A DNA stretch of 64,000 bases, taken from assembly GCF_044704955.1 (NCBI RefSeq), contig NW_027251778.1, positions 372,001 to 436,000 on the forward strand, read 5' to 3'. The position numbers were made by a program, and so were the translations under genes. Below the pieces are notes generated by a model. The model did no database searches and had not been told where the DNA came from. It saw only the letters and a list, made by a program, of their open reading frames with translations. Positions 1 to 64,000 of the stretch are shown in pieces. Position 1 is the first letter of the stretch; the number at the start of each line of letters is the position of its first letter. Source of the stretch: Pristiophorus japonicus. Lineage: Eukaryota.

Positions 1-262
1 GCCGAACCGGCTGTCGCTTGGAGCGGGGCTCACCGCTGAAATGCACTGTTACCAGAACGACACCAGCGAAAATTACATGTACTGGTACCGGCAGCGTAGC
101 GGGTCAGGCTTCCAGCTCATAGCGACCTCGTTCTCCATCAGCGACCCCACGCCTGAAGACAGTTTCAAGGAGAGGTTTAAAGGCACCAGACGCGATATTA
201 AATCTTGCATACTGAGCCTGGAGCCGGTTGACATGGTGGTGTATTACTGCGCTGCCAGTGAT
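1..262 (+). pseudogene. TRBV: TCR beta V segment (V1, 5'-truncated by window); open frame but probably non-functional RSS
   Basis: Reads PNRLSLGAGLTAEMHC...MYWYRQ...VYYCAASD, with the canonical C, W and YYC. Close paralog of V3, but has a 9-nt FR3 deletion (KSCILSLEP vs KSCSLKVLSVAP) and heptamer CGCAGTG. Confidence 0.85.
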
Positions 263-301
263 CGCAGTGATGCAAGCAGGATTAGCCCGACGTCAAAAAC
301 A
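263..301 (+). other. 23-RSS of V1 with mutated heptamer
   Basis: CGCAGTG (263-269) + 23 nt + TCAAAAACA (293-301). The invariant CAC is broken. Confidence 0.85.
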
Positions 302-489
302 CATCACCTCTCACACTGAGCCGAAAACTGACTTAAGCAGAGTTAAAAAAGTCACCTTCTCATCGATGAATGCTCAGCACGTTTTCTGGTGACTGCAACG
401 TGTTGAATAAGGGCATCTATTCTAATTTAGAATAATCAAAAAAGATTTCTGGATACCAAATCAAACGGATTATTTCAACCAAATTCTTT

Positions 490-1070
490 ATGATAACATA
501 TGAAATAAGAGCATGGGTGGGCCATTCAGCCCCTCGAGCCTGCTCCGCCTCTCAATAAGGTCAGGGCTGATCTGATTATGGACTCAGTTCCACTTCGCCG
601 CCTATTCCCCATAACCCTTGCCTTCCTTATCAATCAAAAATCTGTCTGTCTCCACCTTAAATATATTCAATGACCCAACCTCCACAGGTCTGTGGGGTGG
701 AGAATTCAAAAGTTTCATGAACCTCTGACCGAAGAAATTCCTCCACATCTCCGTCTTAAATATGCGGTCTCTAATTCTGAAACTATGTCCCCTAATTCTA
801 GATTCCCCCCAGGAGGGGAAACATCCTCTCTGCATCTCCCCTGTCGAGCCTCCACTGAATCTTATACTTTTGAATAAGATCACCTCATTCCTCTAAACGC
901 CAATGTGTACATGCGCAACCTGCTTAACCTTTCCTCAGAAGGGAACCACCTCATCTCAGGAATCAACCACGTGAAGCTTCTCTGAACAGCCTCCAATGCA
1001 AGTATATACTTCCTTAAATAGGGAGAGCAAAACTGCACACAGTACTCCAGGTGTGGTCTCACCAACGCAC
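490..1070 (-). mobile_element. CR1-type LINE 3' fragment
   Basis: Minus-strand ORF2 C-terminal remnants LVRPHLEYCVQFCSPYLRK and FKTEMWRNFF, followed by a CR1 3' tail. Confidence 0.85.
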
Positions 1071-1369
1071 TGTTGGAAGCAGATTCAGCTTTTAAAAGGA
1101 ATTTTGGATATATACTTGCAAAGAACAACAACATGTCGGGCTATGGGGAAAAAGCAGGGGTTGGGATAGTCCTATTCATTGCATGATGCAGACTGCACGG
1201 GCTAGCTTGGCTCCTTCTGCGCTCTGTGAATTTGTGCAGATTTTCTGCCTCCAATATAATTTTTAGTTGTTGCTTGCTCTCTTCCTTGATCCACAGAATT
1301 AAACTTCAGTCAAATGCCTCGTTGATTGCGTTTCTGATCGATCTTAATTGAGCCCCTATTCCTTTCCAG

Positions 1370-1675
1370 GTAATGCGCTGTCAGGCCCGCTCGCCCAGTG
1401 GCCCGCTACCATTGTTGCAGTACAGCAAGGCAGCGCCGAACTGAGTTGTTTCCGCAATGGATTCGCCCGTCAGACCCTGCTTTGGTATAAATTCGTCGGA
1501 GAGGGGCCCGTGATAATTGGCTATTTCATCTGGTCGTCGCAACCCCAAATGGCAGAAGAATTGAAGGCGAGATTTCACATGGCACGAAGCGAGAGTGCAA
1601 GGAAAGCCATCCTCCGCATTAGCGGCTTGCGAGCGAGCGACCAGGCGGTGTATTACTGCGCCGATAGCGTTGGAG
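1370..1675 (+). CDS. TRBV: TCR beta V segment (V2), V exon; different family from V1/V3; no leader exon found
   Basis: Acceptor cctttccag|G at 1369/1370. Reads GNALSGPLAQWP...AELSC...LLWYK...LRISGLRASDQAVYYCADSVG and is followed by a 23-RSS. Confidence 0.92.
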
Positions 1676-1714
1676 CACAGCGATACAGGCAGAGGCACAA
1701 CCCGGTCCCAAACC
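1676..1714 (+). other. 23-RSS of V2
   Basis: CACAGCG (1676-1682) + 23 nt + TCCCAAACC (1706-1714). Confidence 0.85.
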
Positions 1715-2134
1715 TCCTGAAACTGATTGCTTTGTGCAGATCCGTTACACGTATTTCCATCATTCCCCAGGTGATCTGAATTTTCAGTCTCTCCTTCTCT
1801 CTGTCTCGAGAACGAAAGGAAAGAAGAAAGGTAGAAGCAGGAATGAAGGAGAGAATGAAAGTAATAAAAATTGAGAGAAGGAATGAAAGAAAGAAGGAGA
1901 GAAAGAAAGGAGGGGAGGAAGAAGCAAGGGAGAAAGTAAAAAGGAGCGAAAGGAAGAATGTTTTGTATCTGCACAAAGCTCATATATGTCAACCGTTCAA
2001 AACTTAATGAAACTGGCGAGCAGTGAACAGATTGCACATTAGAACAGCAGTCCTGTGAATTAATTATTCTTACATCTATACCTCAGAAACAAGCATTCGC
2101 ATTGCCCGAATGAGGAGAAGTTCTATTGGGCAAT

Positions 2135-2160
2135 CTTGCAATGACGTTACTTCCTCCACC
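2135..2160 (+). promoter_or_regulatory. Candidate V3 promoter element: CRE-like decamer plus ETS core
   Basis: AATGACGTTA (2140-2149) resembles the TRBV decamer AGTGAYRTCA. It overlaps ACTTCCT and lies about 100 nt upstream of the leader ATG. Confidence 0.45.
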
Positions 2161-2242
2161 AACCAGAAAACGAGGTGCAAGAAGCGATAAGATCCCATTG
2201 AGTGCCAGCAGGGCTGGACTGGGAGGTGGAAAGTCTCTGATC

Positions 2243-2288
2243 ATGATGTGCACTGTTTGCCTATATACACTGTTGCTGGTTCTCGCAG
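2243..2288 (+). CDS. TRBV: Leader (signal peptide) exon of V3
   Basis: Encodes MMCTVCLYTLLLVLA with a phase-1 donor G|GTAAC. Splices in frame to 3078. Confidence 0.88.
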
Positions 2289-3077
2289 GTAACTCTTTAC
2301 ACCAGCCTGGAAATTCGGGCCAGTTTAATCGAGTAACTTATATTCGGGTTGTTGAATGTACGCTGCAATCAGTTAGATCACTAAAAGGGTTTACAATTGT
2401 TTATCGCAGCGAGTTGTTAGGATAAGTGGTGTCCTGCCTGAGAGGGAGGTGAAACACATTCAATAGTAATTCGGAAAAGGCAATTGCTGAAGGGGGAAAT
2501 TCTGCAGATCTGTGGGGAGAAGATGTGTCGGAGTAGGAATAATCGGGAGGTTGTTTCAAAGAGACAGCACTGCAAGTTCAACCAAATGGTCTGCTACCCT
2601 GCTGTAACACCCGATATTCCTACAAATCCATTATTTTGTGGCCTAATTGGTTTCTAAATATATGTCACGTGCCTCATCGCCTCCCTTTGAGCTGATAGTT
2701 GGACGGGCCGAGGCAGCGCGTCCCGGCCGATTGACCAGGTGAGTGAGCCAAACCAGTCCGTCTCCATAGACTGGTGGACGATGCAATGGAGTCAGAATCG
2801 GCGGCGCAGATGATGAGCGGATCCCGCTAACATGTTACCCATCCCCCCGCCACCTCAGCATTGGGCACTGAGGCCAAATCTAGCGATTTGGCGCCACTCC
2901 GGTCATGATCAGCTGACACTAGGCGATCCACAAATGACGAGTCTGTATTTTAGTTCGCTGAACTATTCGACTGTGCTTTGCATCGCGCGTTTTGACAGAA
3001 ATTGTCTCTCTCTTTCTCTCTATCCCTGTTGTAGATGTTTATATTTGACCCGCACTGTTTCTCCTGTTCATCTGTAG

Positions 3078-3382
3078 CCCCTTGCAGGAGCGCTGTGGTG
3101 TCCCAGTGGCCGAAGCGGCTGTCGCTTGGAGCGGGGCTCACCACTGAAATGCACTGTTACCAGAACGACACCAGCGATATGTACATGTACTGGTACCAGC
3201 ATCGCAGCGGGGCAGGTTTCCAGCTAATAGCGACCTCGATTGGCATCAACGAACCCGCCACGCCTGAAGACCGTTTCAAGGACAGGTTTGAAGGCACCAG
3301 ACCCGATCTGAAATCCTGCAGCCTAAAAGTACTGAGCGTGGCGCCAGCTGACACAGCGGTGTATTACTGTGCTGCCGGTGAT
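3078..3382 (+). CDS. TRBV: TCR beta V segment (V3), V exon; D-proximal V
   Basis: Acceptor tctgtag|CC. Reads APCRSAVVSQWPKRLSL...EMHC...MYWYQH...SVAPADTAVYYCAAGD. Confidence 0.95.
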
Positions 3383-3420
3383 CACAGTGATTCAAGCAGG
3401 TTTAGCCCCAGTCAAAAACA
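3383..3420 (+). other. 23-type RSS of V3 (22-nt spacer)
   Basis: CACAGTG (3383-3389) + 22 nt + TCAAAAACA (3412-3420). Confidence 0.85.
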
Positions 3421-3488
3421 CACCACCCTCGAACACTGAGCTGAAAACTCACTTAAACAGAGATCACAAAGTCTCCTGCACTTCGATG

Positions 3489-5435
3489 GCCCCTCGAGCA
3501 TGCTCCGTCATTCAATTAGATTATGGCTGATCTGATCATGAAGTCAGCTCCACTTCGCTACCCGCTGCCCATAACCCTTCACTCCCTTATCGCTCATAAA
3601 TCTGTCTATCTCCGCCTTAAATATATTCAATGATCCGGCCTCCTCAGCTCTATGGGTTAGGGAATTCCATACATTTTCTAGCTTCTGGGAGAAGAAATTC
3701 TTCCTCATCTTAGTTTTAAATTGGCGGCCCTTTATTCTAAGATTAAGTCCCCTACTTTTAGTTTCTGCTATGAGTGGCAATATCCTCTCTGCGTCCACAT
3801 TCTCGAGCCTCCTCATTATTCTATACGTTTTCTTTACTTTATCTCTCAACCACCTCTTCTGCAGAATCAACCTCTTCAACTTTCCCTGAGCAACTTGCAA
3901 TGCACGTATATCCATCCTTAAATACGGAGACCAAAACTGAACGCAGTACTCCAGATGTGGCCTCAACAATACCCTGTATAACTGTAGCAGGACTTCCCTG
4001 CTTTTATACTCCATCCCCTTTGCAATAAAGGCCAAGATTCCATTGGCCTTCCTGATCACTTGCTATACCTGCATATTATCCTTTTGTGTTTCATGCACAG
4101 GGATCCCCAGAACCTGCAGCACTTTGCAATTTTTCTCCATTTCAATTATAATTTGCTTTTCTATTATTTCTGCCAAATTTCATAAACTTACATTTTCCGA
4201 AAGTATATAGCATCTGCCAAATTTTTGCCCACTCACTTAACTTGTCCACATTCCTTTGCAAATCTTTTTGTCATCCTCACAATTTGCTTTGTCTCATCAT
4301 CAAGCTTGGCTACATTGCACTCCGTCCCTTCATCGCAGTCATTAATAAAGATTCTAAATAGTTGAGGCCCCATCACCGATGCTTGTTCCACGCACTGGTC
4401 ACTGTTTGCCAAAATGACCCGTTTATCCTGACTCTCTGTTTTCTGTTAGTTAACCAATCCTTTATCCATGCTAATATATTACCGCCAACCCCGTGAATTA
4501 TTATCTTGTACAGTAACTTCTTGTGTGGCACCTTATCGAATGCCTTCGAGAAATCCAAATACACCACATCTACTGGTTCCCCTTTATCCACCCTACTCGT
4601 TGCATCCTCAAAGATCTCCAGAAAATGTGTCAAACATAATTTCCCTTACGAAAAACCATGCTGACTCTGCTTGATTGAATTATGCTTTTCCAAATGTCTC
4701 ACGATGGCTTCCTTACTAATGGACCCCAGCATTTTCCGAACCACAGATGTTAGGCTAAGTGGTCTACAGTTTCCTTCTTTTTGTCTGCCTCCTTTTTTCA
4801 ATAGGGGCGTTACATTTGCGGTTTTCCAATCAGCTGGGACGGCCCAGAATCCAGGGAATTTTGGTAGATTACACCCAATGCATTCACTATCTCTGCAGCC
4901 ACTTATTTTAAGACCTTGGATGGAAGCCACCAGGTCCAAAGGGACTTGTCCGCCGTTAGTCTCTTTATTTAACCGAGTACTACTTCATTAGTGTCCTCCC
5001 TTCCATAGCCGCTTGATTATCCACTATTGGGATGTTTTAGTGTCATCTACCATGAAGACCGATACAAAATATTTATTCAACGTCTCTGTCCTTTTCCTGT
5101 TCCCCATTATTAATTCCCCAGTCTCATCCTCTAGGGGACCAACATTTACTTTAGCCACTCTTTTCCTTTGTATGGACATGTAGAAACTCTTACTATCTGT
5201 TTTTTATATTCCGTGCTAGTTTACTTACATAATCTATCTTTCCTCGCGCTCATTTTTTTAGGCGTTATTTTCTGGCTTTTTTAAAGTTTCCCAGGACTTT
5301 AGCCTTGGCCAATTTGTACGCTCTTATTTTCAATTTGATACCATCACATATTTCCATATTTAGCCACGGATGGTTACCCCTACTCTTAGTCTTTCATTCT
5401 CATGATTTCCCTTTCATAAAACTATGCTGACTGTG
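3489..5435 (-). mobile_element. CR1 LINE, degenerate ORF2 reverse transcriptase fragment
   Basis: Frameshifted motifs DWKTANVTPLLKKG, VDKGEPVDVVYLDFSKAFDKVPH and LRPHLEYCVQFWSPYL. Confidence 0.9.
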
Positions 5436-5575
5436 CTCGAGTACTAACCAATCTAGGCGAGCATTTAGCAAAGAACAAAGAAGTACTGAAAGTTTGCCTA
5501 TTTGTGCACCGTGGAACTCGCAACCTATCAATTCTGCCATTGCTGTCATGCGATCTTTATGGGTGATATGCTACT

Positions 5576-5594
5576 ACACCAGCAGATGGCAATG
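5576..5594 (+). promoter_or_regulatory. Candidate CTCF-binding motif
   Basis: ACACCAGCAGATGGCAATG matches the CCASYAGRKGGC core and lies in a non-repeat island between V3 and D. Confidence 0.5.
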
Positions 5595-5764
5595 TTCGCC
5601 CATGTAATCCCCTTTCTCACTGGAATTCGCATATATGTAGAAAATATGCTTATACCTCTTACCTAAGTATATAGGAAATAAAAATATGATTAGAGTATAA
5701 GGACCCTCGAGCCTGCTCCAGCACGCAGTAAGATCATGGCTGTGTGTGTGTGTGTGTGTGTGTG

Positions 5765-6465
5765 TGTGGTGCATGAAACACAAAAGGTTTGAATGCAGGT
5801 ACAACAAGTGATCAGGAACGCCAATGGAACCTTGGCCTTTATTGCATAGGGGATGGAGTATAAAAGCAGGGAAGTCTTGCGACAAAAGTGCAGGGTATTG
5901 GTGAGGCCACACCTGGAATATTGCGTTTCCATATTTAAGAAGAGAAATCCTTGCTTTGGAAGCAGTTCAGAGAAGGTTCACTAGGTTGATTTCGGAGATG
6001 AAAGGTTTGACTTATGAGGAAAGATTGACTAGATTGGGAATGTACTCATAGGACGTCAAAAGAATGAGAGGTGATCTTATCGAAATATATAAGATTAGGA
6101 GGGGGCTTGACAAGGTGAATGCAGAGAGGATGTTTCCACTGATAGGGGAGACGAGAACTCGGGGGATAATTTTAGAATAAGGGGCATCCCATTTAAAACT
6201 GAGATGAGGAGGAATATCTTCTCTCAGAGGGTGTACATCTGTGAAATTCGCTGCTGCAGAGAGCTGTGGTGGCTGGGTCATTGAATATATTTCAGGCGGA
6301 GATAGACAGTTTCTTAACCAATAAGGAAATAAGGAGTTATGGCGAGTGGGAGCGGGAAGTGGAGCTGTGTCCATGATCGGATCAGCCATGATATTATTAA
6401 ATGGCGGAGCAGGCTCGATGGGCCGCATGGCCTATTCCTGCTCCTATTTCCAATGTCCTTGAGTT
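5765..6465 (+). mobile_element. CR1 LINE 3' fragment
   Basis: Same RT C-terminal and 3' tail sequence as the other CR1 copies, preceded by a (TG)n run. Confidence 0.85.
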
Positions 6466-6904
6466 CTTATGATTTTTTAACTCGACTTCACTTTCCGCCC
6501 AATGCCCATATCCATCAGTGACCTTACTGTCCAAACATCCATAAATATCATTTCTGAATATACACAAAGACAGAGCACCCACATCACCCTGGGGAAGTGA
6601 ATTCCGAAGATTCACAACATTCTGAGTGAAGGAAACTCTCCTCAGATCAGTTCTAAATGGTCAACATCTTATCCTGAGACTATCATGGAATGGTTACCGC
6701 ACAGAACGATCACATTCGGCCCTTCGAGCACGTCAGCCAGTCCCCTTCCCCCTCCATTTGCCTTGGCCCTGCAAATTAATTTTATTCAGATTCTGATTCA
6801 ACACCCTTTCGAAAGAACTCCCGTCTTTCAGGCAGCGAATTCCAGATCATAAACACTCGCTGCGTGAAAAGGTTTTCTTCTCATTTCGCCTTTGCTTCTT
6901 TTAC

Positions 6905-7385
6905 CAAGGCTTCAGAGAGGGTGCAAGAGAAGATTGACGAGAGTTATTTCCGGGATGAGGGACCTCAGTTACGTGGAGATACTGGAGAAGCTGGGGCTGT
7001 TCTCCTTAGAGCAGAGAAGATTGAGAGGAAATTTTGTTGAGATGTTCAAAATTCATGAGCGGTCTGGACAGAGTAGATAGAGAAAAACTGTTCGCATTGG
7101 GAGAAGGGTCGAGAAGCAGAGGACACAGATTTAAGAACCAGAGACGATGGGAGAGAATACTTGTTTTGTGCAGCGAGTGGTATGCGCTGCCTGAGAGTGT
7201 GATGGAGGCAGACTCAATGTTACCTTTCAAAACCAAGATGGATAAGTATCTGAAGGGGAAAACTGCAGCTCTACGGGCAAAGGGTAGGGGATTGGGACTA
7301 GCTAAGGTGCTCTTGCAGAGAGCCGGCACGCGCTGGACGGGCTGAATGGCCTCTTTCCATGCTTTAACCATTTTATGATGCTATG
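6905..7385 (+). mobile_element. CR1 LINE 3' fragment
   Basis: Encodes LEKLGLFSLEQRRLRG and LDRVDREKLF, then a CR1 tail. Confidence 0.8.
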
Positions 7386-7569
7386 AATACACGGTGGAAG
7401 AAGCTGCCAGTATTACTGAAGCAATGCTGCCACCTATGGACCATTTTTCCACAATGCACCTAACTAGCTTTTGTTCACCGTTAATCTGCAAATATCGCAG
7501 AACAGATCAACATCAATCAACTGCGGAGTGTCAAACCCTGTGGAAAAATGTTCCTGATGGATGTCAGCC

Positions 7570-8430
7570 GCGGCTTATTCGGTAGCAGTCTCACGTCTGT
7601 GTCTGAAGCTCCAAAGTACATATCAAACACCGGAGACTTGCAATTAAAATCCACGCTGACACTCCCAGTGCCGAGAGAGTGCAGCACTGCCGGAGGGACA
7701 GTACTGGGGGAGATCCGCACTGTCGGAGCGGAAGTAATGTGGGAGTGCTGCACTGTCGGAGGGGCAGTACTGAGGGAGCCCCGCACTTTCAGAGGGGCAG
7801 TACTGAGGGAGTGCTGCACTGTCGGAGGGGCAGTACTGAGGGAGCCCCGCAATGTCGGAGGGGCACAACTGAGGGAGCGCCGCACTGTCGGAGGGGCAGT
7901 ACTGAGGGAGTGCCGCAGTGCCGGAGGGGCAGTACTGAGGGAGTGCCGCACTGTTGGAGGGACAGTACTGAGGGAATGTCGCACTGTCAGAGGGGCAATA
8001 CTGAGGGAGCACCGCACTGTCGGAGGCGTGGTACTGAGGGAGCACCGCACTGTCGGAGGGGCAGTACTGAGGAAGTGACGCACGGTCGGAAGGGCAGTAG
8101 GGAGGGAGCACCGCACTGTCGGAGGGGCAGTACTGAGGGAGTGTTGCACTGTCGGAGGGGCAGTACTGAGTGTACGCTGCACTGTCGGAGCTATTTTCTA
8201 TTGGATGAGACGTTAAACACAAGACCCGTCTGTCCTCCCACGTGGGACGTAATGGATTCCACAGAAAAAACTTGAAAAAGAGCACAGGGGTTCTGCCCAG
8301 CGTCCATGGGCCAATATTTATACCTCTACCAACATCACTAAAACTGTTTGTCGCTGCATTTATGTCACTGCTGATTGTGGGAGCTTGCTGTGCACAAATT
8401 GGCTGCCGCATTTCCTACATGACAGCAGCA
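7570..8430 (+). mobile_element. Deu-domain-type SINE with internal minisatellite expansion
   Basis: Core GCAGTACTGAGGGAGTGCTGCACTGTCGGAG...GATGAGACGTTAAAC, as in Deu-SINEs (AmnSINE1/SacSINE1 type). Related fragments lie at about 12045-12380 and 16150-16340. Confidence 0.7.
7672..8190 (+). repeat. 33-bp minisatellite, about 15-16 copies
   Basis: Unit GAGGGAGTGCTGCACTGTCGGAGGGGCAGTACT. Explains the overlapping repetitive ORFs at 7517-8411. Confidence 0.9.
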
Positions 8431-8439
8431 GTGCTGCAT

Positions 8440-9125
8440 TTGCAGCAGGTAATCAGGAAGGCGAATGGAATGTTGGCCTTCATTGCGAGAGGGATGGAGT
8501 ACAAAAGCAGGGAGGTCCTGTTGCAACTGTATAGGGTGTTGGTGAGGCCACACCTGGAGTACTGCGTACAGTTTTGGTCACCTTACTTAAGGAAGGATAT
8601 ACTGGCTCTGGAGGGGGTACAGAGACGATTCACTCGGCTGATTCCGGAAATGAGGGGGTTACCTTATGATGATAGATTGAGTAGACTGGGTCTTTACTCG
8701 TTGGAGTTCAGAAGAATGAGGGGTGATCTTATAGAAACATTTAAAATAATGATAGGGATAGACAAGATAGAGGCAGAGAGGTTGTTTCCACTGGTAGGGG
8801 AGACTAGAACTAGGGGGCACAGCCTCAAAATACGGGGAACTAATTAAAAACCGAGTTGAGAAGGAATTTCTTCTCCCAGAGGTTTGTGAATCTGTGGAAT
8901 TCTCTGTCTAAGGAAGCAGTTGAGGCTAGCTCATTGAATGTATTCAAGTCACAGAAAGATAGATTTTTAACCAATAAGGGAATTAAGGGTTACGGGGAGC
9001 GGGCGGGTAAGTGGAGCTGAGTCCACGGCCAGATCAGCCATGATCTTGTTGAATGGCGGAGCAGGCTCAAAGGGCTAGATAGCCTACTCCTGTTCCTAAT
9101 GCTTATGTTCTTATTATGTTCTTAT
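8440..9125 (+). mobile_element. CR1 LINE 3' fragment (relatively intact)
   Basis: Encodes QQVIRKANGMLAFIARGMEYKSREVLLQLYRVLVRPHLEYCVQFWSPYLRKDILALEGVQRRFTRLIP. Confidence 0.9.
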
Positions 9126-9624
9126 GTAGCAGTGACTGTACTTCAAAAGTAATTCATTGGCTGGAAAGTGCAGGATAGAAACGGAGAAACATGGAAAATA
9201 GGTGCAGAAGTAGGCCATTCGGCCCTTCGAGCCTGCACCACCATTCAATATGATCATGGCTGATCATGCAACTTCAGTAACCCATTGCTGCTATAGAAGT
9301 AAATGGAAGTTCGATCCTTAACTGCACGCATCATTCTGAGATAGCCACACAAAAATGGTCCTTTGTTTTCACATTTATCAATAACCGGAGCAGTGATCAT
9401 GACATTAACGTTAATTAACATATGCTGGATTTTTCTTTACTTTTAGGTTTCCTGACAGTAATGTGATTACATATTTCACCATGCCTCAATACACCCAACT
9501 GTCCATTCAGGACAGAAGTGGCAGGAAGCGTATTTTCTTTTAAGTCAGTAATTTGCAAGAAATCCAAAATAAGCCATTTTGTGTTCCACCACTAATTTTC
9601 CATATACTGTATGCCGCTCCGTTA

Positions 9625-11570
9625 GAAAGCCATGATTGAATATGCCAAACCATCCTTTCATGCCAGATTCCAGATCCTAACCACTCACTGCGTGAAAAAG
9701 GTTTTCCTCATGTCACCTTTGTATCTTGTGCCAATCACCTTCAATTTGTATCCTCTGCTTCTCGACCCTTCTGTCAATGGGAGCAGTTTCTCTGTAATTA
9801 CACTGTCTAGACCCCTGATCATTTTGAAGACCTCTATTAACTTTTCTCTCTACTTTCTCTGCTCTCTCGAGAACAACCCCAGCTTCTCCAGCCTCTCCAC
9901 GTAACTGAATCCCTCATCCCCTTGAACCATTCTGGTCAATCTCTCCCTTAACCTTCTCTGCTCTAAGGAGAACAACCACGAATTCTGCACTCTATTCACG
10001 CAACTGAAGACTCTCATCCCTGAAACTATTCATGTAAATCTTTTCTGCATCTTCTGTAAGGCCTTCTCATCGTTCCAAAATTGTGGTGCTCAGAATTGGA
10101 AACAATACTCCACTTGAGGCCGAAACAATATTTCATAAAGCTTCATATGAGGAGAGACTGGATCAACTGGGCTTTTATACATTGGAGTTTAGAAGGATGA
10201 GAGGGGATCTCATAGAAACATGCAAGATTCTGACGGGAGGCGACAGGCTCGAAGCGGGTAGATTGTTCCCGATGTTGGGGAAGTCCAGAACCAGGGGATA
10301 CGGTCTTAGGATAATGGGTAGGCCATTTAGGGCCGAGATGATGAGAAACTTCTTCATTCAGAGAGTTGTGAACCTGCGGAATTCCCTGCCACAGAAAGTT
10401 GTTGAGGTCAGTTCATTGGATATATTCAAGATAGAGTTAGATATGGCTCTTACGGCTAAAGGGATCAAGGGGTATGGAGAGGAAGCAGGAAAGGGGTACT
10501 GAGGTGAATGATCAGCCATGATCTTATTGAATGGTGGCGCAGGCTCGAAGGGCCGAATGAACTACTCCTGCACTATTTTCTATGTTTCCATGTTTCATCA
10601 TAACTTCTTGAATTTTTACGTTTATGAAGCCCAGAATCCCGTATGCTGTTTCAATCGCTTTCTCAACCTGCCCTGCCATCTTCAACGATGTGTGCACATA
10701 TACCCCCAGCTCTCTCTGCGTCCCTTTTAGAATTGCACCCTTTAAGAACATAAGAAATAGGAGCAGGAGAAGGTCATACGGCCCCTCGAGCTTGCTCCGC
10801 CATTTAATATCATTACGGCTGATCCGATCATGGATTCTGGTCCACTTCCCCGCCCGCTCCCCATAAACCCTTATCCCTTATCGTTTAGGAAACTGTCTAT
10901 CTCTGTCTTAAATTCATTCAATGCCCCAGCTTCCACAGCTCTCTGATGCAGGGAATTCCACAGATTTAAAACCGTCTGAGAGAAGAAATTCCTCCTCATC
11001 TCAGTTTTAAATGGGCGGCCCCTTATTCTAAGACCATGCCCCCTAGTTCTAGTCTCCCCCATCAGTGGGAACATCCTCTCTGCATCCACCTTGTCGAGCC
11101 CCCTCTCATAATCTTATACGTTTCGATAAGATCACCTCTCATTCTTCTGAAATCCAATGAGTCGAGGCCCAACCTCATCAACCGTTCCTCATAAGTCAAC
11201 CCCCTCATCTCCGCAATCAACCCAGTTTGTAGTTACCGTGTTTTTATTAGTTACTGTTTTATATTCGTGGGGCTAGTTCGAGACTCTCTCACAAGTGGAA
11301 GCATGTCCTTGGCAGGTCTACTCTGCCAAGCCCCTTCATAATCTTAAAAACCTCCATCAGGTGACCATCAGCTTTCTCACTTCTAGGGAAAAGAGCTGAG
11401 GTTTGTCCCATCTTTCCTGCTAGGTATAACTTCTGAGTCCTGATATCATCCTTGTAAAATTTTTTGTACTTTCTCCAGTACCTCTCTATCCTTTTTTCGG
11501 TGGTATGGAGACCCAGAACCCTGCACAGTACTCTAAAATTCTCACCAAGATTCGATACATTTTAACATAA
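9625..11570. mobile_element. Cluster of nested CR1 fragments in both orientations
   Basis: RT C-terminal remnants on + (10140-10595) and on - (9625-10135, 10595-11225). Confidence 0.75.
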
Positions 11571-12379
11571 CTTCGAATAACTCTATTGCAACATTTCAAA
11601 GCAAAACTGGATTCATATTTTGGTACCATGTTTGCAAAAACATTTAATGAGGAATGTGCTTACCGTTAGTGCCTTCCCTTGCATTTATGTTGGTGCCCGT
11701 GCCCCACTTCGTCATTCAACAGCTGTCTGTCGTGTTGGACAGGTTTTTGCAGCAGCTCCAAGACAAAGTCTCGCACTGCATTCAGCTGCAGAGCGCGCTT
11801 CTTAAGAACTAAACGGGCTTTTAGTTTGGGAACAGGTGCGTGCCGAAGCGAGCAGAGATAACTTGAAGCGATGACAGTATCGCACGTATAACCAGGACAC
11901 TGGATCACATTTCGCGCCTTTAGTTTTGCAGCTACACGCTGCCCTGAGGTGTATTGTATATACTAAGTGCGCTCTGTTTTATGGGACACCGGTGGGTACG
12001 TCCTGAACTCCTGTATTTTTTGTGGGAGGGAAAAGATGAATAATTACTGTCGGAGGTGCTGTCTTTCGGCTGAGACATGAAACCGCGGCACCGTCTGCCC
12101 TTTGAGCTAAACGATCCCAGGGCTCTATTTGGAAGAAGAGCAGGGGAGTTCTCCCCGGTGTCCTGTGGCCAACATGCATCCCTCAATAAACATCACAAAA
12201 AAACAGGTGATCTGGGTGATTATCACGTTGCTGCTTGTGGAAGCTTGCTGTGAGCAAACTGGCTGCTGCGTTTCCCACATTACAACAGTGACTGCACTTC
12301 CCAAAGTACTTCATTGGATGTAAAGTGCTTTGAGACGCCCGATGGTCGTGAAAGGCGCTATATAAATGGAAGTCTTTCT

Positions 12380-13150
12380 TTTATTTCTCTTTCTCTCCCT
12401 GTCTCTCTCACTCTTTCTGTTAACCTTTCTCTCTCCCCACCCCCTTCTCTCTCTTTCTCTCTTACCTCCTCTCTCTCTCTGTCACCCTTTCTATCTCTCT
12501 CACCTCCCCTCTCTCTCTATCACCATATCTCTCTCTCTCACCTCCCCCCTCTCTCTCTGTCACCCTTTCTCTCTCACCTCCCCCTCTCTCTCTCACCCTC
12601 TATCTCTCTCTCACCTCGCCCCCACCGTCCCCTCCCCCTTTAACTATCTCTCCCTCCTCTCTGTCTCTCTCAGTCACCCTTACTCTCTCTCTCACCTCCG
12701 CTCCTCTCTCTCTCTCACCCTCTATCTCTCTCTCACCTCGCCCCCACCGTCCCCTCCCCCTTTATCTATCTCTCCCTCCTCTCTGTCTCTCTCAGTCACC
12801 CTTACTCTCTCTCTCACCTCCGCTCCTCTCTCTCTCTCACCCTCTGTCTCTCTCTCACCTTCCCCCCTATCTCTCTCACCCTCTATCTCTCTCTCACCCA
12901 CCCACCCCCGTCTCTGTCACCATTTATCTCTTTCCCTCCTCTTTCTCTCTGTCACCCTTTCTCTCTCTCTCACCTCCGCTCCTCTCTTTCTGTCACCCCC
13001 ACTCTCTCTCTCTCACCCTTCCCTCTGTCTCTGTCTCCCTTTCTCTCTCTCTCCCTCCTCTCTCTCTCTCTCTCTCTCTGTCACCCTTTCCCTCTCTCTC
13101 CCCAGCCCCACCCTCTCTCTCTCTCTCTTCCTCCCTATCTCTATCTTTTA
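12380..13150. repeat. CT-rich low-complexity/microsatellite tract
   Basis: (CT)n with TCACCC interruptions. The ORF at 12366-13391 is an artefact. Confidence 0.9.
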
Positions 13151-14049
13151 CGCAGGATTACTTAGGGTATACGGCACTGAAACATTAGGCTCAACCAGTC
13201 CATGCCGGCGTTTATGCTCCACTCGAGCCTCCTCCCGTCTTTCCTCATCCAAATGTATTTGCAAAAGTAGGGAATTTATGCTATACCTCTATTGGACCTT
13301 GTTGAGACCACACTTGGAGCACTGCGCACATTCTGGTTGCCATATTATAGAGAGGCACGGGAAAGGGTGCAGAGAAGATTTACAAGAATGATACTAGAAA
13401 TGCGAGGGTATACATATCAGGAAAGGATGAATAGGCTGGTTCTCTTTTCTCTTTTGAAAAAGAAGTCTGAGTGGTGACTTAATAGAAGTTTTCAAAATTA
13501 TGAAAGTTTTTGATGAAGTGAATACAGAGAGAATGTTTCAACTTGTCGGGAAGAGCATAACTCGAGGCCATCAATATAGGATAGTCATCATGAAATCCAA
13601 CAGGGAATACAGAAGGAAATTATGTACCCAACGAGTGCAAGAATATGGAACTCACTGCCACAGAGAGTGGTTGAAGCGAATAGTATCGATGCATTTAAGG
13701 GGAGGCTAGACAAGCTTATGAGGGAAACGGAAACCGAGGGTTATTGCTGATAGATTTAGCCTGTTCCTGTGTAATATCTCCAAAGTAATCATGTGCAAAC
13801 CCTCCATTCCTTTCTCCCTCATATGTTTATCAAGCTGCCCTTTAAATGCAGCTGTACTATTTGCCTCAACCACTCCCTGTGGTCAAGATGTTTCTTCTGA
13901 ATCGGCTATTTGACGTCTTAATGATGACAGTAAGGGAAGGAGGAAGAAAGGCTGCAGCAGAGAGAAGGAAGAGAGGAAGAAAATGTAATGGAATCAAGGG
14001 AGGGAGGCAGGAAGAAGGTAGGAATCGTGGAAGATATGTAGAAAGATGC

Positions 14050-15050
14050 AATAACAGAAACTTGTATTTATATAGCGCCTTTAATGTAAAAGAAGTGCCA
14101 AGGCGCTTCACAGGAGTGTTATAAGACAATAAATGTGAGACAGAGCCTCATAAGGAGAAGTTAGGACAGATTTGTAAAAGCTTGCTCAAAGCGGGAAGTT
14201 TTAAGGAACATCTTAAAGGAGAAAAGAAATGTAGAGAGGTGGAAAGGTTTAGGTTGGGAATTCCAGAGCTTGGGGCCCAGGCAACAGAAGGCACGGCCAG
14301 CAATGGTTGAGCGATTATAATGAGGGATGCTCAAGAGGGCAGAATAAGAGCGCAGACATCTCGCGGGGCGGCGAGGCGGAGGGGGTGGGGGGTTGCGGTT
14401 GTGGGCTGGAAGAGATAGGGAGCGATGAGTGGCCGTGAAGCGATTTGAAAACAAAGATGAGAATTTTGAAATCAAAGGCGTTGCTTAACCGGGAGCTAAT
14501 GTAGGTCATAGGGGGTGATGGGTGAACGGGACTCGGTGAGAGTTAGGACACGGGGCAGCAAGCACACGGGGTGATGGGTAAGCGGGACTCGGTGCGAGTT
14601 AAGACACGGGGGCAGCTGAGCTTTGCATCACCTCTAGTTCACGTCGGGTAGAATGTGGGAGACCAGCTCGGAGTGTGTTGGAATAGTCATGTCTGGAGGT
14701 AACAAAGGCATGGATGAGGGCTTCAGCAGCAGATGAGCTGAGCCAGCGGGCAGAGATGGGCGATGCTACGGAGGTGGAAATAGGCAGTCTTAGTTATGCT
14801 GCGGAGATGTGGTCAAAAGCTCATTTCAGGGTCAAATATGACACCAAGATTGTGAACAGATGGGTTCAACCTCAGACAGGAGTTTGGGAGAAGACGGAGT
14901 CGGGGACCGGCGAATGAAGTTTGTGGTGGAGACCGAAAACAATGGCTTCTGTCTTCCTAATTGGAGGTAATTTCTGCACATCCAGAACAGGATGTCGGAC
15001 AAGCAGTCTGACAATTTGGAGACCAAGGAGGGGTCGAGAGAAGTGGTGAT
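14050..15050 (-). mobile_element. L2-type LINE 3' fragment
   Basis: Minus-strand remnants LSDCLSDILFWM, FKILIFVFKSLHG and AGRAFCCLGPKLWNS. Confidence 0.75.
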
Positions 15051-15089
15051 CGAAACATTTCAGCCTCCCTCGAGCTAAATGGGCCCCTT

Positions 15090-15720
15090 CCTGTTACTGT
15101 ATAACAGGGTCGAGCGGGTTAATGGGCCTCCTCCTGTTCCGGTCTAACAGGCTCGAGGGGATGAATGGGCCTCCTCCTGTTCCTTTGTAACAAGGTCGAG
15201 CGGCAGAACGGGCCTCCTCCTGTTCCTTTGTAACAGGTTCGAGAGGCTGAATAGGCCTCCTCCTGTTCCTGTGCAACAGGCACGAGGGACTAAATGGGCC
15301 TCCTCCTGTTCCTGTGTAAGAGGCTCGAGGGGCTGAATGAGGCTTCTCCTGTTCCTGTGTAACAGGCTCGAGGGGCTAAACGGGCCTCCTCCTGTTCCTG
15401 TGTAACAGCCTCGAGGGGCTGAATGAGCCTTCTCCTGTACCTTTGCAACAGGATCAAGAGGGTGAATGAGCCTCCTCCTGTTCCAGTGTAACAGCCTCGA
15501 GGGGCTGAATGGGCCTTCTCCTGTTCCTGTGTAACAGGCACGAGGGACTGAATGGGCCTCTTCCTGTTTCTATGTAACAGGCTCGAGATGCTGAATGGGC
15601 CTCCTCCTGTTCCTGTGCTACAGGCTCGAGGGGCTGAATGCGCCTCCTCCTGTTCCTGTGCTACAGGCACGAGGGATTAATGGGCCTCCTCCTGTTCCTG
15701 TGTAACAGGGTCGAGAGCAT
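15090..15720 (+). repeat. 43-bp minisatellite derived from the CR1 3' tail, about 14 copies
   Basis: Unit TGTAACAGGCTCGAGGGGCTGAATGGGCCTCCTCCTGTTCCTG. Confidence 0.9.
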
Positions 15721-15759
15721 TCCTGTTCCAGCTCTGTCCCGAAGACCTAACCAACCATG

Positions 15760-15832
15760 GAGACCACAATATCAAGTGAGGTCACCAGCTGACGCCCCCG
15801 GGACCCGTTTAAGAGGGGGTGGGGGGCGTGTA
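15760..15832 (+). promoter_or_regulatory. Candidate D-beta germline promoter
   Basis: RUNX site ACCACA (15763-15768), decamer-like AGTGAGGTCA (15775-15784), E-box CAGCTG, half-CRE TGACG and GC-box GGGGGTGGGGGGCGTG, all directly 5' of the D RSS. Confidence 0.5.
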
Positions 15833-15860
15833 TCTTTTTGTATGACAGTATAACACCGTG
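15833..15860 (-). other. 5' 12-RSS of D-beta
   Basis: On + strand: TCTTTTTGT + 12 nt + CACCGTG. Confidence 0.93.
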
Positions 15861-15874
15861 GGGACAGGGGGGGG
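15861..15874 (+). CDS. TRBD: TCR beta D segment GGGACAGGGGGGGG
   Basis: Matches the vertebrate-conserved D-beta core GGGACAGGGGG. Flanked by 12- and 23-RSS and open in all three frames. Confidence 0.96.
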
Positions 15875-15913
15875 CACGGTGATAAAACACAATGTACACC
15901 TCGTACAAAAACC
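15875..15913 (+). other. 3' 23-RSS of D-beta
   Basis: CACGGTG + 23 nt + consensus nonamer ACAAAAACC. Confidence 0.95.
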
Positions 15914-16406
15914 TCGCCCTGCCTGTGTGTCAGAAGATCAGCAGAAGAGGAGGTGGCAACGGGTTAAAAGCTTTAACATGGGCCATCGAGGGAACGTTTT
16001 TTTTGCAAGGGTACATTCGAATAGTCCACCTATAAAAGCCAGGGCACATTTACGGAAAATGTTCATCAATTTATGTCCTTCTGTGTGAAAACTATTTGTT
16101 CATCAACCCGCGCCTCCAGCCACCCACACCACCAACACCACCGGTGTCCTGAGACCAATATATGTCCCTCAGTCAAGAGAACAAAAAATGGACTGGTCCG
16201 TAATCACATTGCTGTTTGCTGGAGCTTGCTTTGCAAGTGTTACCTGCCTCAGTTCCCTGCATTTCAACAGTGACCACACTTCGTTGACGGCAAAGTGCTT
16301 GGGGAGGTCCTGAGGGTCGCGAATAGTGCTGTGGAAAGATGCTTAAAGGTCCAATTTCAGCCGTATGATTTCCAACGCTGTTGATGTAACGGGGTCAAGC
16401 GATGTG

Positions 16407-16456
16407 GACTGGGACAACCGTTTACTTCGGAACCGGCACCACACTGTCGGTCGTAG
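16407..16456 (+). CDS. TRBJ: TCR beta J1 (TGTTVYFGTGTTLSVV)
   Basis: FGXG motif; donor G|GTAAG; RSS TGTTGATGT-12-CGATGTG (16379-16406). Confidence 0.92.
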
Positions 16457-17081
16457 GTAAGAAACGGGAATGTTTTCTCTAAATGCACGTCCAGTTGTTG
16501 GCATTTCAAACTGGTCACCATACCGCCATTGCGTCCCTTTTGAACCACAGAAAGTCATTCTCTGTGAATTCAGTAAAAGTGGAGACGGCTGTACTAATTT
16601 CTTAAATATAAAGGCTGAAGAATCGACAGTGCCCTGAACACAGAATTAACATAACCCAGGCTAAAAGGGTACAGGGTATTGGTGAGACCACACCTGGAGC
16701 ACTGCGTACAGTTTTGGCATCCTCGTTTAAGGAGGGGTATACTTGCGATGAAAGTAGTTCTAGAGAAAATTCACTCGGTTGATTCCAGTGATGAAAGGGG
16801 TTACCTTCTGAAGAAAGGTTGCGCAGGTTGGGACTGTACTCATTGGAGTTTAGAAGAATGAGAGGTGACCTTATTGAAACGTATATGATTCTGAGGGGGT
16901 TTGACAGAGCATTAGCATACAATCGTGCAGGTTAGTACAGTCAATATTTAGTATGGAAACAGGCAGATTGGAGTGGGATCAATCGGGACTCGCAGTGGAA
17001 CCATACACTTTGGGACGGGACGGCACGGATTAGAATGCGTCCCAGGTTTGACTCCTTTTCAGACGGCGTGGAATCACCGTG

Positions 17082-17129
17082 TAAACGACGTGAATTACTT
17101 CGGAGAAGGCACGAAATTAACAGTTGTGG
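17082..17129 (+). CDS. TRBJ: TCR beta J2 (NDVNYFGEGTKLTVV)
   Basis: FGXG motif; donor G|GTGAG; RSS CCTTTTCAG-12-CACCGTG (17054-17081). Confidence 0.93.
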
Positions 17130-17327
17130 GTGAGCCAGTTATCTATCTGCTTTCTCTTTAGTCTCTCTCTCTCTCGCTCTCTCTCGGGAACAGTAGGCAG
17201 ATCGGTAGAAATGCTTCCTTTTGCGGGACTGACTTTGAGTGAATATGTGTCGGTCGAGGCCTCAGAGGCTTTCCGTAGGAAGGAAGCATTCCCCGGGTCT
17301 GTTCTTGAGCGAGTCTTGGACATTGTG

Positions 17328-17375
17328 CAGGCAACATCGTCTACTTCGGCAGTGGAACAAAGTTAACGGTTCTGG
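17328..17375 (+). CDS. TRBJ: TCR beta J3 (GNIVYFGSGTKLTVL)
   Basis: FGXG motif; donor G|GTAAG; RSS TGTTCTTGA-12-CATTGTG (17300-17327). Confidence 0.94.
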
Positions 17376-17554
17376 GTAAGGTAACGGCGCATGCCTTTTC
17401 CACCAATCGGTCAGAATCTAAGTCTAAACACAATTAAAAAAACGGTAGCGATAATGTTGAGATATTTGATATGTAAAAGTGTAAAAGAACGAGGACAGTT
17501 TGCTCAGACTAGGCTTGTATTCCTAAAACATTAAGGGGTAACATAATAAGAGCA

Positions 17555-18275
17555 GAAGAACATAAGAATGCAGAGCAGGAGTCGGCTATTTGCCCCCTCG
17601 AGCCTGCTCTGCCATTCAATAAGATCGTGGCTGATCTCATCATGGACTATGCTCCACGTCCATGCCTTCTCCGCATAACCCTTGAATCCCCTGTCGCTAA
17701 AAAATCTGTCTATTTCTGCCTTAAATATATCCAGTGACCCAGCTTTCACAGCTCTCTGAGGCAGCGAATTCCACAGACTTACAATCCTCTGAGAGAAGAA
17801 ATTCCTCCTCATCTCAGTTTTAAACGAGCGGCCCCTTATTCTTAAACTATGTCCTCTAGTTCTAGTCTCCCCCACCAGTGGAAACATCCTCTCTGCGTCC
17901 ACCTTTTCGAACCCGCTCATTATCTTATAAGTTTGAATAAGATCACCTCTCATTCTTCTGAACTCCAATGTGTATAGGCCCCAATCTTATCAACCTGCCT
18001 TCAGAAGACAACCCCATCATCTCTGGAATCAACCGAGTGAACCTTCTCTGAACTGTCTCCAGTGCAAGTATATCCTTCCTTAAATACGGAGACCAAAACT
18101 GCACGCAGTATTCCAGGTGTGGCCTCACCAATATCCTGTACATTGTAGCAGGACTTCTCTGCTTTAATCCTCCATCCCCCTTGCAATAAAGGCCAATATT
18201 CCAATTGACTTCCTGATCACTTGCTGGACCTGCATGCTAACTTCTTGTGTTTCATGCAGAAGGACTCCCAGATGT
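17555..18275 (-). mobile_element. CR1 LINE 3' fragment
   Basis: Encodes LVRPHLEYCVQFWSPYLRKDILALE and EFRRMRGDLIQTYKIM. Confidence 0.88.
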
Positions 18276-18745
18276 TTCAGGGTGTTGACAGTGTAGAGAG
18301 TTAGAAACTCTTTCCTCTGGCGAGTGGGGAGGCGAGAACAAGGAGTCAGCACTTTAAATTAGAGCAGGGGCGATCAGCAGCGATGTCAGGAAGCACTTCT
18401 TCACCCAAAGGGTGGCAAAAAGTGGGAACTCTCTCGCCCATAATGCTGCTGAGGCTGAGTGTCGAGCGAAAATGTCACAACTGAGAGAGCTAGAATCTTG
18501 TTAGGCAAGGGTATTAAGGGCTACTGAACCAAGGCGGGTTAAGATATCGGGCAGCCGTGATGTAAATGAATGATTGAACATGATGGGCTGAATGGCCCCT
18601 CTCCTGTCCCGATGCACCCAATGATCCTAAGTTCCTATAAACTTTGCGAGACTTTGTCGGGGCCGATACCCTCACAGGTTCCACTAGAACAGACCTACCA
18701 AACCAAACTCTAGGGGGGTTATTGCAACGGCCCCGTACCGCTGTG

Positions 18746-18795
18746 TTCTGCTAGTGAAGCTTACTTCGGAGGTGGAACAAAACTCGTCGTTTTAG
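18746..18795 (+). CDS. TRBJ: TCR beta J4 (SASEAYFGGGTKLVVL)
   Basis: FGXG motif; donor G|GTAAG; RSS GTTATTGCA-12-CGCTGTG (18718-18745). Confidence 0.93.
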
Positions 18796-19617
18796 GTAAG
18801 TGAATGGTTGCCTAAGCCCAGAAAAATTGATAGAATTCGCGAATTTATGCGGCGGGTTGTTGGGAGGCGAGTGAAAATATTGGAACATAGGCAATTAATG
18901 TCAACACTTTCGATAACGATGAGAAACTCGCAATTGACAAAGTCACCTTCACAATAGGAAAGGAGATTGGAATTTTCTCTAAAACATACGGAACAGCCCG
19001 CAATGTAGGTGCAAACTGAATTATTGAACGTGGCCCGTGAGAGCAACTCAAAAACTCGTAAAATATGACATTCCCTTATTCTGTGCGCAGTCCTGGTCCC
19101 CATGTTATATAAAATGGTATTTAGAGGCACGGGAGAAGGTGACAGAATTGACCATGATGATAATGAGAGGTTGAAGAGGCTGGCGCGGGATAGTCCAGAA
19201 CCAAGGGGCATTACTTCAATTTAGAGCCAGATCGTTCAAGGAAGGACATCTTCACACAATGGGTAGTGGGAATCGGGAACTCTCTCCTCCCAAAAAGCTG
19301 CTGAGGCAGGAGGGTTTAAGTATCAATAACACAACTTGGGTAGCTAGATTTTTGTTATGCAAGGGTATTAAGGTTTTCGGGAACAAATGCGGGGATTTGG
19401 AGATAAAATATAGGTCAGTTGTGACCTAACTGAGTGGTGCAACAGGGGCTCGGGGCTGACTGGCCCCACTCCTATCCCTATACACCCCCCCTCCCCCTTC
19501 ATGATCCCTGATTCCTATAAACTTCCCGGATCATTGGCGCAGTTGAAACCGTCACAACCTCCACTAGAACGATTCAGACTGCAGGGTGAGGTTTTGCAAC
19601 AGGCCCGTACCGCTGTG

Positions 19618-19667
19618 TTCTGGAAGAGAAGCTTATTTCGGAGGTGGGACAAAGCTTGTCGTTTTAG
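19618..19667 (+). CDS. TRBJ: TCR beta J5 (SGREAYFGGGTKLVVL)
   Basis: FGXG motif; donor G|GTAAG; RSS GGTTTTGCA-12-CGCTGTG (19590-19617). Tandem duplicate of J4. Confidence 0.93.
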
Positions 19668-21559
19668 GTAAGTGAATAGTTGCCTGAGCCCAGCAAAGTT
19701 CGCGAATTTATGTGGGTTTGAGTGAGGGAGGGAGAGGAATTGAAAATTTAGGAACAGCGTAAATTAAGTTCGACTCTTCAGATAACGATGACAAACTCGT
19801 AATTACCGAAATCATCTTCACTGCAGGAGAGGAGATTGAGATTTTCCAAAAAATACCGAACAGCCCGCAATGTGGGTGCAAAGGGAATTATTGAAAGTAG
19901 CCTGTGAGAGAAGGGCAGGAGAAATACTACTGGCAAAAAATGATATCCCACTATTCCGTGCACAAGTCCTGGTCCCTATATTATAGAAAATAGCATGTCA
20001 AAGGCAGTGGAGAAGGTGGCAAAGGTGATCATGATGATGATGACACGATGATACATATCAAGACAAACTGAATTAGATGTGGGACTTTGCTCTAGAAAAG
20101 AGAAGGCTGATGAGTGTCCTGGTAGGGGTCTTTAAGAGTCCGAATTGCGTTTGATAAGGTAGGCGAAGTTAAGATGTTTCCACTTGAGGAGAAAAGGATA
20201 ATTCAGAGGCAATGAATATAAGTTAGTCACTAATAAATCCTATAAGGAATTCAGTAGAAACTTCTTTACCCAGAGAGTGGTAATGTGTAACTCACTACCA
20301 CAGGGAGAGGTTGAACCAAATGGTATAGATCTATTTAAGCTAGCTTACATATTACACCGGACTACATCGGATATATGGCACAGAGACAGGCCTTTCGGCC
20401 CAACCAGTCCATGCTCATCGTTTATGCTCTACTCGAGCCTCCTCCCGTCTTTCGTCATCTACATCTATCCACATAACCCTCTATTCCCTTCTCCCTCATG
20501 TGCTTGTCTAGCCTCCCCTTAAATACACCAATAGTATTCGCCTCAAATACTCACTGTGGCAGTGAGTTCCACATTCTCACCACTCTGGGAAAAGAAGTTT
20601 CTCCTGAATTCACCATTGGATTTCTTGCTGACTATCTTATATTGATGGCCTCTACTTATGCTCTTCCGCACAAGTGGACACATTCTCTCTGTATCCACTC
20701 TATCAAACCCTTGCATAATTTTAAAGACCTATATTTGGGCACCCCTCAGACATATTTCTTCAAGAGAAAAGAAACCCAGCCTGTTCATCCTTTCCTGATG
20801 TGCATACACTGGCAGAGCAGGCTCGAGGGTCCAAATGACCTACTCCTGCTCCAATTTCTTATGTACCCTTGCACTTTTGGTATCATCCTTTTAAATACTC
20901 TCTGCACACTCTGCAGTGATTCTATATCCTTTGCTTCTCTCAGAGGGTTGTAAATCCATGGAATTCTCTGTCCCAGAGAGAAGTGGAGGCTGGGTCACTG
21001 AATATAATCAATACAGAGATAGACAGATTTATGAGCGACAAGGGAGTGAAGGGTTATGGGGAGCGGGCAGGGAAGTGGAGCTGAATCACTGATCAGATCA
21101 GCCACGATCTTATTGAGTGGCCGAGCAGGCTCGAGGGGCCAAATGGCCGACTCCAGCTCCTATTTCTAACGTGTTAATGTGTATAATATGGCGACTAGAA
21201 CTGTTCACAGTACTCCAAGTGTGTTCTAACCAAGGTTCGATACACGTTTCGCATAACTTGACTACTTTTCAATACAGTACCTCTAGAAATAAGCCCACGA
21301 GGGAGAAAAGGACAGAGGGTTATTCTGATCTGGTTCAATGAGGAGGGTAGGAGGAGGTTCGTGTGGAGTATAACCACCAACCTGGACTGTTGAGCCGAAT
21401 TACCTCTTTCTGTGCTGTAAATTCTACATAATTCCACATACTTCCCATCAGCCTAAAGCAGCAAAGGGATTCACAAAATGTAGAAGCATCAGGGGTGTAA
21501 CTTCTGATAAAATTGGTGATTTCTCCAGACTGATTTCTCTCTCTGTCTGTATCTCCCTG

Positions 21560-21592
<33 letters not shown>

Positions 21593-22637
21593 ATCAATCT
21601 ATCCATCTGACTCTCTCTCTCTGTCTATCTCTGTCTCTCTCTCTCTATCTATCTATTAGATTCTCTCTCTCTCTTTCTCTCCCTCTCTCTCTCTCTCTCT
21701 CACTGTTAGACTCACAACTCATGTCACCCCTTGTGAATCATGAAGGATGACATGACATGTGAGTTAGATGGCAATGGGGAGCATCAGTCGAGATTCCAAA
21801 TGCAACTTTCGATATCAGCAAAAGGAGATCCTTGCCGATGTACAATGCAGCAATTAAAATTAAGAAAAGTGCAGAGTTTGATGAATTTTACTTTCAGGAG
21901 GAGCATTGAGAGGCATATTTGCAGTATTCCCTATTTTGAGTTTATTAAACCCATTGGACAGCGTCAGGGAGCTAGCGGGTCTGAGGAAGACGAGGCCTTC
22001 ATGGGCCGAATAACCTGTCCTCGTTCGCCAGAACGATACTGGGGCTAGGAGAGTGAAATTGTGAGGACATGTTTCACAGAATAGGCTTGTAGTACCTTGA
22101 GTATTGCAGATTCAAGGGCTGGTCATTATGAGATGTTCGAGATGATTAGAGGATTTGATAGAGTCGATAGAGAGGACTTCTTTCATCTATTGGGGGGGTC
22201 CACAACAACCTTAAAGCTATACCGTCCGCGTGGGGGGTGGGGCAGGGATGCCACGAACTACACATTTATACAAAGGGCAGGAGAAATGTGGACATTTCTA
22301 CCACCCAAGAAACTGTTGACACTAGGCGTCAACTGTAAATTCCAAATCTGAGGTCGGTAGATTTTTGTTAGGCAAAGTTATAAAAGGATATGGAACAGCG
22401 AGAGGTTGATGGAGCCAAGTACAGATTGGCCAGGATCTCATGGAATCGTGGAAGAGGCTCAAGAGGTTAAAAGTCCTACTCCTGCTCCTAAGTTCCGAAG
22501 TTCCTTTGTTCCTATGTTCCCATGCACATTTATTCCAATATTGCTGTAGCCCAAAGCTGGTCCATGTTAGGAAGGGCCCCCTCTCCGCAGCAATCACTGA
22601 CAGGTAAGAGGTTTTAATACAAGGATTTGCTTTTGTG

Positions 22638-22687
22638 CTCTGCTGATATTTATTATTTCGGAGCTGGGACCAAGTTGTATGTTTTAG
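22638..22687 (+). CDS. TRBJ: TCR beta J6 (SADIYYFGAGTKLYVL)
   Basis: FGXG motif; donor G|GTAAG; RSS GGTTTTAAT-12-TTTTGTG (22610-22637, weak heptamer). Confidence 0.92.
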
Positions 22688-22891
22688 GTAAGGTTATGTA
22701 TACATATGTATAAATATCAATATATATAACTATCTCCATAGATATATATTCATAGTACCACCTGTCGGTCTGTTTGTCGGTCTGTTTGCCTCTCTTTCTC
22801 TCTCTGTCTCTCTCTCTCTGTCTCTCTCTCTCTCTGTCTGTATCTCCCTGTCTCTCTCTCTCTCTGTCTCTCTCTCTATCTATCTATCCAT

Positions 22892-23340
22892 NNNNNNNNN
22901 NNNNNNNNNNNNNNNNNNNNNNNNNNNNNNNNNNNNNNNNNNNNNNNNNNNNNNNNNNNNNNNNNNNNNNNNNNNNNNNNNNNNNNNNNNNNNNNNNNNN
23001 NNNNNNNNNNNNNNNNNNNNNNNNNNNNNNNNNNNNNNNNNNNNNNNNNNNNNNNNNNNNNNNNNNNNNNNNNNNNNNNNNNNNNNNNNNNNNNNNNNNN
23101 NNNNNNNNNNNNNNNNNNNNNNNNNNNNNNNNNNNNNNNNNNNNNNNNNNNNNNNNNNNNNNNNNNNNNNNNNNNNNNNNNNNNNNNNNNNNNNNNNNNN
23201 NNNNNNTCNNNNNNNNNNNNNNNNNNNNNNNNNNNNNNNNNNNNNNNNNNNNNNNNNNNNNNNNNNNNNNNNNNNNNNNNNNNNNNNNNNNNNNNNNNNN
23301 NNNNNNNNNNNNNNNNNNNNNNNNNNNNNNNNNNNNNNNN
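22892..23340. other. Assembly gap (N run) inside the J cluster
   Basis: N run next to a CT microsatellite. Other gaps: 40035-40233, 41286-41432, 52340-52483. Confidence 0.98.
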
Positions 23341-23428
23341 TTTATATATATCTATCTATAATTATTTCTGTCAGTCTGTTTATCTGTCTACCCAGCTTGG
23401 TGTTTTGATACTGTTGTTTAATGCAGTG

Positions 23429-23484
23429 CGCTGGGTATAACAACCCTTTACATTTTGGAGAAGGGTCGACGCTAACGATTTTGG
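23429..23484 (+). CDS. TRBJ: TCR beta J7 (AGYNNPLHFGEGSTLTIL)
   Basis: FGXG motif; donor G|GTGAG; RSS TGTTTTGAT-12-TGCAGTG (23401-23428). Confidence 0.92.
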
Positions 23485-23786
23485 GTGAGTTCGAAACAAA
23501 TTGAATTCAGCAAATATGACCGTTTTCATCTTGCATGAGAAAATGTTCCACTGTTGCCACGACTGTAGCGGTGGGCAACTGACAAAATGTTTGACAGATC
23601 GATAGATAGACGCCTTTGGGAACGCTGTTCTCTTAATTGCAAATCTCTGGGTTCGTTTATGTGTTTACATGACCATATATTTAGCTCATGTTAACCAAGG
23701 GCCAATATAAGATGTTAATGAGAGGGGCAATGCGTGTTGTCAGGAGACTGACGAGAAATGTTTTTGTGATGTGAAATTATGATGTG

Positions 23787-23844
23787 GGATCAGCAAATAG
23801 CCAACCATTGCATTTTGGAGATGGCACAATGCTAACCGTTCTGA
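23787..23844 (+). CDS. TRBJ: TCR beta J8 (GSANSQPLHFGDGTMLTVL)
   Basis: FGXG motif; donor A|GTGAGT; RSS TGTTTTTGT-12-TGATGTG (23759-23786). Confidence 0.92.
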
Positions 23845-24039
23845 GTGAGTAAGATAATGGCCAAATTGTTTCAGTTAACACCCGGTAATTGGGCTCAAGA
23901 AGCACTGAATCTCTCGACTCATTTGCTCTCTTCAGTTTCATGAAAGGGAGATAATATGTAAAGTGGGAAAAGAGTAAACATTGTATTAAGGGGGGAAAAT
24001 AAACAACTAAAGGTGGGGGGAAAGGGTGATGTGGGCGGA

Positions 24040-24850
24040 GCATAAGTACACAAGAAATAGCAGCAGGAGCAGGATATTTGGGACCTCGAGCCTGCTCCAC
24101 ATTCACTGAGATCATGGCTGGTCTTCGAAGTCAATTCCACTTTCCTGCACTATCCTCGTATCCCTCTATTCCATTAATATGCAAAGATCTATCAATCTGT
24201 GTCTCTGGGTCTTGAATATACTCAACGACAGAGCCTCCACATCTCTCTGGGGTAGAGAATTCCAAAGCTTCACCAGCTCCTGAGTGAAGAAATTCCTCTT
24301 CATCTTAGTCCTAAATGGCCGACCCCTTAATCTGAGACTGTGTGACGGATGGATCTAGACTCCAAAGCCACGGGAACACATCCTCTCAGCATCGACCCTG
24401 TCAAGTCCTGTAATAATTTTGTATGTTTCAATGAGACCACTTCTCACTCTTCTCATGTCTAAATATAGGCCTAGTCTTCTCAATCTCTCCTCATAGGACA
24501 ATCCCCCGATCCCAGGAATCAGTCTGGTGAACGTTCGGTGCACACCCTCTATGGAAAGTATAACCTTCCTTAGGTAAGGAGATCAAAACTGTACACAATA
24601 CTCCAGGTGTGGTCTCACCAGGGCCCTATTTAATTGCAGTAAGACTTATTTACTCTAATACTCAAATCCTCTTGTAATAAAGACCAACATACCCTTTGCT
24701 TAATGAATTGCTTGCTGTACCTGCATGTTAACTTTCAGTGATTCGTGTACAAGGACACCCAGGTCTCTCTGAACAACAACATTTCCCAATCTCTCACCAT
24801 TTGAAAAGAACTTGATTTGCTGTGTTTGCTACCAAAGTGGATGAGTTCAT
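24040..24850 (-). mobile_element. CR1 LINE 3' fragment
   Basis: Encodes FTRLIPGIGGLSYEERLRRLGLY and ELIHFGSK. Confidence 0.82.
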
Positions 24851-25143
24851 ATTTGGTGGTGGTGGCGGGAGTGGGGTGGGGATGCGAGTGAGAGAGGAAA
24901 AGGCAGTGAGCTGTAGAGAGAGACAGGCGGAGAGCAAAATGCAGACAGGACGGGAGGCAAATGGAAAATTGCATCGAAAGAAGAAGGAAAGAGGCAGAGA
25001 TGGGCAGAGAAACGTTTGACAGAAAGAGACAGAGAGCAATAAGGCGGGAGAATGAGTGTAACATAATGAACCAATTGTGCAGATCAACTGATGTTTCGAG
25101 AGATAACGAGTAACTAGTTTTGTTGCAGCAGTGTAACATTGTG

Positions 25144-25195
25144 TCAGGAAACTACGATTATACGTTTGGAGCTGGTACAAAACTTGTGGTTTTAG
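25144..25195 (+). CDS. TRBJ: TCR beta J9 (SGNYDYTFGAGTKLVVL)
   Basis: FGXG motif; donor G|GTGAG; RSS AGTTTTGTT-12-CATTGTG (25116-25143). Confidence 0.94.
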
Positions 25196-25284
25196 GTGAG
25201 TGATACTGGCTCTTCAAATTAAAGTGGCGTCAGTGAGAATAATTTAGCGAGTATTGTTTCATTGACATTTAAATTTGTTAAAAA

Positions 25285-26075
25285 TAATTGTGAGGTAATG
25301 CATTTGGGAAGGGCTAACAAGGCAAGGGAATACAGATTAAATGGTAGGATATTGATAAGTGTAGAGGAATAAAGCGACCTTGGAGTGCAGGTCCACAGAT
25401 ACCTGAAGAGAGCGGGCCAGGTGGATCAGGTGGTTAAGAAGGCATACGGGATACTTGCCTTTATTAGCCGAGGCATAGAATACAAGAGCAGGGAGGACAT
25501 ACCTAAACTGTACAAAACACTAGTTGGGCCACATCTGGAGTACCGCGTGCAGTTCTGTTCACCACATTACAGGAAGGATGCAATTGCATTAGAGAGGGTA
25601 CAGAGGAGATTTACGAGAATTTTGCCTGGACTGGAGAATTTTAGCTATAAGGAAAAATTCGATAGGCTGGTGTTGTTCTCTTTGGAGCAGAGGCGGCAGA
25701 GCGGAGACCTTACTGAGATGTATAAAATTATGAGGGGTCTGGATAGAATGCATTGGAAGGACCTATTTCCCTTGGCAGATGAGTCAATATCCATGGGGCA
25801 CAGATTGAAAGTAATTGGTAGGAGATTAAGAGGGGATTTCAGTGGAATTCTTTTCACCCAGAGGGTGGTGGTGGTCTGGAACTCACTGCCAGAAAGGGTG
25901 ATAGAGGGAGAAACTTTCACCACATTTGGATGTGCACCTTGAAGTGCCATAACCTGCAGCGCTACAGACCCAGAGCAGGAAAGTGGGATTAGGCCGAATA
26001 GCTCTTGTTCGGCCGACGCGGACACGATGGGCCAAAACGACATCCTTCCATGATGTACATTTCTACGATTCTATG
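25285..26075 (+). mobile_element. CR1 LINE 3' fragment
   Basis: ORF 25385-25942 reads KKAYGILAFISRGIEYKS...ERVQRRFTRILPGLENFSY. Confidence 0.88.
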
Positions 26076-26994
26076 TTTTAAAACTCGCTACAGAGACACG
26101 GGCCTGATACATGAGTGTAACCCTGATTATACATGTCTTCCCGTTGCATTCCTTGCTTCCCAGCACTGTGTAGAATATCCAAAATTTGCTGAAACGAAAT
26201 GACTGACCAATTGTGCTTGTGGGAAACTACATGATAAGTACCTAGCTTATCAGGGGCCTAAATGACCTCCTGCTGCTCCGAATGTTATTATGTCGGTTTA
26301 GCACACGTTGATCATAGGGCTGAGATAGTGTGACAAATCGGTCACAAAAGAGTCAAGAGTGAATAGTTCTCGAAGGTGTCGTTGATTAAAGATTTACGAG
26401 GAGTTGAGCAAGGAAGTCATGCTTAACCTTGATGAGAGTCCTTTAATGCCCCTTAACTGCTTAGGACGCGGTGGGGGTACTGCATCCAATTCTGAGTTCC
26501 ACACGTTAATGACGATGTCAAGGCCTGAGGGAGGATGCAGCAGAATTGTTACCATGGATCAGGGACTTCAGTTATATGTAGGGCCTGGAGAAGCTGCGGT
26601 TGTTCAATGTGGAGTACAGGCGCTTAAGAGGAAATTTAACAGAGGTGTTCAAAACAATAAAGGTTTTGGATAGCGCTAATAGACAGAACCGCTTTTCATT
26701 GGTAGAAGGCTCGATAACCCGAGGACACAGATTTCAGACAAAATAACCTGAGGCGGGATGAGGAGACTTTATTTTTTCAGGCAGGTGTTTTATATGGTCT
26801 GGGTTTCACTAGCTGAAAGGTTAGTGTAAGGAGCTTCATTGGTAACTTTCACAAGGGGAATTGGATAAATACTAAAATGGGTAACCTTTTCAGATCTATG
26901 CCTGAATGACAGGGGAGTGGGATTAATTGGATAGCCTTTTCAAAGAGCAGGCACAGTCTATACGGGCCAAATAGTTTTCTTCTGTGTTATACAT

Positions 26995-27690
26995 AAGAAC
27001 ATAAGAACATAATAAAAATGAGCAGGAATGGGCCATATGGCCTCTCGAGCCTGCTCCGCCATTTAATAATTCCACCCACAGTATTTTGCTTTTGTACGAC
27101 TGATCTGATCTTCGCCTGAACTCTACTTTCCTGTCTGTTCCCAATAATATATGACTCCCCTATAGTTGAAGAATCCATCTATCTCAGTCTTGAATATATT
27201 CAATGACTCTGCTTCCATAGCTCTCTGGGTAGAGAATTTCCAAGATTCATGCCCTTCTGAGAAAATTAATATTTTCTCATCTCCATCTTAAATGGGCGGC
27301 CCCGTATTCTGAAACTATACCACCTAGTTCGAGATTCCCCCACGAGGGGAAACATCCTCTCTGCATCTACCCTGTCAATCCTCCTCAGAATCGTATACGT
27401 TTCAATTAGATCACCTCTCATGCTTCTAAACTCCAATGAGTACAGGCCCAACCTGTTCAACCTTTCTTCATGAGACAATCCCCTCATCTCCGGAATCAAC
27501 CGTGAACCTTCTCTGAATTGCCTCCAATACGAGTATATCTCATTTAAATAAGGAGACCAAAACTGTACGCAGTACTCCAGGTGTGGGCTCACCAATACGC
27601 TGCAAAGTTGTAGCAAAACATCTCTACTTTTAAACTTCACCCCCTTGCAATGAAGGCCAACATTCAATTTGCATTCCTGTTCTATCATCA
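26995..27690 (-). mobile_element. CR1 LINE 3' fragment
   Basis: Encodes PHLEYCVQFWSPYL...EERLNRLGLYSLEFRSMRGDLIE. Confidence 0.85.
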
Positions 27691-27858
27691 TATGATTTTA
27701 TGTCGGTTTATGAAGCACACATGTAGAGTTGAGAATACATGAATTAAATGAAGTAGAATAAATCAATAAACGTGCAAGAGAGCAGGGGGCCAAATTTAAC
27801 ACGCGCCAGAAACCCTGCCTTGTCTCATGAGGTTTAGATACTAGGGTCTCTCACTGTG

Positions 27859-27908
27859 TTCTGCCAACCAATATTACTTTGGAAGTGGTACAAAGTTGGT
27901 CGTGACAG
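27859..27908 (+). CDS. TRBJ: TCR beta J10 (SANQYYFGSGTKLVVT)
   Basis: FGXG motif; donor G|GTGAG; RSS GGTTTAGAT-12-CACTGTG (27831-27858). Confidence 0.94.
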
Positions 27909-28193
27909 GTGAGTCGAGAAATGTTAAGCCAACTCTGAAAATGCCTGCTGCCCAAATTGACAGAAAAGAGGTTTAATGTTGCGGGCCCATTGCTGAAAGA
28001 GTGTTTGTTTAGAGCGCTCCCAGGCTAGTAAACAGAAAGACAGAGACAACGGACAAGACTGATTCTGGAATTGTATGCGTGTTCAAAAAGCGTATTTCTC
28101 ACTATTAGCTCCTTATGGACTTTTTCGTTCCTCCAAAAATCCCGCACCCTTTTAGAGCCCAGATTAGTTTTGTTACAGTGTTGAAACACTGTG

Positions 28194-28246
28194 CTCTTCA
28201 GGCTACAGTTATTACTTCGGTGCAGGGACTAAGCTGACGGTGCTGG
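28194..28246 (+). CDS. TRBJ: TCR beta J11 (SSGYSYYFGAGTKLTVL)
   Basis: FGXG motif; donor G|GTGAG; RSS AGTTTTGTT-12-CACTGTG (28166-28193). Confidence 0.94.
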
Positions 28247-28769
28247 GTGAGTTGACGATTTAAAAAAAAAATTATTGTAGTCGATGCTGTTTATAGTTTT
28301 CGGTTTACAACTGAATAACTGCATTGGAAAAGCGATCATTTCGCCCTTACTTCTGAAACGTGGATTTGAGGTCGGCAATCAGAATGAGCATTACTGTCAG
28401 GCTTGAATGTAAAACACAATAATTGGTGACTTCACTGTAAAATATGCAGATAAATATTTTAATTTTCTTAGAGAACAATTTACATTCGTGTAGGATATTC
28501 ATTTCTAAAAATGGATATAATCGTTGTTACGCAAAACACAACAAAAGAAGGATACTATAATTAGAATGATAGAATTTACAGAAATATTCGGTCCAACTGG
28601 TCTGTGCGGGTTAATAGGCTCCACATAAGCCTCCTCCCAGCCCTGCTTCATTGAGCCTGCTAATCCTTTCTCCCTCCCGTCGTTATCAAGCTTTCCGTTT
28701 AATGCAACTATACTATTCGCCTCAAGCACTCTCTGTGGCAGCGAGTTCCACATTCTCACCCCACTCTGG

Positions 28770-29830
28770 GTAAAAATTGGGAAATGTTGGTGTTCACAGG
28801 GACCTGGGTGTCCTTGTACACCAACCACTGAAAGTTAACATGTAGGTACAGCAAGCAATTTAGAAAGCAAATGGTATGTTGGCCTTTATTGCAAGAGGAT
28901 TTGAGTACAACAGTAACGACGTCTTATAGCAATTAGACAGGGCCTTGATGCGATCCCACCTGGAGTATTCTGTACAGCTTTGGTCTCCTTACCTAAGGAA
29001 GGATATGCTTGCCATTCAGGGAGTGCAGCGAAGGTTGATCAGACTGATTCATGGGATATTGGGATTGTCCTATGAGAAGTGATTGAGTAGACTTGGCCTA
29101 TATTGACTAGAGTTTAGAAGAATGAGAGGTGATCTCATTGAAAGATACAACATTATTACATGGTAGATGGAGGAAGGATGTTACCCTTGGCTGGGGAGTC
29201 TAGAACTCGGAGTCACAGTCTCAGAATAAAGGGTCAGCCAGTTATCACTGAGATGAGGAGAAATTTGTTTAATCACACTGTGGAGATTGATTGGATTTCT
29301 CTAGCCCAGAGGGCTGTAGCACCTCAGTCGTTGAGCATATTCAAGACAGAGATCGATAGATAAGAACAAAAGAACATAAGAGATAGGAGCAGGCGTAGGT
29401 CATAAGGTCCCTCGAGCCAGCTCCACCATTTAATACGATGATGGCTGATACGATGGCTGGTCCACTTCCCGACCCGCCCCCCATAACCCTTTATTCCATG
29501 ATAGGTTAAGAAACTGTCTACCTCTGTCTTAAATTTTTTCAATGACCAGCTTCCACAGCTCTCTGAGGCACAGAATTCCAAAGATGTACAACCCTCTGAG
29601 CGAAGAAATTTCTCCTCATCTCAGTTTTAAATGAGCGGCTCCTTATTCTAAGATTATGCCCTCTAGTTCTAGTTTCCCCCATCAGTGGAAACATCCTCTC
29701 TGCAACCAGCTCGTCAAACCCCATCATAATCTGATACGTAGCCATAAGTTCACCTCTCATTCTTCTGAATTCCAATGATTAGGGGCCCAGACTTCTCAAC
29801 CTTTCCTCATAATTCATCCCCTCATTTCTT
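28770..29830. mobile_element. Two CR1 3' fragments (+ about 28770-29360, - about 29360-29830)
   Basis: RT C-terminal remnants and tails on opposite strands. Confidence 0.8.
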
Positions 29831-30097
29831 TTGGCTATTAACGGAATCAAGGGATGTGGGTATAGTACGACATTGTGCTTGCGGTAGAAGATCAGCCATT
29901 ATCTCATTGAATGGCAGAGCTGGCTCGAGGAGGAGAATATAAAAAATAGGGCAGAAGTCGGCCATTTTGTGATGTTTTTCTTATTCTCTAATGTTATGTT
30001 CTGGCTAAGTTTGAAAGGTCTACTGTTCGAGGATTTAAAACTCTCAGAAATATTTAATTTTTTTCTGTGTTCCCTCTGTTTCTTAATTCCGGTACAG

Positions 30098-30442
30098 AAC
30101 ATGACATTAAGTCTCCCAAAGTTGTCGTGTTTGACCCCTCTCCCGAAGAGATTAAAAGAAGAAACCGAGCCACTGTGGTTTGCCTGGTAACCAACTTCTA
30201 TCCAGACAACATCAAGATTCAATGGCTCGTCGACGGCAAGTTGAAGGAGTCAAACGATACCAGCATTCACACGGACCTCAAATCCATCGCAGGGGAAAAG
30301 AATGAGGCTTACAGCATCAGCAGTCGAATCACATTCGACGCCAAAGTTTGGATCCGCTTGAGGAAGGTCGAATGCCAAGTGGAACACTATCAGAACGGAT
30401 CAGATCCAGTAAAATTTTTTGAACCCTTAGCCATCAACTCTG
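30098..30442 (+). CDS. TRBC: TCR beta constant gene exon 1 (Ig C1 domain)
   Basis: Acceptor tacag|AA. Reads EHDIKSPKVVVFDPSPEEIKRRNRATVVCLVTNFYPDNIKIQWLVDG...YSISSRITFDAKVW...VECQVEHY...AINS, then a phase-1 donor G|GTAGG. Confidence 0.96.
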
Positions 30443-31339
30443 GTAGGGGCACGAGCGAGACACTTTGGGAAAAATCCATTGAAACAGCGCCACCCATTAG
30501 CACACTAGAGCGGTGTTAACGGGCCGCTAAGCGTTTACCGCCATCGTGCCGCACTGTCAGTGCCTACTGGGAACTTCAGTGAAGGTTTATCGGCAGCTCT
30601 AACAGTTAATGCCGCGCACGGTCGATGCGTGTGGAATGTCCCATTAGCGCCGCGTTCCTGAACATCAATCGGTTTGCCTGGGACTAATCGCGACAGAGAA
30701 CAATGTAAATTTACAGCGCGGAAGGAGGCCATTTTGGCCCATTTTGTCTGCGCTGGCCGATAAAGAGCCGCACGGCCCTCGGTCAGCAGCTCTGAAGGTT
30801 ACAGATAAATCTATCAACATTGAACAATGGCGGAAAGGTAAACAGCACCCAGTCCAACCAGTCCGCCCAATACAACTGCGGCGCCCCTTACTCTGAAACA
30901 TTCCACACTCCTCCCCAACCGGAGCAATGCGATCTCCTGGGAGAGGAAAAATATCTGATAAAAACCCAGGCGAATTTGGGGAAATAAATCTGGGAAAAAT
31001 CCTCTGCGACCCATCCAGGTGATCGAAACTAGTCCAGGAGATCACCCTGGCCGTATTCGATTCCCTGCAGTACTTACCAGTTCGCTTCACAGGACCGTTA
31101 TAAAATATATTTTGAAACCCTGCCACGTGCAGATATTCGGGCAGATGACCAAATGGTTGGCCAATAAGGTAGGGTTTAAGCAGCACGTTTAAGGATCAGG
31201 GAGAGTAGGAGAGGTTTAGGGAATGAACTCCAGAAATCTGGACCTCGCCGGCTGAATGCACGGACGCTGATGGTGGAGCGATGGAAATCGGGGGAATGCG
31301 CAAGACGCCAGAACTGGAGGAGCGCAGAGCTCTCCGAGG

Positions 31340-32000
31340 GTTATAGGGGCTGGAGGAGGTTACAGAGAGAGAGAGGGGTGTAGGGGCTGGAGAAGGTTAA
31401 AGAGATAGGGAGGGGTGTCGGGGCTGGAGGAGGTTACAGAGAGAGAGAGGGGTGTAGGGGCTGGAGAAGGTTAAAGAGATAGGGAGGGGTGTAGGGGCTG
31501 GAGGAGGTTACAGAGATAGAGAGGGGTGTAGGGGCTGGAGGAGGTTACAGAGATAGAGAGGGGTGTAGGGGCTGGAGGAGGTTACAGAGATAGAGAGAGT
31601 TGTAGGGGCTGGAGAAGGTTAAAGAGATAGGGAGGGGTGTCGGGGCTGGAAGAATTTACAGAGAGAGAGAGGGGTGTAGGGGCTGGAGAAGGTTAAAGAG
31701 ATAGGGAGGGGTGTAGGGGCTGGAGGAGGTTACAGAGATAGAGAGGGGTGTAGGGGCTGGAGGAGGTTACAGAGATAGAGAGGGTTGTAGGGGCTGGAGG
31801 AGGTTACAGAGATAGAGAGGGGTGTAGGGGCTGGAGGAGGTTACAGAGATAGAGAGGGTTGTAGGGGCTGGAGGAGGTTACAGAGATAGAGAGGGGTGTA
31901 GGGGCTGGAGAAGGTTAAAGAGATAGGGAGGGGTGTCGGGGCTGGAAGAAGTTACAGAGAGAGAGAGGGGTGTAGGGGTTGGAGGAAGTTAACATGATAG
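31340..32000 (+). repeat. 37-bp G-rich minisatellite inside an L2 fragment (C-beta intron 1)
   Basis: Unit GTTACAGAGATAGGGAGGGGTGTAGGGGCTGGAGGAG, about 17 copies, flanked by L2-like sequence. Confidence 0.9.
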
Positions 32001-32262
32001 GGATGGGCGACGACCATGGAAGGATATTAAATGAAGGGTGAGAATTTTAAGATAGAGGCGAAAGTGATTGAAAAAAATAACTGAATAAGTAAATAAATAT
32101 GTCAATAAATAAATGCACTGGGCTACATCAGCAAACCCTCAACTAGACTGACTCTCTCATATATGAGGCTGCAGTGTGACTTAGAACTCTGATAATTTGC
32201 ATCACCACAGGCTTTCATGTAATATTCCGATACTGAATGTTATCTTTTTTCTTTGTTTTCAG

Positions 32263-32283
32263 TGCCCTGTGGAATAAGTAAAG
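32263..32283 (+). CDS. TRBC: TRBC exon 2 (hinge, interchain Cys): VPCGISK
   Basis: Polypyrimidine tract, then ttttcag|TGCCCTGTGGAATAAGTAAAG|GTGAG; phase 1-1. Confidence 0.92.
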
Positions 32284-33279
32284 GTGAGTTCATCATAGAA
32301 TCATAGAAAGTTACAGCACGGATAGTGGCCATTTCGGCCCATCGTTTCCGTGCCGGCCGACAAAGAGCTATCCAGCCTAGTCCCACTTTCCAACTCTCGG
32401 TCCATAGCCCTGTAGGTTGCAGCACTTCCAAGAACATATCAATATGTGGAGAGGGTTTCTGTCTACACAATCCTTTCAGGCAGTGAGTTCTGCCCCAGAC
32501 CTCCACCATATTTTGGTGTAGGAAATTCCCCTCAAAACCCTCTAAACATTCTATATCCCTCTGGTTGCTGACGCCTCTGCTATGGGTCCTTCCTAGCCAC
32601 TCTATCCAGGCACCTCATAATCTCGTACACCTCACTCAAATCTCCCCTCAGCCTCCACTGTTCCAAAGAAAACAACCCCAGCCTATCCAATCTTTCCTCA
32701 TCGATAAAATGCTCCAGTTCTGGCAAGATCCTGGTAAATCTCCTCTGTACCCTTTACAGTGCAATTACATATTTCATGTAATGCGGTGACCAGAACTGCC
32801 CATAGTACTCTATCTGTGGCTTAGTAATATTGTATACAGTTCAGGAGTAACCTACTGATCTACTATATTTATGCCTCGGCTTATAAAGGCAAGTATCCCG
32901 TATGTCTTCTCAACTAACTTATCGACCTGTCCGGCTAACTTCAGGGATCTGTGGACCTGTGCTCCAAGGTCCCTCTGTTCCACTACACATTTCAGTGCCC
33001 TAAAATTTAATGTTATTCCCTTGCCTTGCTAGCCCTCCTCAGCTGTATTTCTATTTGCTTTTGTCAAATCGTCACCACGTATAATTGATAATTGTGGAAT
33101 TATTTACCATGTGAGACATTTCAACTGCTTTCTCAGTTCAAAATTTTCAAACTGCTGTTCTAATTTGACGAAAATGTTACGTTCACCAATGAATTTATGA
33201 GCAACACCTTGATGGAGAGGGAGGTCAGATCAATTGGTTTGCCAGACGAGGTTGGTCCAAATGGATGAGCCTCGTGGTC

Positions 33280-33665
33280 AGGGGAGAAACGTATAAGATT
33301 ATGAGGAGGCTTGACAAGGTAGATGCAGAGAGGATGTTTCCAATGATGGGGGAGACTAGAACTAGAGGGAATGAACTTAGAATAAGGGGCCGCCCATTTA
33401 AAACAGAGATGAGGAGAAATTTCTTCTCTCAGAGGGTTGTAAATTTGTGGAATTCGCTGCCTCAGAGAGCTGTGGAAGCTGGGACATCGAATGCAGTGAA
33501 GACTGAAATAGACAATTTCTTAAACGATAAGGGGATATGGGGTTATGGGGAGCGGGCGGCGAAGTGGAGCTGAGTCCATGATCAGATAAGCAATGATCTT
33601 TTTGAATGGCGGAGCAGGCTCCAGGGGTCGCATGGCCTACATTTTTCTTTAGTTATATTCTTATG
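33280..33665 (+). mobile_element. CR1 LINE 3' fragment
   Basis: Encodes ETYKIMRRLDKVDAERMFP...RNFFSQRVVNLWNSLPQ. Confidence 0.85.
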
Positions 33666-33977
33666 TCATCTGGGACAGGGTTTCAAGTCACCGACACCGA
33701 CAGGAAGATTATATTTCCCTGTGATGATGGGGAAGAAATGCCTGGGAGTTAGCGGGTGAGGAGGGGGGAGACATTTGTGTTAAACCTTAACCTTCCTTCT
33801 GTGAAATCCTTGTACGCATCTGTTCCAGCATTAAGACGTGTTTTTTTTCCTCTGACCTGAGAACTCACTTTTAGCGTGGAAGCAAGTCTTCCTCGATTTC
33901 GATGGATTGCCTTTGATGATGATTCTTACACTGAGAGATCAAAAATGCCAACATTGTTCATTATATTCACTTCACAG

Positions 33978-34084
33978 ATGCTAAAATGCAAAGTATGACG
34001 ACAGCCAAATTGACATATCTGATCCTGATCTGTAAGAGCATCTTTTACGGAGCGTTCGTGTCGATACTTGCTTGGAAAGCTAAG
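33978..34084 (+). CDS. TRBC: TRBC exon 3 (connecting peptide + TM): DAKMQSMTTAKLTYLILICKSIFYGAFVSILAWKAK
   Basis: ttcacag|AT...AAG|GTAAG; 107 nt; conserved TM motif Y-x5-K-x3-Y. Confidence 0.95.
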
Positions 34085-34689
34085 GTAAGATTAAACTAAT
34101 TAAAGACCTTAAAAATAGTCATTAAAAGCTGAAGCTGGGTCCTTTCCACAGTTAACAGTAACACCAGAAATGAACAACAACAGTTTGCTGTCACTGGCCC
34201 TTTCCCGAAACTCCTCTGCAAAATATTTTAGCAAGCAAAACTTGACTCCACATTCATTCCAACTATTCCAACTGCATATAACATTATTGGATAACTCCAT
34301 CCCCGTCTTGTTATTACACAAAATTAGGACTCGTGCAATTGGGGATAATATATTCGCATGGATTGAAAACATAAGAACATAAGAAATAGGAGCGGGAGTA
34401 TGCCCTTCTGCCGGTCTAGCCTGCACCGCCATCCAATGAGATCATGGTTGAACCGATCATGGACTCAGCTCCAGTTCCCTGCCCTTTCTCCATAACCCCT
34501 GACTCCCTTGTCGCTCAAAAATCTATCTATGTCCATCTGAAATATATCCAATCACTCAGCCGCCACAACTCTCTGAGACAGCGAATTCCACAGATTTACA
34601 ACCCTCTGAGAGAAGAAATTCCTCCATATCTCAGTTTGAAATGGGCGGCTCCTTATTCTGTCGGAGGACCTGTAGAATTTGTATTCGAT

Positions 34690-36590
34690 GCATAGAAACT
34701 TAGAAAATAGGTGCAGGAGTAGGCCATTCGGCCCCTCGAGCCTGCACCATTCAAAATAATCATGACTGATCAGGCAACTTCAGAAGGCTATTCCTGCTTT
34801 CTCTCCATACCCCTTGATCCATTTAGCCATAAGGGCCACATTTAACTCCCTTTTGAATATATTTAACGACTGGCCTCAACAACTTTCTGTGGAATAGAAT
34901 TCCACAGCTTCACAATTCTCTGAATGAAGAAGTTTCTCCTCATCTCGGTCCTAAATGGCTTAATCATTATCCTTAGACTGTGACCCCTGGTTCTGGACTT
35001 CCCCAACATCAGGAATATTCATCCTGCATCTAACCTGTCCAATTCCTTCAGAATTTTATATGTTTCTAAGAGATCCCCTCTCAGTCTTCTAAATTCCAGT
35101 GAATATTGGTCTAGTCGATCCAGACATTCTTCAGATATCAGTCCAGGCTTCCCAGGAATCAGTCTAGTGAACCTTCGCTGTACTCCCTCAATAGCAAGAA
35201 TGTTCTTCCTCAGATTAGGAGACCAAAACTGTACAAAATATTCAAGATGTGGCCTCACCAAGGCCCTGTACAACTGCAGTAAGACCTCCCTGCTCCTATA
35301 CTCAGTTCCTCTCGCTATGAAGGCCAACATGCCATTGGTGTTCTTTTTCACCTGCTGTACCTGCATGCCAACTTTCAATGACTGATGTACCATGACACCC
35401 AGGTCCCGTTGCACCTCCCCTTTTCCTAATCTGTCACCATTCAGATGATATTCTGCCTTCCTGTTTTTGCCACCAAAGTGGATAACCTCACATGTATCTA
35501 CATTATAGTGCATCTGCCAAGCATTTGCCCACTCAACTAACCTGTCCAAGTCACCCTGCAGCCTCTGAGCTGCCTCCGCACAGCTCACACTGCCACCTAG
35601 CTTAGTGTCATCTGCAAACATCATTCAATTCCTTCGTCTAAATCGTTAATGTAGATTATAAATAGCTGGGGTCACAGCACTGTCACTGACCACTAGTCAC
35701 TGCCTGCCAATCTGAAAAGGACCCGTTTGTCCCGACTCCCTGCTTCCTGACTGCCAACCAGTTCTCTATCCACATCAATACATTACGCCCAATACCATTT
35801 GCTTTCATTTGGCACACTGATCTCTTGTTTGGGGCCTTGTAAAAAGCCTTTTGAAAGTCCAAATGCACCACATCCACTGGTTCTCCCTTGTCCACTCTAC
35901 TAGTTACATCCTCAAAAAATTCCAGAAGATTTCTCAAGCATGAATTCCCTTTCACAAATACATGCTAACTTGGACCGATCCAGTCACTGCTTTCCAAATA
36001 AGCTGCAATTACATCTTTACTAATTGATTCCAAGCCGGTCTATAATTCCCTGTTTTCACTCTCCCTCATTTTTTAAAAAGTGGGGTTACATTAGCTACCC
36101 TCCAATCCATAGGAACTGATCCAGAATCTATAGAATGTTGGAAAATGACCAGCAATGCATCCACTATTTCTAGGGCTATTACCTTATATACTCTGGGACA
36201 CAGACTATCAAGCCCTTGGGGATATATCGGCCTTCAATCCCGTCAATTTCCCGAACACAATTTCCTGACTAACAAGGATTTCCTTCAGTTCCTCCTTCTC
36301 GCTAGACCCTCGGTCCCCTAGTGTTTCCGGTCGGTTATTTGTGTCTTCCTTCGGGAAGACAGAACCAGAGTATTTATTCATTTGGTCTGTCAATTCTTTG
36401 TTCCCCATTATAAATTCACCTGATTCTGACTTCAAGGGAGGAACTTACTTTCGTCTTCACTAATCTTTTTCTCTTCATATATCTATAGAAGCTTTTGCAG
36501 TCAGTTTTTATGTTTCCTGCAAGCTTACTCTCGTACTCTATTTCCCCCCTCCGAATTAAACCCTTAGTTCTCCTCTGCTGAATTCTGAAT
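34690..36590 (-). mobile_element. CR1 LINE ORF2 RT fragment in TRBC intron 3
   Basis: Motifs FADDTKLGG, VDKGEPVDVVHLDFQKAF and LVRPHLEYFVQFWSP. Confidence 0.9.
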
Positions 36591-36827
36591 GAAGCGAGTT
36601 GTCACAATCTGCATCGCACTGCTTGAAAGGGCAGTGGGCGCACATTGATTAGTAACATTCAAAAGGGAGTTGGATAAATATTGGAAGGCGGGTGGGATTC
36701 AGGGCGATGGGGAATGAGCAGGGGGAGTGGGAATAATTGGATCGCTCTATAAAATTGCCAGCACAGGCAGGTTGGGCCGAATCATTCTTTGCAGATAATA
36801 ACACCCTCTGTTTTTTTTATATACTAG

Positions 36828-36854
36828 GCCTCTTACAGTAAAAGGTTTGACTGA
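36828..36854 (+). CDS. TRBC: TRBC exon 4 (cytoplasmic tail): ASYSKRFD*
   Basis: T-rich tract, then atactag|GCC...GAC TGA, phase 0. AATAAA at 36868-36873 and 37505-37510. Confidence 0.88.
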   Translation, partial: ASYSKRFD

Positions 36855-37689
36855 TCATTAAGGGAGTAATAAATTCAGAAAACGGATAAACGGAGGAATA
36901 CAAGAGCGGAAGGAGAGAGGAAATATGAATATTGTGAATACCTCGGAGGTGATTTTCTTTGGATGCACTCTCCCCACTGCACCAGTGTAACTTTGACCCT
37001 ATATCCCTACTGGCGGGAGGCTGTCAGAGAAAATTTACACCCCACTCTTTCGTTTCTATTAGATCCTGTTGTTTAAGTAGGTTATCTTTGAGGAATATAT
37101 TGCTTGGTTGAATATTAACAGTCAGTAACTGTTCTTAAAAGCGTTATATGTGGTCACAGAGTCTTATGAGGCCAATCAAACCATCATCCATCTGCTGGCT
37201 CTTTGAAAGAGCTATTCCTTAGTCCCAATTGCCCAAGGAGAACAATCTCAGCTTCTCTAGTCTCTCTGCATAACTGAAGTCACTCATCCCTGGTACCATT
37301 TACGTAAATCTGTGTATAATATCTTGCTCATTGCGACTATTAACGTTTTTTTTTACAATTTTTATTCATGCAAAAATGTTGCTAGTTGTCGAATTCTCTT
37401 CATAGATTGTGGATGTTTCCATTGTTTGATCAAATCTGTAGATCAGATCCTGACAGCTCGCTTGCGAAATTCACATTTTATCTGCACTTGTTCATTTATT
37501 AAGAAATAAAAAGAATTCTTCTTCACGGAAAACTTTTTCTCCTCACTGCCATTTTCCATTTTGCCTCTGCGTTGCGAAACAAATTTAAACTATGTAGGAG
37601 ATCTTTGATGTTTGTTTACTGGGTATAGATATCAAGCAAATTTGGGAGAATAGGTCTGACGTACTCATGAGACACGATCTGATTGAATG

Positions 37690-38230
37690 GCAGACGAGGG
37701 CCGAGGGGCAGAATGGGTTTCCTCCTGTTCCTGTGCAACAGGCTCGAGGGGTTGAATGGGCCTCCTACTGCTCTTGTTTTACAGGCTCGAGGGGCGAAGT
37801 GGACCTCCTCGTATTCCTGTGTAACAGGCTCGAGCAGCTGAATGGGCCTCCTCCTGTTCCTGTGTAACAGGCTCGCGGGGCTGAATGGGCTTCCTCCTGT
37901 TCCTGTGTCACAGGCTCGCGGGGCTGAATGGGCCTCCTTCTTTGCTGTGTAACAGGCTCGAGCGGCTGAATAGGCCACCTCCTGTTCCTGTGTAACAGAC
38001 TCGAGGCGCTGAATGGGCCTCCTCATGTTTCTGTGTAACAGGCTCGAGCAGCTGAATGGGCCTCCTCCTGTTCCTGTGTAACAGGCTCGCGGGGCTGAAT
38101 GGGCTTCCTCCTGTTCCTGTGTCACAGGCTCGCGGGGCTGAATGGGCCTCCTCCTGTTCCTGTGTAACAGGCTCGAGGGGCTGAATGGGCCTCCTCATGT
38201 TCCTGTGTAACAGGCTCGAGGGGCTGAATG
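37690..38230 (+). repeat. 43-bp CR1-tail minisatellite, about 12 copies
   Basis: Same unit and orientation as the array at 15090-15720. Confidence 0.9.
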
Positions 38231-39479
38231 TGCAAAATTTTGAAGGGCTTGGATATAGTGGATCGTAAGTGCCTATTTCCATTGATGGAGGGTTCAATCA
38301 TGAAAGGGCATAGTTCCAAGGCGGTTAGTGGAAGGTTTAGAGGGGATTTTAGGGGTGGGGGTGGGGGTCTTTTTTACGCAGAGGGTTGTGGGGTTCTGCA
38401 ACTCACTGCTGGAAGGGTTGTGGATGCCGAAACACTCACCACATTTAAAAGTGCTTGAGTAGGCACGTGAAGTGCCGTAGCCTGCAGGGTGACGGACCTA
38501 GAACTGGTAATTGGGATTCGACTGGATAACCTCTTGTTGGCTGGCGCAAATACGGTGGTAAGTACTGCAGGGAATCGAAGACGGCCAGGGTCAACTTCTT
38601 GACTAGTTTCGATTACCTGCATGGGTCGGAGTGGAATTGTCCCAGATTTTTTTCTCCCTAAATTGGCCGGGGTTTTTATCTGGTTTTTGCCTCTCCCACA
38701 AGAGATCACATGTCTCCGTTTGAGTTTGAGTGTAGAATGTTTCAGTATAAGGGGTGTCGCATTTGTATTGGACAGATTGGTTGGTCGGGGTGCTCTGTGC
38801 CTTTCCGTCATTATTCATTGTTGCTAGGTTTAAATCTAGCCTTCAGGGTTGCTGAGCGAGGGCCGTGCTGCTCTTTGTCGGCCGGTGTAGACACGATGGG
38901 CCAAAATGGCCACCTTCTGCACTGTAAATTTCTATGTATATATGATTCTATGTGGGTTCAAATCCCTTTACGGGAGATATGTAGTTTAGGATTCGATTCA
39001 ATAAATCTGGATTCATAAAGCTAGTATTGCTAATGATGACCACGGAGCAGTCATTTAAAAATCCATTTGGTTCATTAATGTCCTTAGAGAAGGAAATCTG
39101 CCGTCCTTACCCGGTCTGGCCTATATGTGACTCCAGACCCACAGCAATGTGGTTGACTCTTAACTATTGGTTGAAATGGCCCAGCGAGGCATTCAGCTGT
39201 TTGCAAGAAGGCGGCTCACCACCACCTTCTCGAGGGCTATTAGGGATGGGCAATAAATGCTGTCCTTGCCTTTGAATAAAATAAACGATGCTATTCACCT
39301 CAAACACTCCGCATGATAGCGAGTTCCACGTTCTCACTACATATCGATGATACCAGGAAAACGAGGACGTACCTATCAGGAAAGAATGAACAGGTTGGGC
39401 CTATTTTCACTTGAAAAGGGAAGGTTTATGGGGGATCTAATAGAGGTATTTAAATTTATGATAGGTTTTGATAGAATAT

Positions 39480-39618
39480 TTCTCTCTGTCTGTCTCTCTG
39501 TAAATCTCTCTCTCTGTCTTTTTCTATCCCTCTCTCTCTCTCTCCCTCTCTCTATTTCTGTCTCTCTCCTCTCCCTATCGCTCTCTCTCTCTCTCTCTCT
39601 GTCTTTCTCTATCTCATC

Positions 39619-39649
<31 letters not shown>

Positions 39650-39748
39650 ACTCTGTCTCTCTCTATATATATTTATCTCTCTCTCTGACTCTCTATTTGG
39701 ATTCTCTGTGTCTTTATTTGTCTCTCTGTGCCAGCTCTTCCTGTCTCC

Positions 39749-39784
<36 letters not shown>

Positions 39785-39791
39785 CTCTCCA

Positions 39792-39826
<35 letters not shown>

Positions 39827-40290
39827 GACTCTCTCCATCTGTCTCTCTCTCTCGGTCACTCTCTCTCTCTAACTCTCTTCATCACTCGCTCTCTCTGTCT
39901 CTCTCTCTCTCTGCCTCTCTCTGTCTCCCTCTCTCTGCATCTCTCTGCCTCTCTCTGTCTCTCTCTGCCACTCTCTGCCCCCTCTCTCTCTCTCCGTCTC
40001 TCTGGTTCTCTCTCTCTGACTGTCTCTTTGGATTNNNNNNNNNNNNNNNNNNNNNNNNNNNNNNNNNNNNNNNNNNNNNNNNNNNNNNNNNNNNNNNNNN
40101 NNNNNNNNNNNNNNNNNNNNNNNNNNNNNNNNNNNNNNNNNNNNNNNNNNNNNNNNNNNNNNNNNNNNNNNNNNNNNNNNNNNNNNNNNNNNNNNNNNNN
40201 NNNNNNNNNNNNNNNNNNNNNNNNNNNNNNNNNTCCATCTGTCTCTTTCCCTATCTGTCTGTCGCTCTTTCTCCCGCTCTGTTTCTAATT
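39480..40290. repeat. (CT)n microsatellite with gap
   Basis: Seen directly in sequence. Confidence 0.9.
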
Positions 40291-40539
40291 CCCTTTCTCT
40301 CTCACTCAGTAACGATTACTCTGCTCACTGATAACCTCCCTTCACTTTCCCCAAGTACGTGGCGACCCGTTTTCTCATTCTTAATTTCAAACATCGAGCT
40401 CAGTGCAAAACTTTCAGCAGCAGCAATGGAAGGTGCCATTAAGGGAAGGCATGTTATGTTGTGTGCCAAAGCAATCGATTCCTTGAGTGCAGAACTGTTT
40501 TCAATTTAAAATTCACTTCCAGACGTTGATTTAGTAGGT

Positions 40540-40885
40540 CGATCAAACTTGTCTGGAAAATAATGACTCAATGCAAGACTCGAGCTGAAAAACAATGCAC
40601 AGGTGCACGGAAAGCATTGAAACGGAAGTGGTGGGATTGGAAAATGCGAAAGGAGCATAAAAGCACGCCGCATGGTTGCTAAAGCAGGTCACTGCACCCG
40701 AGCTTCGCGCTGCGGTTGAACGGAATGTGCCGCTTATCGATGCCGTGGCTTTGGTTCAGAGGCTGGCAGATATGGGCTGTTGTGTATCGTTTCCTGCTGG
40801 GTAATGTGCTCTCCCGGAGCCCGAGCACCTGCCACCTCCTTGTGTGCAGCAAACAAAGTTGTTAATCAACCTCGCACCTGCAGAT
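40540..40885. promoter_or_regulatory. Candidate TCR beta enhancer block A
   Basis: Unique-looking island with AP-1 TGACTCA (40564), E-boxes CAGGTG/CACCTG (40600, 40826, 40875), ETS CGGAAGT (40623), RUNX TGCGGTT (40711) and TCF/LEF-like AACAAAG (40852). Confidence 0.45.
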
Positions 40886-41794
40886 CTTGCCTCAGTATTT
40901 ATTCATTCTTTCATCCAATTAATCTTTCTTTCTTTATGTCTTCCACTCTTTCTTTCTTTCCTGCTTTCATTCTTTATATCCTTTTCTTTCTTTCATGCAA
41001 TCACACACCTTTCCACTTACTCATTAGTTTCATCCCTTCGTTCAAAGTTCTGTCTTCCATTTCATCAAACTTGTCTTGCTTCTTTTGGTCAAACCTTCTC
41101 TCGTTACTGCCCTTCTTCCCTTCCTTCTTTCTTTCTGTCCTTCCTTCTTTATTTATTTATTTATTTATTTATTTCTGTCCTACCTTCTTTCTTTCACTCT
41201 TTCCTTTTTTCTTACATTCCTTCTTTCTTTCTTTCTTTCTTTCATTCTTTCCTTCTTTCTTTCTCTACTTCTTTTTTTTTCTCTTNNNNNNNNNNNNNNN
41301 NNNNNNNNNNNNNNNNNNNNNNNNNNNNNNNNNNNNNNNNNNNNNNNNNNNNNNNNNNNNNNNNNNNNNNNNNNNNNNNNNNNNNNNNNNNNNNNNNNNN
41401 NNNNNNNNNNNNNNNNNNNNNNNNNNNNNNNNATCGTTTTTCTTTAATTTCACTCGGTAATTATTTCCGTAAATCTTTGTTTCCTTTCATCGATTCAAAC
41501 ATTCAATATTTCCAGCTTGTTTCTTTCTTCCAACCTTCGTTTTTTGTTCTTGTCTTGCTCCCTTTTAAACTATTCTCCTCCCTTTGCCTTCATATTTTCT
41601 CCATTTCCTATTTCAGTCCGTTCCTCCAACTTTTATTTTTCTTTCAACCAATGAAACTTTCTTTATTTCGAGCTAGATTTCATTCTTTAATTCTATCCTT
41701 CCTACTCGAGAGGAACAAATGTGATCGATGCTGTCCCCTGCTGACCATAATGTTATATATTCGACCCCTTAACGAGCGGGTCTAACTGGTGTAC

Positions 41795-42250
41795 GGACAG
41801 CCAGACAGACAGACAGACAGTCAGATACACAGTCAGGCTGACAGTCAGACAGACAGATACACAGGCAGACAGACACACACAAACAGACAGACTGACAGAT
41901 AGACAGACAAATAGACAGACACACAGTCAGACAGACAGACACACAGACAGACACACACACACACACAGACAGATAGACAGACAAACAGACAGGCAGGCAC
42001 ATTGACAGACAGAGACACACAGAGACAGACTGACAGATAGGCAGACAAAGAGACAGACAGACAGCCAGACACACAGTCAGACAGACAGACGCACAGAAAG
42101 ACAGAGACACGCACAGACAGACAGACAGACAGACAGCCAGACACACAGAAATACAGAGACACACACAGACAGACAGACAGACAGACAGCCAGACACACAG
42201 TCAGACAGACACACAGTCAGACAGAGAGACACACAGACACACTGACAGAT

Positions 42251-42285
<35 letters not shown>

Positions 42286-42300
42286 TAAATAGAATGACAG
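41795..42300. repeat. (CAGA)n/(CA)n microsatellite
   Basis: Seen directly; the Cys/Val/Leu-rich ORFs here are artefacts. Confidence 0.9.
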
Positions 42301-42569
42301 ACGGTCGATCTGTATTTTTGTTATGTTTATTGAGGTATAAATATTGGCCAGGCCAGGACAACAGGGATAACTCGCCTGATTTTTCTTCAAATTAGTGCAG
42401 CATGAACAGAGGGACCTTGGGCTATCATTAAAGGTGGCAGCGCTGGTTTAGAAAGCTATTAAACAGGCTTACTGGTCAATCTCCCCTTAACCTTCAATGG
42501 TCCAAGGAGAACAACCCCAACTTCTCCAGTCTCTCCACGTCATTGAGTACTTCATCCCTGGAATCATTC

Positions 42570-43200
42570 TTGTGCATGAACAGAGAGATCTAGGGGTATG
42601 TGTGCATTACTCATTGACGGTGGCAGGGCAGGCTGAAAAAGCGGTTCAAAAGAATTATGGGATCCTGGGCTTCATAAATGGAGGCATAGATTGCAAAAGC
42701 TAGGAAGTTATGATGAACCTTTATAAAACACTTGTTCGGCCGCAACTGGAGTATTGTGTCCCATTCTGGGCACCGCAATTTAGATGGGATGTGAAGGCCT
42801 TGGAGAGGGTGCAGGAAAGATTTAGTAGAATGGTTCCAGTGATGAGGGACTTCAGGGATGTGGAGAGACTGGAGAAGCTGAGGTTGTTCTCCCTCGAGCA
42901 GAGAAGATTGAGAGGAGATATGATAGAAGTGTTCAAAAATCATGAGGCATCTGGCCAGAGTAGAGAGAGAAACTGCTCCTATTGGCAGAAGGGGCGAGAA
43001 CCAGAGGACACGGATTTAAGGCGATTGGCAGAAGGCTTGGTAAGAGTAAACATTTTTACGCAGCGAGTAGTTAAGATTTGGAATTCACTGCCTGAGAGGG
43101 TGGTGGAGGCAGAATTACTGTTATCTCGCAAAACGGAATTGGATAAGTATAAGAAAGTTAAAAATTGCAGTGCTGCGGGGCAAGGGTTCGATGGGCCGAA
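42570..43200 (+). mobile_element. CR1 LINE 3' fragment
   Basis: Encodes LYKTLVRPQLEYCVPFWAP...LEKLRLFSLEQRRLRGDMIEVFK. Confidence 0.85.
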
Positions 43201-43469
43201 TGGACATCCTCCGTCCTTTAAACATTTTCTGATACTTGTCTAATTCCCTTTTGAAAGCCATGATGAATTAAGCTTTCATCACGTTACAAGGCAGGGCATT
43301 CCAGATCATAATCAGTGGCTGAGTAAAATGTTTTTTCCTTATGTCTGCTTTAGTTCGGTTTTTCTGGATTTCAACTTCAGAGGGAAGAGTTTGTAGCTAT
43401 ATATGATCCTGTCAACTCCAGTAACCATCTTGAACACCTGCATAGTTTCTCTGCCCTCTTTTGTTTCGA

Positions 43470-43750
43470 TGCAAACTGTGGAAACATATTGTCAGAAAAA
43501 ATGAAGCAGTGACTGAATTAAATTGCGCAGGAAGGCAGAGACAGTAAGCTAGCGGGCAGGATCTGCGGTTACCCACAGCAGAGAGCTGTCAACACTTAAA
43601 TAGGTCAACAGATGTAAAGTGGAAGGATCGACAGCCGGGTGCGTGGGTTTAACAGCAAGCGATCAGAGCGTCACACGCCACTTGCAGAAAAAACCCACCC
43701 ACATTGTAATTTTCCATTCGTGCGACTGAGCTGAAAAGTAGGTTACAGGG
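43470..43750. promoter_or_regulatory. Candidate enhancer block B
   Basis: CAGGAAG (43528), adjacent ETS+RUNX CAGGATCTGCGGTT (43557-43570) and E-box CAGATG (43609), in a non-repeat island. Confidence 0.35.
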
Positions 43751-43909
43751 CTCAACGCGCTCTGCCACACCCCACCCCTCCCACACCGCCAAGGCGCATT
43801 AGCTGGTCTATTCCAATCCTTCCCCTAAATTCTCCGTATCTCAGTCCACATTCAAGTGAAGCATCTATAATTAGTTGGTTCTGCAAAACAATCCCCAGCC
43901 CGCATCCAT

Positions 43910-45780
43910 CGTAAGAACATAAGAAATAGGAGCAGGAATCGGCCATACGGCCCCTCGAGCCTACTCCGCTATTTAAGACGATCATGGCTGATCCGATCAT
44001 GGATGCTGTTCCACTTCCCTGCCCGCTCCACATAACCCCTTATTCCCTTAGCGGTTAAGAAACTGTCCATCTCTGTCTTAAATTTATTCAATGACCCTGC
44101 TTCCTCAGCTCTCTGAGGTAGCGAATTCTACAGATTTACAATCCTCTGAGAGAAGAAATTCCTCCTCATCTCACTTTTAAATGGACGGCCCCTTATTCTG
44201 AGTTCATGCCCCCTAGTTCCTGTCTCCCCCATCAGTGGAAACATCCTCTCTGCATCCACCTTGTCAAGCCCCCTCACAATCCTATACGTCTCGATAAGAT
44301 CACCTCTCATTGTTCTGAATTCCAATGAGTAGAGGCACAATCTCCTCAACCTTTCCTCATAAGTCAACCCCCTCATCCCCGGAATCAACCGAGTGAACCT
44401 TCTCTGAACTGCCTCCAAATCAATTATATCCTTTCATAAATAATGAAATCAAAATTGTACACAATATTCCTGGTGTGACCTCAGCAATACCCTGTATAAC
44501 TGTAGCATGACTTCCCTGTTTTTATACTCCATCCCCTTTGCAATAAAGATCAAGATTCATTTGGACTTCCTGATCATTTGCTATACCTGTATACTAACAT
44601 TTTGTGTCTCATGCACCAGGACCAGCACGTCCCGCTGTACTGCAGCCATTTGCAATTTTCGTATAATATCTGTGCACTAACCCTCACCCCTGAATTCATA
44701 GACAATAATAGCGTGCACTCTCTATTTTTTGCAATTTCAACTGTTCCTTTAGACCAACATCTGCTGCGTATTTCTGCAAATGCTGTTGTCCATTTAGACC
44801 CTGCAACTTTTGCTGTTTTCCCTGCTAATTCTGTCCCTCCAGATCCTATATTTGTTGTGTATTTCATGTAAATATTGGTGTCCCTTTAGAAAATATATCC
44901 TATGGGCCTGTGCTCACTGGAGTTTAGAAGAATGAGAGGTGATCTCATTGAAACGTACAAAAACATGACGGGAGTTGACAGGGTAGATGTTCAGATGCTG
45001 CGGTGTCAGGGGTCACAGTCTCAGGATAAGGTAGAGATGAGGAGGAATTTCTTCTCTCAGAGAATGGTGAAACACAGAAACATAGAAAATAGGAGCAGTA
45101 GTAGGCCATTCGGCCCTTCGAGTCTGCACCACCATTCAGTATGATCATGACTCACCCTCTATCCCAATACCATATTCCCGCTTTCTCCCCATACCCCTTG
45201 TTGCCTTTTGTGTCTAGAAAACTATCTATCTCCCTCTTAAATATGTTCAGTGAGTTGGCCTCCACATCCTTCTGCGGTACAGAATTCCACAGGTTCACCA
45301 CCCTCTGAGTGAAAAAAATTCACCTCATCTCAGTCCTAAATTTCCGACCTCTTATCCTCAGACTATAACCCCTTGTTCTAGACTTCCCAGCTCGGGGGAA
45401 ACATACTCCCCGCATCCAGTCTATCCAACCCAGCCAGAATTATATACGTTTCAATGAGATCCCCTCTCATTCTTCTAAATTCTAGTGAATACAGGCCGAG
45501 TCGACCCAATCTCTCCTCATACGACAGTCCTGCCATTCCAGGAATCCGTCTGGTGAACATTTGCTGCACTCCCTCTATGACAAGTATATCGTTTCTTAAG
45601 TAAGGAGACCAAAACTGCACACAATACTCCAGGTGCGGTTTCATCAAGGGCCTGTATAACTGTAGTAAGACATCCTTGCTCCTGTACTCAAACCCTCTTG
45701 CAATGAAGGCCAACATACCATTTGCCTTACTAACTGCTTGCTGCACCTGCATGTTTACTTTCAATGACTGGTGTACACGG
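43910..45780 (-). mobile_element. CR1 3' fragments (mainly minus strand; about 43910-44660 and 45075-45780)
   Basis: Encodes EAVQRRFTRLIPGMRGLTYEERL and KANGMLAFIARGFEYRSKDVLLQLY. Confidence 0.82.
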
Positions 45781-46169
45781 ACACGCCGATGAAGCTTTGG
45801 AATTCTCTGCCCCAGTGATCTGTGGATGCTGATTCTGGACCTATTCTAGGTTTTTTAGATTCCAGGGGAATCGAGAGATATGGAGGTGGAGCGTGTAAGT
45901 GGAGTTGGGGGTCGATGATCAGCCATGATCTTCGTGAATGGCAAAGCAGGCTCTAAGAGCCATTTGGTCGACTCCTGCTCCTAATTCTTATGTCCTTATG
46001 TGTGTATTTTAGCAATGTCTGGATTCCCTCTAGTTCTTGTATCTGTTTTGCATTCCTGCAATTTCTGATCTCCGTCTCGTCCCTGTATTTGGTGTGTGCT
46101 TTTGCAATTACTGGGGTTCCTTTAAAACCTTTTTCTGCTGTGTGTATCCTGGAGTTCTGTATCCGCCTC

Positions 46170-47750
46170 CGTGACTTTACCCGTGTCCACCCGTCCCTGA
46201 GCTGATCCGCTGCTGAATCCCTCATCCATGCCTTTGTTACCTCCAGACTTGACTATTCCAACGCACGCCTGACTGGCCTCCCACATTCCACCCGACGTAA
46301 ACGTGAGGTGATCCAAAACACGGCTGCCCCTTGTCCTAACTCGCACCGAGGCCCACTTACTCATCACCCTTGTGCTCGCTGACTTACATTCGCTCCCGGT
46401 TAAGCAACGCCTCGATTTCAAAATTCTCATCCTCGTTTCCAAATCCTCCATGGCCCTCGTCCCTTTATATCTCTGTAATCTCCTCCAGCCCTACACCCCT
46501 CCCTATCTCTGTAACCTCCTCCAGCCCCTACACCCTTCCCTATCTCTGTAACCTCCTGCAGCCCCTATACCCTCCCTATCTCTGTAACCTCCTGCAGCCC
46601 CTACACCCTCCCTATCTCTATAACCTCCTCCAGCCTCTACACCACTCCCTATCTCTGTAACCCCTCCAGCCCCTACACCCCTCCCTATCTCTGTAACCTC
46701 CTCCAGCCCCCACAACCCCTCCCTATCTCTGTAACCTCCTGCAGCCCCTACACACTCCCTATCTCTGTAACCTCCTCCAGTCCAACACCCCTCTATATCT
46801 CTGTAACCTCCTCCAGCCCCTACACCCCTCCCTATCTCTGTAACCCCCTACACCCCTCCCTATCTTTATAAACTCCTCCAGCCCCACAAACATCCCTATC
46901 TCTGTAACCTCCTCCAGCCCTTACACCCCTCCGTATTTCTGTAACACCCTCCAGCCCCTACACCCCTCCCTATCTCTGTAACCACCTCCAGCCCTATATC
47001 CCTCCCTATCTCTGTAACCTCCTCCAGCCTCTACACCCCTCCCTATCTCTGCAGCCACCTCCAGCCCTATATCCCTCCCTATCTCTGTAACCTCCTCCAG
47101 CCCCTACACACGTCCCTATATCTGTAACATCCTCCAGCCCCTACACCCCTCCCTATCTCTGTAACCCCCTCCAGCCCGTACACCCCTCCCTATCTCTGTA
47201 ACCTCCTCCAGCTCCCACAACCCCTCCCTATCTCTGTAACCTCCTGCAGCCCCTACACCCTCCCTATCTCTGTAACCTCCTCCAGCCTCTACACCCCTCC
47301 CTATCTCTGCAGCCATCTCCAGCCCTATATCCCTCCCTATCTCTGTAACCTCCTCCAGCCCCTACACACGTCCCTATATCTGTAACCTCCTCCAGCCCCT
47401 ACACCCCTCCCGATCTCTGCAACCCCCTCCAACATCACAACCCCCTGAGATGTCTGCACTCCTCTAATTCTGCCCTCCTGACCAGCCCTGATTATAATCG
47501 CTCCACTGTCGGTGGCCGTGCCTTCTCTTGCCTGGGTCTCAAGCTCTGGAACTCCCTCCCTAAACCTCTCCGCCTCTCTACCTCTCTCCTCCTTCAAGAC
47601 GCTCCTTAACTCCGACTAATTTGACTAAGCTTTTGATCACCTCCGCTAATTTCTCCTTATGTGGCTCGGTGTCTCATAATACTCCTGTGAAGCACCTTGG
47701 GACGTTTCACTGTGTTGAAGGCGCTATATAGATGCGCGTTGGTGTTATTG
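46170..47750 (+). mobile_element. L2-type LINE 3' fragment containing a 37-bp minisatellite (about 46460-47440)
   Basis: Reverse-orientation relative of the 14050-15050 element; the array is the reverse complement of the 31340 unit. Confidence 0.8.
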
Positions 47751-48086
47751 TTCCTTTAGACCCTTTATCTTTTGATAAATTCCAGCAATAATTGGTGTTC
47801 AATTAGATCATGTTTCTTTTGTGAATTTCCTGCAATTATTGTGTTCCTTTATATCCTATATCAGCTGGTTGTTTCCTCAATTCATGGTGTTCCTTTCGAC
47901 CGCATGTGTGTTGTGGATTTGCTGAAATTACTGGTGTTCTTTACACCCTGTATCTCTTGTCAGTTTTTGCAATTACTCGTTCCCACATAGACGCAGTGTT
48001 CCCTGCATTAAGGTGGCGAACTGAAAAGTTTTGAACACGTTTCTTTCAAGGTAGCAATGCATGGAAAGAACATTTGTGACAGATAG

Positions 48087-48104
48087 TTTATTAACACTTT
48101 TATT
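48087..48104 (-). terminator. Tandem AATAAA polyadenylation signals, candidate 3' end of the minus-strand C gene
   Basis: TTTATT on + at 48087-48092 and 48099-48104, about 1.2 kb downstream of the stop at 49277. Confidence 0.5.
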
Positions 48105-49276
48105 AATGAGTTACAAAGAGAGAAGTCCATTCCGGAGAGATAAAGATAAAGAAATATACGTTGTTAGCAGCCTAGTCGAAGAGAGAAAGGAGGCATCGCT
48201 TCTAGCTCAACCAGTTCAGCTAGCGTAACTTCTCAGCCAGCTTAACCAAGCTTTAATAGGAAGAATAAAGAGTTAACGGATTACTCAGAGGGTGCAAGTC
48301 TAGGTGGGGTAGAGGAATAAAGGGATCTCGGAGTACAAATACACAAATCGCTCATAGTTGCGACACAGGTTCACAAGGGCATGAACAAAGGCAAACCAAG
48401 AACTAGGGTTTATTTCTAGATGTATAGAATTGTAAAATAGGGAACTATTGCTACACCTATATCAACCTTGGCTCGAACACATTTGTAGTACTGCATACAG
48501 TTCTTTTCAGCATATTATAAAACTGTTATGGAGACATTGGAGAGGGTGCAAAGAAGATTTACAAGGATGATACCAGAAATGCGAGGATATATATATGAGA
48601 AAAGGATGAAGAGGCTGGGTCTCTTTTCTCTTGAAAGGGGTGATCTAATAGAGATCGTTAAAATTGTGAAAGGTTTTCAAAGAGTGGACACAGACTTGTG
48701 AGGAAGAGCCTAACTGCAGGCCATCAATATAAGATAGTCACCAAAAAATCCAGCAGTGAATTCAGAAGAAATGTCTTCACCCAGAGAGTGATGAGAATGT
48801 GGAACTCGCTACCACTGGGAGTGGTTGAGGTGAATAGTAGAGATGCATTTAAGAGGAGGCTAGACAAGCATATAGGAAAAAGGGAATAGAGGGTTATGCT
48901 GAGAGTTAGATGTGGAAAGATGGGAGAAGGCTCGAGTGGAGCATAAACGCCGGCATGGACTGGTTGGGCCGAATAGCCTGTGTCTCTGCCGTATATCTGA
49001 TGCAATTGCCGATGCAAAATCAGCCTGCTACAAATGGTTAAATAGAGAAAACAGAAATTTGGGCATAAATTCTAATGTGCTGTAATCGCACAGTATCCAA
49101 CAAAACTATTATCTTTAAGCATAATGGGTCTTCAATGACGGGAAGTGGCAAAACTTACAGTAATCAGCAGAAATGACAACATGTCAATTGCACAATTATA
49201 ATCCCATCGCCTTCTGCTTAGTTCACATTTCTGTTTGAAGGACATGTTGTATAGCTGACTCTCTGGCCCCAGGAGT

Positions 49277-49309
49277 TTAATCAAAGCCTTTTGCCAACTT
49301 GCCCGAGTA
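49277..49309 (-). CDS. Second TCR-beta-like C gene, last exon (cytoplasmic): YSGKLAKGFD*
   Basis: Minus strand: ctgac...ctctttttccttcctcttgcag|TAC TCG GGC AAG TTG GCA AAA GGC TTT GAT TAA. Phase 0, ending K-x-F-D* like TRBC exon 4. Confidence 0.85.
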   Translation of the reverse strand, partial: YSGKLAKGFD

Positions 49310-50344
49310 CTGCAAGAGGAAGGAAAAAGAGCGTGTCAGTAACAGATTTATTCCTTGACCATTGCATTTTTAAAATTCGTTCCTGAGATGAGGGTCAGCA
49401 TTTATTGCCCATCCCTAATCGCTCTGAAGAAGGTGGTGGTGAGCCGCCTTATTTAACTGCTGCAGTGCGTGTGGTGAAGGTACTCCCACAGTGCAGCTCG
49501 GGATGGAGTTTCATGATTGTGACCCAGCGATGATGAAGGAAAATCCGATATATTTCCAAGTAAGGATGGTGTGTGACTTGGAGGGGAGCGGGGAGGTGAT
49601 GGTCTTCCCATGCGCTTGCTGCCGTTGTCCTTCGAGGTGGCAGAGGGCACGGATTTGGGAGGTGCTGCCGGAGAAGCCTTGGCGAGTTGCTGCAGGGCAT
49701 CTTGCAGATGGTGCAAACTGCAGCCACGGTGCGCCGGTGGTGGAGGGAGTGAATGTTGAAGGTGGTGGGTCGTGTGCCGATCAGGCGGGCTGCTTTGTCC
49801 CGCATGGTGTCAGAGCAGCACACTAGATTGCACTCCTCCCCCAACCCCCACGCCCCGGTTACATAGAAACATAGAAACATAGAAAATAGGTGCAGGAGTA
49901 GGCCATTCGGCCCTTCTAGCCTGCACCGCCATTCAATGAGTTCATGGCTGAACATTCAACTTCAGTACCCCATTCCTGCTTTCTCGCCATACCCCTTGAT
50001 CCCCCTAGTAGTAAGGACCTCATCTAACTCCTTTTTGAATATATTTAGTGAATTGGCCTCAACAACTTTCTGTGGTAGAGATGGATTGACAACCAGAGGA
50101 AACAGGTTTAAGATAATTGGCAAAAAAACATAGCGAGAGATGAGATTTATGGGAGCAGATTCAACAGTAAATATCATGAGGGAAAGAGGTTTGAAAGGGG
50201 AAAAGTTTGTAGAGCTATGGGAATTGAGCTGAGGAGGGGAATTAACTGGATTCTGTGCTGTGGGATTGAAATGATTCTCAATGATTCAACGCCATCGCTG
50301 GTTGAATTCAATTGATGTCTAACGAGGGAGCAAAATGTGGAGAT

Positions 50345-51650
50345 GAATGAAGAGAGTGTTCGACGACCAGGCCCTCAAATCTGGCACGAAGCTCATGGTC
50401 TACAGGGCTGTAGTAATACCCGACCCTCCTGTATGGCTCGGAGAATTGGACCATGTACATTCACACTTCCCAAGCCATCACCATTTAAATAATACTTTGT
50501 CCTTATGTTTTTCCTCCCAAAGTGGATAACTTCACATTTATCCGCGCTAAACTGTATCTGCCATGTGTTTGCCCACTCACTCAACCGGTCTCAATCGCCC
50601 TGCAGCGTCTCTGCATGCTCCTCACAACTCACAATTCACCTAGTTTTGTGTCGTCAGAAAACTTGGAAATATTAACAATCACACGACACATTACCAGTTC
50701 ATCCACCAGGCTAACAACCACCTGCCCCATCGTGGATCCCCCGAACCCAACTGGTCGGGGTTTTATTGAGTCTTGTGAACATCACGTGACCGGCTCAGTC
50801 ACTCCCAACTCTACCAACCTGTGAGCATTACTCACAGGGGCACACATTACTGCTGTTCCAAGTGTTCGACAATCAGGCCCTCATATCCATCACCAAGCTC
50901 ATGGTCTACAGGGCTGTCGTAATACCCGCCCTCCTGTATGGCCCAGAGACATGGACCATGTACAGTGGGTATCTCACCCCCAGCTCATGGACTACAGGGC
51001 TGTAGTGATACACACCCTCCTGTATGACCCAGAGACATGGACCATGTACAGTAGGTATCTCACCCCCAGCTCATGGTCTACAGACTGTCGTAACACCCGC
51101 CCTCCTGTATGGCCCAGAGACATGGACCATGTACAGTAAACACTTCAAGTCGCTGGAGAAATACCACCAATGCTGCCTCCGCAAGATCCTGCAAATCCCC
51201 TGGGAGGACATCCCCAGCATTGAAGACTGACCACACTCGTCTGCATGCCCCGACACGAGACTCCCAAAGCGCTCTACTCGGAACTCCTACACGGCACGCG
51301 AGCCCCAGGTGGGCAGAGGAAACGATTCATGGACACCCTCAAATCCTCCCTGATAACATGCAACATCCCCATTGATATCTGTGAGTCCCTGGCCAAAGAT
51401 CGCCCTAAGTGGAGGAAGTGCATCCGGGAGGGCGCTGAGCACCTTGAGTCTCGTCGCATGCAGAAAGCAAATGCAGGCAGCGGAAGGAGGGTGTGGCAAA
51501 CCAGACTTCCCCACCCACCCTTTGCTGCAACCACTGAGAGTCGCACCTGTGACAGAGACTGTAATTTCTGTACTGGATTGTTCAGTCACCTGATAATTCA
51601 CTTTCAGAGCGGAAGCAAGTCTTTCTCGTCAGGGAGGGACTGCCTATGAT
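50345..51650 (+). mobile_element. RTE-type LINE 3' fragment with internal triplication (about 50895-51140) and a nested CR1 piece
   Basis: Motifs LLYGPETWTMYSKH, LEKYHQCCLRKILQIPWED, GGQRKRFMDTLKSSL and a C-terminal CxxC..H remnant. Confidence 0.8.
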
Positions 51651-52844
51651 GACCGCCAGACAGCAACCTGGTTGGTCAAGTACAAACTTGGTCCAATGCA
51701 GTTTAGTATGACGTACGTTGGCATAGGGGCGGTATTACTGGATTAGTAATCCCGCAGGTCTAAACTAATGATTTGGGGACATGAGTTCAATGCCCACCTC
51801 AGCAAGTGAAGAATTTAATTCCGGTTCAATAATCTGAAACTTAAAGATGGTTATTAGTAATGGTGACCATGAACTTGTCAGACTGTTGGAAAAATCCATC
51901 TGGTTCATTAATGGGAAGGAAATCTGCTGCCCTTACCCGGTCTGGCCGATATTTGAATCTAGATACATATTTGACACATCACTGCCGTTTGAAATGCCCA
52001 GCAGACCATTCAATTGTATACAGAGGTTCAGGACCATCTTCTCAGGGGCAATTAGGGATGGGAAATAAATGCTGGCCTTCAACGAATAAATAAATAAAAA
52101 TGTGGCTATACGGGTTAAGCTAATTTTGGGATATTTCACCTCTAATCTTCAACTTCCTACCAGGAACCATTCCCTCTGTCATACACTCCCTCTCACTGTC
52201 TCTGTCTTTGTGTGTGTGTCTCTCCGTCTCTCTCTCTCTCTCTCTCTGGAAAACTCTCACTGTCTCTGTCTCGTTCTCTCTCTACCTCTCTCTCTCTCTG
52301 TTTCTCTGTCTCTGTCTGTGTCTCTCTCTCTCCGTCTCTNNNNNNNNNNNNNNNNNNNNNNNNNNNNNNNNNNNNNNNNNNNNNNNNNNNNNNNNNNNNN
52401 NNNNNNNNNNNNNNNNNNNNNNNNNNNNNNNNNNNNNNNNNNNNNNNNNNNNNNNNNNNNNNNNNNNNNNNNNNNNNNNNNNNCATCTCTCCTTCTCCCT
52501 TTCTCTGTCTCGCTCGCTCTATCTCTCTTTGTCTCTCTCCCTCAATCTATCTCTCCCTCTCTGTGTTCCTCATTGGGGAGGGGAGAAACATTCAGAAAGC
52601 CTTCATGCTGGATCTTGCTAAATGCGTTGTCTATTAGTATTATTGGAGGTTGTGCCTCACTCAGTTGAATCAAAGCACATCGTGGTCAAATAGCTGTCTG
52701 TCTCTCCTTCTGTCTATTTCACTGTCTATTCTCGGGCACGATTGACTTGAATTGGGGGCAGTAGGAGTCACTCAATGGGACCTGAAACTTTGCGAAAGAG
52801 GGAATTAGATACATTCTACAGTGGAACAAAATGTCTAACCTGTA

Positions 52845-53460
52845 TAGAAATAGGAGCAGCAGTAGGCCATTTGGCCCCTCGAGCCCGCACTGCCAATCAA
52901 TATGATCATGGCTGATTCTCTGTCTCAACAACACATTCCCCCTTTCTCCCCGTAACCCTTGATGCCCTTTGTGTCCAGAAACCTATCCATCTCCCTCTGA
53001 AATATATTCCTTGAATTGGCCTCCACAGCCTTCTGTGGCAAAGAAATTAGGGAAAATTTCTCTTCATCTCGGTCTTAAATTTCCTACCCCGTATCCTGAG
53101 ACTGTGACGCCTTGTTCTAGACTTCCCAACCCGGGTAAACATCCTCCCCGCATCCAGTCTGTCCAGCACCAAAAGAATTTTACAGGTTTCAATGAGATCC
53201 CTTTCATTCTTCTGAACTCGAGTGAATACGGGCCTACTCGACCCAATCTCTCGTCTTACGATAGTCCTGCCATCCCAGGAATCAGTCTGGTGAACCTTCG
53301 CTCAACTCCCTCTATGGCAAATGCATCCTTTCTTAGGTAAGGAGACCAAAAACTTTAACCTTTATAATAGATCTAACATTTTCCCTACTACTGCTGTTAG
53401 GCTAACCGGTCTGTAGTTCCCGTTTTGTCTCTCCCTCCTTCATTAAATAGTGGGTTACAT
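52845..53460 (-). mobile_element. CR1 LINE fragment
   Basis: Encodes GRVGPYSLEFRRMKG, followed by a CR1 tail. Confidence 0.78.
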
Positions 53461-53495
53461 TTTCCATGCTCCGGTCTGCAGGGAACTTCTCATAC

Positions 53496-53605
53496 CTTCA
53501 ACTTGAGCACCAGGATGGTGACTACGGCCATGTAAAGTATGCTCTTGGAGATGAGTAAAGTATACGTTGTTTTTGCGAGAATTTGTTGATTTTGGACACG
53601 CTCCG
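53496..53605 (-). CDS. Second TCR-beta-like C gene, connecting peptide + TM exon: AERVQNQQILAKTTYTLLISKSILYMAVVTILVLKLK
   Basis: Minus strand: ttcctgtgtcttgcag|CG GAG...TTG AAG|GTATGA. 110 nt, phase 1-0, with the Y-x5-K-x3-Y TM motif. 16/27 residues from AK to the final K match TRBC exon 3. Confidence 0.92.
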
Positions 53606-54559
53606 CTGCAAGACACAGGAAGTAGGAGAAAATTGATTGCCGCGAAATTCCACTTCAGTGAAAACAACTTGCATTGACATAGCACCCTTCCCATCCTGTT
53701 CTCAGAAGCATAAATCGGACAAATATTGACACCGAGCCACAGGATGAGATACTGGCGCTGAAATTGCGTTCTGAGGCCTCCCACCTGAAACACTTCTACG
53801 CCAGTATCTGGTGGTCCCGGAGGGGCGTGGGCTTGCGGGGGAGGGGGTGGGTGGTGTGCTTTTCTTCCCGCGCTGCGAAGTGCGCTCCCTTCCTCCAGGT
53901 TCGAACCGCAGACGTGTGACTGATCAGACAATCAGGTACAGTATACTTACTGTAATATCAATGGGAACTCATTGATATTAGTTGAGAGAAAATAACCCAA
54001 ACACAATAACACCGCATTAAAAATTAAAAACACACCTCACATAATTAAAATTAATTGAAATTAAATGTAATAAATGAATCAGAGAAAAAAAGTTGCGAGT
54101 TTTCAAAAAGTTTTTAAAATTATTGTTTAAAATAAATTTAACATAGTGGGCTGGGATTTTAAAAATAAAGTGTGTTCTTTAAAGTTTATTTTATTATATT
54201 TTTGCAAGTTTTTAAGCACTTACACCTGTAATAGTGGGCGATATACTGCTTTTATCAGGCGCAAAAATTTTGAGGCTATTTTCTGGGCAACATATGTGAA
54301 TGCTCGCAATCTTGCCCTTACAAATGTTCTCCCTCCCGAGATACGTGCGATCTGTCAAGCTCCACCTTGACAGATCGGAAAAGGCGGTTTTCTGTGCATG
54401 CATCGGCTTTTGCGATGCCATCCCAAGTAAGTCCAAGATTTCCAGGCCATTAATACAGGCGACCAAATACCGGTATGTATTCAGGAATCTAAAAAGAGAG
54501 TTAGAGGGGCAGAGGTGGACAGATATAGGGAGGGACTGACAGAGCTTCGCACCAAGGTA

Positions 54560-57500
54560 ACATAGTTCTCAGAGGGGATAGTTCAGCTGGAGGGGTGTTA
54601 CAGAGATAGGGAGGGGTGCAGAGGCTGGGGGCGGGGGGTTACAGAGATAGGGAGAGTTCTAGGGGCTGGAGGAGATTACAGAGGTAGGGAGGGATGTAGG
54701 GGATGGAGGAGGTTACAGAGATAGGGAGGGGTATAGGGGCTGAACAAGGTTGCAGAGATATGGAGGGGTGTAGCGGCTGGAGGGGATTACAGTGAAAGGG
54801 AGGGGTGTAGGGCTGGCGGAGGGTACAGAGATAGGGAGGGGTGTAGTGGCTGGAGGAGCTTACAGGAATAGGGAGGGTTGTTGAGGCTGGAGGAGGTTAC
54901 ATAGATAGGGACGGTTGTATGGGGTTTGAGGACATTACACAGATATGGATGGCTGTCGGGACTGGAAGAGGTTACATAGATAGGGAGGGTTGTACGGACT
55001 GGAAGGGTTACAGAGATAGGCAGGCGTGTAGGGGCAGTAGGAGGTTACAGAGATAGGGAGGGGTGTAGTGTATGGTGGAGGTTACAGAGATAAGGAGGGG
55101 TGCAGGGACTGGAGGAGGTTACAGAGATACGGAGGGGTGCAGGGACTGGAGGAGGATACAGAGATAGGGAGGGGTTTAGGGGCTGGAGTAGGATACAGAG
55201 ATAGGGAGGGGTGAAGGGGCTGGAGGAGCTTATAGAGTGATGGAGGGGTGTAGGAACTGGAGGCAGTTGCAGAGCAAGGGAGTGGTGTAGTCGGATGGAG
55301 GATGTTGCAGAGATAGGGAGGGGTGCATGGCCTGGAGGCGATAACAGAGATCGGGAAGGGTATATCGGCTTGAGGTGGTTACAATGATAGGGAGGGCTGT
55401 AGAGGCTGGAGTAGGTTACAGAGCTATAAAGGGGTATAGGGTCCTGAACAGATTACAGAAACAGGGAGGTGAGTAGGGGCTGGAGGAGGTTACAGGGATA
55501 AGGATGGTGTAGGGTTTGGAGGAGTTTACAAAGATAGGAGGGGTGCAGGGGAAGGAGGAGGCTGCAGAAATAGGGAGGGGTGTAAGGATTTTTGAGTGTT
55601 ACAGCGACAGGGAAGTGTGTATGTTCTGCAGGTCGTGTAGAGGCTGGAAGCGGTTAAAGACATAGGGAGCGGTGTATCTGCTGATGGAGGTTACAGAGGT
55701 AGGGCGGAGTTTAGGGGCTGGAGGAGGTTACATAGATAGGGAGGGTTGTACGGGTTGGAGGGGGTTACAGAGATACAGAGGGGTGCAGGGGCTGGAGGAG
55801 GTTACAGAGATAGGGAGGGGTGTAGGGGCTGGAGTAGGATACAGAGATAGGGAGGGGTGAAGTGGCTGGAGGAGGTTACAGAGATAGGGAGGGGTGTCGG
55901 AGCTGGAGGAGGTTACAGCGATAGGGAGGGGTGTAGGGTCTGGAGCAAGTTGCAGATATAAGGAGGGGGTAGAGGCTTCAGGAATTTACACAAATAGGGA
56001 GGGGTGTAAGGGCGGGATGGGATAACAGAGGTAGGGAGATGCGCAGGGGCTAGAGGAGGTTGCAGAGTTAGGGGGAGGTGTGGAGGCTGGAGGAGGTTAC
56101 AGCGATAGGAATGGTTCTAGGAGCTTAAGGAGGTACAAGAGATCGGGTGGTGTGCAGGGGAAGAAGGAGGTTGCGGAGATAGGGAGGGGTGTCGGGGTGT
56201 CTTGAAAGTTGCAGTGATAGGGAAGAGTGTATGGTCTGCAGGTGGTTACAGAGCTAGCGAGGGGTGTAGGAGCAGGAGTTGGTTACACAGCTAGGGAGAG
56301 GTGTAGGGGCTGGAGGATGTTACAGATATAGGGTAGAGTGCAGGTGCTGGAGGATGTTACAGAGATAGGGACGGATGTAGGGGCTGGAGGAGGTTACAGA
56401 GATAGGGACGGCTGTCGAGGCTGGAGCAAGTTCCAGCGACATAAAGGGGTGTAGGGTCTGGTGGTATTTACTGAAATAGGGAGGGGTGTAGGGGCTGGAG
56501 GAGGATACAGGGATAGGGAAGGGTGTATGGTCTGCAGTTGGTTACAGAGCTCGGGATTGGTGTAGCGTCTGGAGCAGGTTACAGAGATTGCGAGTGGTGT
56601 AGAGGCTGGAGGCGGTGACAGAGAAAGGGAAGGGTGTAGGGGCTGGGGGAGGTGACAAAGATAGGGAGGATTAAACGGGCTGGAGGGCATTACAGAGGAA
56701 GGGATGGGTGTAGTGGGTTGGAAGACGTTACAGAGATAGGGACGGGGTAGAGGGATCGTGTTACAAGGATAGGGAGGGGTGTAGGGGCTGGAGGAGGTTA
56801 CAGAGATAGGGGGGGGTGTAGGGGCTGGAGGGGGTTAAAGAGATAGGGAGGGGTGTACGGGCTGGAGGAGGTTACAGCGATAGGGAGGTGTGTAGGGGCT
56901 GGATGAGCTTACAGAGATAGCGCGATGATTGTAGAGTCTGGAGGGCCTTACAAGTTAGGGAGAGGTGCAGGTGTGGACGGGGTTACATAGATATGAACGG
57001 GCATAGGGGCTGGAGGACGTTACAGAGATAGGGAGGGATGTAGGGCTGGTGGAGGTTAAGGAGATAGGGAAGGGTGTAGGGGCTGGAGGAGGTTACAGAG
57101 ATAGGGAAGGGTGTAGGGGCTGGCGGGGATTACTGAGATAGGGAGGGGTGTAGGGGCTGAAGGAGATTACAGAAATAGGAAGTGTATCGGGGCTGGAGGA
57201 GGTTACAGAGATAGGGAGGGGTGTAGCGGCTGGAGGAGGTTACAGAGATAGGGAGGGATGTAGGGGCTGGAGGTGTTTACAGAGAAAGGGAGGGATGTAG
57301 TGTCTGGAGGAGCTTAAAGATATAGGGAGGTGTGTACTAGCTGGAGGAGGTTAAAAAGATAGGGAGTGTTGTAAGGACTGCAGTAGTTTACAGAGATAGT
57401 GAGTGATGTATGGGCTGGAAGTGGTGACAGATATTGGGTGGGGTGTTGGAGCCCGAGGAGATTAAAGGGATCGCGAAGGGTGCTCGGGCTGGAGAACGTT

Positions 57501-60500
57501 ACAGAATTTGGGACGGGTGTAGGGGCTGGAGGATTTTACAGATTGTGGAAGGATTTTACGGGCTGGAGGAGGTTACAGAGATGGGGTGATTATAAGGATT
57601 GGGGGAGGTTACAGGTATAGAGGCGGGTGTTGGGGCCGGAGCAGGTTACAGAGTTAGGGAGGTGTTTCGTGGCTGGAGGAGCCTACAGTGATAGGGAGGT
57701 GTTTCGTGGCTGGACGAGTTTACAGAGATAGAGAGTGGTGTAGGATCTGGAGGAGGTTACAGAGATAGGGAGGGGTATAGAGGTGGAGGAAAAACATAAA
57801 AAACCTCACAAAAAAAACAAACCCGCCCCCAAAAAAAAACACAGAAAAGGGCACTAGAAAACTGTTTGCAATGTTCCTCCTATTTTTAATCAGGTGGCAC
57901 TTGATTTAATTGTTTATTTTGTCTTCAACTACAAGATTTGCCGAGGTGGAGGAGGTTACAGTCATATGGAGGTGTGTAGGAGCTGGAGGAGCAAACGCAC
58001 ATCGGGATGATTGTAGGGGCTGGAGGGGTGTACAGAGTTAGGAAGAGGTGCAGGGGCTGGAGGGGGTTACAGAGATAGAGAAAGGTGCAGGGGCTGGAGG
58101 AGGTTACAGAGATAGGGAGGGGTGTAGGGGCTGGAGGAGGTTACAGAGAAATGGAGGGGTGTAGAGGCTGGAGGAGGTTACAGAGATAGGAAGGGGTGTA
58201 GGGGCTGGAGGAGGTTACAGAGATAGGGAGAGGTGTAGGGGCTGGATGAGGTTACAGAGATAGGGAGGGGTGTTGGGTCTGGAGGAGGTTACAGAGGTAG
58301 GGAGCGATGTAGGGGTTGGAGGAGGTTACAGAGATAGGTAAGGGTGGGGTGGCTGGAGGTAGTTACAGAGAAGGGAATGTTGTAGGAGCAGGAGGAGGTT
58401 GCAGAAATCTGGAAGGACTATCGGGGCTGGAGGTGTTTACAGATATAGGAATTTGTGTAGTACTGGCGGTGGCAACACAGTCAGCGAGGGGTGTAGAGGC
58501 TGGAGGACGTTGCAGATTTAGCGAGGTTTTTTGGGACTGTAGAAGGTTACTGAGGCAGGGAGGGTGGAGGAGCTGGAGGAGGGAGGAGGTTATAGAGTCA
58601 GGGAGGGCTGTAGGGCTGGAGGGGGTTACAAAGATAGGGAGTGTTGTAGCGGCTGATGATAGGGAGGGTGGAGGTGCTGGATTGGGCTACAGTGATATGG
58701 CGGTGTGTAGAAGTTGGAGGGGTTTATAGTGACCGTGATGATTTTAGGGGCTGGAGGGGATTACAGAGGTTCAGCGAGGCTGGAGCATGAAACAGAGATA
58801 GGAAGGTGTGTACGGGCTGAAGGAGGTTAGAGAGATAGGGTGGGTTTCGGGGCAAGAGTAGGGTTTTAGCGATTGCAGGGTTTTACAAGAGGATGTTACA
58901 GAGATCTCGATGGTTGGGGGAGGGGGCGTTACAGAGGTAGGGAGGCGTGTATAGGCTGGGAGAGGTTGCAGAGATAGGGAGGGTTCTAGGGGCTGGAGGA
59001 GTTTACAAAGATAGGGAGGGGTGTAGTGACAGGAAGAGATTTCAGAGATCGGGATAGGTATAGGGGCTGGAGGAGGTTACAGAGTTAGGGAAGGCTGTGG
59101 GGAATGGAGGAGGTTACAGAGATAGGGACGGGTGTAGGAGCCAGAGGAGGTTACAGAGATAGGGAGAGCTGTAGGGACTGGAGGTATTTACAGAGATAGG
59201 ATGTTGTTTGGTGCTGGAGGTGGTTACACAAATAGCGAGGGGTGTAGGGGCTGGAGGATGTTCCAGGTATAAGGAGGGGTGTAGGGGCTAGAGGATGTTA
59301 CACAGATGGGGCGAGGTGTAGGGACTGCAGGGTGCTACAGAGATGGGTGCCTTGTAGTGGTTAGAGGCGGGTGTAGGATCTGCAGGATGTTACAAAGGTA
59401 GGGAGGCATGTAGGGGCTGGAGGACGTTACAGTGATAGGGAGGGTGTAGCGGATGATGGAGATTACAGAGACAGGGAGGGTGGAGGGGCTGGAGGGGGTT
59501 ATCGTGAAATGGAGGCGTATAGGAGCTGAAGGATGTCACCGGGATTGGGGTGGTTGTAGAGGCGGGAGAGGGTTGGACATGTAGCAAGGGATGTAGGGGC
59601 TGGAGGAGGTTAGAGAGTTTGGGAGGATTTTAGGGGCTGGAGAAGGTTACAGAGATCGTGGGGTTTTAGGGGTTCGATCAGGTTAGATAGATAGAAGGGT
59701 GTGTAAGGACTGGAGGAGGTCGCAGAGATAGGGAGGGGTGTAGAGACTGGACGAGTTTACAGAGATAGGGAGGTGTTTACTGGCTGAAGGAGGTTACAGA
59801 GATGGGGAGTGTTGTATGGGCTGAAGGAGCATTCTGAGCTAGGGAAGGCTTTCGGGGCTGGAGTTGCTGACAAAGATAGTGAGGACTTTAGGGAATGAAG
59901 GAGGATACGGAGAAAGGGCGGGGTGTGCGGGCTGGAAGAGAGTACAGAGATAGGGAGGGGTGTAGGAGCCTTCGGATGTTACAGAAATAGGGAGAGCTGT
60001 CGGGGCTGGAGGTGTTTACAGAGATAGGGAGTTGTGTGGTGCTGTTGGAGGTTACCCCTCCCTTTCTCCGTATTCTCCTCCATTCCCTATAGCCCTCCCT
60101 CTGTCGGTAAGCACCTCCAGCCCTTATAGCCTTCTCTAGCTCAGTAAACTCAGATAGCGAGGTTCGTAGAGGCTGGAGAAAGTTCCCGGTATCAGGAGAG
60201 GTATAGGGCTGGAGGATGTTACACAGATAGGGGGCGATGTAGGGACTGGAGGATGTTACAGAGGTGAGTGCGCTGTAGTGGCTGGAGGAGGTTACAGAGA
60301 TATAGCGGGGTGTAGGAGCTGGAGGATGTTACATAGATCTCGATGGTTGGAGAGGCGGGGGTATTACAGACGTAGGGAGGCGTGTATAGGCTGGGAGAGG
60401 TTGCAGAGATAGGGAAGGGTGAAGGGGATGGAGCAGTTTACAGAGATATGGAGGGTTCTATGGGCTTGAGGACTTTACAGAGATAGGGAGGGTGGAGGGG

Positions 60501-61180
60501 ATGGAGAGGGTTACAGTGAACTGCATGGGTGTAGGAGCTGGAGGATGTTACAGAGATAGAGATGGTTGCAGGGATTGGAGGGGGTTGCAGAGCTAGGGAA
60601 GTGTGTAGGGGCTGGAGGAGGTTACAGAGATATGGAGAGCTGTGCTGGCTGGAGGTGTTTGCAGAGATGGGGAGCGGTGAAGGGGCTGTAGGGGTTTGCA
60701 GAGATGGGGAGCTCTGTAGTGAATGGAGTGGGTTACAGAGAAAAGGAGGGGTGTAAGAGCTGGAAGATGTTACAGAGATAGGGAGGTTTCTAGAGGCTGG
60801 ATGAGGTTGCAGAGAAAGGGAGGGGTGTAGGGGCTGAATGAGGGTCCAGGTATAAGGAAGGATGTGGGGGCTGGGTGATGTTAAACAAATTGGGAGTGGT
60901 GTAGGTGTTGGCTGTGATACAGAGCTCGGGAGCGGTGTAGTGGTTGTAGGGGGTTAAAGAGATGGGTGCTTTGTTGGGGTTGGAGGAGGTAACATGGATA
61001 GGGAGGGGTGTAGGGGCTGGAGGTGTTTGCAGAGATAGGGAGCAGTTTCGAGACAGGAGGAGCTTACAGAGCTAGGGATGGCTGACGGGGCTGGATGGGA
61101 TTTCAGAGATAGGGAGGGGTGTTGGGGCTGGAGGATGTTTCAGGTATAAGGAGGGGTGTAGAGGATTAGCGTCATACAGA
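54560..61180 (+). repeat. About 6.6-kb degenerate 37-bp G-rich minisatellite expanded inside an L2 fragment
   Basis: Unit GTTACAGAGATAGGGAGGGGTGTAGGGGCTGGAGGAG, roughly 175 copies, with L2-like flanks. Interrupted at about 57790-57945 and 60055-60150. Confidence 0.92.
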
Positions 61181-61684
61181 GATCAGAAGCGGGCGAGGCC
61201 ATGAAGGATTACGACAACAAGAATGAGAATTTTGAAACTGAGTTTTCGTCAGACCGGTGACCCATAGCGGGCGATTGGTGAAAGGGATTTGATGCTTGTT
61301 AGGGCACGGCAGGGGAAAGTAATAATAATAATATAGGATTTATTCCTGTCTCAACTTTAACAAAGCAGTCGACAATGTCCCCACAAGTCTCGGTTGGAAA
61401 CGCTTTCCATTACCTCGATCTCGAAAGCAGGGACTCCCTTGCTGGCCACCTCACGTTTGGAAGAATGCGAAATTATTTGAGAAGGTGCAGAAAAGCTTCC
61501 AGACATAAGGGATTTCAGTTACGTGGAGGGACTGGAGAGCTGGGATTGTTCTCCTGAGAGTAGAGAAGGTAGAGAGGAAATTTGATAGAGGTATTCAACA
61601 ACGTGAGCGGTCCGGACAGAGTAGTTTCCCGGCATCTCAAATGTTAGTGGCCCGAAACGGGGAGGTAGTGAATGTCTCTCCCTA

Positions 61685-62530
61685 TAAGAACAGAAGAACA
61701 TAAGAAATGCGATCAGGACTAGACCATTCGGCCCCAGGAGACTGCTCCGCCACTCAATAAGATCATGGCTGATCTAATCATGGACTCAGCTCCACTTCCC
61801 CGCCCGCTCCCCATAACCCTTCACTCCCCTATCGTTCAAAAATCTGTCTATCTCCGCCTTAAATATATTCAATGAACCAGCCTCCACAACTCTCTGGGAC
61901 AGAGTATTCCACAGATTTACAACACTCTGAGAGACAACATTCCTCATCAGCATCAGTTTAAAATGGGCGGCCTCTTATTCTAAGACTATGTCCCCTAGTT
62001 TTAGTTTCCCCTATGAGTGGAAATATCCTCTCTGCATCTACCTTGTCGAGCCCCCTCATTATCTTATATGTTTCGATAAGATCACCTTTTATTCGTCTGA
62101 ACTCCAATGCGTAGAGGTCCAACCTACTCAACCTTTCCTCATAAGTCAATCCCTTCATCTCCGGAATCAACGAGTGAATCATCTCTGAACAGCGTCCAAT
62201 GCAAGTATATCCTTCGTTTAAAAATGGAGACCAAAACTGCACGCAGTACTCCAGGTGTGGCCTCACCAATACCCTGTACAGTTGTCGCAGGACTTCTCTG
62301 CTTTTATACTCCATCCCCTTTGCCCTTTGCAATGAAGGCCAATATTCCATTTGCCTTCCTGATCACTTGCTGTACCTGCATGCTAACATTTTGTGTTTCA
62401 TGCACAAGTACCCCCAGGTCCCGCTGTACTGCAGCACTTTGCAATGTTTCTCCATTTAAATAATAACTTGCTCTTTGATTTTTCTTCTGCCATACTTTCC
62501 AACTTTATACTCCATCTGCCAAATTTCACT
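61685..62530 (-). mobile_element. CR1 LINE 3' fragment
   Basis: Encodes GMEYKSREVLRQLYRVLVRPHLEYCVQFWSP. Confidence 0.87.
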
Positions 62531-62824
62531 TTAACTATCCTGTCTGTGCCACTGAATATATTTTAAACTTCGATCAAATCAGCCCCTCATCTTCTACATT
62601 GCAGGCAATGCAACCACAGTACGTGTAATATTTCCATTTAATTTAACCCTTGGAATACTGGTATCATTCCAGTAAATTTCCGCTGCTGTTTTTCCAAGGC
62701 GCGGTGCCCAGAACTGAACAAAGTCCTTCAGTTGTGGTCTAAACAGGGCTTTGTAGAGCTGTATCAGGACTTCTAACAGCTTATATTCTAGTCATTTAGA
62801 AATAAAGGTAAGCACGGAAGCACA

Positions 62825-63745
62825 GAATACAAGAGAACTGTATAAAACACAAGTTAGGTCACAGTTGGAGTACTGCGTGCAGCTTTGTTCACCACATTTC
62901 AGGACAAAATATGATTGAATTGGAGAGGATACAGAGGAGATTTACCTGGATGTTGGATGAGAGAGGGTACAGAGGAGATTTACCAGGATGTTGCACGAGA
63001 GAGGGTACAGAGGAGATTTACCAGGATGTTGCACTGGAGAGGGTACAGAAGAGATTTACCAGGATGTTGGATGAGAGAGGGTACAGAGGACATTTACCAG
63101 GATGTTGCACTAGAGAGGGTACAGAGGAGATTTACCAGGATGTTGCACTAGAGAGGGTACAGAGGAGATTTACAAGGATGTTGCATGAGAGAGGTTACAA
63201 AGGAGATTTAAAAGGATGCTGCACTAGAGAGAGTACAGAGGAGATTTACCAGGATGTTGCACGAGAGAGTGTACAGGGGAGATTTACGAGGATGTTGTCT
63301 GAACTGGAGAATTTTAGCGATGAGGAAAGATTGGAGATGCTGGGGTTGTTTTCTTTGGAACAGAGTTGGCTGAGGGGAGATCTGATTGAGGTGTACACAA
63401 TTATGAGGGGCCTTTATAGAGTGGATAGGAAGGACCCGTTTCCTTTGGCAGAGGGACAACAACCAGGGGGCATAGAATTAAAGTAATTGGGGGTAGGTGC
63501 AGCGGGGATTTCAGATGAATTAATTTTACCCAGAGGTTGGTTGCCTCTGGATCTCAATACCTGAAAGGGTGGAAGAGGCTGAAACCCTCACCACATTTGG
63601 ATGTGCACCTTGAGGTGCCGTAATCTACAGGGCTACGGACCGAGAGATGGAAAGTGGGCTTCGGCTGGATAGCTGTTGGTCGGTTGGCACGGACACTTTG
63701 GGCCGAAATGGCCTCCTTCCGCACTGTAAATTTCTATGATTCTAT
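62825..63745 (+). mobile_element. CR1 fragment with internal 38-bp tandem amplification (about 62920-63300, about 10 copies)
   Basis: Unit GAGAGGGTACAGAGGAGATTTACCAGGATGTTGCACTA, from the ERVQRRFTRML coding stretch. Confidence 0.85.
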
Positions 63746-63877
63746 AAGTCCGTGAGCGTTTTTAATTGTTAATTCGGACCTGTCCAGGACAAATTAAAAC
63801 GAGCCCCTGAATGTGTGCGCGGGAAGGAGAGACAAAAACAGATCAACGCAGACATATAAAATATTGGGTGTGCTTAC

Positions 63878-63895
63878 CGGTCCCTTCACAGATGC
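63878..63895 (-). CDS. Second TCR-beta-like C gene, 18-nt hinge micro-exon: xICEGT
   Basis: Minus strand: tttcattttatttcttacag|GCATCTGTGAAGGGACCG|GTAAGC, phase 1-1. Places a Cys exactly 13 residues before the AKxTY motif, the same spacing as in TRBC. Confidence 0.82.
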
Positions 63896-64000
63896 CTGTA
63901 AGAAATAAAATGAAAGTAGAAATTACTTCAATTATTTGTGCATCAAACATAGCTTTCAAATCAAACCCAGAGCATAAGGTAGGGTAGAATTCTTCACCCA

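What the first reader, a model, noticed from the sequence alone, without database searches (positions are those of the whole stretch)
49277..63895. Hidden second, highly diverged TCR-beta-like constant gene, inverted and tail-to-tail with C-beta
Seen: three minus-strand exons, absent from the ORF track, with strong GT-AG signals and compatible phases (63878-63895, 53496-53605, 49277-49309). They splice to xICEGTAERVQNQQILAKTTYTLLISKSILYMAVVTILVLKLKYSGKLAKGFD*. The + strand C-beta gives VPCGISKDAKMQSMTTAKLTYLILICKSIFYGAFVSILAWKAKASYSKRFD*. Both share the exon plan (Cys micro-exon, TM exon, separate tail exon), the 13-residue Cys-to-AK spacing, the TM Lys and two Tyr, and a K-x-F-D end. Yet only 16/27 TM-region residues are identical and the connecting peptides barely align. 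Established: this exon layout and a single TM Lys are TRBC features, and mammalian TRBC1/TRBC2 are near-identical same-orientation duplicates. Inference: intact frames and splice sites across repeat-filled introns of 10.3 kb and 4.2 kb suggest purifying selection on an old paralog, i.e. a second beta-type chain or isotype able to bind CD3 and form a disulfide heterodimer. It could have its own inverted D-J(-V) cluster, use the same V pool by inversion, or be a V-less invariant chain. I cannot tell from here whether it has already been described.
Basis: partly seen in the sequence, partly recalled or inferred. Interest (0 to 1): 0.95.

Follow-up and report, generated by a model that had tools for sequence, protein, structure and literature searches.

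The report
Diverged second shark TCR-beta constant gene
The three minus-strand exons are the real 3' end of a second, very old and deeply diverged T-cell-receptor beta constant gene. It is transcribed, is conserved in catsharks and whale shark, and lies tail-to-tail with the classical shark beta gene, but no paper I could search describes it.

Summary
Observation confirmed. The exons at 63895-63878, 53605-53496 and 49309-49277 (minus strand) have good splice sites and compatible phases. They follow the 18 / ~107 / short-tail exon plan of TRBC. The N gap at 52340-52483 lies inside an intron. A 1,116-nt contig from a public run joins 53496 directly to 49309, so that splice is used. The same contig carries 640 nt further upstream.

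The TM exon is 28/36 identical to predicted proteins of Scyliorhinus torazame and S. canicula, and 25/36 identical to one of Rhincodon typus. NCBI calls the S. canicula protein 'M1-specific T cell receptor beta chain-like'. It is only 9-17/36 identical to every classical shark C-beta, including the published horn shark and nurse shark cDNAs. The orthologues carry a full C1 domain, a J-beta-like J and CASS-type V segments. A model of the whale-shark orthologue matches only TCR beta chains in the PDB top 50.

This is therefore a conserved, expressed TRBC paralogue, about 32% identical to the classical C-beta. It is probably the C gene of its own inverted mini V-D-J-C cluster.

Multiple and opposite-oriented C-beta genes are already known in bamboo shark and in teleosts, so I class it as a new member of a known kind.

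The scan has unverified notes that may concern the same unit: one on the adjoining window (s1-874507) and one on another piece of this genome (s1-877841).

The parts
63878..63895 (-). Exon 2 of the diverged TRBC gene: an 18-nt micro-exon (xICEGTa) carrying the connecting-peptide Cys. Exon 1 (the Ig C1 domain) lies beyond the window end.
   Evidence: The orthologues read GLCEGNA at this position.
53496..53605 (-). Exon 3: 110 nt covering the end of the connecting peptide and the transmembrane helix, with the conserved A-K-x-T-Y...K-S-I-x-Y motif.
   Evidence: It is matched from 53606 to 53496 by bases 641-751 of the contig.
49277..49309 (-). Exon 4, coding part: YSGKLAKGFD plus the TAA stop.
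   Evidence: It is 8/10 identical to the catshark tail. The contig joins 53496 to 49309.
48950..49276 (-). 3' UTR, at least this far.
   Evidence: The same 1,116-nt contig runs on without a mismatch to 48950. Further exact contigs cover 48400-48981.
49310..53495 (-). Intron 3 (4.2 kb, GT..AG). It contains repeats and the assembly gap 52340-52483.
   Evidence: Unique intron bins have depth 0-4, against 42 for the exons.
53606..63877 (-). Intron 2 (10.3 kb). 6.6 kb of it is a 37-bp minisatellite at 54586-61161.
30098..36854 (+). Classical C-beta gene. Exons are 30098-30442, 32263-32283, 33978-34084 and 36828-36854. Its stop codon lies 12.4 kb from the stop codon of the diverged gene, tail to tail.
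   Evidence: P0007 is the window's own gene model.
15861..28300 (+). One D-beta (GGGACAGGGGGGGG, flanked by 12- and 23-RSS) and 11 J-beta segments (FGxG motif) that feed the classical C-beta.
2..3436 (+). Three V-beta segments of the plus-strand cluster. The one at 3035-3436 has a canonical 23-RSS.

Best explanation
The three exons are exons 2-4 of a functional second type of TCR-beta constant gene, here called C-beta-div. It is an ancient paralogue of the classical shark C-beta and lies on the opposite strand, 3' end to 3' end with it.

Shown here:
- The exons exist with good splice sites and compatible phases.
- The exon 3 to exon 4 splice is used in RNA.
- Orthologues with an intact C1 domain, J and V exist in at least three other sharks of two orders.
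- The gene evolves as slowly as the classical C-beta.
- Its C region is beta-type by fold, by exon plan and by locus.

Inferred:
- It is the constant gene of its own small inverted V-D-J-C cluster lying to the right of the window.
- After V(D)J joining it gives a beta chain. That chain would form the inter-chain disulfide through the micro-exon Cys and dock to CD3 through the conserved transmembrane Lys and Tyr residues.
- It probably pairs with TCR-alpha and, with a single J, has a junction-restricted repertoire.
- The tail-to-tail layout would let the two clusters share 3' regulatory DNA. It could also let the inverted V segments reach the classical D-J-C by inversion.
For: Anatomy:
- The exon sizes 18/110/33 nt, the phase-1 entry, the Cys micro-exon and the separate tail exon parallel the plus-strand C-beta at 21/107/27 nt.

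Expression:
- Record 5 of run X1 is a 1,116-nt contig at depth 42. It maps 53606-53496 and then directly 49309-48950 with no mismatch, and 640 nt of it lie 5' of the TM exon.
- Unique intron bins have depth 0-4.

Orthologues:
- phmmer of the 36-aa TM exon against 1.84 billion representatives gives only three hits: two S. torazame proteins and one R. typus protein.
- S. canicula 'M1-specific T cell receptor beta chain-like' is 93% identical to the S. torazame C region.
- TM exon identity is 28/36 to the catsharks, 25/36 to whale shark and 9-17/36 to all 25 classical-type proteins. The tail exon is 8/10 identical to the catsharks.

Constraint:
- The classical TM exon is 25-26/35 identical between the window and catshark.
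- Whole C regions between catshark and whale shark are 64% identical for div, against 50-59% for the classical type.

Family:
- C-beta-div forms a clade with 97/97 support, apart from a 92/92 clade of all classical C-beta including skate.
- Foldseek's top 50 PDB matches for the whale-shark model (pLDDT 85.9) are all TCR beta chains at 31-36% identity.
- The ESM Atlas nearest clusters by structure are TCR beta.
- Y, K, S, Y and K in the TM region are invariant across both paralogues.

Synteny:
- scyTo_0012005 (div) and scyTo_0012006 (classical) carry consecutive locus tags and their contigs have the same length, 215,987 bp, which I take to be one contig.
- In C. punctatum a minus-strand V array starts 46.6 kb downstream of the plus-strand TRBC_2 (PMC10322711 Suppl. 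Table 3). That is about the spacing expected here.
Against: - Exon 1, the J, the D and the V segments of this copy lie outside the window and were not seen, so intactness of this particular gene is not shown.
- Run X1 has no recorded library type. The contig's 5' 640 nt could be a germline (sterile) J-C transcript rather than a V(D)J transcript. Indeed, the catshark gene models read through the germline J heptamer.
- No protein-level, pairing or CD3 evidence exists.
- Two assembly gaps (40035-40233, 41286-41432) separate the two C genes, so the tail-to-tail orientation rests on scaffolding.
- Only three other species were found, and the searches were of low sensitivity.
Confidence: 0.8

Rival explanations
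1. The gene is a transcribed relic in this species. The 3' exons are still spliced, but the gene is broken upstream (C1 exon, J or RSS), so no receptor chain is made.
For: Exon 1 and the J were not seen because the window ends at 64000. The contig may be a sterile transcript. No gene model for this copy turned up in the protein searches, although the classical gene's model did (P0007).
Against: All three visible exons are open and have good splice sites. The TM exon is as conserved as the classical one across the same species pairs. The contig carries 640 nt upstream at depth 42. Orthologues in three species have intact C1 domains.
Confidence: 0.1
2. It is a TCR-gamma-type constant gene physically linked to TRB, not a beta gene.
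For: The TM exon's only PDB sequence hits are TCR-gamma chains; the top three are named human TRGC1 TM helices. They are not significant (E 0.32-1.5). An ESM Atlas feature hit of 0.95 goes to a 'TCR gamma chain C region' cluster.
Against: Foldseek's top 50 are all TCR beta chains. The four-exon plan with an 18-nt Cys exon and a separate tail exon is that of TRBC and of the neighbouring C-beta. From my own knowledge, TRGC has three exon types and no tail exon. The J (YFGEGTRLTVLE) and the V ends (YFCASS) of the orthologues are beta-like. NCBI's similarity-based name is beta. The KS..Y motif in the TM region is shared by the classical shark C-beta too.
Confidence: 0.03
3. The gene is real, but the tail-to-tail inversion is a scaffolding artefact. 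The block right of the gaps at 40.0-41.4 kb would be mis-oriented or misplaced.
For: Two N runs lie between the two genes. I could not read long reads across them.
Against: In an independent assembly of another shark, a minus-strand V array lies about 47 kb downstream of a plus-strand C-beta. The S. torazame div and classical genes are neighbours. The div exons on both sides of the 52.3-kb gap agree in strand and order with the RNA contig.
Confidence: 0.1

Closest known systems
Classical elasmobranch TCR-beta constant gene (horn shark 'T-cell receptor homolog', nurse shark TCR beta cDNAs; the plus-strand gene of this window)
   Same: Same four-exon plan, same intron phase, a Cys micro-exon, TM Lys and Tyr residues, a tail ending in x-F-D, and the same locus.
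   Different: Only about 32% identical in the C domain and 47% in the TM exon. It forms a separate clade. Its identity to human and mouse TRBC is 31-36%, against 25-30% for a classical type. The catshark orthologues' gene models show a single J, whereas the classical cluster here has 11.
Bamboo shark TRBC_1 / TRBC_2 (Giorgetti et al. 2023, PMC10322711, Suppl. Table 3)
   Same: This shows that sharks have more than one expressed C-beta, in opposite orientations on one scaffold.
   Different: Those two have 7 J each and lie head-to-head. The classical-type sequences of galeomorph sharks fall into several lineages, and I infer that these two genes belong to them. The gene here is a further, far more diverged lineage and does not appear in that table.
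Teleost duplicated TRB loci (salmonids and pike: two V-D-J-C loci in opposite orientation, PMC10464911)
   Same: Two complete TRB clusters in inverted orientation on one chromosome.
   Different: The salmonid pair is head-to-head with V genes in the middle, and some J copies are identical between the two loci. Here the pair is tail-to-tail with the C genes in the middle and shows ancient divergence.
Squamate TRE (TCR-epsilon), a diverged duplicate of a TRB V-D-J-C cluster (PMC11754216)
   Same: A beta-derived V-D-J-C unit with a diverged C. Its V genes are related to the inverted V segments 3' of TRBC.
   Different: TRE is reported to be squamate-specific and is modelled as a translocated copy. 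This gene is in sharks and still sits inside the TRB locus.

Membership tests
TRBC (TCR beta constant gene) | Four-exon plan: C1 exon, ~18-nt exon with the inter-chain Cys, ~107-nt TM exon, short tail exon plus UTR; phase-1 entry | tested here: met
   Exons 2-4 are 18/110/33 nt and enter in the same phase as the neighbouring C-beta at 21/107/27 nt. Exon 1 lies outside the window.
TRBC (TCR beta constant gene) | Ig C1-set domain that is beta-type | tested here: inconclusive
   Not visible for this copy because it lies beyond 64000. The feature is met in the orthologues: PF07654 is present, Foldseek's top 50 are all TCR beta chains, and the clade is sister to classical C-beta.
TRBC (TCR beta constant gene) | Connecting-peptide Cys and a TM Lys with flanking Tyr residues (CD3 docking motif) | tested here: met
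   The micro-exon reads ICEGT. The TM exon reads AKTTYTLLISKSILY. Y, K, S, Y and K are invariant in the alignments of both paralogues.
TRBC (TCR beta constant gene) | Served by D-beta and J-beta segments with 12/23 RSS and by V-beta segments | not testable with these tools
   These lie outside the window. The catshark gene models contain J NAEQYFGEGTRLTVLE and V segments ending in YFCASS. An unverified scan note, s1-874507, reports a V array, one D and one J.
TRBC (TCR beta constant gene) | Transcribed and correctly spliced | tested here: met
   A contig joins 53496 to 49309 at depth 42, against 0-4 in unique intron bins. Only this one junction was tested.
TRBC (TCR beta constant gene) | Pairs with TCR alpha and assembles with CD3 | not testable with these tools
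   No shark TCR-alpha or CD3 sequences were in hand, so no complex job was run.
TRGC (TCR gamma constant gene) | C1 exon, connecting-peptide exon(s), and one last exon holding TM plus tail; gamma-type C domain; no D segment | tested here: not met
   A separate tail exon is present. The TM match to TRGC1 is not significant.

The most novel reading that the evidence does not exclude
The tail-to-tail pair may be the ancestral jawed-vertebrate TRB layout. C-beta-div would be as old as the split between cartilaginous and bony vertebrates. It could be the true counterpart of bony-vertebrate TRBC, given that it is closer to human and mouse TRBC than the classical shark C-beta is. The lone inverted V downstream of TRBC in amniotes and salmonids, and possibly squamate TRE, would then be remnants of this inverted mini-cluster. 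In sharks it would encode a junction-restricted beta chain that marks a distinct, perhaps innate-like, T-cell subset.
Probability: 0.15. Interest if true: 0.8.

Novelty: new member of a known kind. Interest (0 to 1): 0.55.

Why it matters
Shark T-cell receptor work has used one type of C-beta. The published horn shark and nurse shark cDNAs, and probes or primers designed on them, all belong to the classical clade.

A second beta isotype that is conserved, transcribed and only about 32% identical would be missed by those probes and primers. It could define a separate T-cell population or a restricted repertoire.

Its position, tail-to-tail with the classical cluster, also bears on two open questions: how TRB loci with inverted V segments arose, and where extra beta-like chains such as squamate TCR-epsilon come from.

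The kind of thing is not new. Duplicated and diverged C-beta genes, and inverted TRB clusters, are documented in bamboo shark, teleosts, amphibians and birds.

Tried and rejected
I therefore could not fetch the catshark loci to check orientation, or to see exon 1, the J and the D.
- The look-up of sequencing runs gave only one run, of unrecorded type. The single read-laying run covered exons 3-4 only, so the exon 1-2 and exon 2-3 junctions are untested.
- The PDB sequence search with the whale-shark C region is swamped by multi-domain Ig heavy chains and does not discriminate between families.
- The TM exon against the PDB gave only non-significant TCR-gamma hits (the named ones are TRGC1). 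The classical TM exon gave no hits at all.
- The word-indexed protein searches are insensitive. Searches gave only 3 hits each, so absence from rays, chimaeras or other sharks is not shown.
- Dating the duplication: the best tree puts it before the shark-ray split. However, a tree with all shark sequences held together is not rejected (delta lnL 6.9, p-AU 0.108). The root is a single long-branched turtle Ig light chain.
- No bony-vertebrate TRBC, TRGC or TRE sequences could be brought in by reference, so that phylogeny was not done.
- Literature: nine full-text searches found no description of this paralogue. Pettinello et al. 2017 and Criscitiello et al. 2010 are not held, so prior description there cannot be excluded.
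- The search of earlier findings does not reach beyond the window end.
The TM exon was searched by reference; the micro-exon and tail peptides were only compared inside scripts. They were concatenated only inside a script, to check the reading phase.
No N run was filled.


Full report
**What is in the sequence**

- 63895-63878: 18 nt, polypyrimidine tract then ag before it, gtaagc after it.
- 53605-53496: 110 nt, ag before it, gtatga after it.
- 49309-49277: ag before it, ending in TAA.

In the one open phase they read xICEGTA, ERVQNQQILAKTTYTLLISKSILYMAVVTILVLKLK and YSGKLAKGFD*.

The plus strand of the window holds a canonical TRB cluster:
- three V segments at 2-3436;
- one D (GGGACAGGGGGGGG) with a 12-RSS and a 23-RSS at 15861-15874;
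- eleven FGxG J segments between 16.4 and 28.3 kb;
- a four-exon C-beta at 30098-30442, 32263-32283, 33978-34084 and 36828-36854.

The two C genes share the exon plan (21/107/27 nt against 18/110/33 nt) and the phase of entry. Their stop codons are 12.4 kb apart on opposite strands.

The TM exons are 17/36 identical. This is 11 SD above shuffles, and 0 of 5000 shuffles reach the score. Nucleotide identity is about 53%.

**The assembly gap**

The N run at 52340-52483 is inside the intron between the TM exon and the tail exon and affects no reading frame. I did not try to fill it.

Two other gaps, at 40035-40233 and 41286-41432, lie between the two C genes. The relative orientation of the genes therefore depends on scaffolding. 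This is the main caveat on 'tail-to-tail'.

**Expression**

Only one public run holds the stretch, and its library type is not recorded. Its contigs were laid on 48400-53700.
- Record 5 is 1,116 nt long at depth 42. Its bases 641-751 lie on 53606-53496 and its bases 752-1111 lie directly on 49309-48950, with no mismatch and no gap. This is the predicted exon 3 to exon 4 junction at GT..AG borders.
- Unique intron bins have depth 0 to 4. The simplest reading is spliced RNA of the same species.
- The contig has a further 640 nt 5' of the TM exon. That is enough for the micro-exon, a ~340-nt C1 exon, a J and about 235 nt more.
- I cannot tell whether that 5' part is V(D)J-joined or germline sequence. 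The junctions of exons 1-2 and 2-3 were not covered.

**Relatives**

phmmer with the 36-residue TM exon, given by reference, against 1.84 billion representative proteins gave three hits. Two are from Scyliorhinus torazame: GCB66422.1 'hypothetical protein scyTo_0012005' and XP_072356531.1 'uncharacterized protein'. One is from Rhincodon typus.

A follow-up search added the S. canicula protein 'M1-specific T cell receptor beta chain-like'.

These proteins end ...GLCEGNAERVRKQQIMAKTTYSLLISKSILYMATVIILLLKMKCSGKLAKHFD. Upstream of that they carry a complete C1-set domain, a J reading NAEQYFGEGTRLTVLE, and V domains ending in YFCASS.

Identity of the window's exons to these and to classical proteins:

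| Window exon | Catsharks | Whale shark | 25 classical-type proteins |
|---|---|---|---|
| TM exon | 28/36 | 25/36 | 9-17/36 |
| Tail exon | 8/10 | n/a | n/a |

The whale-shark gene model lacks the micro-exon and the tail exon, so the tail comparison rests on the catsharks.

The classical family includes the window's own gene model (P0007), the published Heterodontus 'T-cell receptor homolog' and four Ginglymostoma TCR beta cDNAs. It also includes proteins of Pristiophorus, Heptranchias, Mustelus, Scyliorhinus, Rhincodon, Chiloscyllium, Hemiscyllium, Stegostoma, Carcharodon and Leucoraja. The shark TCR beta of the literature is therefore the plus-strand type.

**Age and constraint**

The window's classical C1 exon is 32% identical to the whale-shark orthologue of the diverged gene, but 68% identical to Pristiophorus classical C-beta.

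In a maximum-likelihood tree of C regions, the diverged type is a clade with 97/97 support. It sits on a long branch, sister to a 92/92 clade of all classical sequences including skate. Taken at face value this puts the duplication before the shark-ray split. However, the alternative with all shark sequences together is not rejected (p-AU 0.108), and the root is a single turtle light chain.

What is firm is that both types coexist in the window's species, in catsharks and in whale shark.

The diverged gene is not fast-evolving:

| Comparison | Diverged type | Classical type |
|---|---|---|
| TM exon, window vs catshark | 78% | 71-74% |
| Whole C region, catshark vs whale shark | 64% | 50-59% |

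This is the signature of purifying selection, not of a relic.

**Beta or gamma?**

- An AlphaFold model of the whale-shark orthologue (pLDDT 85.9) finds only TCR beta chains among the 50 best PDB matches, at 31-36% identity. They include human TRBC1, human TRBC2 and the beta chain of TCR-CD3 cryo-EM structures.
- The ESM Atlas structure search also gives TCR beta clusters first.
- Against this stand only a non-significant TM match to human TRGC1 (E 0.32) and one feature-based Atlas hit. The classical shark C-beta has the same KS..Y TM motif.
- The separate tail exon, the J and V sequences and the location in the TRB locus all say beta.
- A model of a classical-type C region (Mustelus) matches the same PDB beta chains at only 25-30% identity. 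The diverged type is thus closer to mammalian TRBC than the classical one. The two queries come from different species, so I treat this as a lead only.

**Locus context in other sharks**

scyTo_0012005 (diverged) and scyTo_0012006 (classical) carry consecutive locus tags, and their contigs have the same length of 215,987 bp. I take them to be neighbours on one contig.

The S. canicula pair is on sequences of the same length, 225,974,235 bp, which I take to be the same chromosome.

Supplementary Table 3 of Giorgetti et al. 2023 (PMC10322711) lists two expressed C-beta genes for Chiloscyllium punctatum. They are in opposite orientation, head-to-head, with 7 J segments each. The table also lists a minus-strand V array that begins 46.6 kb downstream of the plus-strand TRBC_2. 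No minus-strand D-J-C is annotated for that array.

That spacing fits what the window plus the unverified scan note on the adjoining window (s1-874507: 'V array, one D, one J, one C within ~15 kb') would predict. The inference is that an unannotated diverged cluster sits there too.

**Comparison with what is known**

Multiple C-beta genes and inverted TRB clusters are documented in bamboo shark (above) and in salmonids and pike (head-to-head, with some identical J copies between the two loci; PMC10464911). Squamates have a diverged beta-derived V-D-J-C locus, TRE (PMC11754216).

I found no paper in the searchable library describing this deeply diverged elasmobranch C-beta lineage. Two key subscription papers were not held, so prior description cannot be excluded. 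Public gene models of the orthologues exist but are unnamed or named by similarity.

I therefore class it as a new member of a known kind. Its interest is moderate to good: comparative immunologists have likely been blind to it, and it bears on the origin of inverted V segments 3' of TRBC.

**Limits**

- The joined spliced model was not searched. The TM exon was searched by reference; the other two peptides were only compared inside scripts.

Noticed in passing
window 54586-61161 and 46468-47431: A 37-bp minisatellite (unit about GCTGGAGGAGGTTACAGAGATAGGGAGGGGTGTAGGG) fills 6.6 kb of intron 2 of the diverged gene. The same unit in reverse orientation forms a 1-kb array just beyond the gene's 3' end. 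The two arrays therefore bracket exons 3-4 as an inverted pair.
   Followed up: partly
window 40035-40233, 41286-41432, 22892-23340: There are further assembly gaps. Two lie between the two C genes, so the tail-to-tail orientation depends on scaffolding. One double gap lies inside the J-beta cluster and could hide J segments.
   Followed up: no
window 2-316 and 1348-1776: Two of the three plus-strand V segments have non-canonical heptamers (CGCAGTG and CACAGCG). The third, at 3035-3436, has CACAGTG, a 22-nt spacer and TCAAAAACA.
   Followed up: no
proteins P0009/P0011, P0015/P0016, P0017/P0024, P0020/P0027 (other sharks): Galeomorph sharks carry at least two or three distinct lineages of classical-type C-beta (tree). 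NCBI names several of them 'immunoglobulin lambda-1 light chain-like' or 'kappa light chain-like', which is evidently a mis-naming of TCR beta genes.
   Followed up: partly
proteins P0002, P0004, P0007: Automatic gene models of TRB clusters fuse two germline V segments, the germline J flank (read through the heptamer...SNTV|NAEQYF...) and the C gene into one 'protein' of 407-443 aa. The window's own classical model (420 aa) is of similar length.
   Followed up: partly
C. punctatum scaffold ccg_chipu00000117 (PMC10322711 Suppl. Table 3): V arrays lie downstream of both annotated C-beta genes in the opposite orientation. TRBV01-11 (+) lie left of TRBC_1 (-), and TRBV17-24 (-) lie right of TRBC_2 (+). 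This suggests a mirrored pair of unannotated inverted clusters, or V use by inversion.
   Followed up: no
window 62923-63297: A 38-bp tandem repeat of about 10 copies (89% matches) lies inside a long plus-strand ORF, just downstream (minus-strand sense) of the micro-exon, within intron 2 of the diverged gene.
   Followed up: no
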